DNA of 64,000 nt from Candidatus Gottesmanbacteria bacterium RIFCSPLOWO2_01_FULL_39_12b. GTDB taxonomy: Bacteria; Patescibacteriota; Microgenomatia; 2-02-FULL-39-11. Positions 1 through 64,000 of the stretch are shown here, piece by piece (position 1 is the stretch's first letter; each line of letters opens with the position of its first letter). The position numbers and the translations under genes were made by a program. The notes under the pieces were generated by a model. It saw nothing but the letters and a program-made list of their open reading frames with translations, did not search any database and had not been told where the DNA came from. Where the stretch lies: the NCBI GenBank assembly GCA_001780955.1, contig MFJR01000007.1, positions 75,053 to 139,052 on the forward strand, written 5' to 3'.

Positions 1-250
1 TAGACCAGATTAAGAAATATGTAAATAAATATAAGAATCTGCAATTAATTGGTAGAAATGGAACTTTCCGCTATAACAATATGGATCATTCAATTGAGAT
101 GGGTTTATTTGCGGCTTGGAATATAATTTCTGGAGGCCATAAATATGATATCGAATCTGTCAATATCGAGAGAGAATATTTAGAAGAGAAAAAGATAGAA
201 AACGTCGAAGATGAAACACTAGAGGAATTAAATAATACCCAAACAGAATG
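1..250 (+). CDS. C-terminal fragment (5'-truncated by the window edge) of an FAD/NAD(P)-binding oxidoreductase, UDP-galactopyranose-mutase / amine-oxidase-like
   Basis: Frame 3 is open from position 3 to TGA at 248-250. It translates to ...LIGRNGTFRYNNMDHSIEMGLFAAW..., the G-R-x-G-x-F-x-Y-x-N-x-D C-terminal motif of Glf-type flavoenzymes. It resembles the C-terminus of the ORF at 51942-53291 (VGRFSYFEYINVD). The stop overlaps the next start (ATGA). Confidence 0.5.
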
Positions 251-1003
251 AAAACTAAACCAAGCTTTTTCTTAAAACACAAAGTAATTGTTGTTATGCC
301 TGCTTATAATGCAGAAAAGACATTAGAAAAGACGTATAACGATATCCCAAAAGACGTAGTAGATGAGGTTATAGTGGTGGATGATGATAGCCGGGATAAA
401 ACAGTCATTACGGCCAAACGATTAAATTTGAAAGTCATTGTTCATAAAAAAAACTTAGGATACGGAGGGAATCAAAAAACCTGCTACCGGGAAGCCCTAA
501 ATCTTGGGGCGGAAATCATAGTTATGATACATCCGGATTATCAGTATGATGCTAAATTAACTGGAGAACTTATCAAGCCAATTAAGGATAATCGTGTTGA
601 CATTATGTTAGGAAGTAGGATAAGAAGCAGAGCCGAAGCGTTAAAAGGAGGTATGCCTTTATATAAATATATAAGTAACAGATTTTTGACAGTAGTTGAA
701 AATATAATTCTGGGATTAAACTTATCTGAATACCATACTGGTTTTAGAGCGTATAGGAGAAATGTTTTAGAAACCTTACCTTTAAACGCTTTCTCTGATG
801 ATTTCGTGTTTGATCAGGAAATTCTTATTTCTGCTCATGCAAAAGGATTCAAAATGGGAGAAATCGCCGTACCCGTACGTTATTTTCCTGAAGCGTCATC
901 GATTAATTTTATTCGATCGCTTAGATACGGATTACAGATTATATATACCCTAGTTCTCTACCTTTTACATAATTTAGGTCTAAAGATTAATATATTCAAT
1001 TAA
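248..1003 (+). CDS. GT2 family glycosyltransferase (dolichol-/polyprenol-phosphate sugar transferase-like)
   Basis: VVMPAYNAEKTLEKT...VIVVDDDSRDKT: an N-terminal GT-A Rossmann with a DxD motif. 251 aa, full ORF. Confidence 0.85.
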   Translation: MKTKPSFFLKHKVIVVMPAYNAEKTLEKTYNDIPKDVVDEVIVVDDDSRDKTVITAKRLNLKVIVHKKNLGYGGNQKTCYREALNLGAEIIVMIHPDYQYDAKLTGELIKPIKDNRVDIMLGSRIRSRAEALKGGMPLYKYISNRFLTVVENIILGLNLSEYHTGFRAYRRNVLETLPLNAFSDDFVFDQEILISAHAKGFKMGEIAVPVRYFPEASSINFIRSLRYGLQIIYTLVLYLLHNLGLKINIFN

Positions 1004-1021
1004 ATTTGAGGTGAATAATCC

Positions 1022-2674
1022 TTGATGAAGAAAATTGACTGGCTGATTTTATTCTCCATAATCTTTATATCAGTTGTAGTATTGAAAGATTTGTTCAAAC
1101 CGGGAATGTATACCAGCCATGACGGAATCCATCAGGTGGTTCGCTTTTATTACTTCGATCAGGCATTGCGTGATGGGCAAATTCCTCCCCGATGGGCACA
1201 GGGACTGTTGAATGGTTTTGGCTACCCCTTGTTTATTTTTTCTTATCATTTACCTTGGTTTATAGCCGAATTTGTACATATATTTGGCTCTTCAATTATT
1301 GATAGTGTAAAGCTGACTTTTCTTATAGGGTTTATACTGTCCGGGATAACAATGTACTTAGTGCAAAAAGATATATTTGGCAGATTGCCTGCCATTGTCG
1401 GTACAACTCTCTATCTTTTTGCACCTTACAGATTTTCCAATATATTTGTCCGGGCAGCGATAGGAGACGCAACTACTTTTATTTTCGCCCCGCTGTTTTT
1501 CTGGGCAATATGGAAGTTGAAAGAGGATTGGAATTGGAAATGGGTAATTTTAGGAGGAGTAGCTGTTGCCGGTCTTATATTATCTCACGTCATGGTAGCG
1601 GTACTTTTCCTGGGTGCAATGTTTATCTATTTTTGTCTCTCATTATTCTATGTAAAAAATAAATTTGCATATTTTAAAAGTTTACTCGCTGTACTAATTT
1701 TGGGTGGAGGAATATCGGCATATTATTTGATCCCGTCTGTTCTAGAAAGAGAAAATACACAGTTTTATGCTCTTATGAGCCAGATTTTTCTCGGCTCATA
1801 TTTTCCGAATATTTCTGATTTGATTTACTCTAAATGGGGATATGGAGTATTCCACGCAAAAGAAGGCGCAATGTCGGTACAATTGGGTTTAACACAGTGG
1901 CTCGCGTTCATACTTACGGTGGTGGGGATATTTATATTGCCGTTATTATCCAAAAAACTATCGATAAAAAATAAAAAATTGTTAAGTGACGGAAAAAATA
2001 TTATTTTGGTATTTGCTTTTACTATTTTTATGATGTTAGATGTCTCACTACCAATTTGGAAGTTTGTTAGCGGAATAGTATTTATTGATTTTCCCTGGAG
2101 ATTTTTGGCCGTATCGACCTTTTTAGTATCTTTGTGTGCAGGATTGTTGGTATCTTTATCAGGCAAAGTAAAAACTGTTTTAGCAATTTTATTAATTCTT
2201 TCCGCAATTTATTTCAACCGTAATAATTTGCATATCAATCAATCGCTACCTTGGGATTTAGCGTTTATCTTGAAGCTTGAAAGAACTACCAATACTTACG
2301 ATGAATATACTCCAAAATGGGTTAAATCTGAGTTGGTAAAAGAAAACGCTCCGAGAGTAGAATTGTCTGATTTGAAGTCCACATTCAGTATAAATAAAAA
2401 TACCACAAATAAATTAGATTTATCCATCAGTTCACCATCGGGAGGCAATTTGTTTGTCAACACAATCTATTATCCAGGTTGGGAAGCGACAATAAATGGA
2501 GTCAAAAGCAAAATCAGTTATGATAATGGTTTCATAAAATTGCCTCTGGTAAAGGGTGAGTCAAAAGTAGAGTTACGCTTTCAAGAGACGCCTTTGAGAG
2601 TCTTTAGTGATATTTTATCGATTTTAAGTATTTTTGTGGTTATTGTAGGGTTGATTAAACTGAGAAAACTATGA
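1022..2674 (+). CDS. Polytopic integral membrane protein, putative GT-C-fold glycosyltransferase
   Basis: 550 aa with about 12 hydrophobic segments. A conserved loop SHDGIHQVVRFYYFDQALRDGQIPPRWAQGLLNGFGYPLF follows TM1. It has a C-terminal soluble region. GAGGTG RBS-like sequence at ~1005. Family not identified. Confidence 0.5.
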   Translation: MMKKIDWLILFSIIFISVVVLKDLFKPGMYTSHDGIHQVVRFYYFDQALRDGQIPPRWAQGLLNGFGYPLFIFSYHLPWFIAEFVHIFGSSIIDSVKLTFLIGFILSGITMYLVQKDIFGRLPAIVGTTLYLFAPYRFSNIFVRAAIGDATTFIFAPLFFWAIWKLKEDWNWKWVILGGVAVAGLILSHVMVAVLFLGAMFIYFCLSLFYVKNKFAYFKSLLAVLILGGGISAYYLIPSVLERENTQFYALMSQIFLGSYFPNISDLIYSKWGYGVFHAKEGAMSVQLGLTQWLAFILTVVGIFILPLLSKKLSIKNKKLLSDGKNIILVFAFTIFMMLDVSLPIWKFVSGIVFIDFPWRFLAVSTFLVSLCAGLLVSLSGKVKTVLAILLILSAIYFNRNNLHINQSLPWDLAFILKLERTTNTYDEYTPKWVKSELVKENAPRVELSDLKSTFSINKNTTNKLDLSISSPSGGNLFVNTIYYPGWEATINGVKSKISYDNGFIKLPLVKGESKVELRFQETPLRVFSDILSILSIFVVIVGLIKLRKL

Positions 2675-3444
2675 ATAGGATTTCTTTGGCTATAGCTACA
2701 TTTAATGAGGAAGAAAATATTGGAAAATGTTTGGAAAGCGTTGCTGATTGGGTTGATGAAATTGTGGTAGTGGACGGATCATCTACAGATAGAACTGTTG
2801 AGATTTCCAATAAATATAAAGCCAAAGTTAAAGTGGTTGATAATCCACCTAATTTTCATTTAAACAAACAAAAAGCCATTGATTTTTGCAGTGGAGAATG
2901 GATACTTCAATTGGATGCGGATGAAGTTGTTTCTGAAGAATTAAAAAATGAAATACTTTCGGTTATAAACCCACAACCGATTAATGGTTATTGGATTCCC
3001 AGACAAAATTATTTCTTGGGAAAATTCTTAAGTAAGGGTGGTCAGTATCCAGATTACACTCTTAGACTTTATAGAAGAGGAAAAGGAAAGTTACCTTGTA
3101 AGAGCGTGCATGAACAAGCACAAGTAGAGGGTGAAGTCGGGTATCTAAAAAATCCGCTTTTGCATTATCCCTATCCTGATTTTACCCATTACCTTGAACA
3201 TTTTAATAGATATACTGATATTTTTGCAGAAGAATTGCGAGTGCAGAATCTGAAAATATCGATAATTCAGACTTTGAATTATCTATTGTTTAAACCTGCA
3301 TTTTGGTTTCTGAAAACTTATTTCAGGCATAAAGGATTTATGGATGGGTTTGCCGGTTTCCTATTCAGTTTTTTTTCGGCACTTCGATTTCCAGTCGCCT
3401 ATTTTAAATATGGGAAAAAATTAATTCGTAAATCGAAATTATAA
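2671..3444 (+). CDS. GT2 family glycosyltransferase
   Basis: ISLAIATFNEEENIGKCLESV...IVVVDGSSTDRT...LQLDADE. ATGA overlap with the upstream gene. Confidence 0.85.
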   Translation: MNRISLAIATFNEEENIGKCLESVADWVDEIVVVDGSSTDRTVEISNKYKAKVKVVDNPPNFHLNKQKAIDFCSGEWILQLDADEVVSEELKNEILSVINPQPINGYWIPRQNYFLGKFLSKGGQYPDYTLRLYRRGKGKLPCKSVHEQAQVEGEVGYLKNPLLHYPYPDFTHYLEHFNRYTDIFAEELRVQNLKISIIQTLNYLLFKPAFWFLKTYFRHKGFMDGFAGFLFSFFSALRFPVAYFKYGKKLIRKSKL

Positions 3445-4490
3445 TGAAACAAATTAAAATAGCTTTGGTTAATCCGCCACTGCCTGGTCATAAGCAAAGG
3501 GGAACCGGAACATACCTTGAGGAATTAATTAAAGCCTTAAATAAGTGCACAGAAATAGAGGTTACTTTGGTCAGGATCAATTCTGATATATCGAAATTTG
3601 ATTTAGTACATTATCCCTATTACGATCCATTTTTTTTAACTCTTCCGCTTATTAAGATCAAGCCAACAGTTGTAACAGTCCATGATATGATTCCCCTTAA
3701 ATTTCCAAATTATTTCCAGAAAGGTTTGAGAGGAGAAATAAAGTGGTTAATCCAAAGACAATCATTAAAAGGAGCAAAAACCATAATCACTGATTCTTAT
3801 GCATCAAAAAAAGACATCGTGAAGTTTACCGCGATTAGTGAGGAGAAAATCAATGTAATTTATCTGGGAGTAAGAGAGGAATTTAAAGTCATCAGTTCTC
3901 AGAAGGAATTGGATGAAGTGAGAGTGAAATACAGCTTGCCGTCAAGTTTTATCCTGTATGTAGGCGACGTAAATTACAATAAAAATATTCCCGGTATTAT
4001 TAAGTCATTCCTTTCTGCTACCCAAAAATTCGAAAATATTTATCTGGTTTTGGTAGGAAATGGTTTTATAAATAATTCTATCCAATTATCAGATATTAAT
4101 AATTTAATTTCTAAACTTCGATTGGAAGAAAAAGTGATAAAACTGGGTTTTATCGATCTCTCTGATCTAGCGGGAATATATAATCTGGCCAAAGTCTATC
4201 TGCAACCCTCTTTTGCTGAGGGGTTCGGTTTACCCATACTTGAAGCAATGGCATGCGGATGTCCTGTAGTGACAACTAATACGTCAAGCCTGCCGGAATT
4301 AACAGGAGAAGCGGCAATAAAATTAGATCCAAAAAATTATCAAACACTGGCTAGATCTATCATTGAACTTATTGAAAATGCTTCATTAAGGGATCAATTA
4401 ATAAAAAAAGGTATTGAGCGAGCCAAAAAATTCAGTTGGGATAAGTGCTCTCAGGAAACAATTAAAGCGTACAAAAAGGCCTTAGAATGA
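3444..4490 (+). CDS. GT4 family (GT-B) glycosyltransferase
   Basis: C-terminal EX7E region FAEGFGLPILEAMACGCPVVTT. 348 aa. Confidence 0.85.
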   Translation: MKQIKIALVNPPLPGHKQRGTGTYLEELIKALNKCTEIEVTLVRINSDISKFDLVHYPYYDPFFLTLPLIKIKPTVVTVHDMIPLKFPNYFQKGLRGEIKWLIQRQSLKGAKTIITDSYASKKDIVKFTAISEEKINVIYLGVREEFKVISSQKELDEVRVKYSLPSSFILYVGDVNYNKNIPGIIKSFLSATQKFENIYLVLVGNGFINNSIQLSDINNLISKLRLEEKVIKLGFIDLSDLAGIYNLAKVYLQPSFAEGFGLPILEAMACGCPVVTTNTSSLPELTGEAAIKLDPKNYQTLARSIIELIENASLRDQLIKKGIERAKKFSWDKCSQETIKAYKKALE

Positions 4491-5650
4491 ATATATTTAT
4501 AATCTCTATTTTTTTCTTTTGGAGAGTATTTCTTTTTTTTGTAGCCTGGACAGGCGAGAAATTTCTCCCATTTTCCCCAAGATTTCCTTATTCAGATATA
4601 TTGCTCATAACGTCCCATCTGCCTAGTTGGTTATGGTCTTTTGCTAATTTTGACGGTGTGCATTATTTAACAATTGCTAAATCGTCCTATTCAGCCCAGT
4701 TTACACAGGTTTTTTTCCCGCTCTATCCTATCCTTGTTGGAATCATATCGAAACTATTCCCTATCTTGAATTTAATTACGGTCGGCTTGATCGTATCAAA
4801 TCTATCCTTTTTTTTGAGTTTAGAAATCTTTTTTAAACTATTAAAACTTGATTATAAAAAGAGTGACATAAAAATTATCTTATTATTTCTAATCAGTTTC
4901 CCAACCTCTTTTTACTTTGGGAGTTTTTATTCCGAAAGCGTTTTCTTATTTTTTATTCTTTGTTCTTTTTATCTCGCTCGTACAAAAAGATGGTGGTTGT
5001 CTGGATTTTTTGGCGCGGCCGCGTCTGCTACAAGACTAGTTGGGATATTTTTACTGCCGGCCTTACTTTGGGAATGGCATCAAAACGAATTCAAAGTTAA
5101 AAGTTCAAAATATAAAGTTTCCAATTTCCATTCTCTATTATCTATTTTCCGTTCTCCAATTACATATCTAGTTCCTCTTGGATTAATAATATATATGCTT
5201 TATTTGCAGATTAATTTCGGAGACTTTCTATATTTCTGGCATTCTCAACCGATTTTTGGGGCAGAAAGAAGTGGGAGTTCAATCATATTACTTCCTCAAG
5301 TAATCGTAAGATATATAAGGATTTTAATATTAGTAGACTACACTCAGGAGATATATTGGATTGCACTTTTAGAACTATTGATAACTGTTTTTGCTTTTAC
5401 CGCGCTTATCATCGGACATATTAGAAAAGTTAGGCTATCATATCTAATTTTTTCCTGGTTGACAGTACTGACCCCTACACTTACCGGTACGTTTTCTAGT
5501 ATGCCTAGGTATGTACTGCTAGCGTTACCGATGTATATCGTTTTAGGATTGATAAAGAACAGATTATCAAAAATATGTATTTTAGCCGTTTTTATTAGTT
5601 TGCTTCTTTTTCTGACCGTATTATTTACTAGAGGTCATTGGGTGGGTTAA
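4487..5650 (+). CDS. Polytopic membrane protein, putative GT-C mannosyltransferase-like (PIG-V/DUF2029-like)
   Basis: 387 aa, about 10 TM segments, FFPLYPILVG motif, conserved R/W-rich loops. Family assignment is tentative. Confidence 0.4.
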   Translation: MNIFIISIFFFWRVFLFFVAWTGEKFLPFSPRFPYSDILLITSHLPSWLWSFANFDGVHYLTIAKSSYSAQFTQVFFPLYPILVGIISKLFPILNLITVGLIVSNLSFFLSLEIFFKLLKLDYKKSDIKIILLFLISFPTSFYFGSFYSESVFLFFILCSFYLARTKRWWLSGFFGAAASATRLVGIFLLPALLWEWHQNEFKVKSSKYKVSNFHSLLSIFRSPITYLVPLGLIIYMLYLQINFGDFLYFWHSQPIFGAERSGSSIILLPQVIVRYIRILILVDYTQEIYWIALLELLITVFAFTALIIGHIRKVRLSYLIFSWLTVLTPTLTGTFSSMPRYVLLALPMYIVLGLIKNRLSKICILAVFISLLLFLTVLFTRGHWVG

Positions 5651-5678
5651 AGATCAATAAATTTGTTATAATCATCCT

Positions 5679-6461
5679 ATGTTTAAAGATATAGTAGTTT
5701 TTTTGCGCTATAAGGATTTGTTAATTAATCTGACAGAGAGAGAAATTAAAGCTCGCTATAAACAGTCCATACTGGGCTATTTTTGGGTTATTCTTAACCC
5801 TTTTTTGCAAATGCTGGTAATGACTTTTATCTTTTCTATTGTTATGAAAGTACCCTCATTAGGAGTACCTTACCCAATATTTTTATATGTAGCTCTCCTA
5901 CCATGGAACTTTTTTTCCAACTCGCTTTCTTCTTCAATGAATAGTTTGGTTGCAAATAGTTCATTGATTACAAAAATATATTTCCCAAGGGAAATCTTGG
6001 TTTACTCTACGGTTTTTGCGAAAGTAATCGATCTTATACTGGCAGTATCTATACTTGTGATATTTATGATAATTTATAGAATACCAGTTTCAACTAGAAT
6101 TCTATGGGTCCCGGTTATATTTATAATCCAACTTATTTTTACCACCGGCCTCTCTCTGATACTGTCAACTTTTAATCTATTTTACAGAGATATACAGTAT
6201 TTAGTAAGTTTAATGTTAATGTTATGGATGTATTTAACACCCGTAATCTATCCGGTTGAAATAATTCCAAACGAATACAGATTCATTCTCTCCTTAAACC
6301 CTATGGCTGTATTTGTTAATGCATATAGACAGGTTATTCTAGGCGGCGGCGATCCAAACCTTAATAGTTTAATAATAGGTGTGATTGTATCTTTATTTGT
6401 TTTCCTGGCAGGATTTTCGATATTCAAGAAATTAGAGGGAATTTTTTCTGATGTAGTTTAA
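5679..6461 (+). CDS. ABC-2 type polysaccharide/teichoic-acid export permease (Wzm/TagG/KpsM-like)
   Basis: 260 aa, 6 TM. N-terminal LTEREIKARYKQSILGYFWVILNPFLQM is the classic ABC-2 signature. It lies immediately upstream of the ATPase. Confidence 0.85.
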   Translation: MFKDIVVFLRYKDLLINLTEREIKARYKQSILGYFWVILNPFLQMLVMTFIFSIVMKVPSLGVPYPIFLYVALLPWNFFSNSLSSSMNSLVANSSLITKIYFPREILVYSTVFAKVIDLILAVSILVIFMIIYRIPVSTRILWVPVIFIIQLIFTTGLSLILSTFNLFYRDIQYLVSLMLMLWMYLTPVIYPVEIIPNEYRFILSLNPMAVFVNAYRQVILGGGDPNLNSLIIGVIVSLFVFLAGFSIFKKLEGIFSDVV

Positions 6462-6465
6462 ATTT

Positions 6466-7215
6466 ATGGATAATAATCAGTCAAATCATACTCAAGTACT
6501 TAATATTAATAGAGTTTCTAAAAAATATTTCCTTCAGAAGCAGAAAACTTTTAAAGAATTCTTACCCTCATTAGTGTTAGGAGGTACTTGGGCTAAGGAT
6601 TTTTGGGCTTTGAAGTCAATCAATATCTCCCTAAACAAAGGAGATTCATTAGCGGTGGTTGGTAAAAACGGCGCTGGTAAATCTACACTGTTAAAACTTA
6701 TTGCCGGCGTTACCTCTCCGACTGTAGGTAAAATTATGGTTAAGGGCCGTGTAGCTCCCCTGATTGAATTGGGTGCAGGTTTTCACCCTGAACTGACGGG
6801 AAAAGAGAATATCTATCTGAATGGGTCGATTTTGGGTATGAAAAGGGGCGAAATTGACAAAAAATATCATGAGATCGTTGAGTTTTCAGAACTGCGAGAG
6901 TTTATAGATCAACCGATCAAGCATTATTCTTCTGGAATGTATATGAGGTTAGCCTTTTCAGTGGCCATTGCGGAAATGCCGGAAATACTGCTTATCGATG
7001 AAATCTTTGCGGTTGGGGATGCTGATTTTCAAAAAAAATGTCTTGACAAATTGAAAGAATTTCAAAAGAACAAAGTTTGCATGATTATTGTTAGTCATTC
7101 CCTTGAACAAATAAAGAATTTTTGCAATTTGGGTATGGTTCTTAGGAAAGGTGAGCAGGTATTTTTCGGTGAGATTAATCAGGCAATTGAGACTTATAAG
7201 AAGTTATTAGATTAA
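6466..7215 (+). CDS. ABC transporter ATP-binding protein (Wzt/TagH/KpsT-like), short form without C-terminal carbohydrate-binding domain
   Basis: Walker A GKNGAGKST, ABC signature YSSGMYMRLAFS, Walker B ILLIDE, H-loop IVSH. 249 aa. Confidence 0.9.
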   Translation: MDNNQSNHTQVLNINRVSKKYFLQKQKTFKEFLPSLVLGGTWAKDFWALKSINISLNKGDSLAVVGKNGAGKSTLLKLIAGVTSPTVGKIMVKGRVAPLIELGAGFHPELTGKENIYLNGSILGMKRGEIDKKYHEIVEFSELREFIDQPIKHYSSGMYMRLAFSVAIAEMPEILLIDEIFAVGDADFQKKCLDKLKEFQKNKVCMIIVSHSLEQIKNFCNLGMVLRKGEQVFFGEINQAIETYKKLLD

Positions 7216-7218
7216 CTT

Positions 7219-8571
7219 ATGAATATAGCCTTTGATATTAGTCCTTTAATTTCGGCATCAGGATCATTTGGGGATAAATCTGGGGTATATCGGTACACTT
7301 ACGGTCTAATTTCTAGTCTGAGTAGTCTCCTATTAAGGATAGATAAAAAGTCGAAAATCTTCTTATTTTCTTTTAATCGCGATCTTCTGACCTATCCTTT
7401 AAATCCAGATATCTTGCAAGTCTTATCCGCTAGAAATATTACTTTTTTTAAAAAAGTCCCCAAATTTAAATTAGATGAATCAGGCGACTTTTTCACAGAT
7501 AGCTACGTTTTCAAATCTATCCATACTCTTGTAAAAAACCTATTTAAGTTGAATATGAAATCTATGTATGAAAATTACATCAATAACATCCGTTTTAAAA
7601 AATATATTAAGTTTTTACGAAACGAGTTTGCTAGACTAAAAATAAATATAATCTATCATTCAGAGACCGCTTTTTATCCATTACAAGAGTATATTAATGT
7701 TATGACAATATATGATTTAACTCCAATTATTTCTCCTGAAATGCATAGAGATGAAAATATTGACCTGCAAAAAAGAAAGCTTAAATTCGCCAGTAAATAC
7801 TGTCAGGGAATAGTTTGCATCAGTAAATCAACAAAAAACGATTTGCTTAGAAATTCAAACATCTGGAAAAATAAAAAAATTATTGTGGCTTATCCCGGAT
7901 TAGATCAGGTATTTGCTAATGCATCAAAAAAACCGGTAGATTCAAACAAACTATTTCGCAATCTTAATTTGATTATTAAGTCAAGAAACCAAAAAATCCA
8001 AAAAAATAAATATTTACTATACTATGGAACTTTTGAACCTCGTAAGAACTTAATTTATCTGATTAAAGCCTTTATAAATTTACAAAACGAAAGAGAAATT
8101 CCGTCTAATTATAAGTTGATATTAATTGGAGGAGAAGGATGGGGAGGAGTGAAAGGATCGATAAATAATTATATTGACGAACAATTTCCAATTGACAAGG
8201 ATAAAAATATCATATTATTGGATTATTTAAGTGATAAATACGTGATCGAATTCATCAAAAATTCATACTGTGTCATATATCCCAGTTTGTATGAAGGATT
8301 TGGCTTGCCTGTTCTGGAAAGTATGTCGTTAGGAAAGGCGGTAATTTGTTCTGATAATTCATCTTTGCCTGAAGTAGGAAATAGATCAGTTTTATACGTT
8401 GACGCTTCGGATTATTATGATATTAAGCAAAAAATAAAATACCTGATCAATAATCCAGAGATTGCTAAATCAATGGGTCTTGAAGGGATGGAACAAAGTA
8501 ACAAGTTCAGGTGGGAAAAAACGGCAATAAAAGTATATAAATTTCTTACTGAGTTAAGTAATGAATATTAG
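7219..8571 (+). CDS. GT4 family glycosyltransferase
   Basis: YEGFGLPVLESMSLGKAVICSDNSSLPEV in a 450 aa GT-B. Confidence 0.8.
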   Translation: MNIAFDISPLISASGSFGDKSGVYRYTYGLISSLSSLLLRIDKKSKIFLFSFNRDLLTYPLNPDILQVLSARNITFFKKVPKFKLDESGDFFTDSYVFKSIHTLVKNLFKLNMKSMYENYINNIRFKKYIKFLRNEFARLKINIIYHSETAFYPLQEYINVMTIYDLTPIISPEMHRDENIDLQKRKLKFASKYCQGIVCISKSTKNDLLRNSNIWKNKKIIVAYPGLDQVFANASKKPVDSNKLFRNLNLIIKSRNQKIQKNKYLLYYGTFEPRKNLIYLIKAFINLQNEREIPSNYKLILIGGEGWGGVKGSINNYIDEQFPIDKDKNIILLDYLSDKYVIEFIKNSYCVIYPSLYEGFGLPVLESMSLGKAVICSDNSSLPEVGNRSVLYVDASDYYDIKQKIKYLINNPEIAKSMGLEGMEQSNKFRWEKTAIKVYKFLTELSNEY

Positions 8572-8583
8572 CTTATAATCGCG

Positions 8584-9705
8584 ATGAAGATAGGAATTGA
8601 TATCAGCATGCTGGCATACACAGGAAGTGGGGTAGCAACATACACCTATAACTTAGCAAAGAACTTGCTAATATATGATAAGAAAAATGAATATATTCTC
8701 TTCTACAGCTCATTTAGAAAGCCAAGGGGTTTTTATTACCTGATAGAATTGGAGAGACTGGGAGGGAAAATAATTAACCTCATCCTTCCGCATACATTTC
8801 TCAAATTATGCTGGAATAAATTTAGTTTGCTTCCTGTTGAGCGCTTTATAGGTAAAGTCGACGTTTTTCATTCTTCTGATTATCTTAGACCACCTTTATT
8901 TAAGAATACTTTAGGAATTACGACGATTCATGATCTGACCTGGAAAATATTCCCTGAATTTCATACCAAAGAAATAATAGAAGCTCATGAAAATAAACTG
9001 GAAAAGACAGTAATCTTTGGTGATATAATTATCGTTGATTCTTATAACACTAAAAAAGATCTTATTAAATATTATCCTCAATTGCACCCAAAAAATATTT
9101 TCGTTATCTATCCCGGAGTCGATAATAAGTTTAAACCCATTAAAGATGAGCAGTTAGTAAAAAAGAAATTGACTAAGTATGGTATTGATACCAGAAATAG
9201 ATTTTTGCTCTATGTTGGAGCAATAGAACCGCGTAAAAATTTAGTTACCGCCATAAAGTTATATTACGAGTTGATAAAAGACAGAAGCTATTCCGATTTT
9301 AATTTTATTATAGTCGGCCGGGCTGGTTGGAAAAACGAAGAGGTTTTCCAAACAATCAATAATTTAAAATTAACTGATAAAGTGAAGATTATTGGCTTTG
9401 TTGAGGATCAAGATCTGCCATATATTTATAACGCGGCGCAGGTTTTTATTTATCTATCAAAATACGAAGGATTTGGATTGCCGCCTCTGGAAGCAGGCAA
9501 ATGCGGGATTCCTTCCCTGATTTACCTTAATTCTTCGCTTCAGGAAATTTTTCCTTCCGATTATCCGTTTGCCCAAAAAGGTAGCGAATTGGAAACTTTA
9601 ATTGATTTAATTAAAATACGGTACAAACCGTATCAAAAACATTTGGAAAAATTTAGCTGGAAATCTTACTGCGATATATATCTAGATATCGTCAAAAGTC
9701 ATTGA
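8584..9705 (+). CDS. GT4 family glycosyltransferase
   Basis: YEGFGLPPLEAGKCGIPS plus an N-terminal GT-B domain. Its 3' end overlaps the convergent gene by 7 bp. Confidence 0.8.
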   Translation: MKIGIDISMLAYTGSGVATYTYNLAKNLLIYDKKNEYILFYSSFRKPRGFYYLIELERLGGKIINLILPHTFLKLCWNKFSLLPVERFIGKVDVFHSSDYLRPPLFKNTLGITTIHDLTWKIFPEFHTKEIIEAHENKLEKTVIFGDIIIVDSYNTKKDLIKYYPQLHPKNIFVIYPGVDNKFKPIKDEQLVKKKLTKYGIDTRNRFLLYVGAIEPRKNLVTAIKLYYELIKDRSYSDFNFIIVGRAGWKNEEVFQTINNLKLTDKVKIIGFVEDQDLPYIYNAAQVFIYLSKYEGFGLPPLEAGKCGIPSLIYLNSSLQEIFPSDYPFAQKGSELETLIDLIKIRYKPYQKHLEKFSWKSYCDIYLDIVKSH

Positions 9706-11915
9706 AATTTTATCCACCGGAAATTCACAGCCAGATCTCGATTATCCAGACGACTTAATACCTGCGACGGTTTATAAGTATTTGCGTAAGTAAATCTTAT
9801 TTGATGGACATCTTTTGATATACCGTTTGGGATAGGCAAGTCATATTGTTGCCATTTTGTTGAAAGTAGTTTAGTTGCTAATAGTTTTCCGTCAATAAAG
9901 ACTGTAATTGTTTGCGGCTCTGCAAGAGTTTGCGCTTCAAATGAAAGCTTTTGATAATCATTATTCTTCGCTACCAATCTTAAGGTTGACTCTTTTCCTT
10001 GCGTCCACCTATTGGCACTTTCTTTCACACTCCAGCCGGTTAGGAGTAAACTGTCCTCAGCTTCGCTTTTTCCTAAAGTAATGCTTGAAAGGTTTTCTGA
10101 TCGATCAAGGAGACAAGAAGTACTATCACAGAGTCTTCCCATGAGATAATATGGATTTTCCCAGACGATATTATTTAGTAAAATTTTTGGGGAATTGTAT
10201 ATAATTGACACCTTTGGTATTAGAACAAGACTATTATCTGGTATTATTTTTTTTGTTTTGTCATATTGATAAGGTGAGTAAACAGGGAGCGGATACAAAA
10301 AATATTCAGTCCAAATTTGTCTCCAGTAGCTTTCTAAACCGGAAATAGCCTGATCTGTATAAATCAATTCTTTCAAATTCTTTAGATTGTGAATTTCACC
10401 AAGAGAGATAAGAGATCTGTCAACAATAATGCGTTCTTTGATAAAACGCCGGTTTAGCTTGACAGCAAAAAGAATCTCTAAAGAAAGTAGAATCGTAAGA
10501 ATTCCCATTAAGAGTTTCCTTTTTTTGCTTAAATATTCCAGTAATCCGATAGAGAAAAGTACGATGAAAAATGGAAGAGAATAGGTGAGTGATCTATTAT
10601 ATGCAAAGAAATTATGATGTAAAATCGCTGTCCATGTAAAAAAGAAACTATAAAGAGCTAAAAAACTTACTGCCAGTAATTTATATCTTATAGTAAGAAA
10701 TCCCTTCAGGATAATAAATAAGGTAAGAAGGCTTAATATAGAAGCTGCAATTAAACGCATAGGTTCCATCGCGTGAATACTGTAAAATCCCATTGCTTCA
10801 AAAGGATTAGCATAGGGAATTTTGGTTCGAAATAGTGCCCATCCAATTGGATCGTCAATTTTTGAGGCTTGTATGAAATCAACAACGAAAGACTTTACTA
10901 TGGAAATAGAAGCTGTAATTGCAATAATGATACATATCCTAATTACGGGCAATATTAGTTTTACGCTTTTTTTCAAAAGAGAATAAAGTATTATAAATAA
11001 GATTAGCGGGGGGATAATAAGTATTACGGCTTCGTGATAGGCAAAGTAAAAAACAGTTGTAGTAAATCCAATGATATAATCAAATCTGGTAAAGTTTTTT
11101 TTGAAAGGTTCTGAAGAAGAAAAATATGAAAAGAGAAAAATCAGCAAGAAAAGTTCAACACCCCAGAAAAAAACTTGACCGAAAAAATCATGATATAACA
11201 TATACAGGAGATTAGAATTGAACATAAACAGAAAGGTCGATAAGATAAGACCTAAAATTTTTGGTTTATAGAGGGTTGAAAACAGGATATAAATAAGTGG
11301 AATGGTTAAACCGAATAAAATGGTCTGAAATAAATACGTGTATTGATATCCCTTTATTTGGAAAATGTTGAGGAAGAAGGACGAAAGTAAAGGGGTACCC
11401 CACCTAAATCCACGAAATAATAAATTTCCAGTGACTTCATCTGTTGGTTTTAGATCGATTACTTTTGTCTGAAAATACTCAAAAATTGAATGGTTAACCA
11501 GATATTCAGGTGTTTGTGCGTATACAATAACATCATTATTTCCCATTGAAATAGTTGTGAGTATTTTGTCATTACGTATAAGTGGAGACAAATTGAAAAC
11601 AATACTTGTGGCAATAAGTAAACCAATCAATATATCCTCCTTCAAACGAAAATTATATCGTAATTTCTTCTTCCAGAATGCGTAAAAATTCAAAAAAAGC
11701 AAAAATCCTATAAGATATGGACAAATCTGATTTACCGAAAGACCAGCCAGGCTAAAAATAGTAAGAAAAAATATGAGAAAAACGACTGTAAACCACGGGG
11801 TAAGCCAAAAGGTATAAGGATGCAATTGCTTTGGAGCTAACAGCAAGGTAAGTCCGAAGCCCAAAAAGAATAAAATGAAAATAGTTAGGATTGAATATAG
11901 AAATATTAGAATCAT
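9699..11915 (-). CDS. Large polytopic membrane protein, paralog family 1 member a: ~500 aa TM domain plus a ~230 aa C-terminal extracytoplasmic domain. Candidate GT-C glycosyltransferase or polymerase, unassigned family
   Basis: 738 aa. N-terminus MILIFLYSILTIFILFFLGFGL...WLTPWF and first-loop motif GNNDVIVYA. C-terminal block LLLTGWSVKESANRWTQGKESTLRL...YKPSQVLSRLDNRDLAVNFRWI. Clear paralog of 11925-14144 and 14152-16362. Confidence 0.6.
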   Translation of the reverse strand: MILIFLYSILTIFILFFLGFGLTLLLAPKQLHPYTFWLTPWFTVVFLIFFLTIFSLAGLSVNQICPYLIGFLLFLNFYAFWKKKLRYNFRLKEDILIGLLIATSIVFNLSPLIRNDKILTTISMGNNDVIVYAQTPEYLVNHSIFEYFQTKVIDLKPTDEVTGNLLFRGFRWGTPLLSSFFLNIFQIKGYQYTYLFQTILFGLTIPLIYILFSTLYKPKILGLILSTFLFMFNSNLLYMLYHDFFGQVFFWGVELFLLIFLFSYFSSSEPFKKNFTRFDYIIGFTTTVFYFAYHEAVILIIPPLILFIILYSLLKKSVKLILPVIRICIIIAITASISIVKSFVVDFIQASKIDDPIGWALFRTKIPYANPFEAMGFYSIHAMEPMRLIAASILSLLTLFIILKGFLTIRYKLLAVSFLALYSFFFTWTAILHHNFFAYNRSLTYSLPFFIVLFSIGLLEYLSKKRKLLMGILTILLSLEILFAVKLNRRFIKERIIVDRSLISLGEIHNLKNLKELIYTDQAISGLESYWRQIWTEYFLYPLPVYSPYQYDKTKKIIPDNSLVLIPKVSIIYNSPKILLNNIVWENPYYLMGRLCDSTSCLLDRSENLSSITLGKSEAEDSLLLTGWSVKESANRWTQGKESTLRLVAKNNDYQKLSFEAQTLAEPQTITVFIDGKLLATKLLSTKWQQYDLPIPNGISKDVHQIRFTYANTYKPSQVLSRLDNRDLAVNFRWIKFQ

Positions 11916-11924
11916 TGGTAAATA

Positions 11925-14144
11925 TCAATTCTGTGTAAGCCAAATCCTACGAAAATTCAAAGCGAGATCTCTTGTATCCTGAGTTTTTAAGATTTCAGAC
12001 GGCTTATATGAATATGAGTATGTGAGACGTATTTGGTGAACACCTTTAGGTATTCCTTCCGGAATGTAGAAAGTATACTTTGACCATTGAGTCAAGGCCT
12101 GTTTTGTTCCTAATAGTTTTCCATCAAAATAGACAGTAACAGTTTGTGGCTCCTTTAGTGTTTGAGCTTCAAAAGATACTTGATTAAAGCCAGAATTCCT
12201 AGTAATTAATCGAAGAGTTGATTCTTCCCCTGTCGCCCATCTATTCGTCATCTCTCTTACGCTCCAGCCGGTTAGAAGTAAACTATCCTCTGCTTCACTT
12301 ACCCCTAAAGTAATACTTGAAAGGTTTTCAGGTCGATCAAGAAGACATTCTGTGCTGTTACAGATTCTTCCCAGTTTATAATATGCATTTTCCCAGACGG
12401 TTGATTTAAGGAGTATTTGAGGAGGTTTAAACCATGGTGTAGGTTTAGACAGCAGTATAAGACTATTATCAGGAATTCTATTTTCGAAAGGAGTTACGAT
12501 AGAAGTTAATGAGGGTAATGGTTTACCATTATACAGGAAATAACTTGTCCATATTCGTTTCCACAGAGGAATATTATCATCAATTAATCCCTCCATAAAT
12601 ATCGGTTCGGAAAAAGAATTCGAAGAGGGTAATTCTTGCAGAGAGATTAACGATTTATCAACCACAAGATGTTCACTGCGAAATCTCTTGTTGAGTTTAA
12701 TAGCAGAAAAAAGTTCTAAAATGATAATACCGGCTAAAATATATCTTTTCAGTAAAATACGGTTTTTGACGATCTGTGTAATACCGATAGAAAATAAGAC
12801 AAGAATAAGCGGTAAATTAAAGGTGAGGCTTCTGTTATAAGCCCAAAAATTTGGATAAATAAAGGAATAGAGGAAGAGAATAAAAGAATAAAAAGCTATG
12901 TAGCAAAAGAGAAAAAGTCGATTTTTTGACTTAAATAAACCATAAAAAATGATTACGATCGTTCCTAAGCTCAAAAGAATAGCAATAAAGATCGGAAGAG
13001 GTTCAAAAGAGTGAATACTATATAAACCTATCATTTCAAATGGATTTGCATACGGAATGCTATTGCGGAAAAGTGTCCATCCGATAGGCTGATTTGGATT
13101 TGCGCCAATAGATTGATAATAATTAACAATAATAGATTTTATGATAGTAGAGAAACTGGTTAGACCTGTAATTAACATTACTTTAATTAGTGACCAAAAA
13201 TTACCCGATTTGCCATTTTTGAGGAGTAGTTGAATTACATAGAACAATAAAAGAGGGAATAAAACAAAAATGGCACCTTCATGATAGGAAAAAAATAGAA
13301 CACTAATACTTATTCCCAAGGTAATATCATATAAATTTATTAATTTAGTTTTAGTTTTAGCCCCAAAGATATAAGCAATTAAAAATATTAAAATGAATAA
13401 CTCAAGACCCCAATACAATATTTGTCCTGAGAAGTTATGGTAAAGTATATAAAGTAGATTTGAATTGAATGCCGTAACGGTCAGAATCAATACTAGAGAT
13501 ATTAGTGATGGCCTAAAAATGATTTTGGCTAAGATATACCCTAAGGGTAACATCAGAGAATAAATAACCGCGTGAAAAATTGATATATACTGATAAGCTT
13601 TTAAATTAAAAATCATTTGAAAAAATGAGATGACGATTGGAGGTCCCCATCTGTTTCTTTCGACTAATAAATCACCGACTTCAGTTGGTATATTTCCTTT
13701 AACACTATCAGTTATTGGGTGCTTTATAAGATAATCGGAATTGACTGCATAATCGATAATATCATTATTTCCCAGAGACAGGCTTGTCGGATATCGGTAA
13801 TACCTAAATAAAGGAGACAGGTTAGATAAGATACTAATGATTATTATTGCTCCGATGATAAAATCTTCTTTTAAATTGATTTTAAATATTGTTTTATTTT
13901 TAATAAATACATAAAAATTGGTAAATGATAATAGAACAAATAATGGAGCTATTATTTTTGAAATACTGAAACCCATCCGTCCAAAAATCACCAGAATAAA
14001 TATCAATATTACAATTGCATACCACGGTGTGAGCCAAAGCCTGTGTTTTTTAAGAGCTCGGGGCGTTAACAGGTATCCTAGTCCGTATCCTGAATAAAAC
14101 AGGATAAAAATTGTAGCAAAAGAATAAAATAGTATCGATATCAT
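11925..14144 (-). CDS. Large polytopic membrane protein, paralog family 1 member b
   Basis: 739 aa. MISILFYSFATIFILFYSGYGL...WLTPWY, SLGNNDIIDYA. C-terminus LLLTGWSVREMTNRWATGEESTLRL...YKPSEILKTQDTRDLALNFRRI. Confidence 0.6.
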   Translation of the reverse strand: MISILFYSFATIFILFYSGYGLGYLLTPRALKKHRLWLTPWYAIVILIFILVIFGRMGFSISKIIAPLFVLLSFTNFYVFIKNKTIFKINLKEDFIIGAIIIISILSNLSPLFRYYRYPTSLSLGNNDIIDYAVNSDYLIKHPITDSVKGNIPTEVGDLLVERNRWGPPIVISFFQMIFNLKAYQYISIFHAVIYSLMLPLGYILAKIIFRPSLISLVLILTVTAFNSNLLYILYHNFSGQILYWGLELFILIFLIAYIFGAKTKTKLINLYDITLGISISVLFFSYHEGAIFVLFPLLLFYVIQLLLKNGKSGNFWSLIKVMLITGLTSFSTIIKSIIVNYYQSIGANPNQPIGWTLFRNSIPYANPFEMIGLYSIHSFEPLPIFIAILLSLGTIVIIFYGLFKSKNRLFLFCYIAFYSFILFLYSFIYPNFWAYNRSLTFNLPLILVLFSIGITQIVKNRILLKRYILAGIIILELFSAIKLNKRFRSEHLVVDKSLISLQELPSSNSFSEPIFMEGLIDDNIPLWKRIWTSYFLYNGKPLPSLTSIVTPFENRIPDNSLILLSKPTPWFKPPQILLKSTVWENAYYKLGRICNSTECLLDRPENLSSITLGVSEAEDSLLLTGWSVREMTNRWATGEESTLRLITRNSGFNQVSFEAQTLKEPQTVTVYFDGKLLGTKQALTQWSKYTFYIPEGIPKGVHQIRLTYSYSYKPSEILKTQDTRDLALNFRRIWLTQN

Positions 14145-14151
14145 AGCGAGG

Positions 14152-16362
14152 CTACGTTTTTATGAATCGTATCCATCTGAAATTCACCGCAAGATCCCGT
14201 GCATCTTGATTTTTAAGTATCTCAGAAGGTTTATACGTGTGTGTGTATTGAAAGCGTACAGTATGTATCCCCTGGGATATTCCTCCGGGAATCTGAAATG
14301 TATAAGTTGACCAGTTCGTTGTGAGCGGTTGTGTTCCGGCAAACGTATCATCAATAGAAACACTGATAGTTTGTGGTTCAGAAAGGCTATATGCCTGGAA
14401 GGCTAACTGTGTATACCACTCTTTCGTAACAAGTCGAAGAGTAGATTCTTTACCAGTTGACCATCTGCTGGTTGACTCTTTGCCGCTCCAACCCGAAATG
14501 AGAAGACTATCTTCAAAAGTTGTTTCTCCCATAGTAACACCAGAGAGATTTTCCGGTCTATCCAAAAGGCACTCTCGGCTGTTACAGAGGCGTCCTAAAA
14601 CATAATATTTATTTTCCCAGATGAGAGGAGATTTGAGGAGGATTTGTGGGGGATTGGACCGTGGTGCGGGTTTAGAAAGAAGAATAAGACTGTTATCCTG
14701 AGGTTTTTTTTGGGATTTTTTTGGATGCAGGAAATATTCTGTCCATAATGCTTTCCATAAAGGAATTTCTCCAATGAGTTCGTACTCAGTATACATTGGT
14801 TCATTTAATAAACCTAAGTCTTTTATATTTAATTGGGTAAGTGATACAAAAGATTGGTTGACTGATACATATTCCTGATTCATTCGTTTATTTAATTTTA
14901 CAGCAGAAAATAGTACTAAACTGATAAGTGCAATAGCTATGACCGTGGTGGATTTCTTTTTTATCAAAAAAAATTCGTTTAAACCGATAGTAAAAAGAAC
15001 TAATATGAATGGTAAGGTATATGTCACTGCCCGATAATAATCAAAAAAATTATGTTGAACTAGAGACGTCCAATAATACAAAAACACATAGACGATCAAA
15101 AAACTGGTTAAAAGAAGTCTGTTTTTAGATTTCAGGAGACCAAAGAGTATGGTTATGACGACTAATAAACTTACCAATATCGCAAGAATAACCGGTAGAG
15201 GTTCGAAGGCGTGCATGCTATAGAAACCCATCATTTCAAATGGATTTGGATACGGCACGTTGTTTCTAAATGCCTGCCAGCCAATAACTGCATTTTTATC
15301 CGTGTAATTCTTAAGAAATCGAGTGATAGTTTCATTGGCCCCAAAGAAAAAAGGGATAGAGCTGGTAATAATGGTAATAATAAATATTTTAGATAAGGCC
15401 GGCCAGTAATCGAAAGTAAATTTTTTTAAAAAAAATCGTAACAGAACAAATACCGCCAATGGACCAATAACAAAAATTCCTCCATAGTAATATGAATAAT
15501 ATATAACTGCTAATGTTATACCGAGGATAATATCGTATAGAGCCACCTCTCTTTTTGCTGGTTCGTTTGAACCAAAATATAAAAAGAGAAATATAAGAAA
15601 AAAAGTATAAAGCCCGAGGAATAAAATATGGCCAAAAAAGTTGTGGTAAAGAATATACAGTAAATTGACATTAAAAGTAGCGAATATAAGGATTGAGAAT
15701 AAGCTAAAGAGAGTTGGTTTATATAGGATTTTCAGAAGAATAAATACTAAAGGAATGTGTAAGGCATATAATATTACTTGGGATAAGTACGTGTATTGAT
15801 ATCCCTGCAGGTGGAAAAGGTTTTGAAAAAAAGCAGCAAAAATTGGAGGTCCCCAACGGTAGATATTGTGAAACATATCATATACATTCGCATTTGCATT
15901 TAATACATTCTGACGCAGTAATGCAACATTTTTATACATAAGGGTATCTATAATATAATCAGAACTGGCTGCATAATTTACCGCATCATTATTTCCTAGA
16001 GATACTGTGGTGAGAAATTTTTCGTATTTGATCAAAGACATAAGATTAAAGAAAATACTTACCAGAACAAAACAAGCAATAATCACATCTTCCTTATTTA
16101 CGCGAGGGCCCTTAGTTTTTAAAAAAACGTATATGTTAAGTAATAGAAGAGAACCGATGATAATAGGTGATGCCTGGCGAACTGTAAATCCAAGCAGATT
16201 AAGAATAATGAGGATAAATACAAGAAAGATTATAGTAAACCAGGGCGAAAGCCAAAGTGCGTATAATTGAAGTTTTTTTGGTAGAAAAAAGTGAGTTATG
16301 CCATATCCCAAGAAGAATAAAACCAAAATTGTCGCGAGTGAATAGAAAAATATCGAAATCAT
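14152..16362 (-). CDS. Large polytopic membrane protein, paralog family 1 member c
   Basis: 736 aa. MISIFFYSLATILVLFFLGYGI...WLSPWF, SLGNNDAVNYA. C-terminus LLISGWSGKESTSRWSTGKESTLRL...YKPSEILKNQDARDLAVNFRWI. Confidence 0.6.
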   Translation of the reverse strand: MISIFFYSLATILVLFFLGYGITHFFLPKKLQLYALWLSPWFTIIFLVFILIILNLLGFTVRQASPIIIGSLLLLNIYVFLKTKGPRVNKEDVIIACFVLVSIFFNLMSLIKYEKFLTTVSLGNNDAVNYAASSDYIIDTLMYKNVALLRQNVLNANANVYDMFHNIYRWGPPIFAAFFQNLFHLQGYQYTYLSQVILYALHIPLVFILLKILYKPTLFSLFSILIFATFNVNLLYILYHNFFGHILFLGLYTFFLIFLFLYFGSNEPAKREVALYDIILGITLAVIYYSYYYGGIFVIGPLAVFVLLRFFLKKFTFDYWPALSKIFIITIITSSIPFFFGANETITRFLKNYTDKNAVIGWQAFRNNVPYPNPFEMMGFYSMHAFEPLPVILAILVSLLVVITILFGLLKSKNRLLLTSFLIVYVFLYYWTSLVQHNFFDYYRAVTYTLPFILVLFTIGLNEFFLIKKKSTTVIAIALISLVLFSAVKLNKRMNQEYVSVNQSFVSLTQLNIKDLGLLNEPMYTEYELIGEIPLWKALWTEYFLHPKKSQKKPQDNSLILLSKPAPRSNPPQILLKSPLIWENKYYVLGRLCNSRECLLDRPENLSGVTMGETTFEDSLLISGWSGKESTSRWSTGKESTLRLVTKEWYTQLAFQAYSLSEPQTISVSIDDTFAGTQPLTTNWSTYTFQIPGGISQGIHTVRFQYTHTYKPSEILKNQDARDLAVNFRWIRFIKT

Positions 16363-18170
16363 GGAAGGTCATCTATTCTTTTCATAGGAGTAATTGTACC
16401 TAATTGATAATAATCATTCTCCCAAATTTTATTTGTATATATTAACTTCTTCCCTTCTCGCTCCAGATAATTTTTTTCAGCAAGAACTAATCTGATATTC
16501 GCTACATTATCTTTTTCTGTTACAAGGTTTTGCAAAGTAACAATATCTCTATCCATTAAAAAATATTCACGCCACAGTCTTTTCCACAGATTGTCTTCTC
16601 CAAGATACACATCAGAGGTAAAAAATGGTTCTATGATGTCTTTCTTCTTATTCAGTTGCGTGAGTGAAATAAGTGATTTATCAACAACTTGCGCATGCCA
16701 ATATAATTGATAGAGAGTTCTCTGTGCTGACCGAAAAGATAAAAAAAGAAAAAGTACAATAATAGTGAACTTTATCATTTTATTTTTTATCAGTGAGAAT
16801 AGAAAGCACATCCCTATACTAAAAAGAGCAGAATAAAGAAAAAGAGTATAGGTGATTGCTCGATGGAAACTAAAAAAATTTGGGAAAATCCATCTTAAAC
16901 TTACATAAAATGGTATCCATGCTAAAAGAAGGGAGAGAATAAAAAGTTTCTTTCTTAAATTTATAATTCCCAGTAACCATATAACCGCTATAGGAAAACC
17001 AAAAATGATATCAAGGAAGACAGGTAAATCTTTGGAGTGATAAAGGTTGTAAAATCCTGTCATATCGAGCGGGGAAGCAAAAGGAATATGTTCCCACCCG
17101 ATAAAGGAGCTTTGTGTCGAGGAAGTAATTATCTTCACATTTTGCCCAATAGCAGTGCCTGCTGTTATAGGGTTAATAACCAAAGTCAAGAGAAGGATTT
17201 TGAGAAAATATATTCCGTGTATCGGATTCCTATCTTTAAGGAGGCTCAAAATTCCAAAAACAAGAAGCGGCAGGATGGCAAAAATGAGTCCTTCAGGATA
17301 AATTGTTGTTATTGCAGATAATGCAAGAGCGATTAATAAATCATACGAATTAAAGTTCCTCAGATCTTTTTTTTCTTCAGAAATATATGCATGAAAGAGG
17401 ATGACCACAAGAATAAAAATCCCGGTGAAAATAAACTGAGCGTAGAAAACGTTATAGAGCATGTACAGGAGAGTAGCATTTAAGGAAAAAGTAATAAAAG
17501 AAAAAGAGAGAATATGCATATTGTGCTTTTGGCTTAATCGTTTTGCCAATATGTATACCAGCGGAAAAGAAAAAGTGAAAAAGATAGTGATAATGGTAGA
17601 ATAAATCTGATAGGATTTAAGCCTGAAAACGTATGAAAAAAAGCTTAACAGGATGGGGCTTCCCCAACGAAAACCTGCATGAAGAAGGTCTCCTGTTGCT
17701 CCAAGATAGGGTTTATAATGCTCAAACGTTCCTCCTTCCAAGACGGTGTGGTTGATAAGGAAATCTCCAACGGGGGTATAAGAAAGAGGATCGAGATTGC
17801 TTAAGGAAATAGTAGTTGGGAACCCAACTTTTGTTAACAGAGGAAATAAATTAAAGAAAAGAGTAAATCCAACAAGAAGAGTCGTAAAAAGAAATTCGAG
17901 GGTCAAAAAAGGAAGGGTCTTTCGCGCAATGAGACTAGCAATAAATAAAATGCCGGCACAAGCAAGAATAAAATATGCACTTTTTGCAACAGGAATTTGG
18001 GCAAGATTAAAAATAATACTCAGAACTGCAATAAGAATAGTTCCCACCCATGGAGTAAACCAAATAGCGTCTTTTCGTAGATTTTTGGGAATAAGCAAAG
18101 CTGTAAATCCATATCCAACAAAAAATAAAACAGCAATGATTTTTACTAAAAGTATAATAATGTCAATCAT
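16359..18170 (-). CDS. Polytopic membrane protein, paralog family 1 member d, lacking the C-terminal soluble domain
   Basis: 603 aa. MIDIIILLVKIIAVLFFVGYGF...WFTPWV, SLSNLDPLSYT. It ends soon after the TM region. ATGA overlap with member c. Confidence 0.55.
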   Translation of the reverse strand: MIDIIILLVKIIAVLFFVGYGFTALLIPKNLRKDAIWFTPWVGTILIAVLSIIFNLAQIPVAKSAYFILACAGILFIASLIARKTLPFLTLEFLFTTLLVGFTLFFNLFPLLTKVGFPTTISLSNLDPLSYTPVGDFLINHTVLEGGTFEHYKPYLGATGDLLHAGFRWGSPILLSFFSYVFRLKSYQIYSTIITIFFTFSFPLVYILAKRLSQKHNMHILSFSFITFSLNATLLYMLYNVFYAQFIFTGIFILVVILFHAYISEEKKDLRNFNSYDLLIALALSAITTIYPEGLIFAILPLLVFGILSLLKDRNPIHGIYFLKILLLTLVINPITAGTAIGQNVKIITSSTQSSFIGWEHIPFASPLDMTGFYNLYHSKDLPVFLDIIFGFPIAVIWLLGIINLRKKLFILSLLLAWIPFYVSLRWIFPNFFSFHRAITYTLFLYSALFSIGMCFLFSLIKNKMIKFTIIVLFLFLSFRSAQRTLYQLYWHAQVVDKSLISLTQLNKKKDIIEPFFTSDVYLGEDNLWKRLWREYFLMDRDIVTLQNLVTEKDNVANIRLVLAEKNYLEREGKKLIYTNKIWENDYYQLGTITPMKRIDDLP

Positions 18171-20416
18171 TATTTTATTTCCTCCAAAGAGATATGCGTA
18201 AATTTTGCAGAAAGTAATCTATTATCAAAATTGCCAGGGATTACTTCAGAAGGTCGATAGTCGGAAGAGAAAAGAAAATAGACAAAATTAATACCTTCAC
18301 TTAGTTCTTGATTGATTGGTATAGAGAAATTTTCTAAATTAGTAGTTAGTTTTATTTCTGTAATCTTTTTTTTGTTTAAATATATTTTCGTTTTTAGATC
18401 TTTATAAAAAGCCGCAGCTCGAAAATTCAAGTTAAATTTACGTGGTTTTAGCACTTTGAACATAATTGAAGCGTTCTTCCAAGACCAACGAAAACCCTCT
18501 TCTCTAACATTCCACCCGGCACCTAAAAACATATCATCATCTAAAGATCCGATATCAATAGCTAAATATTCCTTTTTATCCGGATTTCTTTGCCAAAGAG
18601 AAAAATGGTTATCTGTAAGCGTTTTATTAAATCCTAAGCTGGTGAGTCCTGCGGAAATAGTGCCAGCAAAGGTTCGATTATCATCAAGAAGAAAATACTT
18701 CAAATCAAGAAAATTAATGCTGTCAATACTTCTCTTATAATCCAATGTTTTCCAGCGGGATAGGTCACTTTTATCAACTCCTCCATTATATTCCAAATTA
18801 TCATCCATTAATCTTCCCATATATCCCAAAAACGGATTTCTTTTATAATAATCCGATTTAAAATAAGGTATTCTTCCCATATATCCAGCTAAAACGGGTT
18901 TTTTATGTATATTTTGTCCTTCTACAAACTCCAATCCATTACTATTACCAAAATAAGTAAATCCGTCTCTTACTACAGATGGAGCCTCCATAACAGTTAT
19001 GTTACTAGGATCGTTTGCAATAGCTTTATATGCATTATATGGAATATATCGCTGAGGCGGAACAGGTATTTTGAAATAATGGTCGAGAAAAAAAATAGCT
19101 ATGAAAATAAAGAAAAAAATAGTTTTTATTTTTTTCCCTTTACCCGATAACAAATAGTCAAATAAATACGCGCAGATAATATAGGAAAAAAATATGAAAG
19201 CTACAATTAGACGACCCGGAATTCTAATGTTTGCCATAAAAGGAAGATAATGGAAGATAACAAACGGTAATGGGATAACTATTCGGATTTCATCATCCAG
19301 GGTAAATCCCCATTTACCTAATATATGAAGAAATGGTCCAAGAGTGAGAATCCAAAAAACTCCGGAAATATATAAATATGGTCTAATAAGCAGATAAAGC
19401 TTAGGTGGAAGTTTATTTTTTAATTTTAGTATAAATAAAGTGATAAAAGTAAAAATTATAAAAAGTCCCGGGTAACTAAAATTTTCAAAAATTCGCGAAG
19501 CAAATTTGAAATGAGTACCCCAGAAACCCGCTATTGGACTTAGAAAGTAGCTATAAATACTCGGGATAAAAAATCCAAACAGATCAGAAGAAAATTCTAT
19601 TGCGCCTCCCCACCCGTTAGTTTTAGGTAGCCCTTCAAATAGGTATGTTTCATATAGGACTTTGAGCCATGGAATAAGAAAGGTTACAATCAAAAGAATA
19701 CTAAGAAGTATATATTTCAGATTATCTTTGACTACATGAAGAAAAGATTTTTGTGAGAATATAAGACCATAAATTGCAAATAGAGAAATAGATAAGACAA
19801 TCATTATGAAATAATATAAATTTAAATAAAGAGAGAGAACAAAAAATAATGCAGTCCCAGCTGAAAATAGAAATTTGGTCTTTTGGTCAAATTCTTTGAA
19901 TAATGAATACCCACAAAGGAAAAACCAGGGAAATACATAAGTTGACATGAAATTTAAATGACCCACACGTGGCGTGAGAAATGTCATATAACCGAACGCC
20001 AATCCTAATAAGTATGAAGTCATTTGCGAAATTCCCAGTTTCCGCAGTAACAGATACATTCCAATGTTGGAAAATATTAAGCCTGCAGCGACTATAATGG
20101 CTAAAGATTGGTGCTCCGAAAAGAAAGGCCTAAGTAATACAAAATAAAATCCATTTCCTGAATCTGTAGAAGTAAAATCTAATCCGAAAGGATACAAGAC
20201 TGCGTTTGAGTGTGCAAAGGGATTTTTCCCACTCATAATGTTCTGATAGACTTTATCCATTGCCCATTCCGCAACAAACACCTCTCCATATCTTGCTCCT
20301 ACTTTTGAATTATCAAAAAAAATTTCTGCCCAAAAAGAATGAAAAAATACAAGATTCACTAAAAAATATCCGCAAAGGAAAAAAATAGAGGTATATTTGT
20401 TTAGAATTTGTTTCAT
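18170..20416 (-). CDS. Large polytopic membrane protein, paralog family 2 member a, with a C-terminal extracytoplasmic domain related to that of family 1
   Basis: 748 aa. Motifs NPFAHSNAVLYPFGLDF, GWGGAIEFSSDLFGFFIPS, PLPFVIFHYLPFMANIRIPGR. C-terminus GAGWNVREEGFRWSW...YRPSEVIPGNFDNRLLSAKF. Confidence 0.6.
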   Translation of the reverse strand: MKQILNKYTSIFFLCGYFLVNLVFFHSFWAEIFFDNSKVGARYGEVFVAEWAMDKVYQNIMSGKNPFAHSNAVLYPFGLDFTSTDSGNGFYFVLLRPFFSEHQSLAIIVAAGLIFSNIGMYLLLRKLGISQMTSYLLGLAFGYMTFLTPRVGHLNFMSTYVFPWFFLCGYSLFKEFDQKTKFLFSAGTALFFVLSLYLNLYYFIMIVLSISLFAIYGLIFSQKSFLHVVKDNLKYILLSILLIVTFLIPWLKVLYETYLFEGLPKTNGWGGAIEFSSDLFGFFIPSIYSYFLSPIAGFWGTHFKFASRIFENFSYPGLFIIFTFITLFILKLKNKLPPKLYLLIRPYLYISGVFWILTLGPFLHILGKWGFTLDDEIRIVIPLPFVIFHYLPFMANIRIPGRLIVAFIFFSYIICAYLFDYLLSGKGKKIKTIFFFIFIAIFFLDHYFKIPVPPQRYIPYNAYKAIANDPSNITVMEAPSVVRDGFTYFGNSNGLEFVEGQNIHKKPVLAGYMGRIPYFKSDYYKRNPFLGYMGRLMDDNLEYNGGVDKSDLSRWKTLDYKRSIDSINFLDLKYFLLDDNRTFAGTISAGLTSLGFNKTLTDNHFSLWQRNPDKKEYLAIDIGSLDDDMFLGAGWNVREEGFRWSWKNASIMFKVLKPRKFNLNFRAAAFYKDLKTKIYLNKKKITEIKLTTNLENFSIPINQELSEGINFVYFLFSSDYRPSEVIPGNFDNRLLSAKFTHISLEEIK

Positions 20417-20447
20417 AATATGGTAAAAATTACCTTATTGTATTACA

Positions 20448-22307
20448 TTAATCTATAAATTTCCTCTCATATAAATCATAGACCCCATCATTCATGATCT
20501 TTTTGAAATCTACTTTTGAGATTATAGAAGATATTGCCGGGGTATATTTTTCATTATTTTTAAGGATTATATATTTCACATTTAAACTATTTAGTTCTTG
20601 GAGGACTAGAGAAGAAGTTATAGCGAATGGTATTATATTCGGCTCCTTTGGTTTTTCTGAATAAGGATTATAATTCCCTTTATCTATTATCTTCGCTATA
20701 TAATTTATAAATCTCATATTCTTGTAACCAATAAATACTTCTTCTGGTACTCGGGCAAGATATCCGCCGATGATCGGTTTTCCGTGAATAAGCTGTCCAT
20801 ACATAGGGAGTATTCCATGGACAAAACCAATATAATTAAAACCATCTCTTACTGTAAAAGGAACATCTAATACTGTCTTTTGGTCATTTTGATTTTTTAA
20901 ATACTGGTAAATTTTTACAGGGGCATTCTCAACCATCTTTTGGGAAATAGTATAAAATTGATCAAAAAAGAAAATAACAAACAAACATACTAATAAAATT
21001 ATCTGTTTTTTCTTACTTATCCTTGTCAATACAAAATTAATCACATAAGCAGTGACAATGCAGGCAAAAAATACGAAAGCCGGAGTAAATCTGGCGGTGG
21101 CTCTAATAGTTGATAAGCCTGGAATATAATGAAGTAATAAAAAGGGGAGAGGTAAGACAACGGAGACACCATCAAGATTGATAAACCAGCGATTAAATAT
21201 TTTCAAAAATGGACCCAACATCAAGATATAAAAAAAACTACTAACTATAAAATAGGGTTTTATCAGTTGCCATAATTTTTGAGGAAATCTATTGAAGATT
21301 TTCAATATAGTAACAGTTAGATAAATCAATACGATGATGATTCCTGGATAACTAAATCTTTCCAGGCTGTTAAGGAAAAAGTATTGATATTTTACAAATA
21401 ACGGAACAATTGAGGTGATTTTATTGAAAATAATATTATACAGAGGATTAAATTCACTCGGTGTTATAAAACTTGCCAAGTCAGATGATAAAGTTATTGA
21501 TCCTCCAAATCCGGGAGTTTTAACTAGTCCTTGGGTTTTGATTAAATTATAAACTGATAATATCCAGGGAATAAGGAAAAAAATTGCTGAAATAATAGAT
21601 AAAAACAAATAGGTGACATTTCTTGATAAAAGTTTTAAAAACTCCTTTCTGTCAGTAAAAAACCAGTATCCTGCAGAAAATAACAATCCAAGCACTATTG
21701 TAAAAAAGTAATAGAAATTACTCAAAAGAACCGTTGCCATGCATAATCCTAAAACCAGACAAAAGATAAATCTTTCTATTGTTTTATTTGATTCAAATAA
21801 TTTTTTTAGTGCTATAAATACTAAAGGAAAAAAGTATATAGATATATAAGCATAATGACCCAGAACTCTATGAGATAAAAATGGTGTGAATCCAAAAATT
21901 AAACTAACTAATATTGATAAGTATTGATCGATCTTTAATTTTCTTAGTAATAAATACATAAAAAAATTATTTAAGAAAAATCCAAATAAGATAATAATCA
22001 GTAGAGATTTATGGGAATTAATAAGTGGCCGGAAAATAAAAAACGGTAAAACATAAGCAGTATTGGGATCATTCAGGGAAAAATTAGTAGTAAATGGGTA
22101 TAGAATAGATTTTGTGACAAAAGGATTTTTAAATTGAAGTATATTTTGGTAACTTGTCTCAATTAAATATTCTGTAACGATATTATCACTGACCATTATC
22201 CTATTTCCAAAAAGTTCACCCCAGAGAGAAAAATTAAAAATTAAATTAATAAAAAGGAAAACAAAAATAGGCAATATAAAACGAAGTTTTTTCTTCATTT
22301 TAAGCAT
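20448..22307 (-). CDS. Polytopic membrane protein, paralog family 2 member b, C-terminal domain absent
   Basis: 619 aa. NPFVTKSILYPFTTNF, GFGGSITLSSDLASFITPS, PLPFLLLHYIPGLSTIRATAR. Terminates where member c's C-domain begins. Confidence 0.55.
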   Translation of the reverse strand: MLKMKKKLRFILPIFVFLFINLIFNFSLWGELFGNRIMVSDNIVTEYLIETSYQNILQFKNPFVTKSILYPFTTNFSLNDPNTAYVLPFFIFRPLINSHKSLLIIILFGFFLNNFFMYLLLRKLKIDQYLSILVSLIFGFTPFLSHRVLGHYAYISIYFFPLVFIALKKLFESNKTIERFIFCLVLGLCMATVLLSNFYYFFTIVLGLLFSAGYWFFTDRKEFLKLLSRNVTYLFLSIISAIFFLIPWILSVYNLIKTQGLVKTPGFGGSITLSSDLASFITPSEFNPLYNIIFNKITSIVPLFVKYQYFFLNSLERFSYPGIIIVLIYLTVTILKIFNRFPQKLWQLIKPYFIVSSFFYILMLGPFLKIFNRWFINLDGVSVVLPLPFLLLHYIPGLSTIRATARFTPAFVFFACIVTAYVINFVLTRISKKKQIILLVCLFVIFFFDQFYTISQKMVENAPVKIYQYLKNQNDQKTVLDVPFTVRDGFNYIGFVHGILPMYGQLIHGKPIIGGYLARVPEEVFIGYKNMRFINYIAKIIDKGNYNPYSEKPKEPNIIPFAITSSLVLQELNSLNVKYIILKNNEKYTPAISSIISKVDFKKIMNDGVYDLYERKFID

Positions 22308-22366
22308 TATACTACGAAAATGTCTTAATCCTAGAGAACGAATTAAATCAATTTATTTCAAAATTC

Positions 22367-24625
22367 TCACTCGATTTTTAAAGAATAAAATTTCAGTCCA
22401 AGTTCTCTTTCATCTTTATTGTCAGGAAAAACTGTAGATGGTTTATGAGTTTTTGAGAGTTTAAATGTAATTCTATGTATTTCTGGTTCTAAAGAGTATG
22501 GAACATCTATACGATACACCCCTTTTTGGGAGAGTACTCGTATCTTATCAATATAGACTTCGTCTAGATAAACTTGCACGTACTGTTCATTTTGGAATGA
22601 CTCTGTTTCAAAAATTATCGTTGGTTTTATCCTGTTGATCGTTTTGACAAAGACTGTAGCTATTTTCCCATAAGTCCATCGAAACCCATCTTCCGCAACG
22701 CTAAATCCAGAAACGATAAATAATTCGTCTCCTGTCGTCCCGAAGCGTATATCTGTAAATAGCACTGCGCGCAATTCTCGTTTCAGAAGTATATATGGTG
22801 TCTCGCTTGACACTATTTTATATCCGATTTCTTCAAGTGTTTGTCGTATAAGCTGCGAGTATAGTTCGTCATTCTTAAGAACAACATATTTAATATCTAA
22901 AAAATCTAGTTCTTTCTGCAGAGTTGTCACGTTGGCATTATAAACTGTGACGATCGGGAGAGTCGGCTGCTCCTTATATAGATCGTAGTTGCCTTTATCG
23001 ATTATTTGCGCAGTATGACCGATAAACGGAAGATTAGAATAGTAAGAAAAAATTGATGAATCTACACGAGAAAGGTATCCGCCAATAATCGGCTTATCAT
23101 GTATCAATGTTCCAATGGTGGGAGTATTCGCGTGAATGCTGCCAATATACTTAAAGCCATCCCTTACAGTAAATGGAATTTCCAGAACAGTTGACTTGTC
23201 AGGATCTTTTTTAATATAGTCGTAAATTTTTAGAGGAAGATACTTATCAGATCTTTGAGGTATAAAATATGCTTGATCAATTACCACAACAATAAATAAA
23301 AGTGTAAAAATTGTGAAATAAAATTTTCTATTTAATCTGCTAAACACAAAGGATAATAAATAAGCAGTGACGATAGTGGCGAAGAACACAAAAGCAGATA
23401 TAAATCTTGCTGGGGCTCTTACAGTGGTAAGTCCGGGAAAATAGTGAAGAAGTAGGAATGGTAAAGGAAGAAAAATATGAATTCCTTCATCAAGAGTGAT
23501 AAACCATCTGTTAAATATCTTTAAAAAAGGACCTAAGGTAAGAAGTGCAAAAAATAGACTCGCTAAAAAATGAGGTTTTAATTTATACCATATTTTTTTA
23601 TGTATTTTATTTTTGAAAAGGAAAATTAAGATATATGCAGTAATGATAATCAACCCAGGAGAGACGGACCTGTTATTGTTAAAGAAAAAAGAATTTGCTA
23701 ATTTGGCAAAAAAAATTGACTTACCCCTAATATCGTTCATGATAGATGCATAAAATGGATTATACTCACTTGGCGTGACAAAATTTATCAGATCCGAAGA
23801 TAATTCTATTGCGCCTCCAAAACCGGCTACTTTATATTCTTCATTAAATAAGCGTAGATTTAATACTGTTAAAAACCAAGGAGTAAGGATAACAAAAAAG
23901 GAAAGTAATGAAAGTAGGAGATAGAATACATTCTTTATAATAAATTGATAGAAAATTTGCTTGAAAGATAAAAAGAGATAATAAACACAGTAAAAAAACA
24001 TAGCTAATACGACCATCAGGAAATAATAAGGATTAGCAAAATAAGTTAGAGCCAATAGTATTCCATAGGTTAGAGAATAAATAGATTTTTTGATAGTTGA
24101 GTTTGATTCTAGAAAAAACAAAATATTTATAAATAAGAGAGGAAAGAAGTAGTAAGTAGTATACGTATAGTGTCCTAATATTCTGTATGATAGAAAAGGT
24201 GAAAAAGCAAATATTAGGCTGCAAAATGCAGAAACATAACTCCTTATTTTCAGTTTTCTTAAAAGTAGATACATACATATATTTGCCCAAAATATATTAG
24301 TAAGAACGATAATAAGAGTTGATTGGTGAATATTAAAGAAAGGGCGTAAGATAGTTAATGGAAAAAAATTGATTAACCAAGTATCATCCAATGAGAGATT
24401 TGTTTTAAATGGATAAAAAATACTGTCGGTTATAAAAGGATTCTCAAATTTTAATATCTTTTGATAAGCGTTTTCCGTAAAAAATTCATAATTTATACCA
24501 TCATTGATGCTAATTCTTTGAGGGTAGTAATTTAAAAAAATATCCTGAATAAAAGGTAAATTAAAAATTATAATAAGAAGAATTACTCCAGCAAAAAAGA
24601 GGTATAAAAATTTTTTACTTCCCAT
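22367..24625 (-). CDS. Large polytopic membrane protein, paralog family 2 member c, with C-terminal extracytoplasmic domain
   Basis: 752 aa. NPFITDSIFYPFKTNL, GFGGAIELSSDLINFVTPS, PLPFLLLHYFPGLTTVRAPAR. C-terminus VSGFSVAEDGFRWTYGK...HKPSTVFPDNKDERELGLKF. Confidence 0.6.
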   Translation of the reverse strand: MGSKKFLYLFFAGVILLIIIFNLPFIQDIFLNYYPQRISINDGINYEFFTENAYQKILKFENPFITDSIFYPFKTNLSLDDTWLINFFPLTILRPFFNIHQSTLIIVLTNIFWANICMYLLLRKLKIRSYVSAFCSLIFAFSPFLSYRILGHYTYTTYYFFPLLFINILFFLESNSTIKKSIYSLTYGILLALTYFANPYYFLMVVLAMFFYCVYYLFLSFKQIFYQFIIKNVFYLLLSLLSFFVILTPWFLTVLNLRLFNEEYKVAGFGGAIELSSDLINFVTPSEYNPFYASIMNDIRGKSIFFAKLANSFFFNNNRSVSPGLIIITAYILIFLFKNKIHKKIWYKLKPHFLASLFFALLTLGPFLKIFNRWFITLDEGIHIFLPLPFLLLHYFPGLTTVRAPARFISAFVFFATIVTAYLLSFVFSRLNRKFYFTIFTLLFIVVVIDQAYFIPQRSDKYLPLKIYDYIKKDPDKSTVLEIPFTVRDGFKYIGSIHANTPTIGTLIHDKPIIGGYLSRVDSSIFSYYSNLPFIGHTAQIIDKGNYDLYKEQPTLPIVTVYNANVTTLQKELDFLDIKYVVLKNDELYSQLIRQTLEEIGYKIVSSETPYILLKRELRAVLFTDIRFGTTGDELFIVSGFSVAEDGFRWTYGKIATVFVKTINRIKPTIIFETESFQNEQYVQVYLDEVYIDKIRVLSQKGVYRIDVPYSLEPEIHRITFKLSKTHKPSTVFPDNKDERELGLKFYSLKIE

Positions 24626-24765
24626 TCTTTTTTTTGATGATTTTATTTCTTATCGAATGAGGTTTGACGATTGGTTCTTGATCTCTTGGAATAGGCATCG
24701 TATGCTAGCGTTAGTAATAGTCAATATTATACTATAGAAATGGGGATTATTTACATTCAGATAGT
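24626..24765. promoter_or_regulatory. Divergent intergenic region, likely carrying promoters for the minus-strand 7-gene membrane-protein operon and the plus-strand acetyltransferase
   Basis: 140 bp AT-rich spacer between divergently oriented genes. TTGACG (24664-24669) and TATACT/TATAAT-like hexamers are present. Exact boxes were not resolved. Confidence 0.3.
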
Positions 24766-25416
24766 ATGTATAATAAATGGAGATTACTCCGTGAAATGAA
24801 AAGACGCATTGTTAATCAATTTCTTATCCGGAAGACTTCAAAGAAAAAACATTGTTATCTAAAACTCGGCAATAATGTTTATCTTCCCATTTTATCTGAC
24901 ATTAAGACTGCAGTTACTATTGGCAACGGTACCGGTATAAACGGAAAAATCACTATCATGGGAGGATCAAAGGTTTCCATAGGGAAGTACTGTGCTATTG
25001 GATCGGACGTGAAAATAATTTCCTCTAATCATGATGTACGATATGCGAATTTACAATCTAAGTTTCAACTAGAATATTTTGCAATGAGTTTAGATAGTAC
25101 CAAAGGTGAAGTAAAAATTGGAAATAATGTTTGGATAGCAGATTCTGCAATCATTCTATCGGGAGTAACTATTGGGGATGGAGCAGTTGTTGCGGCAGGG
25201 GCAGTTGTGGTAAAGGACATTCCCCCGTTTTGTATAGCTGCAGGAATTCCCGCTGTGATAAAAAGAGAACGATTCTCAAAAAAGATCGTAGATAAGCTTT
25301 TGGCGATTCAATGGTGGGATTGGGATGAAAAGATGATAAAACGAAATAAAGATTTTTTTACGCTAGATCTCACTAAAAATCCCAATTTTTTACTAGAAAA
25401 GATTATTCATAATTAG
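24766..25416 (+). CDS. Left-handed beta-helix (hexapeptide-repeat) sugar O-acetyltransferase (LacA/NodL/WbbJ-like)
   Basis: IGNNVWIADSAIILSGVTIGDGAVVAAGAVVVKDIPPFCIAAGIPA: typical LbH repeats plus the C-terminal cap. Confidence 0.8.
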   Translation: MYNKWRLLREMKRRIVNQFLIRKTSKKKHCYLKLGNNVYLPILSDIKTAVTIGNGTGINGKITIMGGSKVSIGKYCAIGSDVKIISSNHDVRYANLQSKFQLEYFAMSLDSTKGEVKIGNNVWIADSAIILSGVTIGDGAVVAAGAVVVKDIPPFCIAAGIPAVIKRERFSKKIVDKLLAIQWWDWDEKMIKRNKDFFTLDLTKNPNFLLEKIIHN

Positions 25417-27236
25417 GGTCGAGAGAATAGTGTTTTTATTCTTCTTATCTTCTCAGAAGCCTTAAAAAGTTTAGTCGAGGTAATTCTTTCCATATCTTCG
25501 CGTAATCTTATGATTTTGCTACTCAAGTTTCTATTCTTTTCTTCCAACTCTGTTAATTTTTTTGCCGAGAGAGATTTTTCCATAACATCTTCAACGTTAC
25601 AATGTTTCACAAGTTCCAGAAGATTGCTTTGATTTTTTATAGTTTGCTGCAAAAAACCCTGAATGTTTTCAAGTATACGTTTCTTACTATCCTTGGTTAG
25701 AATGTGCTGGTAGGCAGATTCTTCCTCAATAAAATTTTCGATATCGTTCTGCGTACAGACAATTCCTGTCGATTCCCGCAGGAAATCCACAATTGCATTT
25801 TGACAAGGAATACGATCATATATTTTATAAAGGTGGGGTAAGTTCATACTGAAAAGATAGGCGACATTTCTCAGAAAAACAGATAGAAGTGGAATTGGTT
25901 TCCTCTTGATATTCTCTACATCAAAGTAGACGAATTTATTATGTACAAGCGATACATTAGAAAGAGTTGCTTCATAATACCGATGACCTATAAATCCCTT
26001 AGGATCTGTATGGCGTTGCAGGAACTGGTAAAACCTGCTGAAAAGTGCAACCCATTCGCCTTTAAAATTTTCTGAGAGTGCCGCTCGCATGAATGAAAAA
26101 ATATAGGGTTCCGGATAAAGGTCTTGGTAGAGAGCTTTCTTTTTTCCATATAAGTATTTCTTACGCACTTTGAGCTCTTTATCTTTTTCTCCTATCGATA
26201 TTTCACTTTGTCGATTCACGCTACGGCTCAGCTGATAGCGCTTAATAACCCAATCAGCTTTCGGAAGATTTTTCTTTCCCTTGCTTGCAAAAACTAAAAA
26301 GGAGTTAGAGAAACTTTCTAGAAGATCATTCTTGAAAAACTCAGAGAGAAGAAGAAATTCATCTATTATCCGGATCGGTGCTCGATAATAATCTCTGGAG
26401 TATTCCTTAAAGAGGAAATGACTTAAATCTGTTGTGTTTTTCCACTGCAGGGGATGATGAAAAAGAGCAAAGGGTGTTTTATAATCCGGAAAAGGAAAGA
26501 ACCATTCTTGGTAACGTAAATTGTTTTCGTTAAACAAATTTATAAGCTCCTTTCGGCTGAAAGTTTTTGGCCCTTTCTTGTTAGGGAAATTGTGAAGGCT
26601 CTCCAGAAATAGAGATGTATGATCTTCGGTAAGTGGGACAAAATAGCGCAATCCAAGTCTATTTTCGATAGCGAGAATCAATACTCCATCGTCCTTGAGA
26701 AAGGAAGCAGCCGTATGAATAAAAGATGAGGCGGGAGAAGGCGACACAGCAATATTTTTCATAAGGGCTGCATATTCTAATACTCCTACAACGACAACAA
26801 AATCAAACTTTTTGGATGGATATAAATTGAATATATCCTCGGCAATAACTTTCACATTACGAAGTCCTCTGCAGCGTTTTGCACATCCAAGGGCTCTTAT
26901 TAGTGGGGGTTCTACTGCATATACTTCTTTTGCGCATTCGCCAAGTAGCCGTGTTAATCCTCCAAAACCTGCACCAATCTCCAATACACTTTTCTCCGTA
27001 AAAAGTTCTTTAAATGGCAGAAGGAGAGAGTTTCGATATTTGGAAAAATGAGATTCTGTAGACCAATCTACGATTTGGGAGTGTAACTCTTCGCTGAGAG
27101 CGGATACGTCTTTTGCCTTATCGAGAACTTCTAGGATTATTTTTTCTTTTTCAGTTCCCTCATTGTACCAAAAATTGGAAGATTGATTATTTGATGCAGA
27201 AGAGATAACGGATGCTTTATCTATTGGAATACTCAT
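25413..27236 (-). CDS. Multidomain protein: class I SAM methyltransferase domain, a ~300 aa uncharacterised region, and a C-terminal predicted coiled coil. Candidate glycan chain-terminating or chain-modifying enzyme
   Basis: 607 aa. MTase motif I VLEIGAGFGGLTRLL with post-I acidic AVEPP. C-terminal heptad-like KKLTELEEKNRNLSSKIIRLREDMERI. Confidence 0.65.
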   Translation of the reverse strand: MSIPIDKASVISSASNNQSSNFWYNEGTEKEKIILEVLDKAKDVSALSEELHSQIVDWSTESHFSKYRNSLLLPFKELFTEKSVLEIGAGFGGLTRLLGECAKEVYAVEPPLIRALGCAKRCRGLRNVKVIAEDIFNLYPSKKFDFVVVVGVLEYAALMKNIAVSPSPASSFIHTAASFLKDDGVLILAIENRLGLRYFVPLTEDHTSLFLESLHNFPNKKGPKTFSRKELINLFNENNLRYQEWFFPFPDYKTPFALFHHPLQWKNTTDLSHFLFKEYSRDYYRAPIRIIDEFLLLSEFFKNDLLESFSNSFLVFASKGKKNLPKADWVIKRYQLSRSVNRQSEISIGEKDKELKVRKKYLYGKKKALYQDLYPEPYIFSFMRAALSENFKGEWVALFSRFYQFLQRHTDPKGFIGHRYYEATLSNVSLVHNKFVYFDVENIKRKPIPLLSVFLRNVAYLFSMNLPHLYKIYDRIPCQNAIVDFLRESTGIVCTQNDIENFIEEESAYQHILTKDSKKRILENIQGFLQQTIKNQSNLLELVKHCNVEDVMEKSLSAKKLTELEEKNRNLSSKIIRLREDMERITSTKLFKASEKIRRIKTLFSRP

Positions 27237-27245
27237 TCAAGAAAT

Positions 27246-28508
27246 TCAAATTTTCTTCACGATGAATCCTAGGATTACCTTTTTAATATACGTGATATGT
27301 TCGAAGCTTATTCCTGGAAAAACTCCGAGCCAAAAGGCTCCATTGAGAGCCACATCAGAATTTTCTACACTACCTGCTATTCTGTATTTGGTATGTTTAT
27401 ATGCAGGATGCCGAAGTAAATTACCAGAAAAAATTGTCCGAGTCCCAATTTTGTTTTCTTCTAGGTATTGAGTAAATTCATTTCGAGTAAATGGTGCGTT
27501 TTCTTTTACTATTGCCGGGAATCCAAACCAACAGGGATCTTCTTTCTCGGAAAGTTCCGGCAGGATAAAATATTTTTTGTACTGATCAAAAAACGCTCGC
27601 AGCTGAGCGTAATTTTCTTTCCGTTTTTTGATAAATTGGGGAAGTTTTTTTAGCTGTGCGACACCTATTGCGGCTTGAAAGTCGGTTAATTTCAGATTGT
27701 ACCCAATTTGGGTATACGTATACTTGTGATCGTACCCGAATGGGAGATCACCAAATTGCCAGCCGAAACGTTTTCTACATGTATTATCTTTTCCCGTATC
27801 ACACCAGCAATCTCTACCCCAATCTCGAAATTGCCTGATAGATCTATGAATAAGAGGATTATTGGTGATAACGGCTCCTCCTTCTCCCATCGTGATTTGA
27901 TGAGCAGGATAAAAGCTGTATGTTGCAATATCACCATACGTGCCGACAAGTTTTCCATTCCATCGGGAACCAAGAGCATCACAGCAATCCTCGATAACCC
28001 AGAGATTGTATTTCTTCGCAATTCGCGTTATCTGGGTAAGGTTGTACGGAATTCCCAGAGTATGAGCTACCATGATAAGTTTCGTCTTTTTCGTAATTGC
28101 TTTTTCAATTTTTCCAATATCGATATTGAATGTTTTAACATCGATATCAATAAAAACCGGTGTGAGTCCATATTGAATTCCGGGATTAACGGTCGTAGGG
28201 AAAGCAAGAGGTATGGCGATGTATTCATCACCACTTTTGAGGGCTCGATCCTTAAAAACGTTGGAGGTGAGAGAAGCTAGAGCGACAAGGTTGGCAGAAG
28301 AGCCAGAGTTGACTAGAGAAACGTATCTTATTCCCATAAAATTTCTGAAGTCCTTTTCAAACTGTTTCCCGAATTCTCCCTCTGTCCACCAGCCGTCACG
28401 GGCTACTTTTATAGCGTTGTTTATCTCTTCTTTGTCGAAAACTTTACCCGAAACGGGAATGTAGGTTCGACCTGGTATAAACGTTTTCTTCATTATTGAA
28501 ATCCCCAT
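27246..28508 (-). CDS. ddhC: CDP-4-dehydro-6-deoxyglucose 3-dehydrase (E1; RfbH/DdhC/AscC family, PMP- and [2Fe-2S]-dependent)
   Basis: 420 aa with near-collinear similarity to RfbH. SGSSANLVALASLTS, FPTTVNPGIQYGL, SFYPAHQITMGEGG (His replaces the PLP lysine), and cysteine cluster RDWGRDCWCDTGKDNTC (C-x-C-x7-C). Then YDHKYTYTQIGYNLKLTD. Confidence 0.85.
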   Translation of the reverse strand: MGISIMKKTFIPGRTYIPVSGKVFDKEEINNAIKVARDGWWTEGEFGKQFEKDFRNFMGIRYVSLVNSGSSANLVALASLTSNVFKDRALKSGDEYIAIPLAFPTTVNPGIQYGLTPVFIDIDVKTFNIDIGKIEKAITKKTKLIMVAHTLGIPYNLTQITRIAKKYNLWVIEDCCDALGSRWNGKLVGTYGDIATYSFYPAHQITMGEGGAVITNNPLIHRSIRQFRDWGRDCWCDTGKDNTCRKRFGWQFGDLPFGYDHKYTYTQIGYNLKLTDFQAAIGVAQLKKLPQFIKKRKENYAQLRAFFDQYKKYFILPELSEKEDPCWFGFPAIVKENAPFTRNEFTQYLEENKIGTRTIFSGNLLRHPAYKHTKYRIAGSVENSDVALNGAFWLGVFPGISFEHITYIKKVILGFIVKKI

Positions 28509-28575
28509 GTAATGATATTGATTTTTCTATTATATCAGTTACTACAAGTATTTGATAAAATAGATTTGATTTAAT
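28509..28575. promoter_or_regulatory. Divergent promoter region between ddhC and the WbqC-like gene
   Basis: 67 bp AT-rich spacer between divergent starts. TTGATA...TAATAT-like elements are present. Confidence 0.25.
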
Positions 28576-29277
28576 ATGAAAATTGGGATAATGCAACCAT
28601 ATTTATTTCCGTATATAGGTTATTTCCAATTGATAAAAGCTGTCGATAAATTTGTGATACATGATGATATTCAGTATATTAAAGGAGGCTGGATAAATAG
28701 AAACCGGATCCAAATTAACCATAAAGAACATCTGTTTACATTTAGCCTAAAAAGGGATAGTTCACTAAAAAATATCAATACTCGATTATTTTCAGATCAA
28801 TTTACCAAAGAGAGTGCTAATTTTTTAAGAATAGTTCAAAATACTTATAAAAAGTCCCCCTTTTTTATTTATATATACGATTTATTATCAAAAATATTAG
28901 CTTACAAAGAATTAAATATTTCATTATTCATAACAAATTCTCTCAAACTGATCTGTAATTACCTTGAAATAAAAACTCCTTTTTATCTGTCATCAAAGCT
29001 TTACAAAAATAATCAGTTAAAGGGTCAGGATAGAGTCATGAATATTTGCCAGACATTAGATGCCGAAGTCTATATCAATCCCATCGGCGGGAAGATTTTA
29101 TACTCAAAGGAAATATTTAAGGAAAATAATATTTCATTATTCTTTTTGCAAACCAAAGATATGAGTTTTGAGTTTAAAAAAGAGTGCTATATTCCCAACT
29201 TATCGATAATTGACGTAATGATGTTTAACTCTATTATAAAAATAAAAAAAATGTTAGACAGCTACGAATTAATATAA
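28576..29277 (+). CDS. WbqC-like family protein (O-antigen cluster associated, function unknown)
   Basis: N-terminus MKIGIMQPYLFPYIGYFQLIKAVDKFVIHDDIQYIKGGWINRNRI matches the WbqC-like signature (MQPYFFPYIGYFQLI...DDVQF...W.NRN). Confidence 0.7.
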   Translation: MKIGIMQPYLFPYIGYFQLIKAVDKFVIHDDIQYIKGGWINRNRIQINHKEHLFTFSLKRDSSLKNINTRLFSDQFTKESANFLRIVQNTYKKSPFFIYIYDLLSKILAYKELNISLFITNSLKLICNYLEIKTPFYLSSKLYKNNQLKGQDRVMNICQTLDAEVYINPIGGKILYSKEIFKENNISLFFLQTKDMSFEFKKECYIPNLSIIDVMMFNSIIKIKKMLDSYELI

Positions 29278-29291
29278 ACAGAAATAAAAAA

Positions 29292-30254
29292 ATGTTTAAA
29301 TGGAAAAAATTAGGAAGAGTTTTTAACCCTACGAAATATAAGGATAAAAGTTGGATGCGCGAATTTGCACAAGCACCTTCTGTTCTAATTTTTGATAAAT
29401 TTGTCAGGGTTTTTTTTGCCTGCAGACCTCTACGTGATAAAAACAGACAATACGTCAGCTATACAGGTTTTGTTGACTTAAATAGATACAATTTATTTGA
29501 AATAATTAATATCTCTAAAAGGCCGATTTTACAGTTAGGGGAAAGGGGAACTTTTGATGAATTTGGTACTTATCCTGTGTCAGTAATAAGAAAAGATAAT
29601 GAAATAATAGCCTATTATGGTGGATGGACAAGATGCGAATCAATTCCTTATACCGTATCCATTGGAGTGGCTAAAAGCCATGATAATGGAGTACATTTTA
29701 CTAAATTTGGCAGAGGTCCATTACTATCCTCCAATATTCTTGATCCATATGTCGTAAGTGGTCCAAAAGTCAGAAGGTTTAACGAGCGATGGTACTTGTG
29801 GTATGTGGCTGGAACGAAGTGGTTAGAGACTAATAGTAAACCAGAGGCAGTCTATAAAATCAGAATGGCATATTCAGTTGATGGAATTAATTGGACAAGA
29901 AATGGTAAGAATTTGATTGAGAATAAAATAGAAAAAAATGAGTGTCAGGCAAGTCCGGATGTAATTTATTATAAAGAAAAATATCATATGTTTTTTTGCT
30001 ATAAATATAGTCTGAATTTTAGAAATAACAAGAGAGGTTATAAAATTGGTTATGCATATTCTGATGATCTGACGCATTGGATAAGGGATGATACAAAAGC
30101 AGGTATAGATATATCAAGAAAAGGTTGGGATGGTGAGTCAATCGCTTATCCCCATGTTTTTGAACTCGACAATAATCTTTATATGCTTTATTTAGGAAAT
30201 CAAGTTGGTAGATATGGTTTTGGATTGGCACAACTAGAAGATTATAAACAATAA
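29292..30254 (+). CDS. Beta-propeller glycosidase/phosphorylase-superfamily protein (GH130/GH43-like, DUF377-like), tandem copy 1
   Basis: 320 aa. WKKLGRVFNPTKY...FAQAPSVLIFDKFVRVFFA with recurring W/Y-rich blade-like segments. Paralog of the next ORF. Confidence 0.4.
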   Translation: MFKWKKLGRVFNPTKYKDKSWMREFAQAPSVLIFDKFVRVFFACRPLRDKNRQYVSYTGFVDLNRYNLFEIINISKRPILQLGERGTFDEFGTYPVSVIRKDNEIIAYYGGWTRCESIPYTVSIGVAKSHDNGVHFTKFGRGPLLSSNILDPYVVSGPKVRRFNERWYLWYVAGTKWLETNSKPEAVYKIRMAYSVDGINWTRNGKNLIENKIEKNECQASPDVIYYKEKYHMFFCYKYSLNFRNNKRGYKIGYAYSDDLTHWIRDDTKAGIDISRKGWDGESIAYPHVFELDNNLYMLYLGNQVGRYGFGLAQLEDYKQ

Positions 30255-30258
30255 AAAT

Positions 30259-31221
30259 ATGAAATGGAAAAAATTTGGCAAGATATTTGATCCTACAAGA
30301 CACAAATTATCAAATAATTGTGTTGAATTTGCTCAATCACCACAAGCATTAGTTTTCGATGATTATGTCAGGATTTATTTCTCAACAAGAGAAAAAGATA
30401 AAACCGGAAAATATTTAAGCCATATATCATTTATTGATATCGATAAAAAATTCAAGAATATAATCAATGTTTCTTCAGATACAGTAATTGAATTGGGTAA
30501 TTTAGGCTGCTATGACGAACATGGTATATTTCCATTAAATATTCTAAGAGATAGTAACAAAATACTTGGATATATTGGTGGTTGGAACAGGAGAGTTTCA
30601 GTGCAAACAGATGGTTCTATAGGTTTAGCAGTCAGCAATGATCAGGGTTTAACTTTTAAACGAATCGGAGATGGTCCTGTGCTAACATCATCACTTCATG
30701 AGCCTTTTATGATGGGTGATCCGTTTGTTCAAATGTATGATGGTATTTATCATATGTGGTATATATACGGTACTCAGTGGATAGAAGCTTCAAAGGAGAA
30801 GGAACCACAACGTGTGTATAAAATTGGACACGCTACATCACATAATGGAATTTCATGGCAAAAAGAAGGTAGGCAATTGATCGCTGACAAGCTGAATTTC
30901 AATGAATGCCAGGCCCTTCCTACGGTCATAAAAGTTAAAAATAAATATCACATGTTATTTTGTTACAGACAGGCAACTGACTTTAGAAAAAATAGAGAAC
31001 GTAGCTATAGAATTGGGTATGCTTTTTCAAAAGATTTAAAAGAGTGGACGAGAGATGATGATACTGTTGGAATTGATGTTTCGGAAGATGATTGGGATTG
31101 TGATATGCTTTGTTACCCTCATGTTTTTCGATGCGATGGGAAGATATATTTATTGTATAATGGAAATGAATTTGGACGATTTGGATTTGGTCTTGCAATA
31201 TTGGAAGATGTTGAAAATTAA
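30259..31221 (+). CDS. Beta-propeller glycosidase/phosphorylase-superfamily protein, tandem copy 2
   Basis: 320 aa. WKKFGKIFDPTRH...FAQSPQALVFDDYVRIYFS. Collinear with copy 1 (the NECQA, KYHM(F/L)FCY and AYPHVF / CYPHVF motifs are shared). Confidence 0.4.
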   Translation: MKWKKFGKIFDPTRHKLSNNCVEFAQSPQALVFDDYVRIYFSTREKDKTGKYLSHISFIDIDKKFKNIINVSSDTVIELGNLGCYDEHGIFPLNILRDSNKILGYIGGWNRRVSVQTDGSIGLAVSNDQGLTFKRIGDGPVLTSSLHEPFMMGDPFVQMYDGIYHMWYIYGTQWIEASKEKEPQRVYKIGHATSHNGISWQKEGRQLIADKLNFNECQALPTVIKVKNKYHMLFCYRQATDFRKNRERSYRIGYAFSKDLKEWTRDDDTVGIDVSEDDWDCDMLCYPHVFRCDGKIYLLYNGNEFGRFGFGLAILEDVEN

Positions 31222-31259
31222 ATATCAATTCAAAGATAATAAAACAAAGAAAAATACCA

Positions 31260-31817
31260 ATGAATATTAAAGGGAAAATAGTAACTTTAAGAGCTATAGA
31301 AGAGACTGATCTCAATCTTCTTCATAAATGGGCAAATGATCCTGAAATACAGGATATTATGGGCGTTATTCACTTCCCAAGTTCCATGGATTTCCATAGA
31401 TTATGGTTTCAAAACCTTAAGAGTGATCTTTTAAATCAACGGTTTGCTATTAATATGTCTGGTATTGGTTTGATTGGAATTTCAAGTCTAATGAGTATTG
31501 ACTGGCGAAATAATCATGCATGGCATGGAATAATGTTAGGAGACGCAAAAATTCGGGGAAAAGGATATGGTGTTGATGCAGTTATGGCTACGATGCGGTA
31601 TGCGTTTGAAGAATTACATTTTGAACGGCTTGATGGTTCAATAATTGAAAATAATAACATATCTTATTCCTTTTATTGTAATAAGTTAGGTTGGAAAGAA
31701 GAGGGTTTGAGAAGAAACTGGTATTTCAGGAGAGGTCGGTATTGGGATCAAATAATTGTAGGTATCACAAAGAAAGACTATGAGCAACTTGTGCAAAAAA
31801 CGAGATATTGGGACTAA
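31260..31817 (+). CDS. GNAT family N-acetyl/acyltransferase (RimJ/RimL-like)
   Basis: 185 aa. KIVTLRAIEETDLNLLHKWANDPEI...LHFERLDGSIIENNNISYSFYCNKLGWKEEGLRRNWYF: GNAT fold motifs. Confidence 0.75.
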   Translation: MNIKGKIVTLRAIEETDLNLLHKWANDPEIQDIMGVIHFPSSMDFHRLWFQNLKSDLLNQRFAINMSGIGLIGISSLMSIDWRNNHAWHGIMLGDAKIRGKGYGVDAVMATMRYAFEELHFERLDGSIIENNNISYSFYCNKLGWKEEGLRRNWYFRRGRYWDQIIVGITKKDYEQLVQKTRYWD

Positions 31818-33115
31818 GCAGCTGAAAAAAAGAAGGAAAAAGGTAATAAGTCTAAAAACAGTTGCCATTATCGGTGCAAATGGGACAATGGGTGCAATGA
31901 CAGGAGGACTTTTTGCGCAATGTGGTTTTAGGGTCTACTTTATCAGTAAAACAATTGAAAAATCCAAAATTGGAATGCAAAAAGCATTCCATCAGGCACA
32001 ATCTGAAATAATCGGCAAAAATATAATTTGTTCTGGCTATTCAGAAATTTCGCACATACTTCCCAAATGTAACTGGATTATCGAGTGTGTCAAAGAGGAT
32101 ATTGACGTAAAAAAAGCAACGTATAAAGTAATTGATACCTATAGAAAAAAAGGGTCCGTAGTTAGCTCAATGACATCAAGTCTTCCTTTACCAAAAATAA
32201 TCGAAGGCACGAGTGATGATCTAAGACGAAACTTTATCGGATTTCATCTATTTAATCCTCCAAATAAATTAACGCTTTGTGAAATTGCCCCAATAAAAGA
32301 TACAGATAAAGCAGTTGTAGATCTTGTTTCAAAAATTGCTCAGAAATATCTTTTTCGTACAGTAATTCCTGTTCGTAATGTAGCTGGTTATGTAGGAAAT
32401 AGAATAGGATTTAAATTTTTCTCAGATGTCACTAAAGAAGTACCCAAATATGGTGTTGAAATGATAGATTATTTACTTGGTCCATATATTGGAAGAGCTA
32501 TGTCACCACTTGCGACATTAGATTTAATTGGCATAGACAATTATACGTAGTCTTATGACTCATATTGTTGACGGTAAATCAGATGAATTTATGCTTCCCC
32601 ATTTTATTAATACGATGGTAGAATTAGGACGCTTAGGAAATAAAACTCCAGATAAGGGCGGATTTTATAAACGTAAATACGATAAGTCAAAAACAGTTCT
32701 TAACATTAAGTCTTTTACTTATGCAAGTGTTTCATGTGTCAAAATTCCTTTTGTGGAACAAGCAAAACAATATATAAGAGAAGGCAGATATTTTGATGCT
32801 TTCACTGAAATTAAAAAAAGCAGTGAAAAAAAAGCTGATTTTATTCGCAAAATTTTATGTTCTTACGTAGCTTATTCTTTTGCGTGTGTGGGTGAAGTAA
32901 CACACAAAAAATATGGAATAGAATTGATTGATAAAGCCATGGCGTATGGCTTTAATTGGGCTCCTCCTACTCTCATTATGCAATTGTTTGGAGGAAAAAA
33001 AGAAATCATACCATTGCTTAAACACTACTCTATAGAAATCCCAAACTCCTTACTGGAATTTTCTGAATTGCCTTTATTTAACCCACGTCATGGTATATAC
33101 TTTCTTGCCAAATGA
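31780..33115 (+). pseudogene. 3-hydroxyacyl-CoA dehydrogenase (Hbd/FadB-like) split into two ORFs (31780-32550 and 32555-33115) by a frameshift plus stop inside the conserved LDLIGLD motif
   Basis: ORF 1: AIIGANGTMGAMTGGLFAQCG (NAD-binding GxGxxG) ... ATLDLIGIDNYT*. ORF 2 is in a different frame: MTHIVDG...LGRLGNKTPDKGGFYKRKYD (3HCDH C-terminal domain motif LGRKSGKGFYDY). Together they are collinear with an intact enzyme. Confidence 0.6.
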
Positions 33116-33128
33116 AAAACTTAAACCT

Positions 33129-34361
33129 ATGAATCAGAAACCTGTATACATATTGGGTGGTTATCAAACGGATTTCGCAAGAAATTGGTCTAAAGAGAAT
33201 AAACATATCGTTGCGATGATACGCGAAGTTCTTGAAGGAGGGATAATGGAGACGTTGCTTCCTATAGAGGATATTAATGCTGCTTTTGTCGCTAACTTTG
33301 CTGGAGAACTTTATGTAAATCAAGGATTACTCGGCGCATTCCTGGTTGAAGCAGATTCACGACTTACGGGTATTCCTTCTACGAGAGTGGAAGCTGCTTG
33401 TGCGTCTGGTTCCGTAGCAATATTAAATGCAATCGCATTTATTCAAGCGGGAATTTATGATGTAGTGTGGGTAGTTGGAGTTGAACAGATGAAAACTGTC
33501 GGTGGGCAAGAAGGTTCTAAGTATTTAGGCAGAGCTGCTTGGTATGAAAAAGAAGCTAAAGATATTGATTTTCCATTCCCAAAACTTTTTGGAAGGCTTG
33601 TTGATGTATATGATAAGCGGTATGGCATAGAAACAAAATATTTAGCAGCTATAGCAGAGAAAAATTATGCAAATGCAAAGAGAAATCCCAATGCGCAAAC
33701 CAGGAATTGGTACATGAGTTTTGATCATGCGAACACTATTGGAGAATATAATCGTATTTTGTCTGGAAAGTTGAGATTAACTGATTGTTCTCACGTTACC
33801 GATGGGGCAGTTTCGCTCTTTCTAGCCTCATCTGATTATACTAAAAAGCATGCAAAGAAACATAATAAAAAACTTGAATCTATTCCCCGCATATTGGGAT
33901 GGGGACAAACAACCGCTCCTGTGGAATTCGATAAAAAAATTCGGGAGTCAGAGAAAGATAACTATGTTCTCCTTTATACTCGTAAAGCTATACTTCATGC
34001 CTTCAAAAAATCTGGAGTTAAAAATTGTTGGGATTTAGATCTTGTTGAAACACATGATTGTTTTACCTCAGCAGAATATATGGCGATTGACCATTTTGGT
34101 TTGACAGCGCCTGGAGAATCATGGAAGGCGATAGAGAATGGAGTTGTTAATTTCAATGGTAAACTTCCATTTAATCCATCAGGGGGACTGATAGGCGTTG
34201 GACATCCGGTTGGCGCCACAGGTGTTCGTCAAATACTGGATGCTTTCAAACAGGTAAACAATACGGCCAAAGATTATCAAATTGAAAACGCCAGAAAGGT
34301 TGCCACTCTAAATATTGGTGGATCAGCAACAACCAATGTGTGCATGATTATCGGAAAATAA
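33129..34361 (+). CDS. Thiolase-family protein (SCP-x / archaeal-type acetyl-CoA C-acyltransferase-like)
   Basis: Active-site region VEAACASGSVAILNA and C-terminal GGLIGVGHPVGATGVRQI...NIGGSATTNVC. The ORF track starts at 33090. An ATG at 33129 (MNQKPVYILGG) just after the upstream stop looks more likely. Confidence 0.75.
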   Translation: MNQKPVYILGGYQTDFARNWSKENKHIVAMIREVLEGGIMETLLPIEDINAAFVANFAGELYVNQGLLGAFLVEADSRLTGIPSTRVEAACASGSVAILNAIAFIQAGIYDVVWVVGVEQMKTVGGQEGSKYLGRAAWYEKEAKDIDFPFPKLFGRLVDVYDKRYGIETKYLAAIAEKNYANAKRNPNAQTRNWYMSFDHANTIGEYNRILSGKLRLTDCSHVTDGAVSLFLASSDYTKKHAKKHNKKLESIPRILGWGQTTAPVEFDKKIRESEKDNYVLLYTRKAILHAFKKSGVKNCWDLDLVETHDCFTSAEYMAIDHFGLTAPGESWKAIENGVVNFNGKLPFNPSGGLIGVGHPVGATGVRQILDAFKQVNNTAKDYQIENARKVATLNIGGSATTNVCMIIGK

Positions 34362-34375
34362 AATCTTTCTTTAAT

Positions 34376-35119
34376 ATGAAAATAAGAAGAGACTACGACA
34401 AAGAACTAAAAAATGCGAATGGTTATAAGTATGCATATAATTTTGATTTGGATGTTATGCACCCATTTATGATCCGAGCCTTTGAACCTTTTTTAAGACA
34501 AGGAAATTTACTGGAGTTAGGAAGTTACCAAGGGAATTTTACAAAAAGACTTTTACCGTATTTCAATGATATAACTTGTGTGGAAGCATCAGATGAAATA
34601 ATTGCTCTTGCAAAAAAAAGATTAGGGAATAAAGTTAAGTTTATACATTCAATTTTCGAAACAGCAAGTTTACCTTCAAAATACGATAATATCATACTAA
34701 CTCATACGCTTGAACATCTTGATAATCCTGTGCTGGTTTTAAAAAGAATAAATAATGAGTGGTTGTCAGAAAAAGGCAGATTCTTTTTGGTTTGCCCCAA
34801 TGCCAATGCACCTTCCAGACAAATTGCCGTCAAAATGGGTTTAATAAGCCATAATACGGCGGTAACTCCGTCAGAAGTAAAACATGGTCATAGAACCACG
34901 TACACTCTTGATACATTAGAGAGAGATGCAAAGGCCGGGGGACTAAATGTAGTTTATCGTTCTGGTATTTTTTTTAAAGCTTTTGCAAATTTTCAATGGG
35001 ACAGGCTGCTTAAGACAGATATTATTTCCCAAGAATATTTAGAAGGATGCTACGTATTAGGACAACAATACCCGGACTTATGTTCCAGTATTTTTTTACT
35101 GTGTGAAAAAGGAAAATAA
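34376..35119 (+). CDS. Class I SAM-dependent methyltransferase
   Basis: LLELGSYQGNFTKRLLPYFNDITCVEASDEIIALAKKRLG (motif I/II). The track ORF starts at 34340. The ATG at 34376, after the thiolase stop, is preferred. Confidence 0.7.
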   Translation: MKIRRDYDKELKNANGYKYAYNFDLDVMHPFMIRAFEPFLRQGNLLELGSYQGNFTKRLLPYFNDITCVEASDEIIALAKKRLGNKVKFIHSIFETASLPSKYDNIILTHTLEHLDNPVLVLKRINNEWLSEKGRFFLVCPNANAPSRQIAVKMGLISHNTAVTPSEVKHGHRTTYTLDTLERDAKAGGLNVVYRSGIFFKAFANFQWDRLLKTDIISQEYLEGCYVLGQQYPDLCSSIFLLCEKGK

Positions 35120-35120
35120 T

Positions 35121-36041
35121 ATGAAAATATCCTTCTCTATCGCGGTGTATCGTAATGAAGGATCAATTAGGAAAACATATGAAAAAATCAAGAAGATTTT
35201 TGCTACTACGCTTAAAAATTATCAATACGAGTTTGTTTTTGTAGATGACGGTTCAGGCGATAATTCTTTAAAGGAAATACTAGATATTAAGGAGCATGAT
35301 TCAAAGGTTAAGGTAATTGCGTTTACGAGGAATTTTGGTCAAATGGCTGCCATGCTTGCGGGACTGAAAGAAGCAAGTGGGGATGCGGTTATAAACATAT
35401 CAGCAGATATGCAGGATCCTATTAGCCTTATTCCTCAAATGGCGGAAAAATGGAAAGAGGGATCAGAGATAGTTGTTTGCTACCGTATTAACAGGCAAGA
35501 TAATTTTGCCGCCAAATTATTTTCGCGTTGTGCCTATTCACTGTTAAGATTATCTATTCCTCAAATACCGGTAGGAGGGTTTGACTATGTTCTTATGGAT
35601 AGAGCGGTATTAGATGTGTTTAATTCTATTGATGTGCGCAACAGATTTTTCCAGGGTGATTTACTTTGGGCGGGTTTCAGAACGAGTTTCATTCCATACG
35701 TTCGTCTTAAACGGTTAATTGGTAAATCACAGTATAGTTGGGGAAAAAAGCTTAAAAATTTTTTAGATGCTTTTCTTGATTCTTCATACCTTTCAATCCG
35801 CCTTATTTCACTCATTGGTATTCTTATATCGTGTTTGGGTGTGATATATAGCATAACTATTGTTTATAGCTGGCTCAGGGGCGGTACGCCTTTTACTGGT
35901 TGGGCTCCGATTATGATTTCTATTTTATTTGTAGGCGGATTGATTATGGTGATGCTTGGTGTAATTGGTGAATATATCTGGCGGATATATGACGAGGTTC
36001 GTAAGAAGCCAAATTACATTATTAGAAAGAAATATCTATAA
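35121..36041 (+). CDS. Polyprenol-phosphate glycosyltransferase, GT2 with C-terminal TM helices (GtrB/ArnC/CsbB/DPM1-like), copy 1
   Basis: MKISFSIAVYRNEGSI...FVFVDDGSGDNSL...FTRNFGQMAAMLAGL...ADMQDP, plus two C-terminal hydrophobic helices. AGGA-like RBS 8 nt upstream of the ATG at 35121 (the track start at 35103 overlaps the upstream gene). Confidence 0.8.
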   Translation: MKISFSIAVYRNEGSIRKTYEKIKKIFATTLKNYQYEFVFVDDGSGDNSLKEILDIKEHDSKVKVIAFTRNFGQMAAMLAGLKEASGDAVINISADMQDPISLIPQMAEKWKEGSEIVVCYRINRQDNFAAKLFSRCAYSLLRLSIPQIPVGGFDYVLMDRAVLDVFNSIDVRNRFFQGDLLWAGFRTSFIPYVRLKRLIGKSQYSWGKKLKNFLDAFLDSSYLSIRLISLIGILISCLGVIYSITIVYSWLRGGTPFTGWAPIMISILFVGGLIMVMLGVIGEYIWRIYDEVRKKPNYIIRKKYL

Positions 36042-36043
36042 GT

Positions 36044-36057
36044 CTTGTAGCTACAAG
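36044..36057. other. Perfect 14-bp palindrome CTTGTAGCTACAAG (extends imperfectly to ~19 bp) immediately after the GtrB-like gene stop
   Basis: Read directly from sequence. Possible operator or weak terminator hairpin. No downstream T-tract. Confidence 0.2.
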
Positions 36058-36083
36058 GACAGAAACGACATAGATATACAGAA

Positions 36084-37208
36084 ATGAAACCATTCTCAAA
36101 ACCTATTTATATTACCCGGCCTCTGATGCCCCCGTTGCATAAATTTACCGCCAAACTACGGCAAATTTGGAAAAGTAAATGGCTATCAAATAACGGAATA
36201 CAGCTTCAAACGCTAGAGAAAAAAATTCAGAGAGTTCTAAAAGTTCCCCATATATCCTTATTTAATAACGGAACTATTGCACTGCTTACTGCTATTAAAA
36301 GTTTGAATCTCAAGGGAGAAGTTATTACAACACCTTTTACATTTCCGGCGACTCCTAACTGTCTTACTTGGTGCAATATTACACCTGTATTTTGTGATAT
36401 TGATTCCGTAACCATGAACATTGATCCTGCGAAAATAGAAAAAAATATAAATAAGAAAACTACCGGGATTTTGGCGGTTCACGTATTCGGATCACCATGT
36501 GATGTACCTACGATTCAGAAAATAGCTGAAAGAAATAGTTTAAAAGTTGTCTATGATGCCGCCCACGGCTTTGAAATCGAAATTAATAATATTGGAATCG
36601 GAAATTTTGGAGACATTTCAATGTTTAGTTTTCATCCGACAAAATTATTTCATACAGGAGAAGGTGGGGCACTTACCTGTAAGGACAAGATTCTTAAAAA
36701 GAAAATTGATTTACTGAGAAATTTTGGGATAAAAAATGAAGAGGAAGTTCTATTACCCGGGATAAACGGTAAGATGAACGAATTGATATCTGCGTTTGGA
36801 CATGTTCTTCTTCCGCTTGTTAAGGCTGAACAAAAGAGGCGAAAACGAATAAGCGAACTCTATAAACGCTATATAGATAATATACCTGGAGTTACCTATC
36901 AGAAAGATATACCCATGGTAAAAACTAATTATCAATATTTTGTAATCAGAATTAACAGTAGAATATTTGGGCGTTCGCGTAATGACGTATATAATATTTT
37001 TCGAACATATAACATATATGCAAGGAAGTATTTTTTTCCTCTTTGCAGCCAGTATCCATATTACAAGCATTTACCCTCTTCCAATCCGAAAAATTTACCA
37101 AACGCCCATAGGATAGCCGATGAAGTTCTAGCTCTGCCATTTTACGGACAGCTATCAATAAGTGAAGCGGAAAAAATTATTTCACTCTTAAAGTCATTAG
37201 GGAAATAG
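36084..37208 (+). CDS. DegT/DnrJ/EryC1/StrS-family PLP-dependent sugar aminotransferase
   Basis: 374 aa. LFNNGTIALLTAIKSL, DAAHGFE, and FSFHPTKLFHTGEGGAL (lysine retained). Confidence 0.85.
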   Translation: MKPFSKPIYITRPLMPPLHKFTAKLRQIWKSKWLSNNGIQLQTLEKKIQRVLKVPHISLFNNGTIALLTAIKSLNLKGEVITTPFTFPATPNCLTWCNITPVFCDIDSVTMNIDPAKIEKNINKKTTGILAVHVFGSPCDVPTIQKIAERNSLKVVYDAAHGFEIEINNIGIGNFGDISMFSFHPTKLFHTGEGGALTCKDKILKKKIDLLRNFGIKNEEEVLLPGINGKMNELISAFGHVLLPLVKAEQKRRKRISELYKRYIDNIPGVTYQKDIPMVKTNYQYFVIRINSRIFGRSRNDVYNIFRTYNIYARKYFFPLCSQYPYYKHLPSSNPKNLPNAHRIADEVLALPFYGQLSISEAEKIISLLKSLGK

Positions 37209-37209
37209 T

Positions 37210-37959
37210 ATGGATAAGAAGGATAAATATGTGCATAGTATGGATTGGACACAAAAAGCAGGAAACTACGAACTGCATAATTATCGAAAATATCAATACG
37301 ATCTTATTGCCAAATATATCGGAAATAATATTCTAGAGGTAGGAAGTGGAGAAAAAGGATTCACGAACGAAATAGTAAAAAATGCTAAAAATATTAAAAG
37401 ATTAATCTCAATAGAACCGTCTAAAACTCTTTTTTACCTTCATAAAAATAAACACCAATTTCCTGATTATGTTTCTTTTCATATGAAAGACCTTTTTGAT
37501 CTGAGTCTCAAAACATTCGGATCTTTTGATACAGTATTGTTTATCCATACACTGGAACACATAAAGGAAGATAAAAAAGCTTTGGATAAAGCCTGCGAGC
37601 TTCTGAGATCCGGGGGCTTTATCTTAATTGAAGTCCCGGCACTGCAATTTTTATTTTCTTCTCATGACAAAGCCTTGGGTCATTACCGCAGGTACAGAAA
37701 ACAACATTTACTATCTTTGATAGACAAAAAAAAATTAACAGTAGTAGATATGTGGTATCAGGATTTTTTGGGCATGTTAGGATCATTATTATTTTTTAAA
37801 TTTAAGAAGATAACCCTGAACTCAAGCTCCGGAGTCAATCTTGTAAAGAACCAAGGAAGATTGTACGACAACTACGTAGTTCCTCTTCAATGTTTCATCG
37901 AAAAACACGTTAGATTACCTATAGGATTAAGCTTAACCGCAGTACTTGAAAAAAAATAA
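37210..37959 (+). CDS. Class I SAM-dependent methyltransferase
   Basis: ILEVGSGEKGFTNEIV...LISIEPS...VLFIHTLEHI. Confidence 0.7.
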   Translation: MDKKDKYVHSMDWTQKAGNYELHNYRKYQYDLIAKYIGNNILEVGSGEKGFTNEIVKNAKNIKRLISIEPSKTLFYLHKNKHQFPDYVSFHMKDLFDLSLKTFGSFDTVLFIHTLEHIKEDKKALDKACELLRSGGFILIEVPALQFLFSSHDKALGHYRRYRKQHLLSLIDKKKLTVVDMWYQDFLGMLGSLLFFKFKKITLNSSSGVNLVKNQGRLYDNYVVPLQCFIEKHVRLPIGLSLTAVLEKK

Positions 37960-37988
37960 TTATCAATATTGATATGTATGAATGATCT

Positions 37989-39875
37989 ATGAAGCATTTG
38001 TTTAAAAATTCGAAAAAATATTTTTTCGTTACATTTTTCTTATTCATTTTAAGCCTGCTGTGGATTTTTTATACATATAATGACAAATTTCAGTATCAAG
38101 TCATCAAGAATGTCACATATAACAATATTGATAGTCAAAAGGAGTATTCCGAAGCGGTTAGTTCAAACTATAAAGACGTTGATATCAGTTTTTCACTTTT
38201 CGTTGATTCGAAGGATAATATCGTTGATATCTTCCAAACGGGATCTTTAGGCACAGGTTTGATCATGAGATTTTCTCAACCAGGATTATTACAAATAATC
38301 ATCGGTTATGACAATCTTCTGGGAAATAAAGTTTATTCGCTCACTGATTCGTTTGAATACAATAAAGCGCATGCTATAAAAGTCATAGTTACCAAAGAAA
38401 AACATCTTTGGGTTGCATACGATGACATACTTGTTATCAACACATATGACAAAAATATAAACTTTGATGTCTCTAAATTCCGATTAGGACAGTTTTTCCA
38501 TGATGAAAAGATAACCAAGAGTACTATAAGTAATTTAAAATACACGTACACTCTGTTTCGTACAGTTCCAGCATACTCAATTGTTAAAAAAATAATGACT
38601 TTGATATTTTTTGTCTTAAGCTTCCAATTATTGAAAAAAAATATCAGAATTTTTTCACGCGAGGAGAGAATCAAATATACGGCATTTATACTGGTTGTTG
38701 GATTCTTGATGGCAGTTTTTTATCTCATAGGCCAAAGTATATTAGGATATACCTATCCGAAAAATACATTCCTTTTTAACCCGGGTAATATGTTTAGTGA
38801 TTTCATCGGCCCGGTAAATAATCCGGATATAATCACCTATTCATTTTTCATGGCGAGTATAAAACTTTTCTTTTATCATTTTGGTACTGAGATTAGCTTA
38901 GTGCTATTTCTTGTAGGATCGATTGCATTTCTGACACTTATAAATATCAAGGAAATTGCCGGCAAAAAATTTAACACGACTTCAATATTCTATGCTGCCG
39001 TTTTTTCATTACTTAGCTATCCTGTCCTTTTTGCTATAAATAGGGGCAATTTTGAACTATGGGTTTTTGTTTTATTGTATTTATTCTCCTATTACTTAAA
39101 TCAGAAAAGATTTATCAGAAGTGCAATATTCCTTTCCCTCGCAATATCACTGAAAATATTTCCCGCAGTTTTTCTCATAGTTATGCTATCTTGTAAGAAG
39201 TTTAAGGCCGCTATATATGCTTGTTTATTCACATTATGTACTACATTGATATCCTTAGCTGTATTTGCAAGTAGATCATCCCATAATGTAAGCAAATTAA
39301 TTTCTCAATACGTCAATACCTATACTATTGGATACGTAAAGGAATATGTTGTGGATAATAGAGGACTGGACTTTGGGCACAGTCTTTATGGACTTCTTAA
39401 ATTGCGTATTTTTAGTTTCTACAAAACGACTAACATTACCGACGTTACTCTCAAGAAAATTACAACCCTTCTCAATTCGTATACCCGGATTCAAATATCG
39501 CTTCTTGTCATACTTTCGGCGTATATTCTTTTCATAGAAAAAGAATTATGGAAAAAAATTACTCTCATGGTAATTGCGATGAATTTACTGCCTTTTGTGT
39601 CTGCCGATTATAAACTAATCAATTTCTTTATCCCTTTATATCTATTTATTAACAAAAAAGAAAAAAGCAGAATTGATTTTCTTTATATCATTCTCTTTTC
39701 TTTACTTTTAGTACCGAAAAATTACTACACAGTACTCTTGAATTTACCGGATACCAGTTTATCGGTTTTATTGAATCCTTTAATAATGATTATTCTGGCA
39801 CTGTTTATCTTATTTGAGGGATTCAAAAATATGTATGTTAGGAAGCGAAGTTCGTATGTCTCCTCCGTGATATAA
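37989..39875 (+). CDS. Polytopic membrane protein with an N-terminal ~170 aa extracytoplasmic domain after TM1. Putative GT-C-like glycosyltransferase
   Basis: 628 aa. One N-terminal TM, then a beta-rich soluble segment, then about 10 TM segments (GNFELWVFVLLY, LAISLKIFPAVFLIV). Confidence 0.45.
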   Translation: MKHLFKNSKKYFFVTFFLFILSLLWIFYTYNDKFQYQVIKNVTYNNIDSQKEYSEAVSSNYKDVDISFSLFVDSKDNIVDIFQTGSLGTGLIMRFSQPGLLQIIIGYDNLLGNKVYSLTDSFEYNKAHAIKVIVTKEKHLWVAYDDILVINTYDKNINFDVSKFRLGQFFHDEKITKSTISNLKYTYTLFRTVPAYSIVKKIMTLIFFVLSFQLLKKNIRIFSREERIKYTAFILVVGFLMAVFYLIGQSILGYTYPKNTFLFNPGNMFSDFIGPVNNPDIITYSFFMASIKLFFYHFGTEISLVLFLVGSIAFLTLINIKEIAGKKFNTTSIFYAAVFSLLSYPVLFAINRGNFELWVFVLLYLFSYYLNQKRFIRSAIFLSLAISLKIFPAVFLIVMLSCKKFKAAIYACLFTLCTTLISLAVFASRSSHNVSKLISQYVNTYTIGYVKEYVVDNRGLDFGHSLYGLLKLRIFSFYKTTNITDVTLKKITTLLNSYTRIQISLLVILSAYILFIEKELWKKITLMVIAMNLLPFVSADYKLINFFIPLYLFINKKEKSRIDFLYIILFSLLLVPKNYYTVLLNLPDTSLSVLLNPLIMIILALFILFEGFKNMYVRKRSSYVSSVI

Positions 39876-39877
39876 TA

Positions 39878-41713
39878 ATGCAATTTACTATGCAGCAGAA
39901 ACTGTCTGATTTTGTCGTCCAGTTTATTGAAGAATTAGGAGTAAAGCATATTTTCCTTGTATCAGGTGGGGGGAATATTCATCTGATTGATTCAGTTGGA
40001 AAGAGTAAAAAATTTGACTACGTTTGTAATCATCACGAGCAAGCCTCAGCTACCTCAGCTGAAAGCTATGCTAGAGTTACAGGAAATATAGGTGTATGTT
40101 TGACTACAACCGGTCCGGGAGGAACGAATGCCATAACAGGTGTTCTTGGTGCCTGGCAAGACTCAATTCCTATTTTGGTTATTTCCGGTCAAGTAAAAAG
40201 AGAACTTCTTTCCTGGAAAGTTGATAAAAATCTGCGGCAGCTGGGAGACCAGGAAGTGAATATCGTTGAGATGGTGAAATCTATCACAAAATACAGCGTT
40301 ACGGTAATGGAGGCTTCGGATATTCGTTATCATTTGGAAAAAGCGGTTTACTTGGCAAGAAGTGGCAGACCCGGTCCGGTTTGGCTGGATATACCTCTTG
40401 ATATCCAGGGATCATTTATAGACCCAGCGAGTTTGCGAGGATTTGGTCCAAAAGAATTAACTCCTTCTTATCAGACGAACAAACAAAAAATTAAGGAATT
40501 AGTAAAAGTTGTAGTTCAAAGACTAGAAAAAGCAGAAAGACCCGTTCTTTATGCAGGTCATGGTATCCGGTTAAGCGGGGCGGAAAAGGAATTTTTGGAA
40601 TTTGTAAACAAGTTAAAAATTCCGGTGCTTTTAAGCTATGCAGGCTATGATTTACTTCCAAATGAGCATCCGTATTATTTTGGCAGAGCTCATGCTTTTG
40701 GACAACGAGCGGCAAATTTTATTATCCAAAATAGCGATTTATTAATCTCAGTTGGAGCCCGTTTTGATGTTCGAACCATAGGATTTACTTACAAAGCGTT
40801 TGCGAGGGCCGCGTATAAAGTAATGGTGGATATAGATAGGGGAGAACTTGAGAAACCCATTCTATCGCCTGACTTTCCCATTAACTGTGACGCAAAAGAG
40901 TTTATCTTGGAGATGATAAACCAACTTAAACAAAAACCGTTCAAAAAAAATATTTCAGACTGGCTAAATTATGGTAGAAGTTTAAACAAAAAATATCCAG
41001 TTGTTTTACCCCAATATTGGCAGGAAAGGAAGTATGTGAATCCTTACTGTTTCATAGAAACAATAGGCAAATATCTGAAACCGGATGAGATCATTGTATT
41101 ATCGGATGGTGTAGGACCTTTAAATTGTATGTATCAAGCTTTTGTAGTAAAAAAGGGGCAGAGAATAATTTTGAATAACGGGTGTGCTCAGATGGGGTAT
41201 GGTTTACCTGCGGCAGTAGGGGCGGCTTTTGCAGCCGGTAAAAAGAAGCGAATAGTTTGTTTTGAAGGTGATGGGAGTCTGCAGTTAAATATCCACGAAC
41301 TTCAAGTGATGAAACATCATAACCTTTCCATAAAACTTTTCATTTATAGCAATGATGGTTATCTCTCAATCCGCAATACGCAAAATAATCTTTTTGAGAA
41401 GAGACATGTTGCGGTTGATTCACACAGTGGTGTAAGTTCTCCTGATTTTGTGAAAGTAGCCAAAGCTTACGGTTTTCCTGCAGAACGCATATACAATCAT
41501 AAGGATATGGAAGAAAAAATCCAGAAAGTATTAAATTTTCCAGGACCCATAGTTTGTGATATAAATGCAGTGCGTGAGCTTATGCTCAGGCCTAAACTCA
41601 TGGCCAAAAAACTTCCAAACGGACAATTTGTATCGCCTCCTCTTGAAGATATGGGTCCGTTTCTGCCCCGAGACGAATTTAAACAAAATATGCTTATACC
41701 TATATGGGAATAA
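39878..41713 (+). CDS. Thiamine-diphosphate-dependent acetolactate-synthase-like enzyme (YerE-like candidate sugar C-branching enzyme rather than IlvB)
   Basis: 611 aa. N-terminal Pyr domain GGGNIHLIDSVGKS...CLTTTGPGGTNAITGVLGAWQDSIPILVISGQV. C-terminal PP domain GDGSLQLNIHELQ. No small-subunit gene nearby. Embedded in the sugar locus. Confidence 0.75.
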   Translation: MQFTMQQKLSDFVVQFIEELGVKHIFLVSGGGNIHLIDSVGKSKKFDYVCNHHEQASATSAESYARVTGNIGVCLTTTGPGGTNAITGVLGAWQDSIPILVISGQVKRELLSWKVDKNLRQLGDQEVNIVEMVKSITKYSVTVMEASDIRYHLEKAVYLARSGRPGPVWLDIPLDIQGSFIDPASLRGFGPKELTPSYQTNKQKIKELVKVVVQRLEKAERPVLYAGHGIRLSGAEKEFLEFVNKLKIPVLLSYAGYDLLPNEHPYYFGRAHAFGQRAANFIIQNSDLLISVGARFDVRTIGFTYKAFARAAYKVMVDIDRGELEKPILSPDFPINCDAKEFILEMINQLKQKPFKKNISDWLNYGRSLNKKYPVVLPQYWQERKYVNPYCFIETIGKYLKPDEIIVLSDGVGPLNCMYQAFVVKKGQRIILNNGCAQMGYGLPAAVGAAFAAGKKKRIVCFEGDGSLQLNIHELQVMKHHNLSIKLFIYSNDGYLSIRNTQNNLFEKRHVAVDSHSGVSSPDFVKVAKAYGFPAERIYNHKDMEEKIQKVLNFPGPIVCDINAVRELMLRPKLMAKKLPNGQFVSPPLEDMGPFLPRDEFKQNMLIPIWE

Positions 41714-42630
41714 TTAAAAGGAAAAACATTTTTATTACCGGCGGGTCAGGATTTATTGGCAGAAATTTACAGGAATATTTACATTCAAAATACACAATTT
41801 TTGCTCCATCTCATGTTGAACTTGATCTTCTGGATACAAAAAAAGTTGAACGCTTCATCCAGAATAACAATATTCAGATTATCATCCATGGGGCAAATAT
41901 TGGTGGAGGAAGGGATACGATAGATCAAAGAGATGTAGTTCAAACAAATTTGACGATTTTTTTTAATATCGTACGAAATCTTGATAGCCTTGAAAAAGTA
42001 ATTCATCTAGGGTCTGGAGCTGAATACGACAAGAGCAGGCCACTTATAGATGTGAAAGAAGGGGATTTTGATAAACAGATACCTCAGGATGATTATGGAT
42101 TTTATAAATATGTTTGTTCAAAGTATATCGACAAAACGGATAAAATCATATCTCTGAGGTTGTTTGCAGTATACGGTAAATATGAAAATTATCTCTTTAA
42201 GTTCATCTCAAATGCAATTCTCAAGAATTTATTTCACTTACCAATTATTATTAGCCAAAACGTATATTTTGACTATTTGTATATTGAAGATCTTATAAAA
42301 ATTATTGATTATTTCATAAACCATACTGCAAAACATAATGCATATAATATTTCAAGCGGAAAAAGAATTGATCTTCTTACGATTTCAGAAACTATTAATA
42401 ATATAAGCAATTTCAAATCAAAAATTATTCTTCTCAATAAAGGGTTAAATCACGAATATAGTGCAGATAATCATAGATTAACTAAAGAAATAACTGGTTT
42501 AAGTTTTACTTCTATAGAAGAGGGAATTAGAAAACTGTATGATTGGTATAAAAGTAATTTATTCAAAATAAATAGAAATGAAATAAAACAAGATCGTTAT
42601 ATTAAGTATATAAATGTGAAAAGGGATTAA
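41704..42630 (+). CDS. NAD(P)-dependent extended-SDR sugar epimerase/reductase (YerF / RfbJ / RfbS-like candidate)
   Basis: IFITGGSGFIGRNLQEYL glycine-rich N-terminus and a YxxxK region (YKYVCSKY). 308 aa. Overlaps the ThDP enzyme by 10 bp. Confidence 0.65.
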   Translation: MGIIKRKNIFITGGSGFIGRNLQEYLHSKYTIFAPSHVELDLLDTKKVERFIQNNNIQIIIHGANIGGGRDTIDQRDVVQTNLTIFFNIVRNLDSLEKVIHLGSGAEYDKSRPLIDVKEGDFDKQIPQDDYGFYKYVCSKYIDKTDKIISLRLFAVYGKYENYLFKFISNAILKNLFHLPIIISQNVYFDYLYIEDLIKIIDYFINHTAKHNAYNISSGKRIDLLTISETINNISNFKSKIILLNKGLNHEYSADNHRLTKEITGLSFTSIEEGIRKLYDWYKSNLFKINRNEIKQDRYIKYINVKRD

Positions 42631-42637
42631 AATCTAT

Positions 42638-43609
42638 ATGGTTAATAAAAGTTTGTCGGTGGTCGTACCTTGCTTTAATGAGGCAAAGAATATCCTCGAG
42701 ATGTACCGAAGGTTAAAAGAGGTATTAAGGAAAAATATTTCGGGTTACGAAATAATTTTTGTAGATAACGGAAGCACCGATCAATCTAGTAAAATATTTC
42801 AATCTATTGTAAAAAAGGATCCACATGTGGGAGTTTTAGTATATTCGCGTAATTTTGGTGCTCATGGAGCTTACACAGGAGGATTGGATTACGTAAAAGG
42901 AGAAGCTGTTGTTTTTATAGACGGTGATCAGCAAGATCCACCTGAGCTTATTGAAGAAATGATTATCAAGTGGCAGGAGGGTTATGATATTGTATATGGA
43001 ATAAGAAAAAGAAGAAAAGGAAATGTTTTAAGAAAATTATTTACAATATTCTTTTATAGAATTCTTAATAAACTCTCTTATGTAAAAATACCTCTGGACG
43101 CGGGTGATTTCTCATTAATGGATCGAAAAGTAGTTGAACTTATTAAAAATATGCCCGAACATAATAAATACTTTACAGGACTTAGAGCGTGGGTTGGGTT
43201 CAGACAAATAGGCATTGAGTATAGTAGAGCAAAAAGAAATGCAGGGGTAACGAAATTCAGTTTTATTGACTATATTAAGTGGGCTCTGCATAGCATTTCA
43301 TCTTTTTCATATAAGCCTCTTGAACTAATTTCTTATCTTGCTACTTTGGTGTTTCTTGTATCCTTTTTTGGAATTTTTGTCTATATTTTAGATTTTTTCT
43401 TTTATCCTAATAATCCTCGGGGTTTCATCACGCTTATTTTGGTTACCTTATTTCTTGGTGGTGTACAGCTATTGTGTCTTAGTATTATTGGGCAATATTT
43501 GGCAAATATATTCGAAGAAGTTAAAAATAGACCTAAGTATATTGTTAAAGAATCTTTTGGAAAGACGCTTCTTTTCAAAAAGAGCGTTCATGGTCAGGAA
43601 TATTCTTAG
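42638..43609 (+). CDS. Polyprenol-phosphate glycosyltransferase, GT2 with C-terminal TM helices (GtrB/ArnC-like), copy 2
   Basis: LSVVVPCFNEAKNI...IIFVDNGSTDQS...SRNFGAHGAYTGGL...DGDQQDP and a C-terminal two-helix anchor. Confidence 0.8.
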   Translation: MVNKSLSVVVPCFNEAKNILEMYRRLKEVLRKNISGYEIIFVDNGSTDQSSKIFQSIVKKDPHVGVLVYSRNFGAHGAYTGGLDYVKGEAVVFIDGDQQDPPELIEEMIIKWQEGYDIVYGIRKRRKGNVLRKLFTIFFYRILNKLSYVKIPLDAGDFSLMDRKVVELIKNMPEHNKYFTGLRAWVGFRQIGIEYSRAKRNAGVTKFSFIDYIKWALHSISSFSYKPLELISYLATLVFLVSFFGIFVYILDFFFYPNNPRGFITLILVTLFLGGVQLLCLSIIGQYLANIFEEVKNRPKYIVKESFGKTLLFKKSVHGQEYS

Positions 43610-43664
43610 TTTCAATTTTCACTAATTATTGTAGTAATGAATCCAAGATGATATTCTAAGTAAA

Positions 43665-44654
43665 ATGGATAAAAAATTTTGGAAAAAAAGAAATGTTTTT
43701 ATAACTGGAAGCACTGGTTTACTGGGTTTCTGGATAGCAAAATATTTATCGGATTATAAGGCAAACATAATTGCTTTAATTCACAACGATATTCCTCAAC
43801 CATTTATTAAAACCTTTTCTCGCATTACTGTGGTGAAAGGTGAGGTGACAGATTATAAAAAAATTCTTTCTTTACTAAACAAACATAATATAGAAATTGT
43901 TTTTCCGCTTGCAGCACAGACCATTTCTCCAGTTGCTAATACAAATCCAATTCATACTTTTGAAACTAATATAAAAGGAGCATGGATTACTTTAGAAGCT
44001 TGCAGAAACTCAAAGACAGTCAAAAGAATTATTTTTCCTTCAACCGATAAGGTATACGGTGAAGAAGAACGTCTTCCTTATACTGAAAATTCCAGGTTAA
44101 CTGCAAAGAGGCCATATACAGTTTCCAAAAGCTGTGCTGATCTTATAGCACAGGCTTATCATGCAAGTTATAATTTGCCTATTTGCATAACACGGTTTGG
44201 CAATTTTTTTGGAGGAGGAGACTTACGTTTTGACAGGCTTGTTCCATCCGTTATTTATTCAGCATTATATAATAAACCACTTGTCGTACGAAGCGATGGG
44301 AAATATATGAGAGATTTTATATATGTAGAAGATGCAGCAAGAGCTTGTATTGAATTAACAGAAGTAATGGATAGCCTAAAAATCCTTGGAAACGCCTTCA
44401 ATTTTAGTTACGAAAAACCGTTTGAGGTTTTAGAGCTCGTTGAACTGATTCTAAAAAAAATGGAATCTCCTGTTAAACCGAGAGTATTGGGACTTACATT
44501 AAATGAGGTAAGAGATCAATATCTATCTTCCAAAAAATCAAGAACACTGCTTGGCTGGAAACCTTCTTTTACTGTTGAACAAGGAATAGAACGGACAATT
44601 AAATGGTATAGAGATTATTTTAAACATATACGCCAGGATAACGACTCAATATGA
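43665..44654 (+). CDS. CDP-glucose 4,6-dehydratase-like (RfbG/DdhB family) NDP-sugar dehydratase
   Basis: N-terminal FWKKRNVFITGSTGLLGFWIAKYL (RfbG FW.GKRVFVTGHTGFKGSWL), PLAAQTISPVANTNPIHTFETNIKG, STDKVYGE, YTVSKSCADL (RfbG SKGCAEL). Confidence 0.65.
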   Translation: MDKKFWKKRNVFITGSTGLLGFWIAKYLSDYKANIIALIHNDIPQPFIKTFSRITVVKGEVTDYKKILSLLNKHNIEIVFPLAAQTISPVANTNPIHTFETNIKGAWITLEACRNSKTVKRIIFPSTDKVYGEEERLPYTENSRLTAKRPYTVSKSCADLIAQAYHASYNLPICITRFGNFFGGGDLRFDRLVPSVIYSALYNKPLVVRSDGKYMRDFIYVEDAARACIELTEVMDSLKILGNAFNFSYEKPFEVLELVELILKKMESPVKPRVLGLTLNEVRDQYLSSKKSRTLLGWKPSFTVEQGIERTIKWYRDYFKHIRQDNDSI

Positions 44655-45319
44655 ATAAGAAAACAGTACTTATAACCGGAACTTCACGTGGAATAGGATT
44701 TGCAATTAGAAAAATTCTTGAAAAGGAAAAATACGTTATTGTTGCTCCTAATCGACAGGAATTAAATTTAGCAGATAAGCATTCTGTTGAATACTTTATT
44801 CATAAAAATAGAAATTTAAATATTGATATCCTGATCAATAACGCAGGTATTAACAATCCTGAGTGGATCCAAAATCTGGACGATAAAAATATTGAAGAAT
44901 CTATGGAGGTAAATTTAATTTCCCCTATCAAGTTGATAAAAGCATTTGTTGGGCATATGATACAAAATAAATGGGGACGGATTGTAAATATAAGTTCTAT
45001 ATTTGGTGTTGTTGCCCGGGGAAAACAAGTCATGTATGCCGCTACAAAACATGGCCTGAATGGAGTTACAAAAGCTCTTGCGTTGGAACTAGGACCGTAT
45101 AATATTCTTGTGAATTCGGTCTGTCCCGGTTTTACCAATACTGATTTGGTGAAGAGAAACTCAAAAGAAAAAAATGCAGAAATAGCTTGCGATATTCCTC
45201 TTGGTCGTTTTGCAGAGCCAGAAGAAATTGCAGAATGTGTTCTTTTCCTTATTTCAGAAAAAAATACTTACATGAACGGAGCCAATATCATGATTGACGG
45301 CGGTTTTACCTGCAGATAG
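44651..45319 (+). CDS. Classical short-chain dehydrogenase/reductase (FabG-like)
   Basis: VLITGTSRGIGFAI, NNAGI, catalytic YAATKHGLNG. Confidence 0.8.
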   Translation: MNKKTVLITGTSRGIGFAIRKILEKEKYVIVAPNRQELNLADKHSVEYFIHKNRNLNIDILINNAGINNPEWIQNLDDKNIEESMEVNLISPIKLIKAFVGHMIQNKWGRIVNISSIFGVVARGKQVMYAATKHGLNGVTKALALELGPYNILVNSVCPGFTNTDLVKRNSKEKNAEIACDIPLGRFAEPEEIAECVLFLISEKNTYMNGANIMIDGGFTCR

Positions 45320-45321
45320 TC

Positions 45322-46419
45322 TTGTCTATGGATGAATTAGTCATCAAATCAAAAATAAAGGATTTTAAAGTTAAATTCGTTGATAATACAAATTTCCTTA
45401 AGGAAATGTTTACTATTCCTCATTATGTCGTTTTCGTAGGATCAATAGTCCACGAGTTTTACAAAGAAAAAATATTCGATCGGTTTCCCAACGAAAAAAT
45501 GATCGTTATGAAGCTTGATGAGGAAAAAAAGACAATCGATACTGCCATTAAACTTTATAAAAAGCTGATGACTAAACAAGGAAAGAAAAACCTGACCATG
45601 ATCTCTTTCGGCGGCGGCATAAATCAGGATATTGCTGGATTTGTTGCTTCCACTCTTTATCGGGGTATAAATTGGATTTATGTACCTACTACGCTTCTTG
45701 CTATGGCAGACAGTTCGATAGGATTGAAAACCTCCCTCAACTTTGGCTCAATTAAAAACATGATCGGTTCGTTTTATCCCCCGACTGAAGTTTATATCGA
45801 TATAAATTTCCTAAAAACGCTAAAAAGGCAAGATTATGCCAGTGGAGTCGGAGAGATAATGAAGCTTCTTCTGATGAAAGAAGATTCATCTAAGAACTTG
45901 GCTAAAATAGTGGAAAAAGTAGAAATATTAGACTGCCAAGAAGATAAAAAAAGGATGATAGAGATCATCAAAGAAGCCATGCAGATAAAATTAAGCTATA
46001 TGGAAGGTGATGAATTTGATAAAGGGAGAAGAAATTTGCTCAATTACGGGCATGAATTCGGGCATGCGCTTGAGCCAGCCTCCGATTATCAGGTCCCACA
46101 TGGGATTGCTATAGTAATTGGTATGATTTTTGCAAACTATATTTCAGTAAAAAGAAAATGGATGAGGAGTAAACTATTTGACTACCTGAATGAGAATATA
46201 TTTATTCCGTATATGAGAAGGAGTATGATAAAATTGAAAAAAGATTTTTTTAAACCGAGTACGCTTTTAGCGAATATGAAAAAGGATAAAAAAAGAGAGT
46301 CAAGCGATCTTGTACTCATTTTGCCCAAAGAAAATTTGAATTTGTGTAAAGTCCAAGATTTAACGATACAAGAATTTGAAACAGGGCTTAGAGAAGTGCA
46401 AAAAATATTAATATTTTAA
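45322..46419 (+). CDS. 3-dehydroquinate-synthase-like sugar-phosphate cyclase family protein
   Basis: GGGINQDIAGFVASTLYRGINWIYVPTTLLAMADSSIGLKTSLNF...KNMIGSFYPPTEVYID...NYGHEFGHALE...VPHGIAIVIGM: collinear DHQS motifs. Confidence 0.7.
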   Translation: MSMDELVIKSKIKDFKVKFVDNTNFLKEMFTIPHYVVFVGSIVHEFYKEKIFDRFPNEKMIVMKLDEEKKTIDTAIKLYKKLMTKQGKKNLTMISFGGGINQDIAGFVASTLYRGINWIYVPTTLLAMADSSIGLKTSLNFGSIKNMIGSFYPPTEVYIDINFLKTLKRQDYASGVGEIMKLLLMKEDSSKNLAKIVEKVEILDCQEDKKRMIEIIKEAMQIKLSYMEGDEFDKGRRNLLNYGHEFGHALEPASDYQVPHGIAIVIGMIFANYISVKRKWMRSKLFDYLNENIFIPYMRRSMIKLKKDFFKPSTLLANMKKDKKRESSDLVLILPKENLNLCKVQDLTIQEFETGLREVQKILIF

Positions 46420-46436
46420 TAGCAAAAGGAGAAATT

Positions 46437-47231
46437 ATGAACGATTTAGAGAATAAAATGGTTGAATCGTTGATTAACTTAAGAGATAAACATGGGGTAA
46501 TAGAGGTTAAGGCAGAGTTTGAAGCAGAAGCTTCCCGCATGAATGAACTCATGCGGTTAAAAGAGGTAGCGGATAAAGCAGGCTTAGGTTTAGTATTAAA
46601 AGTAGGAGGAGCTGAAGCGATTACCGATATGTTTGAAGCACAGCATATCGGAGTGACGGGACTTATTGCTCCCATGATTGAAAGTGCTTATGCCATGAAA
46701 AAATATCTTGAAGCAATAGGGAAATATTTTCCGCAGGATCTTAGGAAGACTATTCATTTTGGAGTTAATATAGAGACGTATCAGGCGTATAAAAATCTTG
46801 AAGAAATGCTTAATTTGCAAAAGATACACTTTATTGACACAATAACCTTGGGAAGAGTAGACATGTGTGGCTCTCTCAATATCTCAAGAATGGATATTAA
46901 CTGCGACCAAATTTTTGATATTGCTCTTGATATATTTACCAAAGCAAAGAAAAAAGGCATGCGGACAACTATGGGAGGAGGAATAGCCAAAGAAGCAATT
47001 CCGTTTATAAAGAAATTAGCTTCAAAAAAACTTTTGGATAGATACGAAACAAGGAAAATTGTGTTTCCTGTTGCAAAAAGTTTAACAAATATCAAAGAAG
47101 GGATCATTGCCGCAAATTCTTTTGAACTTCTTTGGCTGGAAAATAAAAAAAATTACTATTCCCTTATTTCTACCGAGGATGATTTAAGAATAGTAATGTT
47201 GAATAGCAGAATACCCCAAAAACAGGCATGA
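46437..47231 (+). CDS. HpcH/HpaI-aldolase / CitE-like TIM-barrel protein (tentative)
   Basis: GVTGLIAPMIESAYAMKK and DTITLGRVDMCGSLNI resemble the PMVE...and GxxDL motifs of HpcH/CitE aldolases. Weak. Confidence 0.4.
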   Translation: MNDLENKMVESLINLRDKHGVIEVKAEFEAEASRMNELMRLKEVADKAGLGLVLKVGGAEAITDMFEAQHIGVTGLIAPMIESAYAMKKYLEAIGKYFPQDLRKTIHFGVNIETYQAYKNLEEMLNLQKIHFIDTITLGRVDMCGSLNISRMDINCDQIFDIALDIFTKAKKKGMRTTMGGGIAKEAIPFIKKLASKKLLDRYETRKIVFPVAKSLTNIKEGIIAANSFELLWLENKKNYYSLISTEDDLRIVMLNSRIPQKQA

Positions 47232-48205
47232 AAAAAATAGTTTCAGTTGTTATTCCAACCTATAACGAAGAGGAAAACATAGAATACGCGTATGGTGAAA
47301 TAAAGAAAATATTTCGTTTGTTACCGAAGTATGATTACGAAATTGTCTTTGTAGACAATTATAGTACTGATTATTCAAGAAAGATAATAAAAGAAATAGC
47401 AAAAAAAGACGGTAAAGTAACAGCACTTTTCATGTCAAGAAATTTTACCTCTGAATATTCCTCTCAAGCAGCAATGAAACAGGCAATAGGAGATGCGATA
47501 ACGGTTGTAGACTGTGATTTGCAGGATCCCCCAGAAGTAATCCCGCGGTTCATTGCTGAATGGGAAAAAGGATATCAGGTAATTATAGGAGTAAGAAACA
47601 AAATCAATGATACGTTTTTGATGAGCAAAGTTAGAAGACTATTTTATGTTTTTTTTAAAAAACTAGCCAATATCGATATGCCTCTAAATGCCGGAAGTTT
47701 TTGCCTTTTGGATCGAAAAGTGATGGATGTTATAAATAGTCTTCCAGAGAGAAATCGTTTCTTTCGAGGACTCCGAGCTTGGGTCGGGTTCCGAGTATCC
47801 AAAGTGTATTATGAGAGAAAAGCTCGTCACTTGGGTGAAAGTAAGAATAAATTTTCCGATTACATCAATGATTCAGAGAGAGGGTTGTTGGGATTTTCAT
47901 TTATTCCTTTGGATGTTATGACATCTTTGGGGCTTTTATTAGTATGTGCGTCATTTGTTTTTATAGTAGGATATTTGTTTATGGTCTTTGTCTATGGGAA
48001 TCCAGTAAATGCGTCTATTCCGATTTTAATCGCTATCGTCTTTTTTGGAGGTGTGCAAACGCTTGCTATCAGTATCGTTGGGAAATATATTCAAATTATT
48101 TTTGAAGAAGTGAAAGGGAGACCTACGTATATAATCGATGAGGTTATTAACGATCATCGTCAGAGTTTAACCTATAAGACTCCAAAATTGCTGTACCAAT
48201 CGTAG
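47228..48205 (+). CDS. Polyprenol-phosphate glycosyltransferase, GT2 with C-terminal TM helices (GtrB/ArnC-like), copy 3
   Basis: VSVVIPTYNEEENI...IVFVDNYSTDYS...SRNFTSEYSSQAAM...DCDLQDP and a C-terminal membrane anchor. Confidence 0.8.
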   Translation: MKKIVSVVIPTYNEEENIEYAYGEIKKIFRLLPKYDYEIVFVDNYSTDYSRKIIKEIAKKDGKVTALFMSRNFTSEYSSQAAMKQAIGDAITVVDCDLQDPPEVIPRFIAEWEKGYQVIIGVRNKINDTFLMSKVRRLFYVFFKKLANIDMPLNAGSFCLLDRKVMDVINSLPERNRFFRGLRAWVGFRVSKVYYERKARHLGESKNKFSDYINDSERGLLGFSFIPLDVMTSLGLLLVCASFVFIVGYLFMVFVYGNPVNASIPILIAIVFFGGVQTLAISIVGKYIQIIFEEVKGRPTYIIDEVINDHRQSLTYKTPKLLYQS

Positions 48206-49164
48206 ATCTGTTTTATAATACCGCATAATGTGAATTTCGGCTTCCAACCTAATTTTTTCTCTATCTTTGCATAGTCAAGAGATTGAAAAGGAATTTCATT
48301 CCGAGCAGTATTTAATATCTTATAGTCGATTTTTTTCTGTAGGGTTTTCTCAATAAGTGTTATTAAATTTAGAACCGATAAATTCTCACTTGACCCGAAA
48401 TTGAACGCTTCTCCTTTTACTTTCCCAATATTTTTAGCAAGTAGTAGATAGCCATGTATCACATCTTTTACATAAATATAATCTCGGATATAAGTGCCAT
48501 CACTCCGTATCTTAAGAGATTCTTTGGTTGCAAGAGATTTCATAATGCCCGGAATAACGCGGGAAAAATTCAGATCTCCTTCGCCGTAAACGTTTCCAAA
48601 GCGTGTTACCACAACTGGAAGTCCGTAGGTCTTGAAGTAAGAATAGCTGATAAGGTCAGCAGCAGATTTAGATACTTCGTAAGGGTGATCACCCCGTAGT
48701 GGAGTATCTTCAACATATTTCTTTTCCGTTTTTCCATAAGCTTTATCGGAAGAAGCGACTATAATACCTTTTACCTTTGGAAAAAGGCGAGCACTTTCTA
48801 ATACATTTGTAGTACCGAGAATATTTGTTTCAAGAGTTCTTTTCGGGTTAGCATAGGCTATATCGACAAGCGGTTGGGCAGCAAGATGGAAAATCAGGTC
48901 GATGTCAAACTTAGTTACTAGATCAAACACGCTCTCAAAATTACAGATGTCTATATATACCAACGTCGTTTGTTCATCCAAGTTTCGGGAATAAAAATAA
49001 GAGTGAGGATTTCTAGTCTGATAAGTACTTATTACGTGGGCTTTTTGTCTTATCAATTCCTCAATCAGGTGAGACCCGATAAATCCTGTTCCACCTGTGA
49101 CTAATATGTTTTTGTCGGTAAAGTTTATTTCCATATTTTCCAGGGCGCGTTTCCTTTTTTCCAA
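48172..49164 (-). CDS. RfbG-like NDP-sugar 4,6-dehydratase (extended SDR). Likely the CDP-glucose 4,6-dehydratase partner of the adjacent cytidylyltransferase
   Basis: ILVTGGTGFIGSHL, HLAAQPLVDIAYANPKRTLETNILGT, SSDKAYG, YEVSKSAADL. Directly downstream of ddhA in the same operon. Confidence 0.7.
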   Translation of the reverse strand: MEKRKRALENMEINFTDKNILVTGGTGFIGSHLIEELIRQKAHVISTYQTRNPHSYFYSRNLDEQTTLVYIDICNFESVFDLVTKFDIDLIFHLAAQPLVDIAYANPKRTLETNILGTTNVLESARLFPKVKGIIVASSDKAYGKTEKKYVEDTPLRGDHPYEVSKSAADLISYSYFKTYGLPVVVTRFGNVYGEGDLNFSRVIPGIMKSLATKESLKIRSDGTYIRDYIYVKDVIHGYLLLAKNIGKVKGEAFNFGSSENLSVLNLITLIEKTLQKKIDYKILNTARNEIPFQSLDYAKIEKKLGWKPKFTLCGIIKQIYDWYSNFGVL

Positions 49165-49904
49165 ATATTATTTAATTCTTCATACTCTTTATTAGTATCG
49201 ACTGCAAACCAAAACCCTTCATGTTTATATAGGGATAACTGATTTATGTTCGCTAATCTTTTTAAAGCTGCATGTTCCAACTCTCCTGGTTTCTGATAAT
49301 CGAAATATCTTTTATCAAACATCATAAATCCTCCATTAACCCAGTCTTTAAGAACTGGTTTTTCGGAAAATTGAGTGACAAGATTGTCGTTATTTGTTTT
49401 AACCGCACCGAATTTAAATTTGGGATGAATACCGGTTATGGTTCCAATAGTTTTCTGTTGGTAGTGAAATTTTACTAGCTCTCCTATATTCACATTTGCT
49501 ACTCCATCACCATAGGTAACCATAAACGACTTATCAGTTTCTGGTAGGTATTTTTGGCACCTGAGTATGCGTTCTCCAGGAAGTGTTTCCAATCCCGTGT
49601 CTACAAAAGTTATCTTGAAGTTATCACGTTTTTCAAAATCATTTAAATAATATTTTGCCTTATGATTTATAGTATTGAGGGTGAAATCAGAGGTAAATGC
49701 TTTTTGATTCAGAAAAAAATCCTTAATGTAGTTAGCTTTATATCCCAAGGCTAAGATAAATTCATTATATCCATAACTGGCATATATCTTCATGATATGC
49801 CATACAATCGGTTGATCACCGATATAAACCATCGGTTTAGGTTTGAATTCCGTTTCTTCTTTCAGCCTGGTACCGATGCCCCCGCAAAGAATTATTGTTT
49901 TCAC
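49125..49904 (-). CDS. ddhA: Glucose-1-phosphate cytidylyltransferase (RfbF/DdhA)
   Basis: MKTIILCGGIGTRLKEETEFKPKPMVYIGDQPIVWHIMKIYASYGYNEFILALGYKANYIKDFF is near-collinear with RfbF (MKAVILAGGLGTRLSEET..KPKPMVEIGGKPILWHIMK.Y). Confidence 0.85.
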   Translation of the reverse strand: MKTIILCGGIGTRLKEETEFKPKPMVYIGDQPIVWHIMKIYASYGYNEFILALGYKANYIKDFFLNQKAFTSDFTLNTINHKAKYYLNDFEKRDNFKITFVDTGLETLPGERILRCQKYLPETDKSFMVTYGDGVANVNIGELVKFHYQQKTIGTITGIHPKFKFGAVKTNNDNLVTQFSEKPVLKDWVNGGFMMFDKRYFDYQKPGELEHAALKRLANINQLSLYKHEGFWFAVDTNKEYEELNNIWKKGNAPWKIWK

Positions 49905-49984
49905 AATTGATAGTATACAGAATATTTCTCTTATTTACCAACTCAAGGTTGGAGTATAGTCGAGTCTCAGTTTTCGGATACTGA

Positions 49985-50914
49985 TCAGCCGTGATTTTTT
50001 CTCCAAAATTCCATGATGTTTTCCAAAGATTGAGTGATCGAGTATTTGGGTTCAAATCCGAGTAAATTTAATCTTTTGGGATCTCCTACCAGATAATTGT
50101 CATCGTAAGCCCGGTATCTTGATTTATCATATCTAACCGGGATTTTAACTTTTGCCATTTTTATCATGATCGCAAGTACTTCTTTAAGTTGTCTTCCACG
50201 GCCTGAGCAAATATTATAAACATCATAGCTGTTGCCGTTTTTTGAGATAATATTTAATGCATTTACAAAATCCCGAATATCAATAAAATCCCTGAAAGAT
50301 GTCAGATTGCCTACAGGTAAATATTTTTCCAGTCCCCTTTCTATGGTCACTATTCTGGAGGCAAAATCTGATACAGCATCTCCATTCTTGCCGGGACCAA
50401 TAATGGCAAATGGCCGTAAGTGGTAGGCTGGTAATAAATAAAGCCTTTTATAAATCGATACTAGATGGCCTTGAGCTACTTTACTGACGCCATAAGGATT
50501 GGACGGGTAAAGAGCTGAATCTTCCGAAAACGACTTGTTTGTCAAGGAGTTTTTTCCGTACTCTGAACTAGATCCAAAGGAAAATAGCTTAATTTTTCTT
50601 TTTGAGATGCGGATCGCTTCCAATAAATTTAAGGTCCCATTTACATTGATTTGCATTGTTTCCTGAGGGTGAATTATGGAGTAAGGGATATTACTTTGGG
50701 AAGAAAGATGATAAATACTGCCAGGTGAGACTTCTTGGATGATATTATTTACTAATTTTGAATCTGTTATATCGCTTTGATACTGGACTATTTTTTTTGG
50801 TAAAGAATTATTTTTTTTTCTCGATAAACCAAACACTTCATGTCCTTTTTTCATTAAGTCGTAAGACAGCCAGTATCCTACAAATCCACTAATTCCGGTA
50901 ATTAAGATTTTCAT
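49985..50914 (-). CDS. NAD-dependent NDP-sugar epimerase/dehydratase (extended SDR)
   Basis: ILITGISGFVGYWLSYDL, YGVSKVAQG. Contains A9/A8 homopolymer tracts at 50791-50819. Confidence 0.75.
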   Translation of the reverse strand: MKILITGISGFVGYWLSYDLMKKGHEVFGLSRKKNNSLPKKIVQYQSDITDSKLVNNIIQEVSPGSIYHLSSQSNIPYSIIHPQETMQINVNGTLNLLEAIRISKRKIKLFSFGSSSEYGKNSLTNKSFSEDSALYPSNPYGVSKVAQGHLVSIYKRLYLLPAYHLRPFAIIGPGKNGDAVSDFASRIVTIERGLEKYLPVGNLTSFRDFIDIRDFVNALNIISKNGNSYDVYNICSGRGRQLKEVLAIMIKMAKVKIPVRYDKSRYRAYDDNYLVGDPKRLNLLGFEPKYSITQSLENIMEFWRKNHG

Positions 50915-51921
50915 TTAGTCAAAAATTCAGTACGATTGGTCTTGGATGACTTATAAATTTTATTTACCACTTCCATCGCATACAATCCGTCTTGTCCGTT
51001 ACCAGTTGGTTCGCGTCGACTGGAAATAGAATTTTTAAATTCATTCCATTCACTTTTCCAGGAGATATCTTCTTGTCTATACTCGATTGTCTTATGATTA
51101 AACGGTGAGGCTGGAGTGTTTAACCCGAAAATGAGTTTTTCTGTGCCATAGCTTCCTCCCAAGCCAGAAACGTTAAGATATCCTTTCTCACCATAAATTT
51201 CAAAGTCAAACAGATTTTTCCATTGGGTTAAACTCGAATGGATACTTATACATGCACCTGAACTCGTTTCGAGAATAGCGAAAGCATTATCCTCAAGCGG
51301 TTGTATAGGCCAATAATTGGTTTTTACAAAACCTGTTACTTTATGAAACTTACCGAGAAACCAATGAAATAAGTCTATTAAATGTATACCTTGTTCCATC
51401 AGCTGTCCTCCTCCTACAATTTTTCGATTCGAGCGCCATTCCTTTTTCAGTCCGATTCTACCCTGGATGCCGTAACGGCCCCTTCCAAATAAAGGTCTAC
51501 CGATTAAGCCTTTGGAAAAAATTTTGTAGGCTTCACAAACGGCCGGATGATAACGATGATTAAATCCGCATTTCAGAATTCGTTTTGTAGAATCGGCGGT
51601 ATTTACCATCAACTTGGCTTGATTTAGATCACGGGCCAAAGGTTTTTCACATAAAACATCCTTTTCTGATTGCATTGCCGCAATCGATATCTGCGCGTGC
51701 GAATCCGGATAGGTTAACACAAGGACTGCATGGGTCTCTCTATCTCTGATAGCCACCTTCCAGTCGGTATCCCACTTCGCGTTATAAAGACTTGCGAGTA
51801 ATTGTGCTTTGTGAGATTGTCTATCTATTACCCAGGATATCTTATAATGTTTATCATCTAGTATAGGAGGTAAACGACGCATTGCCTGTCGTCCGGCACC
51901 GATTACCGCAATTTTTTTCAT
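50911..51921 (-). CDS. Gfo/Idh/MocA-family NAD(P)-dependent oxidoreductase
   Basis: KIAVIGAGRQAMRRLPPIL and the CEKPLA (EKP) motif. Confidence 0.8.
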   Translation of the reverse strand: MKKIAVIGAGRQAMRRLPPILDDKHYKISWVIDRQSHKAQLLASLYNAKWDTDWKVAIRDRETHAVLVLTYPDSHAQISIAAMQSEKDVLCEKPLARDLNQAKLMVNTADSTKRILKCGFNHRYHPAVCEAYKIFSKGLIGRPLFGRGRYGIQGRIGLKKEWRSNRKIVGGGQLMEQGIHLIDLFHWFLGKFHKVTGFVKTNYWPIQPLEDNAFAILETSSGACISIHSSLTQWKNLFDFEIYGEKGYLNVSGLGGSYGTEKLIFGLNTPASPFNHKTIEYRQEDISWKSEWNEFKNSISSRREPTGNGQDGLYAMEVVNKIYKSSKTNRTEFLTK

Positions 51922-51941
51922 ATTATTTAGTCATTCTTGAA

Positions 51942-53291
51942 TTAATAATTGTTATTATAACCTGAAGATCCCGATTTAATAAATTTATTTAAATTTACCG
52001 GTTTTCCGTTTAGTTGACCGGCTGTTTTCAAAGATCGGGAAACTACAGAGTCGACATTTATATATTCAAAATAACTGAATCTTCCAACCAGATGTATTCC
52101 TTGTTTGGGAAACCATTCCCTTATTATTTTTGTGTTTTCCCGGTAGTGAACATCATAAACGACGTAAGCGTAAGGAATTCTTATTATTTTTTTATAGACA
52201 ATATCTTTCTCGTTTGAAATAAAACCTCTTTTTATCAACCCATCTTGAACGTGTTCTAAGATTTGGTTATCATTTTTTTTCCAGGTTTCCGAATTTTTCT
52301 TACAGGTGATATCCGCCTGGATGCTGTAATAATCTTTCGGGCTGTTATAAGGAGAAAGTGTTTTAGGGAAACAAATTCTATTTACCAAGAATTCTTTCTC
52401 GGGAAAATAAACGGCAGTAAACTGATTTTTATCAATACCATGTAGTCCAAAGTAGACAGCAAACATCGGATTAACTATAAGTTTTTTTACGGCTGTTTTG
52501 ACTTTTTGAGGGATTTCTATATCAATAATTTTTATAAGCTCTTGGATAGGAATGGTTGATATGATTTGGTTAAAGCAATAACTTTTATATCCGTTTGAAA
52601 CTCCGAAATTATTTCCATTTTTAGAAATTTTTTTTACTTTAAAGTTGTATTCTACGGGTAATTTTGAGGCCCAAACATCAGAAAGTGTCTGGTACCCTCC
52701 TTTTAATGGATAGTGATAGTATAACTGATGAGTATAGCCTTCCGTTTCAAATCCCAACGAGGATTTTATAATATCTTCAGCCGGAGGCCTGGGAATTCTT
52801 TCAGCCCATATCATTGATAATTTATCTACTGGTATATTCCAAACCTTTTCATTGTAAGGAAAAAGGTATTTCTCACAGATTCCTTTACCGAAGTGGAAAA
52901 GAAGCCATTGTTTAAGGTTTTTAATTCTTTTTATTTTCTTTTTATAAGGATTGAATAAATAACTTTTGAGGCATTGATAGTTATCTTCTAAAGGTAATGA
53001 TTTAAGATCGTTTTCGAAGGGATATTTTATGAGTCTTCCAGAATACCAGATTTTATTTTTTCTTTTGCATCGGTGGACATTTTTACCTAAACAGGATATC
53101 ATGAAATCAAGAATTTCTTTATTTTTAGAAAACATAATATGTGGACCATAATCAAAGGTGAACCCCTTATCCTTAAAAGATCCGGCATGACCACCGGGAT
53201 GATTATTCTTTTCCAATATCAAGTTTTCTGCCTTTAAAAAAAGACCCATGGTTAACCCCGAGGGTCCGGCACCTATTATTCCGTATTTCAT
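51942..53291 (-). CDS. FAD-dependent oxidoreductase (UDP-galactopyranose-mutase / amine-oxidase-like)
   Basis: MKYGIIGAGPSGLTMGLFL (dinucleotide-binding motif). C-terminal VGRFSYFEYINVD. Confidence 0.65.
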   Translation of the reverse strand: MKYGIIGAGPSGLTMGLFLKAENLILEKNNHPGGHAGSFKDKGFTFDYGPHIMFSKNKEILDFMISCLGKNVHRCKRKNKIWYSGRLIKYPFENDLKSLPLEDNYQCLKSYLFNPYKKKIKRIKNLKQWLLFHFGKGICEKYLFPYNEKVWNIPVDKLSMIWAERIPRPPAEDIIKSSLGFETEGYTHQLYYHYPLKGGYQTLSDVWASKLPVEYNFKVKKISKNGNNFGVSNGYKSYCFNQIISTIPIQELIKIIDIEIPQKVKTAVKKLIVNPMFAVYFGLHGIDKNQFTAVYFPEKEFLVNRICFPKTLSPYNSPKDYYSIQADITCKKNSETWKKNDNQILEHVQDGLIKRGFISNEKDIVYKKIIRIPYAYVVYDVHYRENTKIIREWFPKQGIHLVGRFSYFEYINVDSVVSRSLKTAGQLNGKPVNLNKFIKSGSSGYNNNY

Positions 53292-54232
53292 TTTTCTTTC
53301 CCCAATAAAACCCTAACAGTCTTGAGTACTACCCCACGTGAAGAATAATGTTCTCGCCAGCCTAATTTTTTTAATCTTGAATTATCGATTCTCACTTTGG
53401 CAATATCACCTTTCCAGCCAATTTTCCCCCCGCGGTAAAAAATATTTACTTTTTTAAGATTCATCTCTCTTATAATTATTTTTGCGATCTCATTGACTGT
53501 GATGAAGGTATCTGATGATAGGTTGAAAATATTTATATCCCTCTTAGCTTTTTCAAGTATTAGAAACATTGCTTCAATTACATCTGAGACGTAGATATAT
53601 GACTTGCTTTGCCTGCCGTCCCCTAAAATCTCAAGATTAGCGGAATTCTGTCTTAGTTTCATGATAAAATCGAATAGGACTCCGTGAGTTAGGTTGGGCC
53701 CGATAATATTGGCGGGTCTGATTATCCATGCTTGCATATCAAACAGCTTTACAAATGCAGAAATCATGCTTTCAGCCGAAAGCTTGGTCGCTCCGTACAT
53801 TGAGACCGGAAGAAGCGGACCGAGATCTTCAGAGGCAAATTTATCCCCGATATCTCCATAGACGCCGCTGCCCGAGGTATAAAATATTTTTTTTATTCCT
53901 TTTGCTTTCATTTCACAGAGAATGTTAAAAGTGGCCAGAATTGTATTTTGGAAATCGATTTCAGGGCTTTTTGCGCTTTTGGCAATATCCGAGTTTGCCG
54001 CTAAATGAAAAACCAAGTCGATATTCGAAGATAAATTTTCTTGAAGTTGTTTTTTATTAATTAAATCAATCTTTATAAACTTAAATCGGGGGTTTGAAAT
54101 ATATTGGGACAGAAACGATTCTGTTTTCATACTCAAGTTATCAAATACCGATACCCGATGGCCTTTCTGCAAAAGAGAAGCTGTAAGATTGGAACCGATA
54201 AAACCAGCTCCACCGGTAATTAGGATATTCAT
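53288..54232 (-). CDS. NAD-dependent NDP-sugar epimerase/dehydratase
   Basis: MNILITGGAGFIGSNL, YGATKLSAE. Confidence 0.75.
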   Translation of the reverse strand: MNILITGGAGFIGSNLTASLLQKGHRVSVFDNLSMKTESFLSQYISNPRFKFIKIDLINKKQLQENLSSNIDLVFHLAANSDIAKSAKSPEIDFQNTILATFNILCEMKAKGIKKIFYTSGSGVYGDIGDKFASEDLGPLLPVSMYGATKLSAESMISAFVKLFDMQAWIIRPANIIGPNLTHGVLFDFIMKLRQNSANLEILGDGRQSKSYIYVSDVIEAMFLILEKAKRDINIFNLSSDTFITVNEIAKIIIREMNLKKVNIFYRGGKIGWKGDIAKVRIDNSRLKKLGWREHYSSRGVVLKTVRVLLGKEK

Positions 54233-54235
54233 ATG

Positions 54236-55126
54236 TTATTTAGTGGCTATAATAACTAAATTTCCAGGATATATTTTAATTTTTAAATTATCTAGTTTAA
54301 AAAATTTTAATAATTTAACAGTTAAATGTTTAATATTATTCGGGATAGGCATAAGATGTATCCAGTAAGCCAATTTATGAATGTTTAAAGCGCTTTCGAC
54401 CTTTAATACTTTAAAATTATGCTTCTCAAAAATTTTTTTAATTGTTATATGACTGTAAAGATAGGTATGTTCGATATCAATTATCGGGCTTTTTTCTCCC
54501 AAGATTTTTGCAAATAACGATTCTACATCATGGTTAAGAAAAAGCATATACCCGCCTCTTTTTAAGATTTTGTAGCATTCTTTAATAATCTTGTTTGGAT
54601 CCGGGATGTGGTCTAGGGTTTGAAAACAGCAAATAACATCAAAAAAATTCTTATGAAAAAGGCTAGGTTTAAAGATGCCTTCTTTTATATATGTCTTTAG
54701 GTTATGATTAGCTTTTGCAACGGATTTTTTTCCTGGCTCTACACCATAAACTTGCCCATAATTTTGTTTTAGGGCTTCTTCTAGAAAAAAGCCGTTACCA
54801 CATCCTATTTCCAGCAATCTTTCTTTCGAAACTCTATATTTGTCAAGTTGTTTCAAATAATATCCGTAAGTTTCTCTAAGGTTTTCTATTTGTTCATCGT
54901 AGGAGACAAAACTTTTCTGATAAAGGGAGGCGATTTTACCGTATTCAATTACGGGATTTGAATATATCAGTTTACAATTATTACATTGGACGATCCGGTA
55001 ATGAATTCTATCCGGCAGTCTTCTGGCTGAAAATATTTTTTCGTTAATTTTTTTTAGGTCAAAATTTTCTTTGTAGACGACTCGATAGTCACTTTTGTTA
55101 CAGATTGCGCAATTCTGATATATCAT
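54236..55126 (-). CDS. Class I SAM methyltransferase with an N-terminal zinc-ribbon (C-x2-C...C-x2-C)
   Basis: CAICNKSDY...CNNCKLIYS, then LLEIGCGNGFFLEEAL...GVEPG. Confidence 0.7.
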   Translation of the reverse strand: MIYQNCAICNKSDYRVVYKENFDLKKINEKIFSARRLPDRIHYRIVQCNNCKLIYSNPVIEYGKIASLYQKSFVSYDEQIENLRETYGYYLKQLDKYRVSKERLLEIGCGNGFFLEEALKQNYGQVYGVEPGKKSVAKANHNLKTYIKEGIFKPSLFHKNFFDVICCFQTLDHIPDPNKIIKECYKILKRGGYMLFLNHDVESLFAKILGEKSPIIDIEHTYLYSHITIKKIFEKHNFKVLKVESALNIHKLAYWIHLMPIPNNIKHLTVKLLKFFKLDNLKIKIYPGNLVIIATK

Positions 55127-55169
55127 TTTGTCTATATTTGGATTAATCTATTTTTACATAGTATAATGT
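55127..55169. promoter_or_regulatory. Divergent promoter region (methyltransferase operon on -, split transketolase operon on +)
   Basis: 43 bp AT-rich spacer. TTGGAT...TATAAT-like elements. The TATAAT sits only 2 nt from the ATG, so its role is unclear. Confidence 0.25.
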
Positions 55170-55958
55170 ATGCGTCAATTTTCCTTATTTATGCTACAGA
55201 GACAACTAAGGTTAAAAATACTCAAGATTGCGAACCTATCCAAATCCAGTCATTGTCATATAGGATCTTGTTTATCTTGTATTGATATTTTAATCCAAAC
55301 ATTAATTTATGAGATGGGGGAACGGGATAAATTTGTTCTTTCTAAAGGACATGCCTCTCTTGCTTTATACGTCGTTTTAAATTATTTGGGAAAAATTTCA
55401 GATAAAACCCTATCAACATATTTTCAAAACAATACTAAACTAGGAATTCACACACCTTCTACTTTACAAAGAGATATCCCGTTAGGTACTGGAAGTTTAG
55501 GCCACGGACTTTCTTTTTCTTGTGGTCTAGCCTTAGGTAATCTTATGGCAAATAAACAAAATCCTAGGAACGTTTATTGCTTAATTTCTGATGGGGAATG
55601 TAACGAAGGGGCAATTTGGGAAGCAGCACTCTTTGCCACCGCGCACAAATTATATAATCTAATAATCATAGTTGATAAAAACGGGTTACAGGCGTTTGGT
55701 AAAACTAAGGATATTTTAGGCGACGGAGCGGCAATTGAGAAATGGAAGTCATTCGGGTTCAATACTTATGAGTGCGACGGTCATAATTTAAATGAGTTAA
55801 AACGGGTTTTTAACGAAATAAAAATAAATGTCGGTTCCAGACCGAATATTGTCATCTGTAAAACAGTAAGAGGAAAAGGGTTAAAAGTTATTGAGAATAA
55901 AGTAGTATCAAATTACGTATCTGTTGATGAGAAATTATTGAATTCTATTTATTTATGA
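55170..55958 (+). CDS. Transketolase, N-terminal (ThDP-binding) subunit
   Basis: SKGHASLALYVVLNYLG, GTGSLGHGLSFSCGLALG, CLISDGECNEGAIWEAALFA. Confidence 0.85.
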   Translation: MRQFSLFMLQRQLRLKILKIANLSKSSHCHIGSCLSCIDILIQTLIYEMGERDKFVLSKGHASLALYVVLNYLGKISDKTLSTYFQNNTKLGIHTPSTLQRDIPLGTGSLGHGLSFSCGLALGNLMANKQNPRNVYCLISDGECNEGAIWEAALFATAHKLYNLIIIVDKNGLQAFGKTKDILGDGAAIEKWKSFGFNTYECDGHNLNELKRVFNEIKINVGSRPNIVICKTVRGKGLKVIENKVVSNYVSVDEKLLNSIYL

Positions 55959-55965
55959 TTAAAGA

Positions 55966-56877
55966 ATGAAACAACAACTTGCAAGATCATTAAAAAGACT
56001 AGCGATGAAAGACAGGAAAATAATCTTTATAACCGGAGATTTAGGATTTAACGCTTTTGAAGAGTTACAAAAAACGATGCAGGACAGATTCATTAACGCC
56101 GGTGTAGCCGAACATAACATGATTACGCTGGCCGCAGGTTTGGCTTATATGGGTTTTAAACCCTGGATATACAGTATTGCACCATTTATCACAATTAAAG
56201 TATTAGAGGAGATACGTAATGATGTTAGTTTGACAAAGTCAGACATAAAAATTATAGGACTAGGAGCTGGATTTGATTATGGAATAGCCGGACCAACCCA
56301 TCATGCCATACAAGATGTTGGCGCAGTTCTTTCACTGCCTAATATGAAGGTATACGCCCCGGGATTTATTGAAGATGTCGATACGGTTATTGATAAGATA
56401 TACCGTTATAAAGGACCAGTTTACTTAAGATTATCGAAGGAAGAAAAAGCAAAACTAAAAGTTCCCCAATATGCACCTCTTAGAAGGATTAATAGAGGAG
56501 CGAAAGTTACCGTCGTGGCATTAGGTAATATTATTCAGGAAGTAATTAAGGCCTCCTTTCTTCTCAAAGATAATTTAAGAAGCATTGATATTTGGATAGT
56601 TAGTGAATTGCCACTAAAATTTGAACAGAAATTGATCGACTCGATCAAGAGGACGAGAAAATTAATCGTGGTGGAAGAACATGTTTCAACAGGGGGACTG
56701 GGAGCATATTTATCCTCATACCTTATGAAAAATTACCCTATGGTAGTTAAACAGTTTACTCACAAGTGTGTACAGGGATATAAAAGCAGAAATTACGGAG
56801 ATAGACAGTTTCATTTGCGAGAGAATGATTTGGATGCTGAAAGTATTTTTTCAACTTTGAAAACATTCACTTCTTAA
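55966..56877 (+). CDS. Transketolase, C-terminal (pyrimidine-binding) subunit
   Basis: FINAGVAEHNMITLAAGLAYMGFKPWIYSIAPFIT, PTHHAIQDVGAVLSLPNMKVYAP. Confidence 0.85.
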   Translation: MKQQLARSLKRLAMKDRKIIFITGDLGFNAFEELQKTMQDRFINAGVAEHNMITLAAGLAYMGFKPWIYSIAPFITIKVLEEIRNDVSLTKSDIKIIGLGAGFDYGIAGPTHHAIQDVGAVLSLPNMKVYAPGFIEDVDTVIDKIYRYKGPVYLRLSKEEKAKLKVPQYAPLRRINRGAKVTVVALGNIIQEVIKASFLLKDNLRSIDIWIVSELPLKFEQKLIDSIKRTRKLIVVEEHVSTGGLGAYLSSYLMKNYPMVVKQFTHKCVQGYKSRNYGDRQFHLRENDLDAESIFSTLKTFTS

Positions 56878-56883
56878 ATCTAT

Positions 56884-57843
56884 TTGTCAAAAGATAAATC
56901 TTTTATCAATAAACTTAATGGTCCGATTGCAGTCTTTGGCGCAGGTGGATTTATTGGTTTCAATTTACTTCAAAAATTATTGGAAAGACGGCAGGATGTT
57001 TTAGGGTTGTCGCATGACCCAAAAAACTCATGGAGAATTAAGGAATCACCCAAGATACAAAGATATATCCAAAGATGTGATGTCTTAAATATCTTAGAGT
57101 TGAAAACAATACTTAATAAATATAAACCTCAAACAATTTTTAATTTAGCCGCTTATGGGGCGTATTCAGATCAGCAGAATATAGAATATATTTATTCGAC
57201 TAATTTCAACTCGACAATCTCTATAATAGAGATTCTTAAAAGAAATGGGTTTAAGGCTTATATTCATGCCGGTTCCCAATCGGAATATGGGTTAAATTCG
57301 TCTGGACCTTTCGAAGATAACGATCTTATACCGAACAGTCATTATGCGGTAGCTAAGGTAGCATCTCATTATTTGATCAAGTATTACGGATTAGTAGAAA
57401 AATTACCGGTTATTCATCTAAGATTTTATTCAGTCTACGGACCGTGGGAAGAGAAAGGAAGATTAATTAAGACAATCATCGAAAAAGCAAAAAATAAAAA
57501 ATTACCTGATTTTGTTGATCCAAATGTAACCCACGATTTTATTTATATTGACGATGTCATTGAGGCCATAATTATCTCAGCTGTTAAAGTAAACAAAAAA
57601 ATATTTGGAGAAGTATTTAACGTTGCCACAGGCAAAAAAACTTCAATTAAAGAAATAGCGTTTCTTGCTAAAAAAATATTTAGATTAACCGTTCAACCTA
57701 AGTTTAATAGAATGCAAAACAGGCTATGGGATATGGCTGATTGGTACGGAAACAGCAATAAAGCGTTAAAAGTATTAGGGTGGCAGGCAAAGGTTAGCCT
57801 GACGGAAGGATTGATAAAAACCTACCAGCACAAATATGGCTAA
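56884..57843 (+). CDS. NAD-dependent NDP-sugar epimerase/dehydratase
   Basis: IAVFGAGGFIGFNLLQKLL, YAVAKVASH. Confidence 0.7.
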   Translation: MSKDKSFINKLNGPIAVFGAGGFIGFNLLQKLLERRQDVLGLSHDPKNSWRIKESPKIQRYIQRCDVLNILELKTILNKYKPQTIFNLAAYGAYSDQQNIEYIYSTNFNSTISIIEILKRNGFKAYIHAGSQSEYGLNSSGPFEDNDLIPNSHYAVAKVASHYLIKYYGLVEKLPVIHLRFYSVYGPWEEKGRLIKTIIEKAKNKKLPDFVDPNVTHDFIYIDDVIEAIIISAVKVNKKIFGEVFNVATGKKTSIKEIAFLAKKIFRLTVQPKFNRMQNRLWDMADWYGNSNKALKVLGWQAKVSLTEGLIKTYQHKYG

Positions 57844-58549
57844 GAATGTTATTTTGTCTGTTGTTTTTCCTGTTTTAAATCAGGCAGATCATATTAACAG
57901 GGTAATAAGTTCTTATCATAAATCTTTATCAAAGTTAAATATCAGATTTGAACTGATTACAGTAGTTAATGGTTCTTCCGATAACAGTATCGAAATCTGT
58001 AATAGCTTGGCTAAAAAAATAGACAATCTTCGAGTCTATGAAATAAAAGAAAAAGGCTATGGTCTTGGAATCCTTTACGGTATGGATAAAGCTGAGGGAA
58101 AATACCTCTGTTATTTAAATTCAGCAAGAGTATACGAAGATGAGCTGGTAAAATGTGTCAGAATTTTCCTCACCAAACCCGGGCTTTTATTGCAGGCGAT
58201 CAGGGTAAAAAGAGACGTTTATTACCGAAGACTAAGTTCAGTCATTTACAATTTCTTCTGTTGTTTAATATTTGGAATTCGTTCTCCCGATATTAACGGC
58301 AGCCCTAAAATATTTAGCAGAGAAAACTATCATTTACTTAATTTAAAATTTACTGACAGTATGATCGATTTAGAATTATTAGAGAAAGCTAAAGAGCAAG
58401 GACTGAAAGTGCTTGAAGTGCCTATTTACAAAAATAAAAGACACGGTGGCATTTCCACATCGAACTATAACACGATATTAAGACTGATAAGAGAAGTTAT
58501 ACGCTACTTTATCCTGACAAGATTATCTAAGAGAGCTTATAGCCTATAA
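57836..58549 (+). CDS. GT2 family glycosyltransferase
   Basis: ILSVVFPVLNQADHINRVISS...ELITVVNGSSDNS. 237 aa. Confidence 0.6.
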   Translation: MAKNVILSVVFPVLNQADHINRVISSYHKSLSKLNIRFELITVVNGSSDNSIEICNSLAKKIDNLRVYEIKEKGYGLGILYGMDKAEGKYLCYLNSARVYEDELVKCVRIFLTKPGLLLQAIRVKRDVYYRRLSSVIYNFFCCLIFGIRSPDINGSPKIFSRENYHLLNLKFTDSMIDLELLEKAKEQGLKVLEVPIYKNKRHGGISTSNYNTILRLIREVIRYFILTRLSKRAYSL

Positions 58550-58553
58550 TATT

Positions 58554-60116
58554 TCAGTTCTCCAAAATCCTTCTTTTTTCTATGTATATATCCGCGTTAA
58601 ACTTTATTGCATTCATTACAGAAGTATTAGAAAAAGGCGCCAGAAATTCCTCTAACTTCCAGTATTTTATGTCTTTTATGTCTTTCGACTGGATAATGAG
58701 ATAAATGAAATCCTGGTTTCCGGTTTTTTGAAGAGGGGTAAAGGACAACTTATTAGGTACATAGTCATATGTTTGAGGCCGGTAACTGAAATCTTTAGGG
58801 AGTGGCAAATTATTTTTTTGGGCATACCACCAAAACAAGTACTGATAAGGATAGTCATAGACAGAAGGTGAATAGTTATAAACTCTAAATGGGACACCTT
58901 TTGAATCCGAGTAGATCCAGGAGATCGCTTCCAGCTCATTTATTAGACTGCTTGGATCCTGACTGGATAATTTCTGATTGATATTCTGAAGATAATCTGA
59001 GGGTTGACTGTAAACAATAATTAAGAAAATGATTGTAACGAAAGATACAAACCGAATAATTTTAACCCGAAAAGAGAAAAATAGGCCAAGGCAGATTAAT
59101 AAAACATAGAATGATGGAAAACTGGCAAAGTACCATGATTTGATCCCTGGGGGGAAAAGGAAAGTATAATATAAAAACGGTATTAACCATAACAAAAAAC
59201 TATAGTAGCATATCAAACTGACCGTTTTATTTTTGACGTGTTTTATTTGCAAGAGGCCTCTTGTCAGATAAAAAAATAGAGTTAAAGTTAAAATCAAGTT
59301 ATTTTTACCCATCGTTTGGTAAAATTGCTTTATAAGAAGGAAGAGACGGTCTGGTATTCTAGACCAGAGTGGTAAACTGCCGCCTAAATCTGCGCCCTGT
59401 TTCCCTAATGCCTTCAATATAGAATGAATTTGTAGGAATTCGTGGCGGATATCAAAAATTACTTGAGGTAAAAATGGAATTAACCAAACTATTATCAAAA
59501 GCATTTTATATCTAATATTCAAATTTCTAATCTGTCTGAAAAGAATTATAAATAATGCGAGATTAAAACCTATAGCCACGACCGGTTCAAAGTGAAACGA
59601 CAAACTGGCAACAAGTCCTAGGGCTAATAAAGTTTTTTTATTTTGCGCTGACAAAAGAAGCCATATAGCTATAAGATTAATTAATAGAAAAACGTCCACC
59701 ACAAACCCGTTAGCTGAGATTGAAATCAGGTATGATGAAAATGCGAAAAAGGAAGCTAACAATATTCCGAATATTTTACTTATCCTTTTTCCGAGCATAA
59801 GAGCTAAGATCACACAAAGTGTATTCATGATCGTCGATAAAATTGCCGGACTTCTGGGGTCTCCGTGAAAAACGAAATAGATAAAAGCGATTAAATAATA
59901 CCAAGTAGGCCCAAAAAAAATACCTTTGATGCCCCCTTCGGGTCCAACAAGTCTGAATTTTTTTAACTCAACTATTTCTCTTACTTCCAACATAGTCAGT
60001 CCATGGTCGAAATTAAATGGCACATCGTAACTCAAGATTCTTTGAATCCGGAAGAAAAGGGCGGTTGAAATTATAAATATAGATATCAGGATAAAGATAA
60101 TGCTTGATTTGCTCAT
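58554..60116 (-). CDS. Polytopic membrane protein with a C-terminal soluble domain, putative GT-C glycosyltransferase
   Basis: 520 aa. About 11 hydrophobic segments over the first ~330 aa, then a hydrophilic ~180 aa tail. Confidence 0.45.
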   Translation of the reverse strand: MSKSSIIFILISIFIISTALFFRIQRILSYDVPFNFDHGLTMLEVREIVELKKFRLVGPEGGIKGIFFGPTWYYLIAFIYFVFHGDPRSPAILSTIMNTLCVILALMLGKRISKIFGILLASFFAFSSYLISISANGFVVDVFLLINLIAIWLLLSAQNKKTLLALGLVASLSFHFEPVVAIGFNLALFIILFRQIRNLNIRYKMLLIIVWLIPFLPQVIFDIRHEFLQIHSILKALGKQGADLGGSLPLWSRIPDRLFLLIKQFYQTMGKNNLILTLTLFFYLTRGLLQIKHVKNKTVSLICYYSFLLWLIPFLYYTFLFPPGIKSWYFASFPSFYVLLICLGLFFSFRVKIIRFVSFVTIIFLIIVYSQPSDYLQNINQKLSSQDPSSLINELEAISWIYSDSKGVPFRVYNYSPSVYDYPYQYLFWWYAQKNNLPLPKDFSYRPQTYDYVPNKLSFTPLQKTGNQDFIYLIIQSKDIKDIKYWKLEEFLAPFSNTSVMNAIKFNADIYIEKRRILEN

Positions 60117-60169
60117 ATACTATGATTATAAGGTTCTACCCCAAGTTTACCAGATTATTGCCCTCTTGA

Positions 60170-61102
60170 TTGGGAGAGGTTAAAATAAAACGTATGGGAA
60201 ATCTAAGCGTGGATTTTATTGTTCCAACATTAAATATAAATCCTGAAAGGATAGTCGAGTGTAAAAATTCTATTCTCACTCAAAAAGAAAAATTTAAAAT
60301 AAATATTTTCATAGAGAAAGGTTCTAGCTTTACGAAATCCGTAAACAGGGGTATCAGAAAAGGAAAAGGTCAATACGTTGCCCTTATTAACGATGATGTA
60401 ATATTGACCCCGACTTGGCTGGATGAGGCTATAAAGATTTTAGAGATGAATAAAAGATGCGCGGCAGTTGCAACAAGAGTGCTAAGTTTCGATGGAGTCT
60501 ATATAGACAGTTGCGGTATGGATTATAAGATTATAGGTCGAGCGATTAAACGTGGAAACGGGTTAATAGAAAGTAAACTACTTTTTAGCAAAGTTGAAGA
60601 AGTGTTTGGAGTTCCTTGTTCGGCAGCTTTATTTAAAAGAGAACCTTTAATAAAAGCCGGGTTATTTGATGAGAAATTTTACGCATATTTAGAAGATGTG
60701 GATCTCTCATTCAGGCTTAGACTGATGGGTTACACTCTTTTTTTTGCTCCCAAATCAATAGCCTTCCATTTAGGAGAGGCGACCAGTTCTCTCTTTGGTA
60801 ATTTAAAGTCTATGATGGATGCGAGAAACTGGTTTTATATCATTGTCAAAAACTATCCTCTAAATATTATTAAAAGTAATTTTGACGAAATTTTTCTTGA
60901 GCGACTGAAGAATTTAAGCGGATTGATAAAAGACACGATCCAAAAATACGGTTGGAGATCTGTTTGGGTTTTACCGGTTTCTGTAGCTTTTGTATTTGGT
61001 GCAATTTTGAGAAGATTTCCTAAATTAATAAGCGATAGGAAGAAAATTCAGAATACGAGAAAAATTAGAGATGATGAAATTGAAACTTGGATGAAAGATT
61101 GA
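60170..61102 (+). CDS. GT2 family glycosyltransferase (rhamnosyl/galactosyl-transferase-like)
   Basis: DFIVPTLN...YVALINDDVILTPTWL...GVPCSAALFKREPLIKAGLFDEKFYAYLEDVDLSFRL. The true start may be the ATG at 60194. Confidence 0.8.
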   Translation: MGEVKIKRMGNLSVDFIVPTLNINPERIVECKNSILTQKEKFKINIFIEKGSSFTKSVNRGIRKGKGQYVALINDDVILTPTWLDEAIKILEMNKRCAAVATRVLSFDGVYIDSCGMDYKIIGRAIKRGNGLIESKLLFSKVEEVFGVPCSAALFKREPLIKAGLFDEKFYAYLEDVDLSFRLRLMGYTLFFAPKSIAFHLGEATSSLFGNLKSMMDARNWFYIIVKNYPLNIIKSNFDEIFLERLKNLSGLIKDTIQKYGWRSVWVLPVSVAFVFGAILRRFPKLISDRKKIQNTRKIRDDEIETWMKD

Positions 61103-61111
61103 AATTTAAAT

Positions 61112-62419
61112 ATGACTCCCAAGAAAGCCCAAATTAGTTTACTTCTAAGATTTATTTATACCCACCTGTTTTTTTCCAAAACTGTCAGGAATACTTACTT
61201 TGTTTTTTTGGGAAATTCAATCGCCATAATATTTGCGTTTGTTTATTCGGTCACTGCCTGGAGACTTCTTAGCGAAGCTGACTTTGGTTATTTATCTGCT
61301 CTTCTTGCCTTTTTACTCCTCATATCTGATGTTGTTGACATAGGGATCGGTAGTTCGCTCTCACATTTTTTACCCCCCCTGGAAGGAAAAATATCAAAGC
61401 TCTTCGGTTTTCTCAAGACCGCATTTCTATATCAATTCATAATAGGTCTTTTAGTTGTATTCATAATTTTTAATTTCTCTTTTTTACTTTCAGATGTAAT
61501 TTTTCATAAAAATGAGTTGGAAATATTATTGAAGATTAATTCAATCGGAGTTTTAGGAAATATTATTTTCAATTTCTTTATCTATGCGCTTTCGGCTCGA
61601 CAAAAATTTGTAAGGGTGTCGATTCTCACCGCTTTAAGCGGATTTATGAGATTATTTTCGCTTGCCTTGTTGATGTTAATCTCTGGAGTAATCTTAATAA
61701 ACGTAGTTCTTATACAAACGGTAAGTTTTATTCTTTTGGCGGTAATTGCTTTATGCTTGGCAGATTTTAAATTTTTAGAGGCTTCAGTCAGAATAGTCGA
61801 TCTTAAGAAACTATTTTCATTTTCGAAATATATTGGAATTGCCAGAGGATTTACGGCTATAGCAAACAGGCTTGATGTTTTGATGCTGGTAGCCTTAAAA
61901 AGTCCAGAGGAGGCCGGAATCTACGCCATTGCCTCAAGAGTGATATCCGTATACCCTCTGTTTTCAGGAAGTGTTACAACGGTTATTGCACCTAGGATTA
62001 CGGCTATCAAAAACGCTATGGAACTGAAACGATACATCAATAAAGTAATTTTGCTTACCCTGGGTTTGATTTCGTCAATCATTGTTTTGATCATCATAGC
62101 TTTCCCTTTTATGACTATTTTGTTTGGACAAAAATCTATTCCAGCCGTAGTCGTTTTGCAGCTTCTACTGGTAAGTATGATCTTTTTTGTCGGTTCCATT
62201 CCTTCGGTGGCCGTTTCTATTTACTACCTGAAAAAACCCGGTATTCTAACTTTAAATAGCGTAATACAGTTACTTATAGTAATATTTTGCAATCTATACT
62301 TTATTCCCAAGTACGGAAGATTCGGAGCCGCTTATTCACTGATTATTGCCTTTGGAGCTACTTTCTTTTTGACATCATTTCTCAGTTTGTATTATTTTCG
62401 AAAAACCCTTTCCAAATGA
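61112..62419 (+). CDS. Wzx-like oligosaccharide flippase (polysaccharide biosynthesis protein, MOP superfamily)
   Basis: 435 aa, about 12 TM. N-terminal WRLLSEADFGYLSALLAF...SDVVDIGIGSSL pattern typical of Wzx/RfbX proteins. Confidence 0.55.
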   Translation: MTPKKAQISLLLRFIYTHLFFSKTVRNTYFVFLGNSIAIIFAFVYSVTAWRLLSEADFGYLSALLAFLLLISDVVDIGIGSSLSHFLPPLEGKISKLFGFLKTAFLYQFIIGLLVVFIIFNFSFLLSDVIFHKNELEILLKINSIGVLGNIIFNFFIYALSARQKFVRVSILTALSGFMRLFSLALLMLISGVILINVVLIQTVSFILLAVIALCLADFKFLEASVRIVDLKKLFSFSKYIGIARGFTAIANRLDVLMLVALKSPEEAGIYAIASRVISVYPLFSGSVTTVIAPRITAIKNAMELKRYINKVILLTLGLISSIIVLIIIAFPFMTILFGQKSIPAVVVLQLLLVSMIFFVGSIPSVAVSIYYLKKPGILTLNSVIQLLIVIFCNLYFIPKYGRFGAAYSLIIAFGATFFLTSFLSLYYFRKTLSK

Positions 62420-63132
62420 AACTTTCAATTATAGTTCCGGTTTATAATGAAGAAAAAACTATTAGTTCAGTCCTGGAAAAATTATTTAAGGTAGAATTAT
62501 CCTGTAAAAAAGAAATTGTTGTTGTCAATGATGGTTCAACAGATTCAACCTATAAAAAAATATTGAATTTTGAAAAGCGAAATAAAATAAATGTTATTAA
62601 CCATTCTAAAAACCTTGGTAAGGGTTCTGCCATAAATTCTGGTCTCAAGCAAGCTACTGGTAATTATGTCTTAATTCAGGATGCGGATTTAGAATATGAT
62701 CCTTCCGAAATATCAAAATTGTTAAATCCAATCTTGAAGGAACAGGGAACTAATAAAAAAATAGCCGTCTATGGATCCCGTTTCCTCAATAATAAAATCG
62801 TGATGCCATTTCTATATTATTTAGGTAATAAGTTGCTGACCTTCCTGACAAATATTATCTGTAGTACTAATCTTTCTGATATGGAAACAGGATATAAACT
62901 GATCCCTTTGGATTTTTTTAAAAAAATGAATTTAAGATCATCAAGATTTGATATTGAGCCGGAAATAACTATTAAACTTATTAATCATAAAATACCGATA
63001 ATTGAAATTCCTATTAACTATAAGGGGAGATCACGCCTATCGGGTAAGAAGTTATCAATGCTTGATGCCTATGGAGCTCTTAAAGCTCTTTTTAGATACC
63101 GCTTTTTAGATAGAAATCCATGGTCTATTTAA
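62416..63132 (+). CDS. GT2 family glycosyltransferase (DPM1-like)
   Basis: MKLSIIVPVYNEEKTISSVL...IVVVNDGSTDSTYK...LIQDADLEYDP. ATGA overlap with the flippase stop (the track ORF start at 62287 is an upstream extension). Confidence 0.8.
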   Translation: MKLSIIVPVYNEEKTISSVLEKLFKVELSCKKEIVVVNDGSTDSTYKKILNFEKRNKINVINHSKNLGKGSAINSGLKQATGNYVLIQDADLEYDPSEISKLLNPILKEQGTNKKIAVYGSRFLNNKIVMPFLYYLGNKLLTFLTNIICSTNLSDMETGYKLIPLDFFKKMNLRSSRFDIEPEITIKLINHKIPIIEIPINYKGRSRLSGKKLSMLDAYGALKALFRYRFLDRNPWSI

Positions 63133-64000
63133 TTTTACTATTGGGTCTTATTGTAAGACTGATCAATATCAATCAGTCACTTTGGTTAGATGAGGCTATA
63201 AATGTTTTAGCTGTAAGGGATTTTAAACTTTTTGATCTAATTACTATCTATTCGCCTGGTGATTTTCACCCACCGCTTTACCACGTTATTTTATGGTTTT
63301 GGATAAGACTATTTGGAACCAACGAAATATCCGTAAGATTATTATCTGTTGTTTTTGGACTGGGAACTTTATGGGTTTGTTATCTATTGATAAAAAAATT
63401 CTTTAGCGAAAAACAGGCTATCCTCTCAACAATTCTTCTTGCTACCTCACCACTCCACATCTATTATTCACAGGAGGCAAGAATGTATATGGAAACGGCA
63501 TTTTTTGCGATAGTTTCCGTCTATTTTTTTCTAAACGTGATATCTGAGGGTAAAAAATGTAATTTGGGATCTTATATCGGATTTATTATTTCCACCACGC
63601 TACTTCTCTACAGCGAATATGTTCCTTATTTCTTGGTCTTATCGCAAAACTTAATATACTTACCATTAATTTATACTCATAAACGATTGATGAGAAAGTG
63701 GTTACTTTCCCTCTCTTTTATTCTCCTGATGTTGATACCATGGTTGCCATATTTATGGTTGCAGCTCAACATAGCTATTGGAGTCGCAAGATCCTATCCT
63801 CTATGGAATAGTGTCGTTGGTCAGGCCAGTTGGAAAACAGTTCCCCTTTTGATAACAAAATTTTTGATCGGGCATATCACTATTCAAGATAAATTAATTT
63901 ACGGAATTACGACAATCCCCCTAATTTTATTGGTGGGTATACTTTCATTGAACTATTGGAAGGCGGGAAAAGATAACTGGATAAATAAAGTCGTCATAAA
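63120..64000 (+). CDS. ArnT/PMT-family GT-C glycosyltransferase (GT39/GT83-like), 3'-truncated by the window edge
   Basis: Open frame from ATG 63120 to the window end: MVYLILLLGLIVRLINI...SLWLDEAINVLAVRD (DE motif in the first extracytoplasmic loop) ...HPPLYHVILWFWIRLFG...LYSEYVPYFLV. Not in the ORF track because it lacks a stop. Confidence 0.6.
   Translation, partial: MVYLILLLGLIVRLININQSLWLDEAINVLAVRDFKLFDLITIYSPGDFHPPLYHVILWFWIRLFGTNEISVRLLSVVFGLGTLWVCYLLIKKFFSEKQAILSTILLATSPLHIYYSQEARMYMETAFFAIVSVYFFLNVISEGKKCNLGSYIGFIISTTLLLYSEYVPYFLVLSQNLIYLPLIYTHKRLMRKWLLSLSFILLMLIPWLPYLWLQLNIAIGVARSYPLWNSVVGQASWKTVPLLITKFLIGHITIQDKLIYGITTIPLILLVGILSLNYWKAGKDNWINKVVI

What the first reader, a model, noticed from the sequence alone, without database searches (positions are those of the whole stretch)
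27246..28508. E1-type 3-dehydrase (DdhC/RfbH) with intact Fe-S cysteine cluster, but no E3 reductase in the window
**What the sequence shows**
- The 420 aa ORF is collinear with RfbH/AscC.
- It has His in place of the PLP lysine (SFYPAHQITMGEGG).
- It has the C-x-C-x7-C cluster (DCWCDTGKDNTC).
- Candidate 4,6-dehydratases DdhB are at 43665-44654 and 48172-49164, and DdhA at 49125-49904.

**Established background**
- A His at the lysine position with the Fe-S cluster are the hallmarks of PMP/[2Fe-2S] CDP-6-deoxy-L-threo-D-glycero-4-hexulose-3-dehydrase.
- E1 normally needs the ferredoxin-reductase-like partner E3 (DdhD/AscD).

**Interpretation**
- The locus most likely makes a CDP-3,6-dideoxyhexose-type sugar.
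- No E3-like flavodoxin-reductase ORF occurs anywhere in 64 kb.
- E1 sits in a separate, divergently transcribed two-gene operon with the coiled-coil methyltransferase.
Basis: partly seen in the sequence, partly recalled or inferred. Interest (0 to 1): 0.55.

Follow-up and report, generated by a model that had tools for sequence, protein, structure and literature searches.

The report
E1 sugar 3-dehydrase without linked reductase
This gene is an intact iron-sulfur, vitamin-B6-dependent enzyme that removes the 3-hydroxyl from a CDP-sugar in what is probably a Patescibacteria cell-surface glycan locus; its textbook reductase partner is missing from the window, but it is also missing next to nearly every related gene examined, so the case is ordinary.

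Summary
- ORF 27246-28508 (-) encodes a 420-aa RfbH/DdhC/AscC-type E1 dehydrase. It scores 628 bits on NCBIfam NF011936 (cutoff 423).
- It aligns without gaps to Yersinia E1 (PDB 3BCX, E 1e-150).
- His203 sits at the PLP-lysine position. All four [2Fe-2S] cysteines are present: C176, C234, C236 and C244 (C-X57-C-X-C-X7-C).
- The window holds orthologs of the cytidylyltransferase (49125-49904) and the CDP-glucose 4,6-dehydratase (48172-49164).
- The window is 97.5% coding and contains no E3/FNR-like or ferredoxin-like ORF.

**The missing E3 is not an anomaly.**
- None of 88 non-redundant related E1 loci had an E3-like ORF within the DNA held (up to 10 kb each side). These were 13 Patescibacteria-like loci and 75 from many other phyla.
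- Salmonella and Sphingomonas served as positive controls.
- His and the cysteines are essentially invariant in these relatives.
- SpnQ is a published precedent for an E1-type enzyme that runs on general ferredoxin or flavodoxin reductases.

**Context.**
- A YerE-like ThDP lyase (39878-41713), a YerF-like reductase and an HpcH-type aldolase point to a C4-branched 3,6-dideoxyhexose of the yersiniose/erwiniose class.
- The co-transcribed 607-aa methyltransferase looks like a chain terminator associated with wzm/wzt, not a partner in E1 chemistry.

**Verdict:** a new member of a known kind, of modest interest.

The parts
27246..28508 (-). E1 / RfbH / DdhC-type CDP-6-deoxy-L-threo-D-glycero-4-hexulose 3-dehydrase (420 aa). 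Catalytic His203; [2Fe-2S] ligands C176, C234, C236 and C244.
   Evidence: NF011936 at 628 bits against cutoff 423. Gapless alignment to PDB 3BCX, E 1e-150. Residue mapping. His and the 4 Cys are invariant in 207 homologs, with one C176S exception.
28509..28575 (.). 67-bp divergent intergenic region. It holds the best-scoring sigma-70-like site of the scanned region on the minus strand (28558->28529: TTATCA, 18 nt, TG-TATAAT), just upstream of the E1 start.
   Evidence: This is a consensus match only. Promoter-like sites are not enriched in the region overall (9 found against 16 expected).
25413..27236 (-). 607-aa class I SAM methyltransferase with a long C-terminal extension. It starts 9 nt after the E1 stop, so it is probably co-transcribed, but it is probably functionally separate (a WbdD-like chain-terminating methyltransferase).
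   Evidence: Methyltransf_23 at E 2.7e-12. No PDB relative beyond the generic MT fold. Homologs of 550-700 aa lie just downstream of wzm/wzt(+Wzt_C) (directly after wzt in two, one gene further in the third) in 3 of 3 sampled loci. No homolog in the 87 E1 loci tested.
49125..49904 (-). DdhA/RfbF ortholog (glucose-1-phosphate cytidylyltransferase, 259 aa).
   Evidence: TIGR02623 at 265 bits, full length, just below cutoff 300. 77% identical to the gene in the closest E1 locus L001 and 39% to Salmonella RfbF. Homologs in 66 of 87 E1 loci.
48172..49164 (-). DdhB/RfbG ortholog (CDP-glucose 4,6-dehydratase). The true start is probably ATG 49134, giving 320 aa.
   Evidence: TIGR02622 at 205 bits, below cutoff 278. 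61-65% identical to the dehydratases adjacent to E1 in Patescibacteria loci and 29% to Salmonella RfbG. Homologs in 64 of 87 loci. Start codon.
39878..41713 (+). YerE-like ThDP-dependent lyase (611 aa, canonical GDG motif). It is the predicted consumer of the E1 product, CDP-4-keto-3,6-dideoxy-D-glucose.
   Evidence: The top PDB hit is JanthE 8RPH (YerE-like), full length, 480 bits, against 269 bits for the best acetolactate synthase. JanthE and YerE biology comes from PMC12188165 and PMC12247030. Homologs occur within 10 kb of E1 in 41 of 82 non-redundant loci.
41704..42630 (+). YerF-like NAD(P)H-dependent SDR reductase (308 aa). It overlaps the lyase gene by 10 nt.
   Evidence: Epimerase/SDR family. 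Homologs in 14 E1 loci, 73% identical to L001. In L008 the order is lyase, SDR, E1, contiguous. The role is inferred from the YerE/YerF and ErwE/ErwF schemes (PMC9306805).
46437..47231 (+). HpcH/HpaI-type aldolase (264 aa). It is a candidate supplier of a 4-hydroxy-2-oxo-acid donor for the ThDP lyase.
   Evidence: PF03328 at E 1.4e-6. 67% identical to an ORF beside the ThDP lyase in the Roizmanbacteria locus L011. Aldolase/citrate-lyase genes belong to the erwiniose and caryophyllose schemes (PMC9306805).
42638..43609 (+). GT2 polyprenyl-phosphate glycosyltransferase-like protein (PgfS/ArnC-like, 323 aa). It is a candidate for moving the finished sugar onto a lipid carrier.
   Evidence: NF047588 PgfS at 254 bits and ArnC at 148 bits, both below cutoff. 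Homologs sit directly beside E1 in L001, L004, L010, L011 and L012, and occur in 35 of 87 loci.
47228..48205 (+). Second PgfS/ArnC-like GT2 (325 aa).
   Evidence: 53% identical to the GT2 lying between the ThDP lyase and E1 in L004.
43665..44654 (+). Paralogous NDP-sugar 4,6-dehydratase-like SDR. It is not the DdhB ortholog.
   Evidence: TIGR02622 at 182 bits, below cutoff. Only about 35% identical to the E1-linked dehydratases of relatives.

Best explanation
**What it is.**
- ORF 27246-28508 encodes a functional E1-type (RfbH/DdhC/AscC) 3-dehydrase that depends on PMP and a [2Fe-2S] cluster.
- The source is probably a Patescibacteria genome of Microgenomates type.

**Proposed pathway.**
1. 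DdhA (49125-49904) and DdhB (48172-49164) make CDP-4-keto-6-deoxy-D-glucose.
2. E1 forms the PMP-sugar Schiff base.
3. His203 abstracts the C4' proton and the 3-OH is expelled.
4. The resulting Delta3,4-glucoseen-PMP adduct is reduced by two one-electron steps through the Cys176/234/236/244 cluster, giving CDP-4-keto-3,6-dideoxy-D-glucose.
5. The electrons come from a donor encoded outside this locus. The favoured donor is the cell's general ferredoxin (or flavodoxin) and its reductase, or PFOR, as shown for SpnQ. Less likely is an unlinked E3.
6. The keto-sugar is then most likely branched at C4 by the YerE-like ThDP lyase (39878-41713). The 2-oxo-acid donor is possibly made by the HpcH-type aldolase (46437-47231).
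7. The YerF-like SDR (41704-42630) reduces the branched product.
8. PgfS/ArnC-like GT2 enzymes hand it on for surface glycan assembly.

**Shown here:** family membership, the catalytic His, the four Cys, the presence of DdhA and DdhB orthologs, the absence of E3 in the window and in related loci, and the co-occurrence with YerE-like genes.

**Inferred:** cofactor loading, CDP specificity, the identity of the electron donor, and the branched end product.
For: **E1 identity.**
- NF011936 at 628 bits against cutoff 423.
- Gapless alignment to Yersinia E1 3BCX at E 1e-150. His203 falls on the single position that distinguishes 3BCX from the Lys variant 3BB8.
- The cysteine spacing is C-X57-C-X-C-X7-C.
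- ColD, which has no Fe-S cluster, scores only 204 bits.

**Conservation.** His and the 4 Cys are invariant in 87 locus-encoded and 120 database homologs, with one C176S exception.

**Supply genes.** DdhA and DdhB orthologs are present and co-occur with E1 in 62-70 of 82 loci.

**No E3.**
- In the window.
- In 88 non-redundant E1 loci.
- This includes an otherwise canonical ddhA-ddhB-E1-SDR-epimerase operon in Roizmanbacteria UBA1450.
- Positive controls were Salmonella ddhD and a Sphingomonas plasmid with an E3-like gene 2 kb from rfbH.
- Unbiased clustering of neighbours found no conserved linked redox carrier.

**Precedent and plausibility.**
- SpnQ works with ferredoxin/FNR or flavodoxin/reductase pairs (PMC8987622).
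- A closed Microgenomates genome encodes PFOR, ferredoxin and ferredoxin-NADP+ reductase (PMC7143001).

**Downstream route.**
- The ThDP enzyme matches JanthE best, at 480 bits over its full length.
- YerE-like enzymes take CDP-3,6-dideoxy-4-keto-glucose as acceptor (PMC12247030, PMC9306805).
- The lyase lies within 10 kb of E1 in 41 of 82 loci and in 8 of 13 Patescibacteria-like loci.
Against: - Only 64 kb of the genome is visible, so an unlinked canonical E3 cannot be excluded.
- DdhA and DdhB score below NCBIfam's equivalog cutoffs (265 of 300, 205 of 278), so CDP-glucose specificity is inferred from orthology and synteny, not demonstrated.
- In this window E1 lies 11 kb from the YerE-like gene and 20 kb from ddhA/ddhB, on a different transcription unit, so functional coupling rests on co-occurrence elsewhere.
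- Other consumers of the keto-sugar are possible. These include the DesI-like 4-aminotransferase at 36084-37208, the split transketolase at 55170-56877 and SDR 4-reductases. The closest homolog's locus (L001) has an aminotransferase, a GNAT and transketolases but no YerE-like gene.
- No biochemical data exist for any Patescibacteria E1.
Confidence: 0.72

Rival explanations
1. This is the classical E1/E3 system with the E3 (DdhD/AscD, a Fer2-FNR fusion) simply encoded elsewhere in the genome, outside the 64-kb window.
For: - In the characterised Yersinia and Salmonella systems E1 depends on E3 (PMC8987622).
- Only 64 kb is visible.
- The glycan genes in this window are already spread over several operons (E1 lies 20 kb from ddhA/ddhB), so an unlinked partner is conceivable.
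- E3-like genes exist outside enterics, for example on a Sphingomonas plasmid 2 kb from rfbH.
Against: - None of 88 related loci has E3 within the DNA held, up to 10 kb each side. This includes tight ddhA-ddhB-E1 operons, where ddhD would be expected to travel with them.
- Patescibacteria genomes are about 1 Mb with minimal redox metabolism.
- At most 7 of 28 Streptomyces plasmids carrying rfbH can have an E3-like hit, judging from the organism counts.
Confidence: 0.2
2. The enzyme works in a ColD-like, redox-neutral way. The glucoseen-PMP adduct is hydrolysed to the 3,6-dideoxy-4-keto sugar, ammonia and PLP, and PMP is regenerated from glutamate, so no reductase is needed.
For: - ColD shares the fold and the catalytic His and needs no reductase (PMC8987622).
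- No reductase is linked to E1 here or in relatives.
Against: - The four cluster cysteines, which ColD lacks, are invariant in 207 homologs. That argues for a conserved electron-transfer role.
- The protein is far closer to E1 (505 bits) than to ColD (204 bits).
- E1 was reported not to show the glutamate-dependent transamination seen with SpnQ (PMC8987622).
Confidence: 0.04
3. A flavoprotein encoded in the locus substitutes for E3. The candidates are the amine-oxidase/UGM-like FAD protein (51942-53291) and the YerE-like ThDP enzyme, acting as a pyruvate-driven electron source.
For: - The amine-oxidase-like flavoprotein recurs in Patescibacteria E1 loci L091 and L092.
- The ThDP enzyme family includes pyruvate oxidases (159 bits to POX), and the lyase co-occurs with E1 in half of the loci.
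Against: - Neither has an Fe-S domain.
- The flavoprotein had a homolog in only 1 of the first 87 loci.
- YerE-like genes are absent from many E1 loci, including the canonical operon in L005.
- Co-occurrence of the lyase is fully explained by its known use of the E1 product as substrate (PMC12247030).
Confidence: 0.03
4. The ORF is a sugar aminotransferase of the DegT family, not a dehydrase.
For: It has the DegT_DnrJ_EryC1 fold. SpnQ can transaminate when no reductant is present (PMC8987622).
Against: - The PLP lysine is replaced by His203.
- All aminotransferase equivalogs score far below their cutoffs; the best is PseC at 202 bits against 423.
- A bona fide DesI-like aminotransferase is encoded separately at 36084-37208.
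Confidence: 0.01

Closest known systems
E1 (AscC/DdhC/RfbH) of Yersinia pseudotuberculosis and Salmonella, PDB 3BCX, working with E3 (AscD/DdhD/RfbI)
   Same: - About 52% identity with a gapless alignment over 404 residues.
- Same catalytic His (H220 equals His203).
- Same four [2Fe-2S] cysteines and spacing.
- Same upstream enzymes, a cytidylyltransferase and a CDP-glucose 4,6-dehydratase.
   Different: - No ddhD/E3 gene occurs in the cluster or anywhere in the 64 kb.
- The genes are dispersed rather than arranged as a ddhDABC operon.
- The host is probably a Patescibacteria organism.
- DdhA and DdhB are divergent (39% and 29% to the Salmonella proteins) and score below the equivalog cutoffs.
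SpnQ (TDP-4-keto-2,6-dideoxy-D-glucose 3-dehydrase, Saccharopolyspora spinosa)
   Same: It is an E1-type enzyme with His and a [2Fe-2S] motif. It has no dedicated E3 and is driven by general ferredoxin/FNR or flavodoxin/reductase pairs (PMC8987622). This is the best model for how the window's E1 is reduced.
   Different: SpnQ acts on a dTDP-2,6-dideoxy sugar in a secondary-metabolite pathway. Here the context is a CDP-glucose route for a surface glycan.
ColD (GDP-4-keto-6-deoxy-D-mannose 3-dehydratase, PDB 2GMS/3B8X)
   Same: Same fold, a His in place of the Lys, and no reductase requirement.
   Different: ColD has no Fe-S cysteines, uses a GDP-sugar and regenerates PMP with glutamate. Its similarity is much weaker (204 bits against 505 for E1).
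Yersiniose, erwiniose and caryophyllose pathways (YerE/YerF, ErwE/ErwF/ErwI, MMAR_2331-2332) and JanthE (PDB 8RPH)
   Same: The window has the full gene set of the 'unifying scheme': genes for CDP-4-keto-3,6-dideoxyglucose, a YerE-like ThDP lyase (480 bits to JanthE), an adjacent NAD(P)H reductase and an aldolase (PMC9306805, PMC12247030).
   Different: - The host is probably Patescibacteria, not Proteobacteria or Mycobacteria.
- The donor substrate and the sugar structure are unknown.
- The ThDP motif is GDG, as in typical members, not JanthE's CDG.
- No E3 is present.

Membership tests
E1 / RfbH / DdhC (CDP-6-deoxy-L-threo-D-glycero-4-hexulose 3-dehydrase) | Full-length match to the curated family model above its cutoff | tested here: met
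   NF011936 at 628.3 bits against cutoff 423, covering 26-437 of 440 profile positions.
E1 / RfbH / DdhC (CDP-6-deoxy-L-threo-D-glycero-4-hexulose 3-dehydrase) | His replaces the PLP-binding Lys of the aminotransferase fold (E1 His220) | tested here: met
   His203 aligns without gaps to position 220 of 3BCX. This is the position where the variant 3BB8 carries Lys. His is invariant in 207 homologs.
E1 / RfbH / DdhC (CDP-6-deoxy-L-threo-D-glycero-4-hexulose 3-dehydrase) | Four-cysteine [2Fe-2S] motif C-X57-C-X1-C-X7-C (E1 C193, C251, C253, C261; residue numbers from my memory of Agnihotri et al. 2004, and the presence of a four-Cys motif from PMC8987622) | tested here: met
   C176, C234, C236 and C244 have exactly this spacing and map to 193, 251, 253 and 261 by the +17 offset.
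E1 / RfbH / DdhC (CDP-6-deoxy-L-threo-D-glycero-4-hexulose 3-dehydrase) | Actually binds PMP and a [2Fe-2S] cluster and dehydrates CDP-4-keto-6-deoxy-D-glucose | not testable with these tools
   This needs purified protein, UV-vis/EPR and an activity assay.
E1 / RfbH / DdhC (CDP-6-deoxy-L-threo-D-glycero-4-hexulose 3-dehydrase) | Substrate supplied by a glucose-1-P cytidylyltransferase and a CDP-glucose 4,6-dehydratase in the same genome | tested here: met
   49125-49904 and 48172-49164 have these as their best families, although both fall below the equivalog cutoffs. They are orthologous (61-77% identity) to the genes adjacent to E1 in Patescibacteria loci.
Classical E1/E3 two-component system (ddhDABC / ascABCD type cluster) | A dedicated Fer2-FNR reductase (E3, DdhD/AscD/RfbI) encoded with E1 | tested here: not met
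   The window has no E3-like sequence: tblastn best E 0.13, phmmer best E 1.1, and no Fer2, FAD_binding_6 or NAD_binding_1 domains. The rest of the genome could not be searched.
SpnQ-type E1 homologs (Fe-S 3-dehydrases without a dedicated reductase) | His and Fe-S motif present, no cluster-encoded reductase, reduction by general Fd/FNR or Fld/FldR | tested here: inconclusive
   The motif and the lack of a linked reductase are met. Use of general reductases cannot be tested here. The nucleotide context differs (CDP, not dTDP).
ColD-type 3-dehydratase | His present but no Fe-S cysteines; GDP-mannose pathway context | tested here: not met
   All four cysteines are present. ColD scores 204 bits against 505 for E1. 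No GDP-mannose 4,6-dehydratase equivalog was found.
DegT/DnrJ/EryC1 sugar aminotransferases | Conserved PLP-binding lysine | tested here: not met
   His is at that position. All aminotransferase equivalogs score far below their cutoffs.
YerE-like ThDP lyases (for ORF 39878-41713) | Closer to characterised YerE-like enzymes than to AHAS, glyoxylate carboligase or pyruvate oxidase; three ThDP domains; located in a deoxy-keto-sugar cluster | tested here: met
   JanthE 8RPH at 480 bits over the full length, against 269 for AHAS, 175 for glyoxylate carboligase and 159 for pyruvate oxidase. TPP_enzyme_N, M and C domains are present. It falls below all AHAS equivalog cutoffs. It co-occurs with E1 in 41 of 82 loci. 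Ketone acceptance itself is not testable here.

The most novel reading that the evidence does not exclude
E1-type dehydrases outside the enterobacteria, and especially in the redox-poor Patescibacteria, may depend on a dedicated but unrecognised electron-donating partner, or on an unusual electron source such as pyruvate oxidation by PFOR or a ThDP flavoenzyme, rather than on E3 or a generic ferredoxin. On that reading the textbook E1/E3 pair would be a lineage-specific exception, and a new reductase class for C-3 deoxygenation would remain to be found.
Probability: 0.1. Interest if true: 0.6.

Novelty: new member of a known kind. Interest (0 to 1): 0.3.

Why it matters
- 3,6-Dideoxyhexoses and their C4-branched derivatives are strongly antigenic surface sugars.
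- Finding the full E1 plus YerE-like toolkit in what is probably a Patescibacteria genome of about 1 Mb shows how much coding capacity these episymbionts spend on exotic surface glycans. This 64-kb window is essentially all glycan genes.
- The survey also makes a general point. E3, the textbook partner, is unlinked or absent next to nearly all sampled E1 genes, although the Fe-S ligands are strictly conserved.
- The physiological reductant of most E1 enzymes is therefore unknown. SpnQ-style reliance on housekeeping ferredoxin or flavodoxin is the likeliest answer.
- This is useful to annotators, who should not require ddhD when calling the pathway. It is also useful to enzymologists who want YerE-like biocatalysts with their native substrate supply.
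- It is not a new mechanism.

Tried and rejected
1. **Hidden or degraded E3 in the window.** I ran tblastn and phmmer --max with Salmonella RfbI/DdhD against all six frames and found nothing. Regex searches for ferredoxin, rubredoxin and 2Fe-2S motifs also found nothing real. There is no non-coding space for one.
2. **A conserved alternative redox partner near E1.** All-vs-all clustering of ORFs from 82 loci yielded only sugar-pathway genes: dehydratase, cytidylyltransferase, ThDP lyase, GT2, NeuB-like, SDRs and methyltransferases. It also yielded antisense artefacts from high-GC genomes.
3. **The methyltransferase as a partner in E1 chemistry.** Rejected. It has no homolog in the 87 E1 loci tested, whereas its homologs follow wzm/wzt. 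A direct sequence link to WbdD structures was not found, so the terminator role is an analogy only.
4. **Primary papers.** I tried to read the E1 and SpnQ papers (PMC2515268, PMC2782820, PMC2197195). They are not held. The residue numbers for the E1 cysteines therefore rest on my memory plus the alignment. The supplement of PMC9306805 is not held either.
5. **Literature search for ddhD/ascD absence.** It returned only unrelated DDHD-lipase papers.
6. **Genome-level search for E3 in the source organism or in closed Patescibacteria genomes.** This was not possible.
Full report
**1. Observation**

ORF 27246-28508 on the minus strand starts with ATG and encodes 420 aa.
- It matches NCBIfam equivalog NF011936 (lipopolysaccharide biosynthesis protein RfbH) at 628.3 bits against a curated cutoff of 423, over essentially the whole profile. 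Every sugar-aminotransferase equivalog falls far below its cutoff.
- Pfam gives DegT_DnrJ_EryC1 at E 3.5e-95.
- Among solved structures the best hits are Yersinia pseudotuberculosis E1, 3BCX (E 1.3e-150, 505 bits), and its variant 3BB8. ColD scores 204 bits and aminotransferases score 163 bits or less.

The alignment to E1 is gapless: query 6-409 equals chain 23-426.
- His203 in FYPAHQITMGEGG falls on residue 220. This is the single aligned position where 3BCX has His and 3BB8 has Lys, matching the H220K variant described in PMC8987622.
- The cysteines at 176, 234, 236 and 244 have the spacing C-X57-C-X-C-X7-C. They map to E1 193, 251, 253 and 261. The residue numbers of the Yersinia ligands come from my memory of Agnihotri et al. 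2004. The existence of a four-Cys motif in E1 and SpnQ but not ColD comes from PMC8987622.

**2. The rest of the pathway in the window**

- ORF 49125-49904 has glucose-1-phosphate cytidylyltransferase as its best family (265 bits, full length, cutoff 300).
- ORFs 48172-49164 and 43665-44654 both have CDP-glucose 4,6-dehydratase as best family (205 and 182 bits, cutoff 278).
- BLAST against E1 neighbourhoods from elsewhere resolves the ambiguity.
  - The cytidylyltransferase is 77% identical to the one in the locus of the closest E1 homolog and 39% to Salmonella RfbF.
  - 48172-49164 is 61-65% identical to the dehydratases directly upstream of E1 in Patescibacteria loci.
  - 43665-44654 is only about 35% identical, so it is a paralog.
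- The true DdhB start is probably ATG 49134, giving 320 aa as in the homologs.

**3. E3 is absent from the window**

- All 54 ORFs of 130 aa or more (outside the E1 gene's own frames) were scanned against Pfam and/or NCBIfam. None has a Fer2, FAD_binding_6 or NAD_binding_1 domain.
- I recovered a real E3 (Salmonella RfbI/DdhD, 324 aa) from an unannotated gap between rfbC and rfbF on a Salmonella replicon.
- Searching the window with it in all six frames gave tblastn best E 0.13 and phmmer --max best E 1.1.
- No ferredoxin, rubredoxin or plant-type 2Fe-2S cysteine pattern occurs in any six-frame segment of 40 aa or more.
- The window is 97.5% coding and its largest internal gap is 140 bp.

**4. 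Origin**

- The best database homologs of E1 (70-80% identity) are metagenomic. Where named, they come from Patescibacteria: Roizmanbacteria, Gottesmanbacteria, Woesebacteria, Shapirobacteria and 'Patescibacteria group'.
- The cytidylyltransferase, the dehydratase, the YerF-like SDR and the large membrane proteins also find their best matches on those contigs.
- GC content is about 33%.
- The window is most likely from a Microgenomates-type Patescibacteria genome. This is an inference, because no marker gene lies in the window.

**5. Is the missing E3 unusual? No.**

- I collected E1 neighbourhoods holding up to 10 kb either side (less where the contig ends).
  - Source 1: the contigs of five close homologs.
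  - Source 2: 80 loci from one-genome-per-species contigs. These span Patescibacteria, Acidobacteriota, Chloroflexota, Planctomycetota, Omnitrophota, Deinococcota, Bacteroidota, Paenibacillus, alpha-proteobacteria and Methanoregula.
- After removing duplicates this is 88 loci, 13 of them Patescibacteria-like.
- With Salmonella E3 as query, phmmer --max at E <= 1 finds an E3-like ORF in none of them.
- The Pfam labels of the called genes likewise show no Fer2 or FNR domains.
- The method finds the Salmonella control at E 3e-227. A Sphingomonas plasmid shows what a non-enteric linked E3 looks like: 37% identity, tblastn E 3e-58, 2 kb from rfbH.
- Roizmanbacteria UBA1450 has an otherwise canonical operon with no ddhD: cytidylyltransferase, dehydratase, E1, a 309-aa SDR and a 150-aa sugar epimerase.
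- The catalytic His and the four cysteines are invariant in all 87 locus-encoded and 120 database homologs, apart from one C176S. These enzymes have therefore kept the electron-accepting cluster.
- Unbiased clustering of all neighbouring ORFs found no conserved linked redox carrier of any other kind.

**6. How E1 most likely gets its electrons**

- The published precedent is SpnQ. It is an E1-type enzyme with the His and the Fe-S motif, it lacks a dedicated E3, and it works with ferredoxin/ferredoxin reductase or flavodoxin/flavodoxin reductase (PMC8987622).
- A closed Microgenomates genome is reported to encode pyruvate:ferredoxin oxidoreductase, ferredoxin and ferredoxin-NADP+ reductase (PMC7143001). 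Such donors are therefore plausible in this lineage.
- I favour this explanation.
- An unlinked canonical E3 remains possible, at about 0.2, because the rest of the genome is not visible.
- A ColD-like, glutamate-driven, redox-neutral mode is unlikely given the strict conservation of the cysteines.

**7. What the product is used for**

- ORF 39878-41713 (611 aa) has the three ThDP-enzyme domains. It falls below every acetolactate-synthase equivalog cutoff.
- Its best structural relative by far is JanthE (8RPH), at 480 bits over the full length. The best acetolactate synthase scores 269 bits.
- JanthE is a characterised YerE-like lyase (PMC12188165).
- YerE-like enzymes add an acyl branch from a 2-oxo acid to CDP-3,6-dideoxy-4-keto-D-glucose, which is exactly the E1 product. 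This gives yersiniose, erwiniose, caryophyllose and relatives, followed by an NAD(P)H reductase (YerF/ErwF). An aldolase often makes the longer donor (PMC12247030, PMC9306805).
- The window has all of these.
  - The lyase gene overlaps by 10 nt a 308-aa SDR (41704-42630).
  - An HpcH/HpaI-type aldolase lies at 46437-47231.
- Homologs of the lyase lie within 10 kb of E1 in 41 of 82 non-redundant loci and in 8 of 13 Patescibacteria-like loci. They are often contiguous with E1, for example lyase-SDR-E1 in L008 and lyase-GT2-E1 in L004.
- PgfS/ArnC-like GT2 genes (42638-43609, 47228-48205) are also typical E1 neighbours, present in 35 of 87 loci. By analogy with ArnC/ArnT-type systems, the sugar may be passed to a polyprenyl phosphate and then used by the seven large membrane proteins at 9699-24625. 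This last step is inference only.
- Alternative consumers exist. These are the DesI-like 4-aminotransferase at 36084-37208 and the split transketolase at 55170-56877. The locus of the closest E1 homolog (L001) has transketolases, an aminotransferase and a GNAT but no YerE-like gene.

**8. The methyltransferase**

- E1's stop lies 9 nt before the ATG of a 607-aa class I SAM methyltransferase, so a two-gene transcript is likely.
- A good extended -10 promoter-like site sits in the 67-bp divergent gap. This is weak evidence.
- The pairing is not conserved. No homolog occurs in the 87 E1 loci tested.
- Its homologs (27-43% identity, mostly 540-700 aa, many phyla) lie just downstream of wzm and a Wzt with a Wzt_C domain in all three loci sampled: directly after wzt in two and one gene further in the third. 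This is the arrangement of chain-terminating modification enzymes in ABC-transporter-dependent O-antigen pathways, for which WbdD is the paradigm (from my own knowledge).
- The window has wzm/wzt at 5679-7215.
- No sequence link to WbdD structures was found. This is a 'works like' suggestion, not membership.

**9. Verdict**

- The protein passes every testable defining feature of the E1/RfbH family.
- It fails only the feature 'dedicated E3 in the cluster', and most sampled relatives fail that too.
- It is a new member of a known kind. It has a known precedent for reductase-independence from E3 (SpnQ) and sits in a known type of pathway (YerE-like branched 3,6-dideoxyhexoses), here in what is probably a Patescibacteria host.
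- The residual open question is which protein reduces E1 where E3 is absent. It is real but not specific to this window. I rate interest at 0.3.

Noticed in passing
window 9699-24625 (-): Seven tandem paralogous polytopic membrane proteins of 603-752 aa. Only 20448-22307 has a weak YfhO hit. Homologs occur in Patescibacteria E1 loci, where one is labelled DUF6311. This looks like an array of GT-C-type extracytoplasmic glycosyltransferases.
   Followed up: partly
window 25413-27236 (-); loci L088, L089, L090: Homologs of the 607-aa methyltransferase lie just downstream of wzm and wzt(+Wzt_C) in 3 of 3 sampled loci (directly after wzt in two, one gene further in the third). This suggests a WbdD-like chain-terminating methyltransferase family of about 600 aa that is widespread across phyla and has no solved structure.
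   Followed up: partly
window 31260-37208 (+): The stretch contains a GNAT, a 3-hydroxyacyl-CoA dehydrogenase, a 186-aa unknown protein, an acetyl-CoA acetyltransferase (NF004936, 569 bits, above cutoff), a methyltransferase, a GT2 and a DesI-like 4-aminotransferase. Together these look like a module for an N-(3-hydroxybutyryl)amino sugar.
   Followed up: no
window 43665-46419 (+): A CDP-glucose-dehydratase paralog, a FabG-like SDR and an AroB-related sugar-phosphate cyclase (TIGR04425, 377 bits, cutoff 400) lie together. This may be a carbocyclic or cyclitol branch inside a glycan locus.
   Followed up: no
window 51942-57843; loci L091/L092: An amine-oxidase/UGM-like flavoprotein, an epimerase, a 296-aa methyltransferase and a split transketolase (N and C halves as separate genes). 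A similar set of genes (by domain family and size) lies beside E1 in Patescibacteria loci L091 and L092. L001 has two split transketolases flanking E1. Transketolases have been proposed to branch keto-sugars (PMC12247030).
   Followed up: partly
window 29292-31221 (+): Two tandem 320-aa paralogs show weak GH130/GH32 beta-propeller similarity. They follow a WbqC-family protein, directly across the divergent promoter region from E1.
   Followed up: no
whole window: GC skew is positive in 25 of 32 two-kb bins and only weakly negative in the rest, so the cumulative skew rises from start to end, and bins covering minus-strand genes are among the positive ones. A strong strand-composition disparity has been described for a Microgenomates genome (PMC7143001).
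   Followed up: no
L006 4067-5041 (Salmonella plasmid record NZ_CP022016.1): The ddhD/rfbI gene is intact (324 aa) but missing from the PLSDB gene table. Apparent absence of E3 in that collection's annotation is therefore unreliable, and the sequence had to be checked directly.
   Followed up: yes
L090 155-3323 and 13681-15498: A metagenomic locus combines ddhA, ddhB, an E1-like protein (437 aa), wzm/wzt, a homolog of the 600-aa methyltransferase, a YerE-like ThDP enzyme and NeuB, again with no E3. NeuB-like genes occur in 19 of 82 E1 loci.
   Followed up: partly

What the first reader, a model, noticed from the sequence alone, without database searches (positions are those of the whole stretch)
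31260..34361. Acyl-CoA module (GNAT + 3-hydroxyacyl-CoA dehydrogenase + thiolase) embedded in the glycan island: candidate 3-hydroxybutanoyl/acyl decoration
**What the sequence shows**
- A GNAT acyltransferase (31260-31817) overlaps an Hbd-type NAD-dependent 3-hydroxyacyl-CoA dehydrogenase.
- That is followed by a thiolase-fold enzyme (33129-34361).

**Established background**
- These enzymes are central-metabolic, and their presence between sugar-modifying genes is unexpected.
- N-(3-hydroxybutanoyl) amino sugars occur in several O-antigens and are made from acetoacetyl/3-hydroxybutyryl-CoA.

**Interpretation**
- With the DegT aminotransferase (36084-37208) downstream, this trio could generate and transfer a short hydroxyacyl group onto an amino sugar.
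Basis: inference. Interest (0 to 1): 0.6.

Follow-up and report, generated by a model that had tools for sequence, protein, structure and literature searches.

The report
Acyl-CoA gene pair inserted in sugar-tailoring cassette
In the large surface-sugar gene island of a tiny candidate-phyla-radiation bacterium, two genes that could make 3-hydroxybutyryl-CoA sit inside a widely shared amino-sugar tailoring cassette, which suggests a built-in supply of an unusual sugar decoration, although one of the two genes is broken by a frameshift in this strain.

Summary
The genes are real and sit at the stated coordinates, but the "trio" is two separate modules.

**Module 1: a shared tailoring cassette.**
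- The GNAT (31260-31817) belongs to a cassette found in many phyla: DegT, WbqC, two beta-propeller proteins, GNAT, methyltransferase, GT2.
- The GNAT is 60-79% identical in Gammaproteobacteria, Clostridia and many metagenome contigs.
- In 40 of 53 evaluable loci the GNAT is followed directly by the methyltransferase. None of 80 loci carries a thiolase.

**Module 2: an inserted gene pair.**
- The pair is a 428-aa-family 3-hydroxyacyl-CoA dehydrogenase (HCDH) followed by an SCP2-type thiolase.
- This adjacent pair is conserved across many phyla.
- The window's closest relatives sit in glycan clusters beside N-acyltransferases, sugar aminotransferases or de-N-acetylases.

**Independent support.** Nine of 83 cassette loci carry an unrelated, canonical Hbd-type dehydrogenase. 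This is a second recruitment of the same chemistry.

The dehydrogenase is split by a 1-nt insertion near 32539 into ORFs 31780-32550 and 32555-33115. All six other assemblies that carry this locus show the same split, but they appear to be the same strain. Every homologue is a single protein.

It is a new variant of a known kind: donor synthesis encoded inside a glycan cluster.

The parts
28576..29277 (+). WbqC-like protein, first gene of the conserved tailoring cassette
   Evidence: Pfam PF08889, 206.5 bits. It is 38-50% identical to the WbqC genes at the head of the same cassette in L092-L094 and L097-L176.
29292..30254 (+). Beta-propeller protein 'GHa' (weak GH130/GH32-like), cassette core
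   Evidence: Weak Pfam GH32N/GH130 hits. It is 53-80% identical across cassette loci.
30259..31221 (+). Beta-propeller protein 'GHb', a paralogue of GHa, cassette core
   Evidence: Weak Pfam hits. Orthologues in cassette loci are mostly 50-74% identical; the lower matches of 34-49% are to the GHa paralogue or come from rearranged loci.
31260..31817 (+). GNAT N-acyltransferase (Acetyltransf_3, SpeG/PseH-like), cassette core; proposed transferase for the acyl group
   Evidence: Pfam 62 bits. PseH model TIGR03585 scores 62 bits, below the 93.1 cutoff. It is 60-79% identical across phyla. Closest solved structures are SpeG 3tth (48 bits) and PseH 4ri1 (23.6 bits).
31780..32550 (+). N-terminal fragment (256 aa) of the 3-hydroxyacyl-CoA dehydrogenase: NAD-binding domain plus the first half of the C-domain
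   Evidence: 3HCDH_N 99.7 bits; 3HCDH C-domain matches profile positions 1-53 of 97 only. S133, H156, E168 and N207 are conserved (A1).
32534..32557 (+). Frameshift site: one extra base near 32539, stop codon TAG at 32548-32550, ATG of the downstream ORF at 32555
   Evidence: Read directly from the sequence. The site is identical in L001-L006.
32555..33115 (+). C-terminal fragment (186 aa) of the same dehydrogenase, in the +1 frame
   Evidence: Matches S. aureus FadB model positions 259-375. It aligns with the C-terminal half of the 428-aa homologues and keeps all invariant residues.
33129..34361 (+). SCP2-type thiolase (410 aa)
   Evidence: NCBIfam PRK06289, 568.9 bits against a 375 cutoff. 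Motifs CASG, HDCF and GHP are present; NEAF and CxG are absent. Closest solved structures are trypanosomatid SCP2-thiolase-like proteins 4bi9 and 3zbg. It follows the dehydrogenase directly in about 55 loci.
34376..35119 (+). NodS-like SAM methyltransferase (247 aa), cassette core; normally lies directly after the GNAT
   Evidence: Pfam Methyltransf_23. It is mostly 62-78% identical in cassette loci (54-55% where only part of the gene lies on the contig), and adjacent to the GNAT in 40 of 53 evaluable loci.
35103..36041 (+). GT2 polyprenyl-phosphate sugar transferase-like protein (PgfS/ArnC-like), frequent cassette member
   Evidence: NCBIfam PgfS 206 bits and ArnC 138 bits, both below cutoff. 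It is 43-72% identical in cassette loci.
36084..37208 (+). DegT-family sugar aminotransferase (DesI/VioA-like), maker of the presumed amino-sugar acceptor
   Evidence: Pfam 302 bits. DesI model scores 266 bits, below its 650 cutoff. It is mostly 38-58% identical to cassette DegT genes; three loci show only 25-34%.
37210..37959 (+). Second SAM methyltransferase
   Evidence: Pfam Methyltransf_11/23. It is 52% identical to the gene downstream of the GT2 in L117.

Best explanation
**Origin.** The window comes from a Candidatus Gottesmanbacteria genome (candidate phyla radiation, CPR).

**What the locus is.** It is a composite of two modules.
1. A horizontally widespread amino-sugar tailoring cassette: DegT, WbqC, two beta-propeller proteins, GNAT, methyltransferase, GT2.
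2. A portable two-gene acyl-CoA module, inserted exactly between the GNAT and its methyltransferase. It consists of a 3-hydroxyacyl-CoA dehydrogenase (HCDH) of the kind found in multifunctional beta-oxidation enzymes, followed by an SCP2-type thiolase.

**Most likely mechanism (inferred).**
- The thiolase condenses two acetyl-CoA into acetoacetyl-CoA.
- The dehydrogenase reduces this with NADH to (S)-3-hydroxybutyryl-CoA.
- The GNAT transfers the acyl group to the amino group that DegT introduces on an NDP-4-keto-6-deoxyhexose.
- The methyltransferases add O-methyl groups.
- The product would be an N-(3-hydroxybutanoyl), O-methylated amino-dideoxyhexose, comparable to the modified viosamine of Pseudomonas syringae flagellin or to anthrose.

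**Why the module would be in the cluster.** By general knowledge, a CPR cell lacks fatty-acid and butyrate metabolism, so the donor has to be made inside the cluster.

**Status in this strain.** The dehydrogenase is split in the middle of its C-domain by a 1-nt insertion. The reduction step is therefore either carried out by two fragments translated by coupling, or lost.

**Shown versus inferred.**
- Shown: gene identities, the frameshift, the insertion, conservation of the pair, and the recurrent glycan contexts.
- Inferred: direction of the reactions, identity of the acyl group, and the GNAT's donor and acceptor.
For: **Source**
- Source name comes from P0002.

**The insertion**
- The GHa-GHb-GNAT-methyltransferase block is 57-76% identical to Thalassomonas, Clostridium sulfidigenes and a metagenome contig, where GNAT and methyltransferase are 37-52 nt apart.
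- The GNAT is directly followed by the methyltransferase in 40 of 53 evaluable metagenome loci. The thiolase is found in 0 of 80.
- In the window all four junctions are tight. The GNAT and dehydrogenase ORFs overlap by 38 nt, and the other gaps are 4, 13 and 14 nt, all on one strand.

**Conservation of the pair**
- The thiolase lies directly downstream of the dehydrogenase in about 55 loci from many phyla.

**Glycan contexts of the closest relatives**
- L007 (65% identical).
  - GNAT.
  - SDR.
  - Polysaccharide deacetylase.
  - Pair.
  - Epimerase.
  - GT2.
- L010, L013, and L012 and L014: pair plus GNAT, with an ATP-grasp protein and priming glycosyltransferases in most.
- L096: the same, inside a Wzy-type EPS cluster.
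- The NJ tree puts the window in this clade.

**Other clades**
- Bacillota L057: two MocA-type oxidoreductases, DegT, pair, PglD-like N-acyltransferase, PIG-L deacetylase, Bac_transf.
- CPR Shapirobacteria L043: GT2, GNAT, deacetylase, pair, UDP-sugar dehydrogenase.

**Independent recruitment**
- Nine of 83 cassette loci, and 7 of the 36 that span WbqC to GHa, carry a canonical 283-aa Hbd-like gene.
  - It scores 3HCDH_N 166 bits and 3HCDH_C 122 bits.
  - Its best NCBIfam hit is 3-hydroxybutyryl-CoA dehydrogenase at 318 bits.
  - It is only 23-28% identical to the window enzyme.

**Catalytic residues**
- The thiolase and both dehydrogenase fragments keep their catalytic residues.

**Precedents**
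- The P. syringae viosamine island makes dTDP-Qui4N(3-hydroxybutanoyl)2Me with in-cluster VioS, VioR, ACP, VioB and VioM (PMC3927599).
- In E. coli O103, Hafnia and Acinetobacter the papers read describe only the 3-hydroxybutanoyltransferase in the cluster.
Against: - The dehydrogenase is frameshifted in the only strain sampled. The cut falls inside the C-domain at Pfam profile position 53 of 97, not at a domain boundary.
- The dehydrogenase has no canonical start codon at the position where homologues start. The only ATG lies inside the GNAT gene and adds a Lys/Arg-rich extension of about 24 aa.
- The GNAT is 60-79% identical to GNATs of cassettes that have neither enzyme, so its donor could simply be acetyl-CoA.
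- Most orthologous pairs (Binatia, Myxococcota, Chloroflexi, Leptospira) show no glycan neighbours. One close relative, L008, sits among MaoC dehydratases, a carboxylase and a crotonase, which is ordinary acyl-CoA metabolism.
- SCP2-type thiolases and HAD-type dehydrogenases are reversible and often degradative.
- No experiment or glycan structure exists for any organism carrying this cassette.
Confidence: 0.5

Rival explanations
1. The module is a decaying relic in this strain. It may once have supplied an acyl donor, but the dehydrogenase is now a pseudogene. The cassette works as it does elsewhere without the pair, with the GNAT acting as an ordinary N-acetyltransferase, and no hydroxybutanoyl sugar is made.
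For: - A 1-nt insertion splits the gene inside its C-domain.
- No other split member was seen among the 120 hits listed (824 hits in all), so the split is not a conserved design.
- The canonical start codon is absent.
- Most cassette loci work without any dehydrogenase or thiolase.
- Natural frameshift inactivation of an acyl-sugar operon is known for anthrose in West African B. anthracis (PMC6947953).
Against: - Both fragments keep every family-invariant residue, and there is no second lesion.
- The downstream fragment starts with an ATG only 4 nt after the stop codon, which allows translational coupling.
- The thiolase is fully intact with its catalytic motifs.
- GC and GC3 match the neighbouring genes, so nothing marks the pair as foreign DNA.
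Confidence: 0.2
2. The pair is housekeeping or independent acyl-CoA metabolism, such as ketone-body, fatty-acid or polyhydroxybutyrate (PHB)-type turnover, or acetoacetyl-CoA supply for isoprenoids. It merely landed in the glycan island and has no role in glycan decoration.
For: - The pair is conserved in many phyla with no glycan neighbours. L095 lies among unrelated housekeeping genes. L008 lies with MaoC, a carboxyltransferase and a crotonase.
- Both enzyme families are classically metabolic.
Against: - No crotonase, acyl-CoA dehydrogenase, PHA synthase, CoA-transferase or HMG-CoA synthase was found among the roughly 50 window ORFs scanned.
- The pair sits inside an operon-like run, between two genes that are otherwise adjacent.
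- Seven of eight members of its clade lie beside a GNAT, in a glycan cluster, or both.
- A second, unrelated dehydrogenase type was recruited into the same cassette.
Confidence: 0.12
3. The pair does serve the glycan, but by different chemistry from that proposed. It could build or reduce an acyl group already attached to the sugar, as proposed for VioS and VioR on N-acetyl and N-acetoacetyl viosamine. It could make a longer or branched hydroxyacyl group. Or it could feed another acyltransferase of the island, such as the left-handed beta-helix (LbH) enzyme at 24766-25416, or an O-acylation step.
For: - The P. syringae pathway is proposed to pass through dTDP-N-acetoacetylviosamine (PMC3927599).
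- SCP2-type thiolases accept varied substrates, and the closest solved relatives are of uncertain physiological role.
- The island has another acyltransferase and a FabG/acetoacetyl-CoA-reductase-like SDR at 44651-45319.
- Partner acyltransferases differ between architectures: GNATs of three types and a PglD-like LbH enzyme.
Against: - Thiolases and HAD-type dehydrogenases act on CoA thioesters in all characterised cases (established knowledge).
- No acyl-CoA ligase, ACP or longer-chain primer source was found in the window.
- The gene nearest to the pair is the GNAT.
Confidence: 0.15

Closest known systems
Viosamine island of Pseudomonas syringae pv. tabaci (vioA, vioB, vioS, vioR, acp, vioM, vioT), which makes dTDP-Qui4N(3-hydroxybutanoyl)2Me for flagellin
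   Same: - A glycan island holds a DegT-type 4-aminotransferase, an N-acyltransferase, a methyltransferase, and dedicated enzymes that build a C4 3-hydroxyacyl group by Claisen condensation followed by keto-reduction (PMC3927599).
- The cassette in C. sulfidigenes lies between flagellin genes, and in Thalassomonas next to FlgO genes.
   Different: - There the condensing enzyme is a KAS III and the reductase an SDR, working with an ACP. Here they are a CoA-dependent SCP2-type thiolase and a HAD-type dehydrogenase, and no ACP or KAS III is present.
- The stereochemistry expected from a HAD-type enzyme is (S).
- The WbqC and beta-propeller genes have no counterpart there.
Anthrose operon antABCD of Bacillus anthracis
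   Same: - An acyl-CoA-metabolising enzyme is encoded in a sugar operon to supply a beta-hydroxyacyl-CoA donor for N-acylation of a 4-amino-4,6-dideoxyglucose, which is also O-methylated. The enzyme roles are from my own knowledge. The operon and its natural frameshift-inactivated variants are described in PMC6947953.
   Different: - In anthrose the donor enzyme is an enoyl-CoA hydratase and the transferase an LbH protein (my own knowledge). Here they are a thiolase plus dehydrogenase and a GNAT.
- No hydratase is present in the window.
O-antigen and capsule clusters with N-3-hydroxybutanoyl sugars (E. coli O103 / Salmonella O55 FdhC; Acinetobacter QdhC, QhbC, PsaG/H, LgaH/I)
   Same: An amino sugar made by a DegT-type aminotransferase is acylated with 3-hydroxybutanoyl by an acyltransferase encoded in the cluster (PMC4869667, PMC3726653, PMC9676051).
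   Different: - In the papers read, only the transferase is described in those clusters and no donor-synthesis genes are mentioned. Here donor-synthesis genes are in the cluster.
- Sequence relatedness of the window GNAT to those transferases was not tested.
Housekeeping thiolase/Hbd of butyrate or PHB pathways
   Same: The same two reaction types: acetoacetyl-CoA formation and 3-keto reduction.
   Different: - The dehydrogenase belongs to a 428-aa family with an extra domain and misses all Hbd cutoffs.
- The thiolase is SCP2-type (HDCF motif), not AtoB/PhaA-type.
- No crotonase, Bcd/Etf or PhaC is nearby.

Membership tests
3-hydroxyacyl-CoA dehydrogenase family (Pfam 3HCDH_N + 3HCDH) | NAD-binding Rossmann domain with a glycine-rich loop | tested here: met
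   3HCDH_N 99.7 bits, residues 27-199; the loop reads IIGANGTMG.
3-hydroxyacyl-CoA dehydrogenase family (Pfam 3HCDH_N + 3HCDH) | Catalytic His-Glu dyad plus conserved Ser and Asn | tested here: met
   S133, H156, E168 and N207 are invariant or nearly invariant in alignment A1 and are present in the window. Their catalytic role is assigned by analogy with human HAD (established knowledge).
3-hydroxyacyl-CoA dehydrogenase family (Pfam 3HCDH_N + 3HCDH) | Contiguous C-terminal helical domain in one polypeptide | tested here: not met
   A frameshift cuts the C-domain at profile position 53 of 97. The remainder is in ORF 32555-33115.
Hbd-type 3-hydroxybutyryl-CoA dehydrogenase (about 280-290 aa) | Length and architecture, and a score above the NCBIfam Hbd cutoffs | tested here: not met
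   PRK05808 scores 76 bits against a 408 cutoff. The restored protein is 444 aa and its homologues about 428 aa, with an extra FadB-like C-terminal domain.
SCP2-type thiolase (NCBIfam PRK06289) | Score above the curated cutoff | tested here: met
   568.9 bits against 375, full length.
SCP2-type thiolase (NCBIfam PRK06289) | Sequence fingerprints: CxS nucleophile, HDCF in place of NEAF, GHP, and no C-terminal CxG | tested here: met
   CASG at residue 91, HDCF at 309, GHP at 358; NEAF and CxG absent. The fingerprint definition is from my own knowledge. The closest PDB entries are trypanosomatid SCP2-thiolase-like proteins.
SCP2-type thiolase (NCBIfam PRK06289) | Biosynthetic acetoacetyl-CoA-forming activity | not testable with these tools
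   Needs an enzyme assay.
PseH (UDP-4-amino-4,6-dideoxy-AltNAc N-acetyltransferase, TIGR03585) | Score above the equivalog cutoff | tested here: not met
   62 bits against 93.1. PseH structure 4ri1 scores only 23.6 bits, and SpeG scores higher.
Sugar N-3-hydroxybutanoyltransferases (FdhC, QdhC, QhbC, PsaH, LgaI) | Sequence relatedness to a characterised member, or use of 3-hydroxybutyryl-CoA | not tested
Activity needs an assay.
WbqC / beta-propeller / GNAT / methyltransferase tailoring cassette (uncharacterised; defined here) | Gene order DegT, WbqC, (MTase), GHa, GHb, GNAT, MTase, (GT2), with high identity | tested here: met
   All members are present and collinear, at 38-80% identity. The only departures are the insertion of the pair and DegT lying downstream.
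Butyrate or PHB housekeeping operon | Co-located crotonase and butyryl-CoA dehydrogenase/Etf, or PhaC/PhaB | tested here: not met
   None was found among the window ORFs scanned with Pfam and NCBIfam.
P. syringae-type viosamine island | KAS III (VioS), ACP and SDR (VioR) next to vioA and vioB | tested here: not met
   No KAS III or ACP is present. A FabG-like SDR lies 10 kb away at 44651-45319. The resemblance is functional only.

The most novel reading that the evidence does not exclude
The dehydrogenase plus SCP2-type thiolase pair is an unrecognised, portable donor-supply module for hydroxyacyl decoration of surface glycans. It has been recruited repeatedly next to different N-acyltransferases (three GNAT types and a PglD-like LbH enzyme), together with aminotransferases or de-N-acetylases. 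It would let metabolically minimal CPR bacteria, which lack fatty-acid metabolism, make an N-(3-hydroxybutanoyl) sugar. By extension, the widespread and uncharacterised WbqC cassette would make an N-hydroxybutanoyl, O-methyl amino-dideoxyhexose of the modified-viosamine or anthrose type, including on flagellins.
Probability: 0.35. Interest if true: 0.6.

Novelty: new variant of a known kind. Interest (0 to 1): 0.5.

Why it matters
- **Annotation.** It would assign a role to a gene pair that is routinely annotated as beta-oxidation enzymes.
- **A testable prediction.** It predicts a product for a cassette found in many phyla: a hydroxybutanoylated, methylated amino sugar.
- **CPR biology.** It would show how a CPR bacterium with minimal metabolism can carry the donor pathway for a surface decoration inside the glycan island itself. 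The surface glycans of these bacteria are essentially unknown.
- **Strain variation.** The frameshift suggests that this decoration is variable, or being lost, in this strain.

Tried and rejected
- **Literature on 3-hydroxybutanoyl with thiolase or dehydrogenase.** The searches returned only PHB and butyrate papers. No glycan cluster with these enzymes was found.
- **Literature on WbqC.** It gave no function.
- **Anthrose enzyme roles.** I could not cite them from the library. Only the operon and its natural inactivating mutations could be cited.
- **L004 as evidence of decay.** This contig seemed to show a 141-nt deletion in the GNAT. It is a scaffold containing Ns with a divergent 5' flank, so I treated it as an assembly artefact.
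- **Programmed +1 frameshifting.**
  - No slippery or prfB-like motif precedes the stop codon.
  - The ancestral frame resumes right after GAC at 32538, judged by similarity to homologues (IIR against the consensus IHK).
  - No homologue is split.
- **Sequencing error.** Rejected. The site is not a homopolymer, and all six other assemblies carrying the locus agree. They are, however, the same strain.
- **Recent foreign origin of the pair.** GC and GC3 are the same as in the neighbouring genes.
- **PseH membership of the GNAT.** It fails the cutoff.
- **Limit of the context survey.** The tblastn marker panel is insensitive. The label "no glycan context" for the Binatia, Myxococcota and Leptospira loci was checked with Pfam only for L095 and L008.

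Full report
**1. What is there**

The region lies in a run of same-strand genes:

| Coordinates | Gene |
|---|---|
| 28576-29277 | WbqC-like protein |
| 29292-30254, 30259-31221 | Two paralogous beta-propeller proteins with weak GH130/GH32-like hits |
| 31260-31817 | GNAT |
| 31780-32550 | ORF with a 3-hydroxyacyl-CoA dehydrogenase (HCDH) NAD-binding domain |
| 32555-33115 | ORF with no Pfam hit, matching S. aureus FadB model positions 259-375 |
| 33129-34361 | Thiolase |
| 34376-35119 | Methyltransferase |
| 35103-36041 | PgfS/ArnC-like GT2 |
| 36084-37208 | DegT aminotransferase |
| 37210-37959 | Second methyltransferase |

- Every other ORF I scanned in the 64-kb window is glycan-related. 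These include:
  - GT2 and GT4 transferases;
  - an ABC-2 exporter pair;
  - a glucose-1-phosphate cytidylyltransferase-like gene;
  - several 4,6-dehydratases and epimerases;
  - an RfbH-type 3-dehydrase.
- The window comes from Candidatus Gottesmanbacteria, a candidate-phyla-radiation (CPR) bacterium. The name is given by a source of P0002.

**2. The dehydrogenase is split by a frameshift**

- The first ORF ends ...LDLIGIDNYT*. The family sequence then continues in the +1 frame as (IIRSL)MTHIVDGKSDEFMLP....
- Removing base 32539 gives a 444-aa protein. It aligns end to end with 26 homologues at 33-65% identity and keeps all invariant positions in both halves.
- Apart from the window's own 256-aa fragment (P0002), almost all of the 120 listed homologues are single proteins of about 412-485 aa. 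The one shorter entry is 335 aa, from a 2-kb contig.
- The same sequence is present in all six other contigs that carry this locus. Five are 100% identical to the window over up to 21 kb. The lesion is therefore real in this strain, but only one strain is sampled.
- The cut falls at Pfam 3HCDH C-domain position 53 of 97, inside a domain.
- The downstream ATG lies 4 nt after the stop codon, so coupled translation of a two-piece enzyme is possible but unproven.
- No start codon exists at the position where homologues start. The only ATG lies within the GNAT gene.
- The enzyme is not Hbd-type.
  - Hbd models score 76 bits against a cutoff of 408.
  - The extra C-terminal part of about 140 aa has no match in solved structures by sequence.

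**3. The thiolase**

- It passes the curated cutoff of NCBIfam PRK06289, 568.9 against 375.
- It carries CASG, HDCF and GHP, and lacks NEAF and CxG. This is the SCP2-type fingerprint; the definition is from my own knowledge.
- Its nearest solved relatives are trypanosomatid SCP2-thiolase-like proteins, followed by acetoacetyl-CoA thiolases that include the archaeal enzyme 6esq.

**4. The "trio" is two modules**

*The GNAT belongs to a shared cassette.*
- It is 60-79% identical to proteins from very different organisms, including Thalassomonas haliotis, Clostridium sulfidigenes, Sphingobacteriales and Deltaproteobacteria.
- Their neighbourhoods show a conserved cassette: DegT, WbqC, (methyltransferase), GHa, GHb, GNAT, 247-aa methyltransferase, (GT2).
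  - In C. sulfidigenes it lies between flagellin genes.
  - In Thalassomonas it lies next to FlgO genes.
- The GHa-GHb-GNAT-methyltransferase core is 57-76% identical to the window.
- Among 80 metagenome loci the GNAT is directly followed by that methyltransferase in 40 of 53 evaluable cases. None carries a thiolase.
- In the window the two genes are instead separated by 2.56 kb, which holds exactly the dehydrogenase and the thiolase, with overlaps or gaps of 4-14 nt.
- GC and GC3 of the inserted genes equal those of their neighbours.

*The pair is a separate, conserved unit.*
- A genome-collection scan with the dehydrogenase alignment returned 80 loci. In about 55 of the loci examined, the window-type thiolase (46-75% identical) lies immediately downstream.
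- The phyla include Binatia, Myxococcota, Chloroflexi, Leptospira, Planctomycetes, Bacillota and CPR.

**5. What the pair's neighbours say**

| Locus (identity to the window dehydrogenase) | Context |
|---|---|
| L007 (65%) | Acetyltransf_9 GNAT, SDR, polysaccharide deacetylase, pair, epimerase, GT2 |
| L010 (45%) | Pair, GNAT, GT4-family priming transferase, ATP-grasp |
| L013 (44%) | GT4, Bac_transf, Acetyltransf_3 GNAT, methyltransferase, pair, GNAT-ATP-grasp fusion, priming transferase |
| L096 (45%) | Pyruvyl transferase, GT4s, Wzy, pair, GNAT, sulfotransferase, ATP-grasp |
| L012, L014 | A related GNAT directly after the thiolase |
| L008 (48%) | MaoC dehydratases, a carboxylase and a crotonase: ordinary acyl-CoA metabolism |
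| L057 (Bacillota) | MocA oxidoreductases, DegT, pair, PglD-like N-acyltransferase, PIG-L deacetylase, Bac_transf |
| L043 (CPR Shapirobacteria) | GT2, GNAT, polysaccharide deacetylase, pair, UDP-sugar dehydrogenase |
| L095 (Binatia-like) | Pair alone among unrelated housekeeping genes |

- A neighbour-joining tree places the window with L007 and L008, sister to the five loci L010, L012, L013, L014 and L096. Seven of these eight clade members have the pair beside a GNAT, in a glycan cluster, or both.
- L060 resembles L057.
- The large Binatia/Myxococcota/Chloroflexi clade and the Leptospira clade show no glycan markers with my panel.
- The logic that recurs in the glycan-linked architectures is:
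  1. an enzyme that exposes a sugar amine (an aminotransferase or a de-N-acetylase), where one is encoded nearby;
  2. an N-acyltransferase;
  3. the pair.

**6. An independent line of evidence**

- Nine of 83 cassette loci carry a canonical 283-aa dehydrogenase between WbqC and the upstream methyltransferase. This holds for 7 of the 36 loci that span WbqC to GHa.
- It scores 3HCDH_N 166 bits and 3HCDH_C 122 bits. Its best NCBIfam hit is 3-hydroxybutyryl-CoA dehydrogenase PRK05808, at 318 bits over its full length, below the 408 cutoff.
- It is only 23-28% identical to the window enzyme, and the copies are 47-100% identical to one another.
- Two different members of this enzyme family, at two different positions, have therefore joined the same cassette. 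This is hard to explain unless the cassette's chemistry uses a 3-hydroxyacyl or 3-ketoacyl thioester.
- GNATs from loci with the Hbd gene are no more different from the window's than those from loci without it: 63-72% against 60-79%. This is consistent with one shared donor, which most hosts would supply from general metabolism.

**7. Mechanism proposed (inferred)**

1. The thiolase makes acetoacetyl-CoA from acetyl-CoA.
2. The dehydrogenase reduces it to (S)-3-hydroxybutyryl-CoA.
3. The GNAT acylates the amino sugar that DegT makes.
4. The methyltransferases add O-methyl groups.
5. The GT2 may move the sugar onto a polyprenyl phosphate.

- The roles of WbqC and the two propeller proteins remain unknown.
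- In a CPR organism, which by general knowledge lacks fatty-acid metabolism, an in-cluster donor supply would be needed. That would explain why both enzymes are here, whereas other hosts carry none or only the Hbd gene.

**8. Comparison with known systems**

- The closest analogue in logic is the P. syringae viosamine island. There VioA, VioB, VioS (KAS III), VioR (SDR), ACP and VioM make dTDP-Qui4N(3-hydroxybutanoyl)2Me (PMC3927599).
- The anthrose operon is similar in spirit. Its enzyme roles are from my own knowledge; the operon and its natural frameshift variants are in PMC6947953.
- For classical O-antigen and capsule clusters with N-3-hydroxybutanoyl sugars, the papers read describe only the transferase in the cluster.
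- I found no report of a thiolase plus HAD-type dehydrogenase in a glycan cluster.
- I therefore rate it a new variant of a known kind.

**9. Verdict**

- **Observation:** partly confirmed. The genes are real. The frameshift and the second ORF were missed, and the enzyme subfamily was misnamed.
- **Interpretation:** partly supported. There is good comparative support for a link between the pair and glycan N-acylation. However:
  - the GNAT is not a dedicated partner of the pair;
  - the pair is not specific to glycans overall;
  - the dehydrogenase is broken in this strain;
  - nothing has been shown biochemically.
- **Scores:** confidence in the proposed mechanism is about 0.5, and interest is 0.5.

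Noticed in passing
window 28576-37208; loci L092-L094, L097-L176: The cassette WbqC, two beta-propeller proteins, GNAT, NodS-like methyltransferase (plus DegT and GT2) is strongly conserved across distant phyla: 57-79% identity for the core proteins. It has no described function. In Clostridium sulfidigenes it lies between flagellin genes, and in Thalassomonas next to FlgO genes, which points to a horizontally spread sugar-tailoring unit.
   Followed up: partly
window 27246-28508 (-), 39878-41713 (+), 43665-44654 (+), 48172-49904 (-): The ORF at 27246-28508 is an RfbH-type CDP-6-deoxy-4-keto-hexose 3-dehydrase (628 bits against a 423 cutoff), not an aminotransferase. Together with a cytidylyltransferase-like gene, two CDP-glucose 4,6-dehydratase-like genes and an acetolactate-synthase-like ThDP enzyme, it suggests a CDP-3,6-dideoxyhexose pathway. 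The product may be branched, as in yersiniose.
   Followed up: partly
window 9699-24625 (-): Seven tandem genes encode large polytopic membrane proteins of 603-752 aa, with roughly 8-14 hydrophobic segments each. They fall into two paralogue groups, at 30-46% identity within each group. Only faint YfhO/DUF6311 similarity was found. They could be GT-C-type glycosyltransferases or polymerases.
   Followed up: partly
window 44651-47231 (+): Three adjacent genes: a FabG/acetoacetyl-CoA-reductase-like SDR, which looks about 20 aa short at its N-terminus; an AroB-related sugar-phosphate cyclase (TIGR04425, 377 bits, just below the 400 cutoff); and an HpcH-type aldolase. The SDR could in principle replace the broken dehydrogenase, giving (R)-3-hydroxybutyryl.
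   Followed up: no
window 55170-56877 (+): A split transketolase, with N- and C-terminal halves as two genes, sits inside the glycan island. This arrangement suggests transfer of a two-carbon unit onto a sugar.
   Followed up: no
window 31780-31860: The dehydrogenase has no start codon where its homologues begin. The only ATG lies 38 nt inside the GNAT gene and adds a Lys/Arg-rich extension (MSNLCKKRDIGTKQLKKRRKK). A purine-rich stretch, GAAGGAAAAAGG, precedes an in-frame ATA at the expected start position.
   Followed up: partly
L010 (10001-15388), L013 (9959-15560), L014, L096 (9001-15321): A recurrent unit of dehydrogenase, thiolase, GNAT and ATP-grasp protein (fused GNAT-ATP-grasp in L013) lies next to a GT4-family priming transferase in Planctomycetes-like and other genomes. 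The ATP-grasp protein hints at a further amide-linked substituent.
   Followed up: partly
L004 (scaffold from ERZ28564302): This near-identical contig lacks 141 nt of the GNAT gene and has a different 5' flank. It also contains a run of Ns, so this is probably a scaffolding artefact and not a real variant.
   Followed up: yes
L048, L050, L051, L061 (Leptospira): Leptospira species carry the same adjacent dehydrogenase-thiolase pair, at 32% and 50-53% identity. No glycan markers were detected nearby, and the role of the pair there is unknown.
   Followed up: no

Follow-up and report, generated by a model that had tools for sequence, protein, structure and literature searches.

A candidate multi-component transmembrane glycosylation system within a large cell-surface glycan locus of Candidatus Gottesmanbacteria

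Gene content of the window

The window, that is, the whole stretch of DNA analyzed here (64,000 nt; positions 75,053 to 139,052 of contig MFJR01000007.1, assembly GCA_001780955.1), derives from Candidatus Gottesmanbacteria RIFCSPLOWO2_01_FULL_39_12b, an ultra-small groundwater bacterium of the Microgenomates (CPR/Patescibacteria). It is part of one uninterrupted glycan locus, covering the window and its flanks, in which surface-sugar genes span ~82 kb (>80 kb). The 100%-identical flanks contained at least 6 further GT-C-like genes, which brings the GT-C genes of the locus to at least 18, alongside at least 5 candidate donor synthases. No priming phosphoglycosyltransferase, LCP ligase, or lipid A genes were seen in the window. 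The features considered are listed in Table 1.

Table 1. Features of the window, with their predicted assignments and supporting matches or context
Feature	Coordinates	Strand	Evidence or remark
GT2-1, GtrB/ArnC-type polyprenyl-phosphate glycosyltransferase	35103-36041	+	GTG start
GT2-2, GtrB/ArnC-type polyprenyl-phosphate glycosyltransferase	42638-43609	+	Most canonical of the three
GT2-3, GtrB/ArnC-type paralogue	47228-48205	+	Ser at GtrB D157 position
DPM-synthase/AglJ-like GT2	248-1003	+	Immediately precedes GT-C gene 1022; candidate fourth lipid-sugar synthase
DPM-synthase/AglJ-like GT2	62416-63132	+	Candidate fifth lipid-sugar synthase; overlaps start of PMT_2 gene
Wzx/MOP-family flippase candidate	61112-62419	+	PF01943 and PF13440; 11 hydrophobic segments
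Family-A GT-C genes (4)	9699-11915, 11925-14144, 14152-16362, 16359-18170	-	AlphaFold/Foldseek
Family-B divergent YfhO-like GT-C genes (3)	18170-20416, 20448-22307, 22367-24625	-	Pfam YfhO; AlphaFold/Foldseek
PTPS_related/YfhO-like GT-C	1022-2674	+	Homologue matches, hhalign, conserved loop residues
PIG-V-like (GT76-like) GT-C	4487-5650	+	PF04188, 31.6 bits (cut-off 22.4); 11 hydrophobic segments
GT87-like GT-C	37989-39875	+	PF09594, 48.1 bits (cut-off 25); at least 9 hydrophobic segments
Divergent GT39/PMT_2-like GT-C	58554-60116	-	No Pfam match itself; homologues
PMT_2/ArnT-like GT-C	63120-64000	+	PF13231, 51.7 bits (cut-off 26.1); truncated by window end
Wzm/Wzt-type ABC-2 polysaccharide exporter	5679-7215 (permease 5679-6461, ATPase 6466-7215)	+	PF01061, PF00005
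Two GT4 glycosyltransferases	7219-9705	+	PF00534; place beside A/B array conserved
RfbH (CDP-6-deoxy-4-keto-hexose 3-dehydrase)	27246-28508	-	NCBIfam equivalog, 628 bits (cut-off 423)
DegT/DesI-like sugar 4-aminotransferase	36084-37208	+	PF01041, 302 bits; adjoins GT2-1
CDP-glucose 4,6-dehydratase-like	48172-49164	-	TIGR02622, 204.7 bits, just under cut-off (278)
Glucose-1-phosphate cytidylyltransferase-like	49125-49904	-	TIGR02623, 265.5 bits, just under cut-off (300)

The preliminary description of this DNA had recognized three paralogous GT2 enzymes with GtrB/ArnC architecture, and classification by profile models bore this out. PF00535 matched all three (80 to 112 bits, the lowest for GT2-1; cut-off 23.3), and the alignments with GtrB sll0501 (5EKP) covered residues 6 to 308 of GT2-1 (E 9e-58), 5 to 310 of GT2-2 (E 6e-76), and 5 to 305 of GT2-3 (E about 3e-61). 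Alignments with ArnC gave E values of 1e-30 to 4e-39, and full-length scores with the ArnC model were 136 to 148 bits (138 for GT2-1) against an equivalog cut-off of 529. In each protein, hydrophobic helices near residues 235 and 268 aligned to the two C-terminal membrane helices of GtrB and ArnC, and the mutual identity over the full length was 33 to 41%. The alternative that these are processive synthases was rejected on the basis of the two transmembrane helices and the absence of a QxxRW motif; the PgaC and NodC models covered only the N-terminal ~100 residues. By sequence, the three are thus GtrB/ArnC-type polyprenyl-phosphate glycosyltransferases of predicted activity. GT2-2 retains all five active-site residues of GtrB. 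In GT2-1 the DXD motif reads S-A-D and the equivalents of R122, D157, and R200 are retained; its first in-frame ATG, also picked by one gene caller, lies at 35121. GT2-3 retains D95, D97, R123, and R200. The D157N mutation abolished GtrB activity (PMC4728340), and the Ser at this position in GT2-3 means that competence as a donor synthase is not proven for all three.

About 12 large membrane proteins had likewise been described as GT-C-like, and Pfam, homologue, and fold evidence placed each of the 12 in the GT-C superfamily rather than among transporters. The GT87-like protein is the only GT-C enzyme in the co-directional gene run of the three GT2s. The Pfam match of the PIG-V-like protein is named PIG-V/Mannosyl_trans2, and the PMT_2 gene encodes 467 aa in the full contig, its full length being seen in L028. 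The product of 1022-2674 itself scored 21.4 bits with PTPS_related, under the cut-off, and its homologues matched PTPS_related (24/35), YfhO (9/35), or PMT_2 (4/35). It aligned with family B over the catalytic N-terminus (hhalign, 97.4%), and H33 and D34 in its first extracytoplasmic loop are invariant. Among the homologues of the divergent GT39/PMT_2-like protein, which has an NFDHG motif after TM1, ~20 of 89 carry PF13231 or bear a GT39 name. As for the sugar-pathway genes, RfbH is by its sequence a marker of the 3,6-dideoxyhexose pathway, and the aminotransferase beside GT2-1 scored 266 bits with the DesI model, under its cut-off.

The A/B array and its conserved surroundings

The seven-gene array (9699-24625) consists of two ancient families, A and B, whose only common part is a C-terminal carbohydrate-binding-like domain, homologous between the families (hhalign, 99.6%). 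This domain is present in the first three members of family A and absent from the 603-aa member; in family B it is absent from the 619-aa member. Identity was 30 to 46% among the four A proteins and 32 to 46% among the three B proteins. Neither the A proteins of the window nor 48 family members had a Pfam or NCBIfam match. In family B, the product of 20448-22307 cleared the Pfam YfhO threshold (29.8 versus 28.5 bits), and homologues matched YfhO (4/50) or DUF7657 (9/50). AlphaFold models of one A member (pLDDT 91.3) and one B member (91.2) were compared with solved structures by Foldseek. Over the membrane domain, the best PDB matches of both models were exclusively GT-C enzymes: STT3, AftA, PglB, DPY19, and AglB for A, and all of the top 18 for B. 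Matches of the A C terminus were CBM6/29/35 and BcsB. The TM-scores against solved GT-Cs, 0.3 to 0.47, identify the fold in general rather than any particular family. Conserved residues included invariant D128 (in the first extracytoplasmic loop), Y132, and R171 in family A and, in the first extracytoplasmic loop of family B, near-invariant E47 and D81 and an INDG motif at residues 40 to 43. On these models, families A and B are assigned to the GT-C enzymes.

Each array paralogue had 5 to 68 homologues elsewhere that outscored its best paralogue in the window, which marks the seven genes, as judged from sequence comparison, as ancient and individually conserved. Mycobacterial Emb/Aft enzymes use one common donor, and by analogy with them the array paralogues probably differ in the linkage that they form or in the site that they modify.

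Synteny was examined in 17 Microgenomates loci (L005 to L021) with 10-kb flanks. In these loci the array adjoins GT4 and Wzm/Wzt genes: a homologue of the gene at 7219-8571 stood beside it in 13 of the 17, and Wzm/Wzt genes did so in at least 10 related loci. Arrays in relatives comprised four conserved orthologue types, with 3 to 7 genes per locus. Only one of the 17 loci had a GtrB-like gene inside the 10-kb flank of the array, a count that genes farther out would escape, and the array therefore may not depend on the three GT2s. In L013 a GtrB-like gene adjoins A-type genes, in cyanobacterial L025 the gene for a full-length GtrB homologue lies two positions upstream of that for a distant homologue of family A, and in metagenome loci GtrB-like relatives adjoin DegT genes and large multi-TM ORFs, with the DegT gene directly upstream in L032, L037, L038, L040, and L046. 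Given the conserved synteny and the C-terminal CBM-like domain on most array members, the acceptor of the array is most likely a glycopolymer made by the neighboring GT4/GT2 enzymes and exported via Wzm/Wzt. GT-C enzymes with carbohydrate-binding domains have been described in such systems (PMC8035078, PMC11127046).

Donor supply, flipping, and competing interpretations

Two additional GT2 genes, each immediately upstream of a GT-C gene, encode candidate lipid-sugar synthases. The sole PDB match of the 248-1003 product was the Pyrococcus furiosus DPMS (5MLZ; E 3.6e-12, residues 3 to 196), and the AglJ, PpgS, and Dol-P-hexose transferase models gave 52 to 76 bits, each under its cut-off. For 62416-63132, whose gene call was taken from L028, 5MLZ was the best PDB match over the whole catalytic domain (E 2.3e-19), and the AglJ model gave 115 bits, again under the cut-off. 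The earlier count of three donors and about 12 GT-Cs was thus incomplete, omitting these two GT2s and the GT-C genes of the flanks. The reported lack of a GtrA-like gene stood: no ORF of 70 to 220 aa with at least three hydrophobic segments was found in any frame of the window, whose intergenic gaps do not exceed 247 nt (the next largest is 140 nt), and no GtrA gene was found in the flanks. Wzx- or MATE-type flippases have been reported or proposed in comparable systems (PMC8035078, PMC11127046). The Wzx-like protein is a candidate for this role. Alternatively, given that a Wzy_C-containing protein is encoded just downstream, it may belong to a Wzx/Wzy route.

In GtrABC, CsbB/YfhO, ArnC/ArnT, and DPM1/PMT, each lipid-sugar donor is used by a GT-C enzyme outside the membrane. 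By family membership, the window is most likely a multi-component transmembrane glycosylation locus. Cytoplasmic enzymes would build unusual nucleotide sugars, which by gene content would be CDP-glucose-derived 3,6-dideoxy, amino, and methylated and possibly N-acylated or branched. The three GtrB/ArnC-type GT2s would load single sugars onto polyprenyl phosphate at the cytoplasmic face, and the two DPM-synthase-like GT2s would probably do likewise. A flippase other than GtrA, which could be the Wzx/MOP protein or the product of a gene elsewhere, would turn the lipid-linked sugars over, and the GT-C set (GT87-like, GT39/PMT_2-like, PIG-V-like, PTPS_related/YfhO-like, and the A/B array) would move them onto acceptors outside the membrane. 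We put the probability of this overall reading, a large multi-component transmembrane glycosylation system within the ~82-kb cell-surface glycan locus, at roughly 0.6. Extracytoplasmic glycosylation from lipid-linked sugars, as proposed in the preliminary description, remains the best reading of the observed family and fold membership, motif conservation, and synteny, from which we infer donor identity, flipping, acceptor, and the pairing of donors with GT-Cs.

A tentative alternative is that the locus comprises separate modules, with the A/B array acting solely in the Wzm/Wzt-GT4 polymer pathway. Its donors would then be products of the DPMS-like GT2s or of enzymes encoded elsewhere, the GtrB-like enzymes would feed only the GT87-like, GT39-like, and PMT_2 GT-Cs, and the array might build polymer stepwise outside the cell, as in mycobacterial arabinan/mannan synthesis. 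Consistent with this, the synteny with GT4 and Wzm/Wzt is conserved while GtrB-like genes are rarely nearby, the DPMS-like GT2 gene at 248-1003 shares the plus-strand run with Wzm/Wzt, and the GtrB-like genes lie >10 kb away in an opposite-strand run that has a GT87-like GT-C gene and sugar-tailoring genes of its own. However, GtrB-like genes slightly beyond the 10-kb flank would be missed, L013 and L025 do pair such a gene with A-type genes, and the whole region is a single uninterrupted glycan locus.

It is unlikely that the GtrB-like enzymes and PMT/PMT_2-like GT-Cs instead O-glycosylate surface proteins such as S-layer proteins, pili, or disordered Ser/Thr-rich regions. Of the NCBIfam models, PgfS scored highest for each of the three GT2s (206 bits for GT2-1, over its full length, to 254 for GT2-2), the window and its surroundings contain many GT39/PMT_2-type genes, and streptococci are known to O-glycosylate proteins in a GtrB-dependent manner (PMC11092751). 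However, these PgfS scores fall far short of the 500-bit equivalog cut-off, array members bear CBM-like domains and adjoin a polysaccharide ABC exporter, and no candidate acceptor protein was found in the window. Less probable still is an oligosaccharyltransferase- or ligase-like role for A and B, in which a polyprenyl-PP-linked polymer exported by Wzm/Wzt would be transferred en bloc to proteins or the wall. The array adjoins an ABC-transporter pathway, and STT3, PglB, and AglB were top structural matches; yet TM-scores of ~0.4 are generic for the GT-C fold, AftA, AftD, ArnT, and DPY19 match too, and the WWDYG motif occurs in none of the A and B proteins. Moreover, four to seven paralogous transferases would be unusual for one step, and family B matches YfhO, whose characterized members add single sugars (PMC5836110).

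Comparison with known systems

The transmembrane glycosylation system proposed here is of a known kind but unusual scale and includes a poorly described enzyme family. Like the ArnB/ArnC/ArnT pathway for lipid A aminoarabinose, it places a GtrB-like GT2 beside an aminotransferase of the DegT family and a GT-C enzyme, and the DegT-GT2-multi-TM pattern recurs in relatives. In contrast to that pathway, the GT2s score far under the ArnC cut-off, the nearest aminotransferase model is DesI-like rather than ArnB, and ArnA and ArnD homologues were not found. With the GtrA/GtrB/Gtr* systems (O-antigen glucosylation in Shigella and Salmonella; Synechocystis GtrB, 5EKP) it shares the GT-A domain, the juxtamembrane region, the two TM helices, most active-site residues, and GT-C enzymes as likely consumers. 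It differs in having no GtrA, three GtrB paralogues instead of one, GT2-3 without a D157 equivalent, and GT-C partners that are not adjacent in a three-gene cassette. The GT2 genes lie amid deoxy- and amino-sugar tailoring genes, and glucose is therefore unlikely to be the sole sugar.

In mycobacteria, wall polysaccharide is built or branched outside the membrane by GT-C enzymes, of which some bear a C-terminal carbohydrate-binding module. Arabinan/mannan assembly there (DPA or PPM donors; EmbA/B/C, AftA-D, PimE/GT87) resembles the locus in having many GT-C paralogues and few polyprenyl-P-sugar donors; the structural matches include AftA and AftD, and the window has one GT87-like gene. However, sequence-level Emb/Aft membership is lacking, neither DPPR synthase nor DprE genes were seen, and the donors would be products of GtrB- or DPMS-type GT2s.

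The CsbB/GtcA/YfhO and Gram-positive wall-polymer systems (GacI/J/K/L, Csd), in which an ABC-transporter pathway makes the acceptor polymer and a Wzx-type flippase (GacK) can replace GtrA (PMC8035078), resemble the locus, which has a GtrB-type GT-A with YfhO-type GT-Cs, some GT-Cs with carbohydrate-binding-like domains, a Wzx-type flippase candidate, and probably an acceptor polymer made by an ABC-transporter pathway. They have a single GT-C, whereas the Microgenomates loci have multigene arrays of four orthologue types, and the present locus has a far larger complement of candidate donor synthases and GT-C genes, including a family without a Pfam match.

Extent and content of the locus

The DNA came from a groundwater Microgenomates (CPR/Patescibacteria) genome, had a G+C content of about 33%, and was nearly all coding. 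When all 54 open reading frames (ORFs) were scanned with Pfam and NCBIfam, every gene with a family match was related to glycan synthesis. The window contained no tRNA genes, and the proteins that were looked up (locus tags A2960_00775 to A2960_00980) were all annotated as hypothetical. Literature searches returned no paper on GT-C arrays or on this locus in Patescibacteria.

The flanks were seen through two contigs that are 100% identical to the window in the overlap, which add 10 kb on the upstream side and about 8.4 kb on the downstream side. Glycan genes run on into both flanks, and the locus therefore spans at least 82 kb. The upstream flank adds five tandem GT-C-like genes followed by an amine-oxidase-like flavoprotein; four PMT/PMT_2 genes there bear DE/WDE loop motifs, and their neighbor encodes a 649-aa protein with 12 transmembrane (TM) helices and no Pfam match. 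The downstream flank adds a split GT-C-like gene and a 1,051-aa Wzy_C+PMT_2 protein. Also embedded among these glycan genes is a Bro-N domain protein, of a type usually associated with phages; after it come a 290-aa GT-C-like N-terminal fragment, a separate 127-aa ORF, and then the Wzy_C+PMT_2 fusion. The fragment and the 127-aa ORF may together represent a disrupted GT-C gene.

Features of the locus, in window positions unless a contig is named
Feature	Position	Strand	Assignment
Short GT2	248-1003		candidate fourth lipid-sugar synthase
GT-C-like 1022	1022-2674		PTPS_related-like
GT-C-like 4487	4487 (start)		PIG-V
Wzm/Wzt	5679-7215		ABC-2 exporter, with GT4 genes
GT4	7219-8571		glycosyltransferase
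Array, family A	9699, 11925, 14152, 16359 (starts)	-	GT-C-like
Array, family B	18170, 20448, 22367 (starts)	-	GT-C-like
607-aa protein	25413-27236		class I methyltransferase domain
Tandem 320-aa paralogs	29292-31221		weak beta-propeller matches
Acyl gene group	31260-34361		GNAT, 3-hydroxyacyl-CoA dehydrogenase, 186-aa protein, thiolase
GT2-1	35103-36041	+	GtrB/ArnC-like
Aminotransferase	36084-37208		DesI-like
GT-C-like 37989	37989 (start)		GT87
ThDP enzyme	39878-41713		acetolactate-synthase-like
GT2-2	42638-43609	+	GtrB/ArnC-like
Cyclase, aldolase	45322-47231		AroB-related, then HpcH/HpaI-like
GT2-3	47228-48205	+	GtrB/ArnC-like
Transketolase	55170-56877		split pair
GT-C-like 58554	58554-60116		classed through its homologs
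Wzx/MOP	61112-62419		Wzx/MOP protein
Short GT2	62416-63132		candidate fifth lipid-sugar synthase
GT-C-like 63120	63120 (start)		PMT_2
Upstream flank genes	L029:1-8482		10 kb upstream of window
Bro-N gene and followers	L028:12643-15008		window end +5 to +7 kb
127-aa ORF	L028:14625-15008		hydrophilic
Cyanobacterial pair	L025:8126-12154		GtrB and family-A homologs

Predicted lipid-linked sugar donors

The three paralogous GT2 proteins shared 33 to 41% pairwise identity over their full length, and each carried a pair of hydrophobic helices, near residues 235 and 268, in keeping with the C-terminal membrane anchors reported in the preliminary description. The start of GT2-1 was placed at 35103; position 35121 is its first ATG. 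PF00535 was matched by GT2-1, GT2-2, and GT2-3 with 80.4, 112.3, and 102.5 bits, respectively, against a cut-off of 23.3. GtrB (5EKP), a solved polyprenyl-phosphate glucosyltransferase, was matched end to end (E values of 9e-58, 6e-76, and 3e-61, respectively), with about residues 5 to 308 of each protein colinear with residues 25 to 333 of the GtrB chain, including the juxtamembrane region and the two C-terminal TM helices. ArnC was also matched end to end by all three proteins (E values of 1e-30 to 4e-39). The PgfS (NF047588) and ArnC (NF007986) models aligned over their full length, with 206 to 254 bits and 136 to 148 bits against equivalog cut-offs of 500 and 529, respectively, so that the three GT2s are members of the family and not orthologs of any named enzyme. 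Together with PF00535, these full-length matches agree with the GtrB/ArnC-type architecture proposed earlier. The proteins are best explained by the function predicted for their family, in which they would load single sugars from a nucleotide sugar onto polyprenyl phosphate.

The GtrB active-site residues D94, D96, R122, D157, and R200, whose roles have been described and among which D157N abolishes activity (PMC4728340), were mapped onto the three proteins by alignment. All five are kept in GT2-2 (D95, D97, R123, D157, and R200). GT2-1 has S100-A-D102 in place of D-x-D, with the first aspartate lost, and keeps R128, D161, and R204. GT2-3 retains the DXD motif and the equivalents of R122 and R200 and carries Ser157 at the position of D157; its catalytic competence is uncertain because the D157N substitution inactivates GtrB. 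GT2-3 could be inactive, use another acid residue, or handle an unusual donor. Its gene directly follows those for the AroB-like cyclase and the HpcH-like aldolase.

Two short GT2s not included in the preliminary description had the dolichol-phosphate-mannose synthase of P. furiosus (5MLZ) as their best PDB match, which was the only PDB match for the protein at 248-1003. Their best NCBIfam models were AglJ, PpgS, and Dol-P-hexose transferase, and the gene immediately downstream of each encodes a GT-C protein (1022 and 63120, respectively). Both are candidate lipid-sugar synthases, the fourth and fifth of the locus.

The genes around the three GT2s point to the sugars that may be loaded. RfbH passed its equivalog cut-off (628 versus 423 bits), and a glucose-1-phosphate cytidylyltransferase-like gene and two CDP-glucose 4,6-dehydratase-like genes fell just under theirs. 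Sugar-modifying genes (the DesI-like aminotransferase, three methyltransferases, and a GNAT protein), acyl-CoA genes (thiolase and 3-hydroxyacyl-CoA dehydrogenase), and possible branched-sugar genes (the acetolactate-synthase-like ThDP enzyme, the AroB-related sugar-phosphate cyclase-like protein, and the HpcH-like aldolase) were also found there. Judged by these enzyme families, the cargo likely consists of rare 3,6-dideoxy, amino, N-acylated, or branched sugars.

Several of these genes deserve separate description. The putative sugar-phosphate cyclase scored 377 bits against the TIGR04425 cut-off of 400. The split transketolase turns up again close to GtrB-like or array genes of other loci (L012, L013, L020, L027, and L032), and cyclase, aldolase, and transketolase together hint at a pathway to a cyclitol or a branched or higher-carbon sugar. 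The ThDP enzyme (387 bits to TIGR00118, under the cut-off) lies in a sugar operon beside the CDP-sugar genes and RfbH, and may resemble enzymes of the YerE type, by which two-carbon branches are attached to CDP-3,6-dideoxy-4-keto-hexoses. The acyl gene group, with its equivalog-level thiolase (569 bits), adjoins the aminotransferase, and this set could produce an N-(3-hydroxybutyryl) amino sugar. The two tandem 320-aa paralogs lie downstream of a WbqC-like gene and weakly matched GH32 N-terminal, GH130, and GINT1_N-like beta-propellers; in the 607-aa protein, the methyltransferase domain occupies residues 72 to 242 only, and the other ~360 residues have no family match.

In contrast to the classical GtrA-GtrB-GtrC cassette, in which a small flippase with 3 to 4 TM helices is encoded alongside, no such protein is encoded in the window or flanks. 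The earlier failure to see a GtrA-like gene was borne out by a check of small ORFs: intergenic gaps were at most 247 nt, no small ORF in any frame had three or more hydrophobic segments, and PF04138 (GtrA) had no match in the 10 kb upstream or the ~8.4 kb downstream. The 127-aa downstream ORF was considered as a GtrA and rejected, being hydrophilic. The missing GtrA does not refute a lipid-linked donor model, since flippases of the Wzx (GacK) and MATE types have been put forward in comparable systems (PMC8035078; PMC11127046).

GT-C-like membrane proteins

Among the large membrane proteins outside the seven-gene array, 37989, 4487, and 63120 passed the Pfam gathering scores for their GT-C families, and 1022 fell just under the PTPS_related threshold, its homologs matching PTPS_related (24 of 35), YfhO (9 of 35), and PMT_2 (4 of 35). 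Protein 58554 had no match itself and no relationship to family A by hhalign; it was classed through its homologs, about 20 of 89 of which carry PMT_2 or bear the name GT39.

The array proteins gave nothing useful in sequence searches of the PDB. Family A had no Pfam or NCBIfam match, either in its window members or across 48 homologs, YfhO included. Family B forms a divergent YfhO group: the protein at 20448-22307 matched PF09586 (29.8 versus 28.5 bits), as did 4 of 50 homologs, and the other two window members had no match. The 1022 family was homologous to family B over the catalytic N terminus (97.4%), with its SHDG motif aligned with INDG of family B, and showed weak profile similarity to family A (81.5%). 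The sole part common to families A and B was the C-terminal domain (hhalign, 99.6%).

One representative of each family was modeled with AlphaFold (pLDDT of 91.3 for A and 91.2 for B). Over the membrane domain, Foldseek matches in the PDB were GT-C enzymes only (STT3, AglB, PglB, AftA, AftD, ArnT, and DPY19): the family A model matched STT3, AftA, PglB, DPY19, and AglB with E values of 1e-6 to 4e-3, and the top 18 matches of the family B model were all GT-C enzymes (2e-7 to 5e-5). As modeled, the membrane domains of both families have the polytopic GT-C fold. The C-terminal beta-sandwich resembled carbohydrate-binding modules and the carbohydrate-binding domain of BcsB. Five array proteins out of seven, from two otherwise unrelated GT-C families, have it as their last ~130 aa, and one short member of each family lacks it (16359-18170 in A and 20448-22307 in B).

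Acidic residues were conserved in the predicted first outside loop of the array families and the 1022 family. In family A, D128, invariant in 48 sequences, sits in the loop after TM4, which is placed outside because the preceding loop is rich in Lys and Arg and hence cytoplasmic in the inferred topology. In family B, E47 and D81 were kept in at least 90% of sequences, and the INDG motif spans residues 40 to 43, with its aspartate at 42. The A and B proteins are best explained by the predicted GT-C role, in which they would take a polyprenyl-phosphate-linked sugar donor.

Other assignments were weighed against these. The GT2s could have been processive synthases of the cellulose, chitin, or PNAG type, and the PgaC and NodC models did match them, with 24 to 56 bits over the N-terminal ~100 residues only; none has QxxRW, and each has two TM helices only, which rules this assignment out. 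A transporter assignment of the large membrane proteins is rejected as well, the fold matches of the array models being exclusively GT-C; from Pfam, homolog families, and fold matches, all 12 are GT-C-like, as the preliminary description had them. Oligosaccharyltransferases of the STT3/PglB/AglB type are disfavored by the absence of WWD[YWF]G from 11 of 11 complete GT-C-like proteins. Recent tandem amplification of the array is contradicted by homolog scores: for each paralog, 5 to 68 homologs in other genomes outscore its best paralog in the window, which indicates that the copies are old and individually retained.

Conservation of the array and a modular reading

A family-A profile was used to scan one genome per species, giving 17 Microgenomates loci and 6 distant loci, and neighbors were identified by tblastn with all window proteins. 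Wherever the flank allowed, relatives carried arrays of three to six A/B genes, usually in the order B-short, A-short, B-long, A-long, an alternation that suggests possible A/B or short/long partnerships. Directly beside the array, a homolog of the GT4 gene was present in 13 loci; at least 10 had Wzm/Wzt nearby. Within a 10-kb flank, a GtrB-like gene was found near the array in 1 of the 17 Microgenomates loci (L013). In a cyanobacterial Potamolinea sp. metagenome-assembled genome, a full-length GtrB homolog (E value of 2e-63 to 5EKP) lies two genes upstream of a 724-aa distant family-A homolog; these and a methyltransferase-like gene are co-directional, the clearest GtrB/family-A pairing found. 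No GtrB pairing was seen in two Coleofasciculus loci. Where flanks were long enough, metagenome relatives of GT2-2 had DegT as the gene directly upstream and a 450- to 545-aa multi-TM ORF nearby, a qualitative result, since few close relatives had long flanks.

From family-level knowledge, the best explanation of the locus is that lipid-linked single sugars would be used by GT-C enzymes outside the membrane. The count of three donors and 12 GT-C enzymes, on which a stoichiometry had been built, stands for the genes it named, but two more candidate synthases and additional GT-C genes in the flanks were found. The family assignments of the preliminary description held up under the checks it had proposed. 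Rather than 3 donors feeding 12 GT-Cs, a modular picture is called for: a conserved Wzm/Wzt-GT4-A/B-array unit, which probably acts on a polysaccharide, forms one module, and separate GT2 and GT-C units embedded among rare-sugar genes form the others.

More tentatively, with a probability of roughly 0.3, the A/B proteins and Wzm/Wzt-GT4 would form a Microgenomates-specific extracytoplasmic assembly line for an as yet undescribed polysaccharide of the wall or surface, whose synthesis or extensive branching would take place outside the cell from polyprenyl-phosphate-linked rare sugars (3,6-dideoxy, amino, or branched). If so, it would take up about 7% of a roughly 1-Mb genome and might determine what hosts and phages encounter at the surface of these epibionts. 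The genomes of CPR/Patescibacteria are tiny, and a life attached to host cells is assumed for these bacteria; to our knowledge, next to nothing has been described of their surface chemistry. That more than 80 kb is given over to surface glycan genes, among them 5 candidate synthases of lipid-linked sugars and at least 18 genes for GT-C transferases, suggests that the surface glycan matters greatly to this lifestyle. The A/B arrays, conserved across Microgenomates and annotated as hypothetical, give specific candidates from which new GT-C (CAZy) families could be defined, and the three GtrB paralogs among rare-sugar genes offer a test case for the breadth of sugar specificity of polyisoprenyl-phosphate glycosyltransferases.

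Set beside known systems, the proposed assembly line would be a CPR counterpart of mycobacterial arabinan synthesis. The system is of a known kind; what distinguishes it is its scale in a minimal genome and a conserved GT-C family without a Pfam model.
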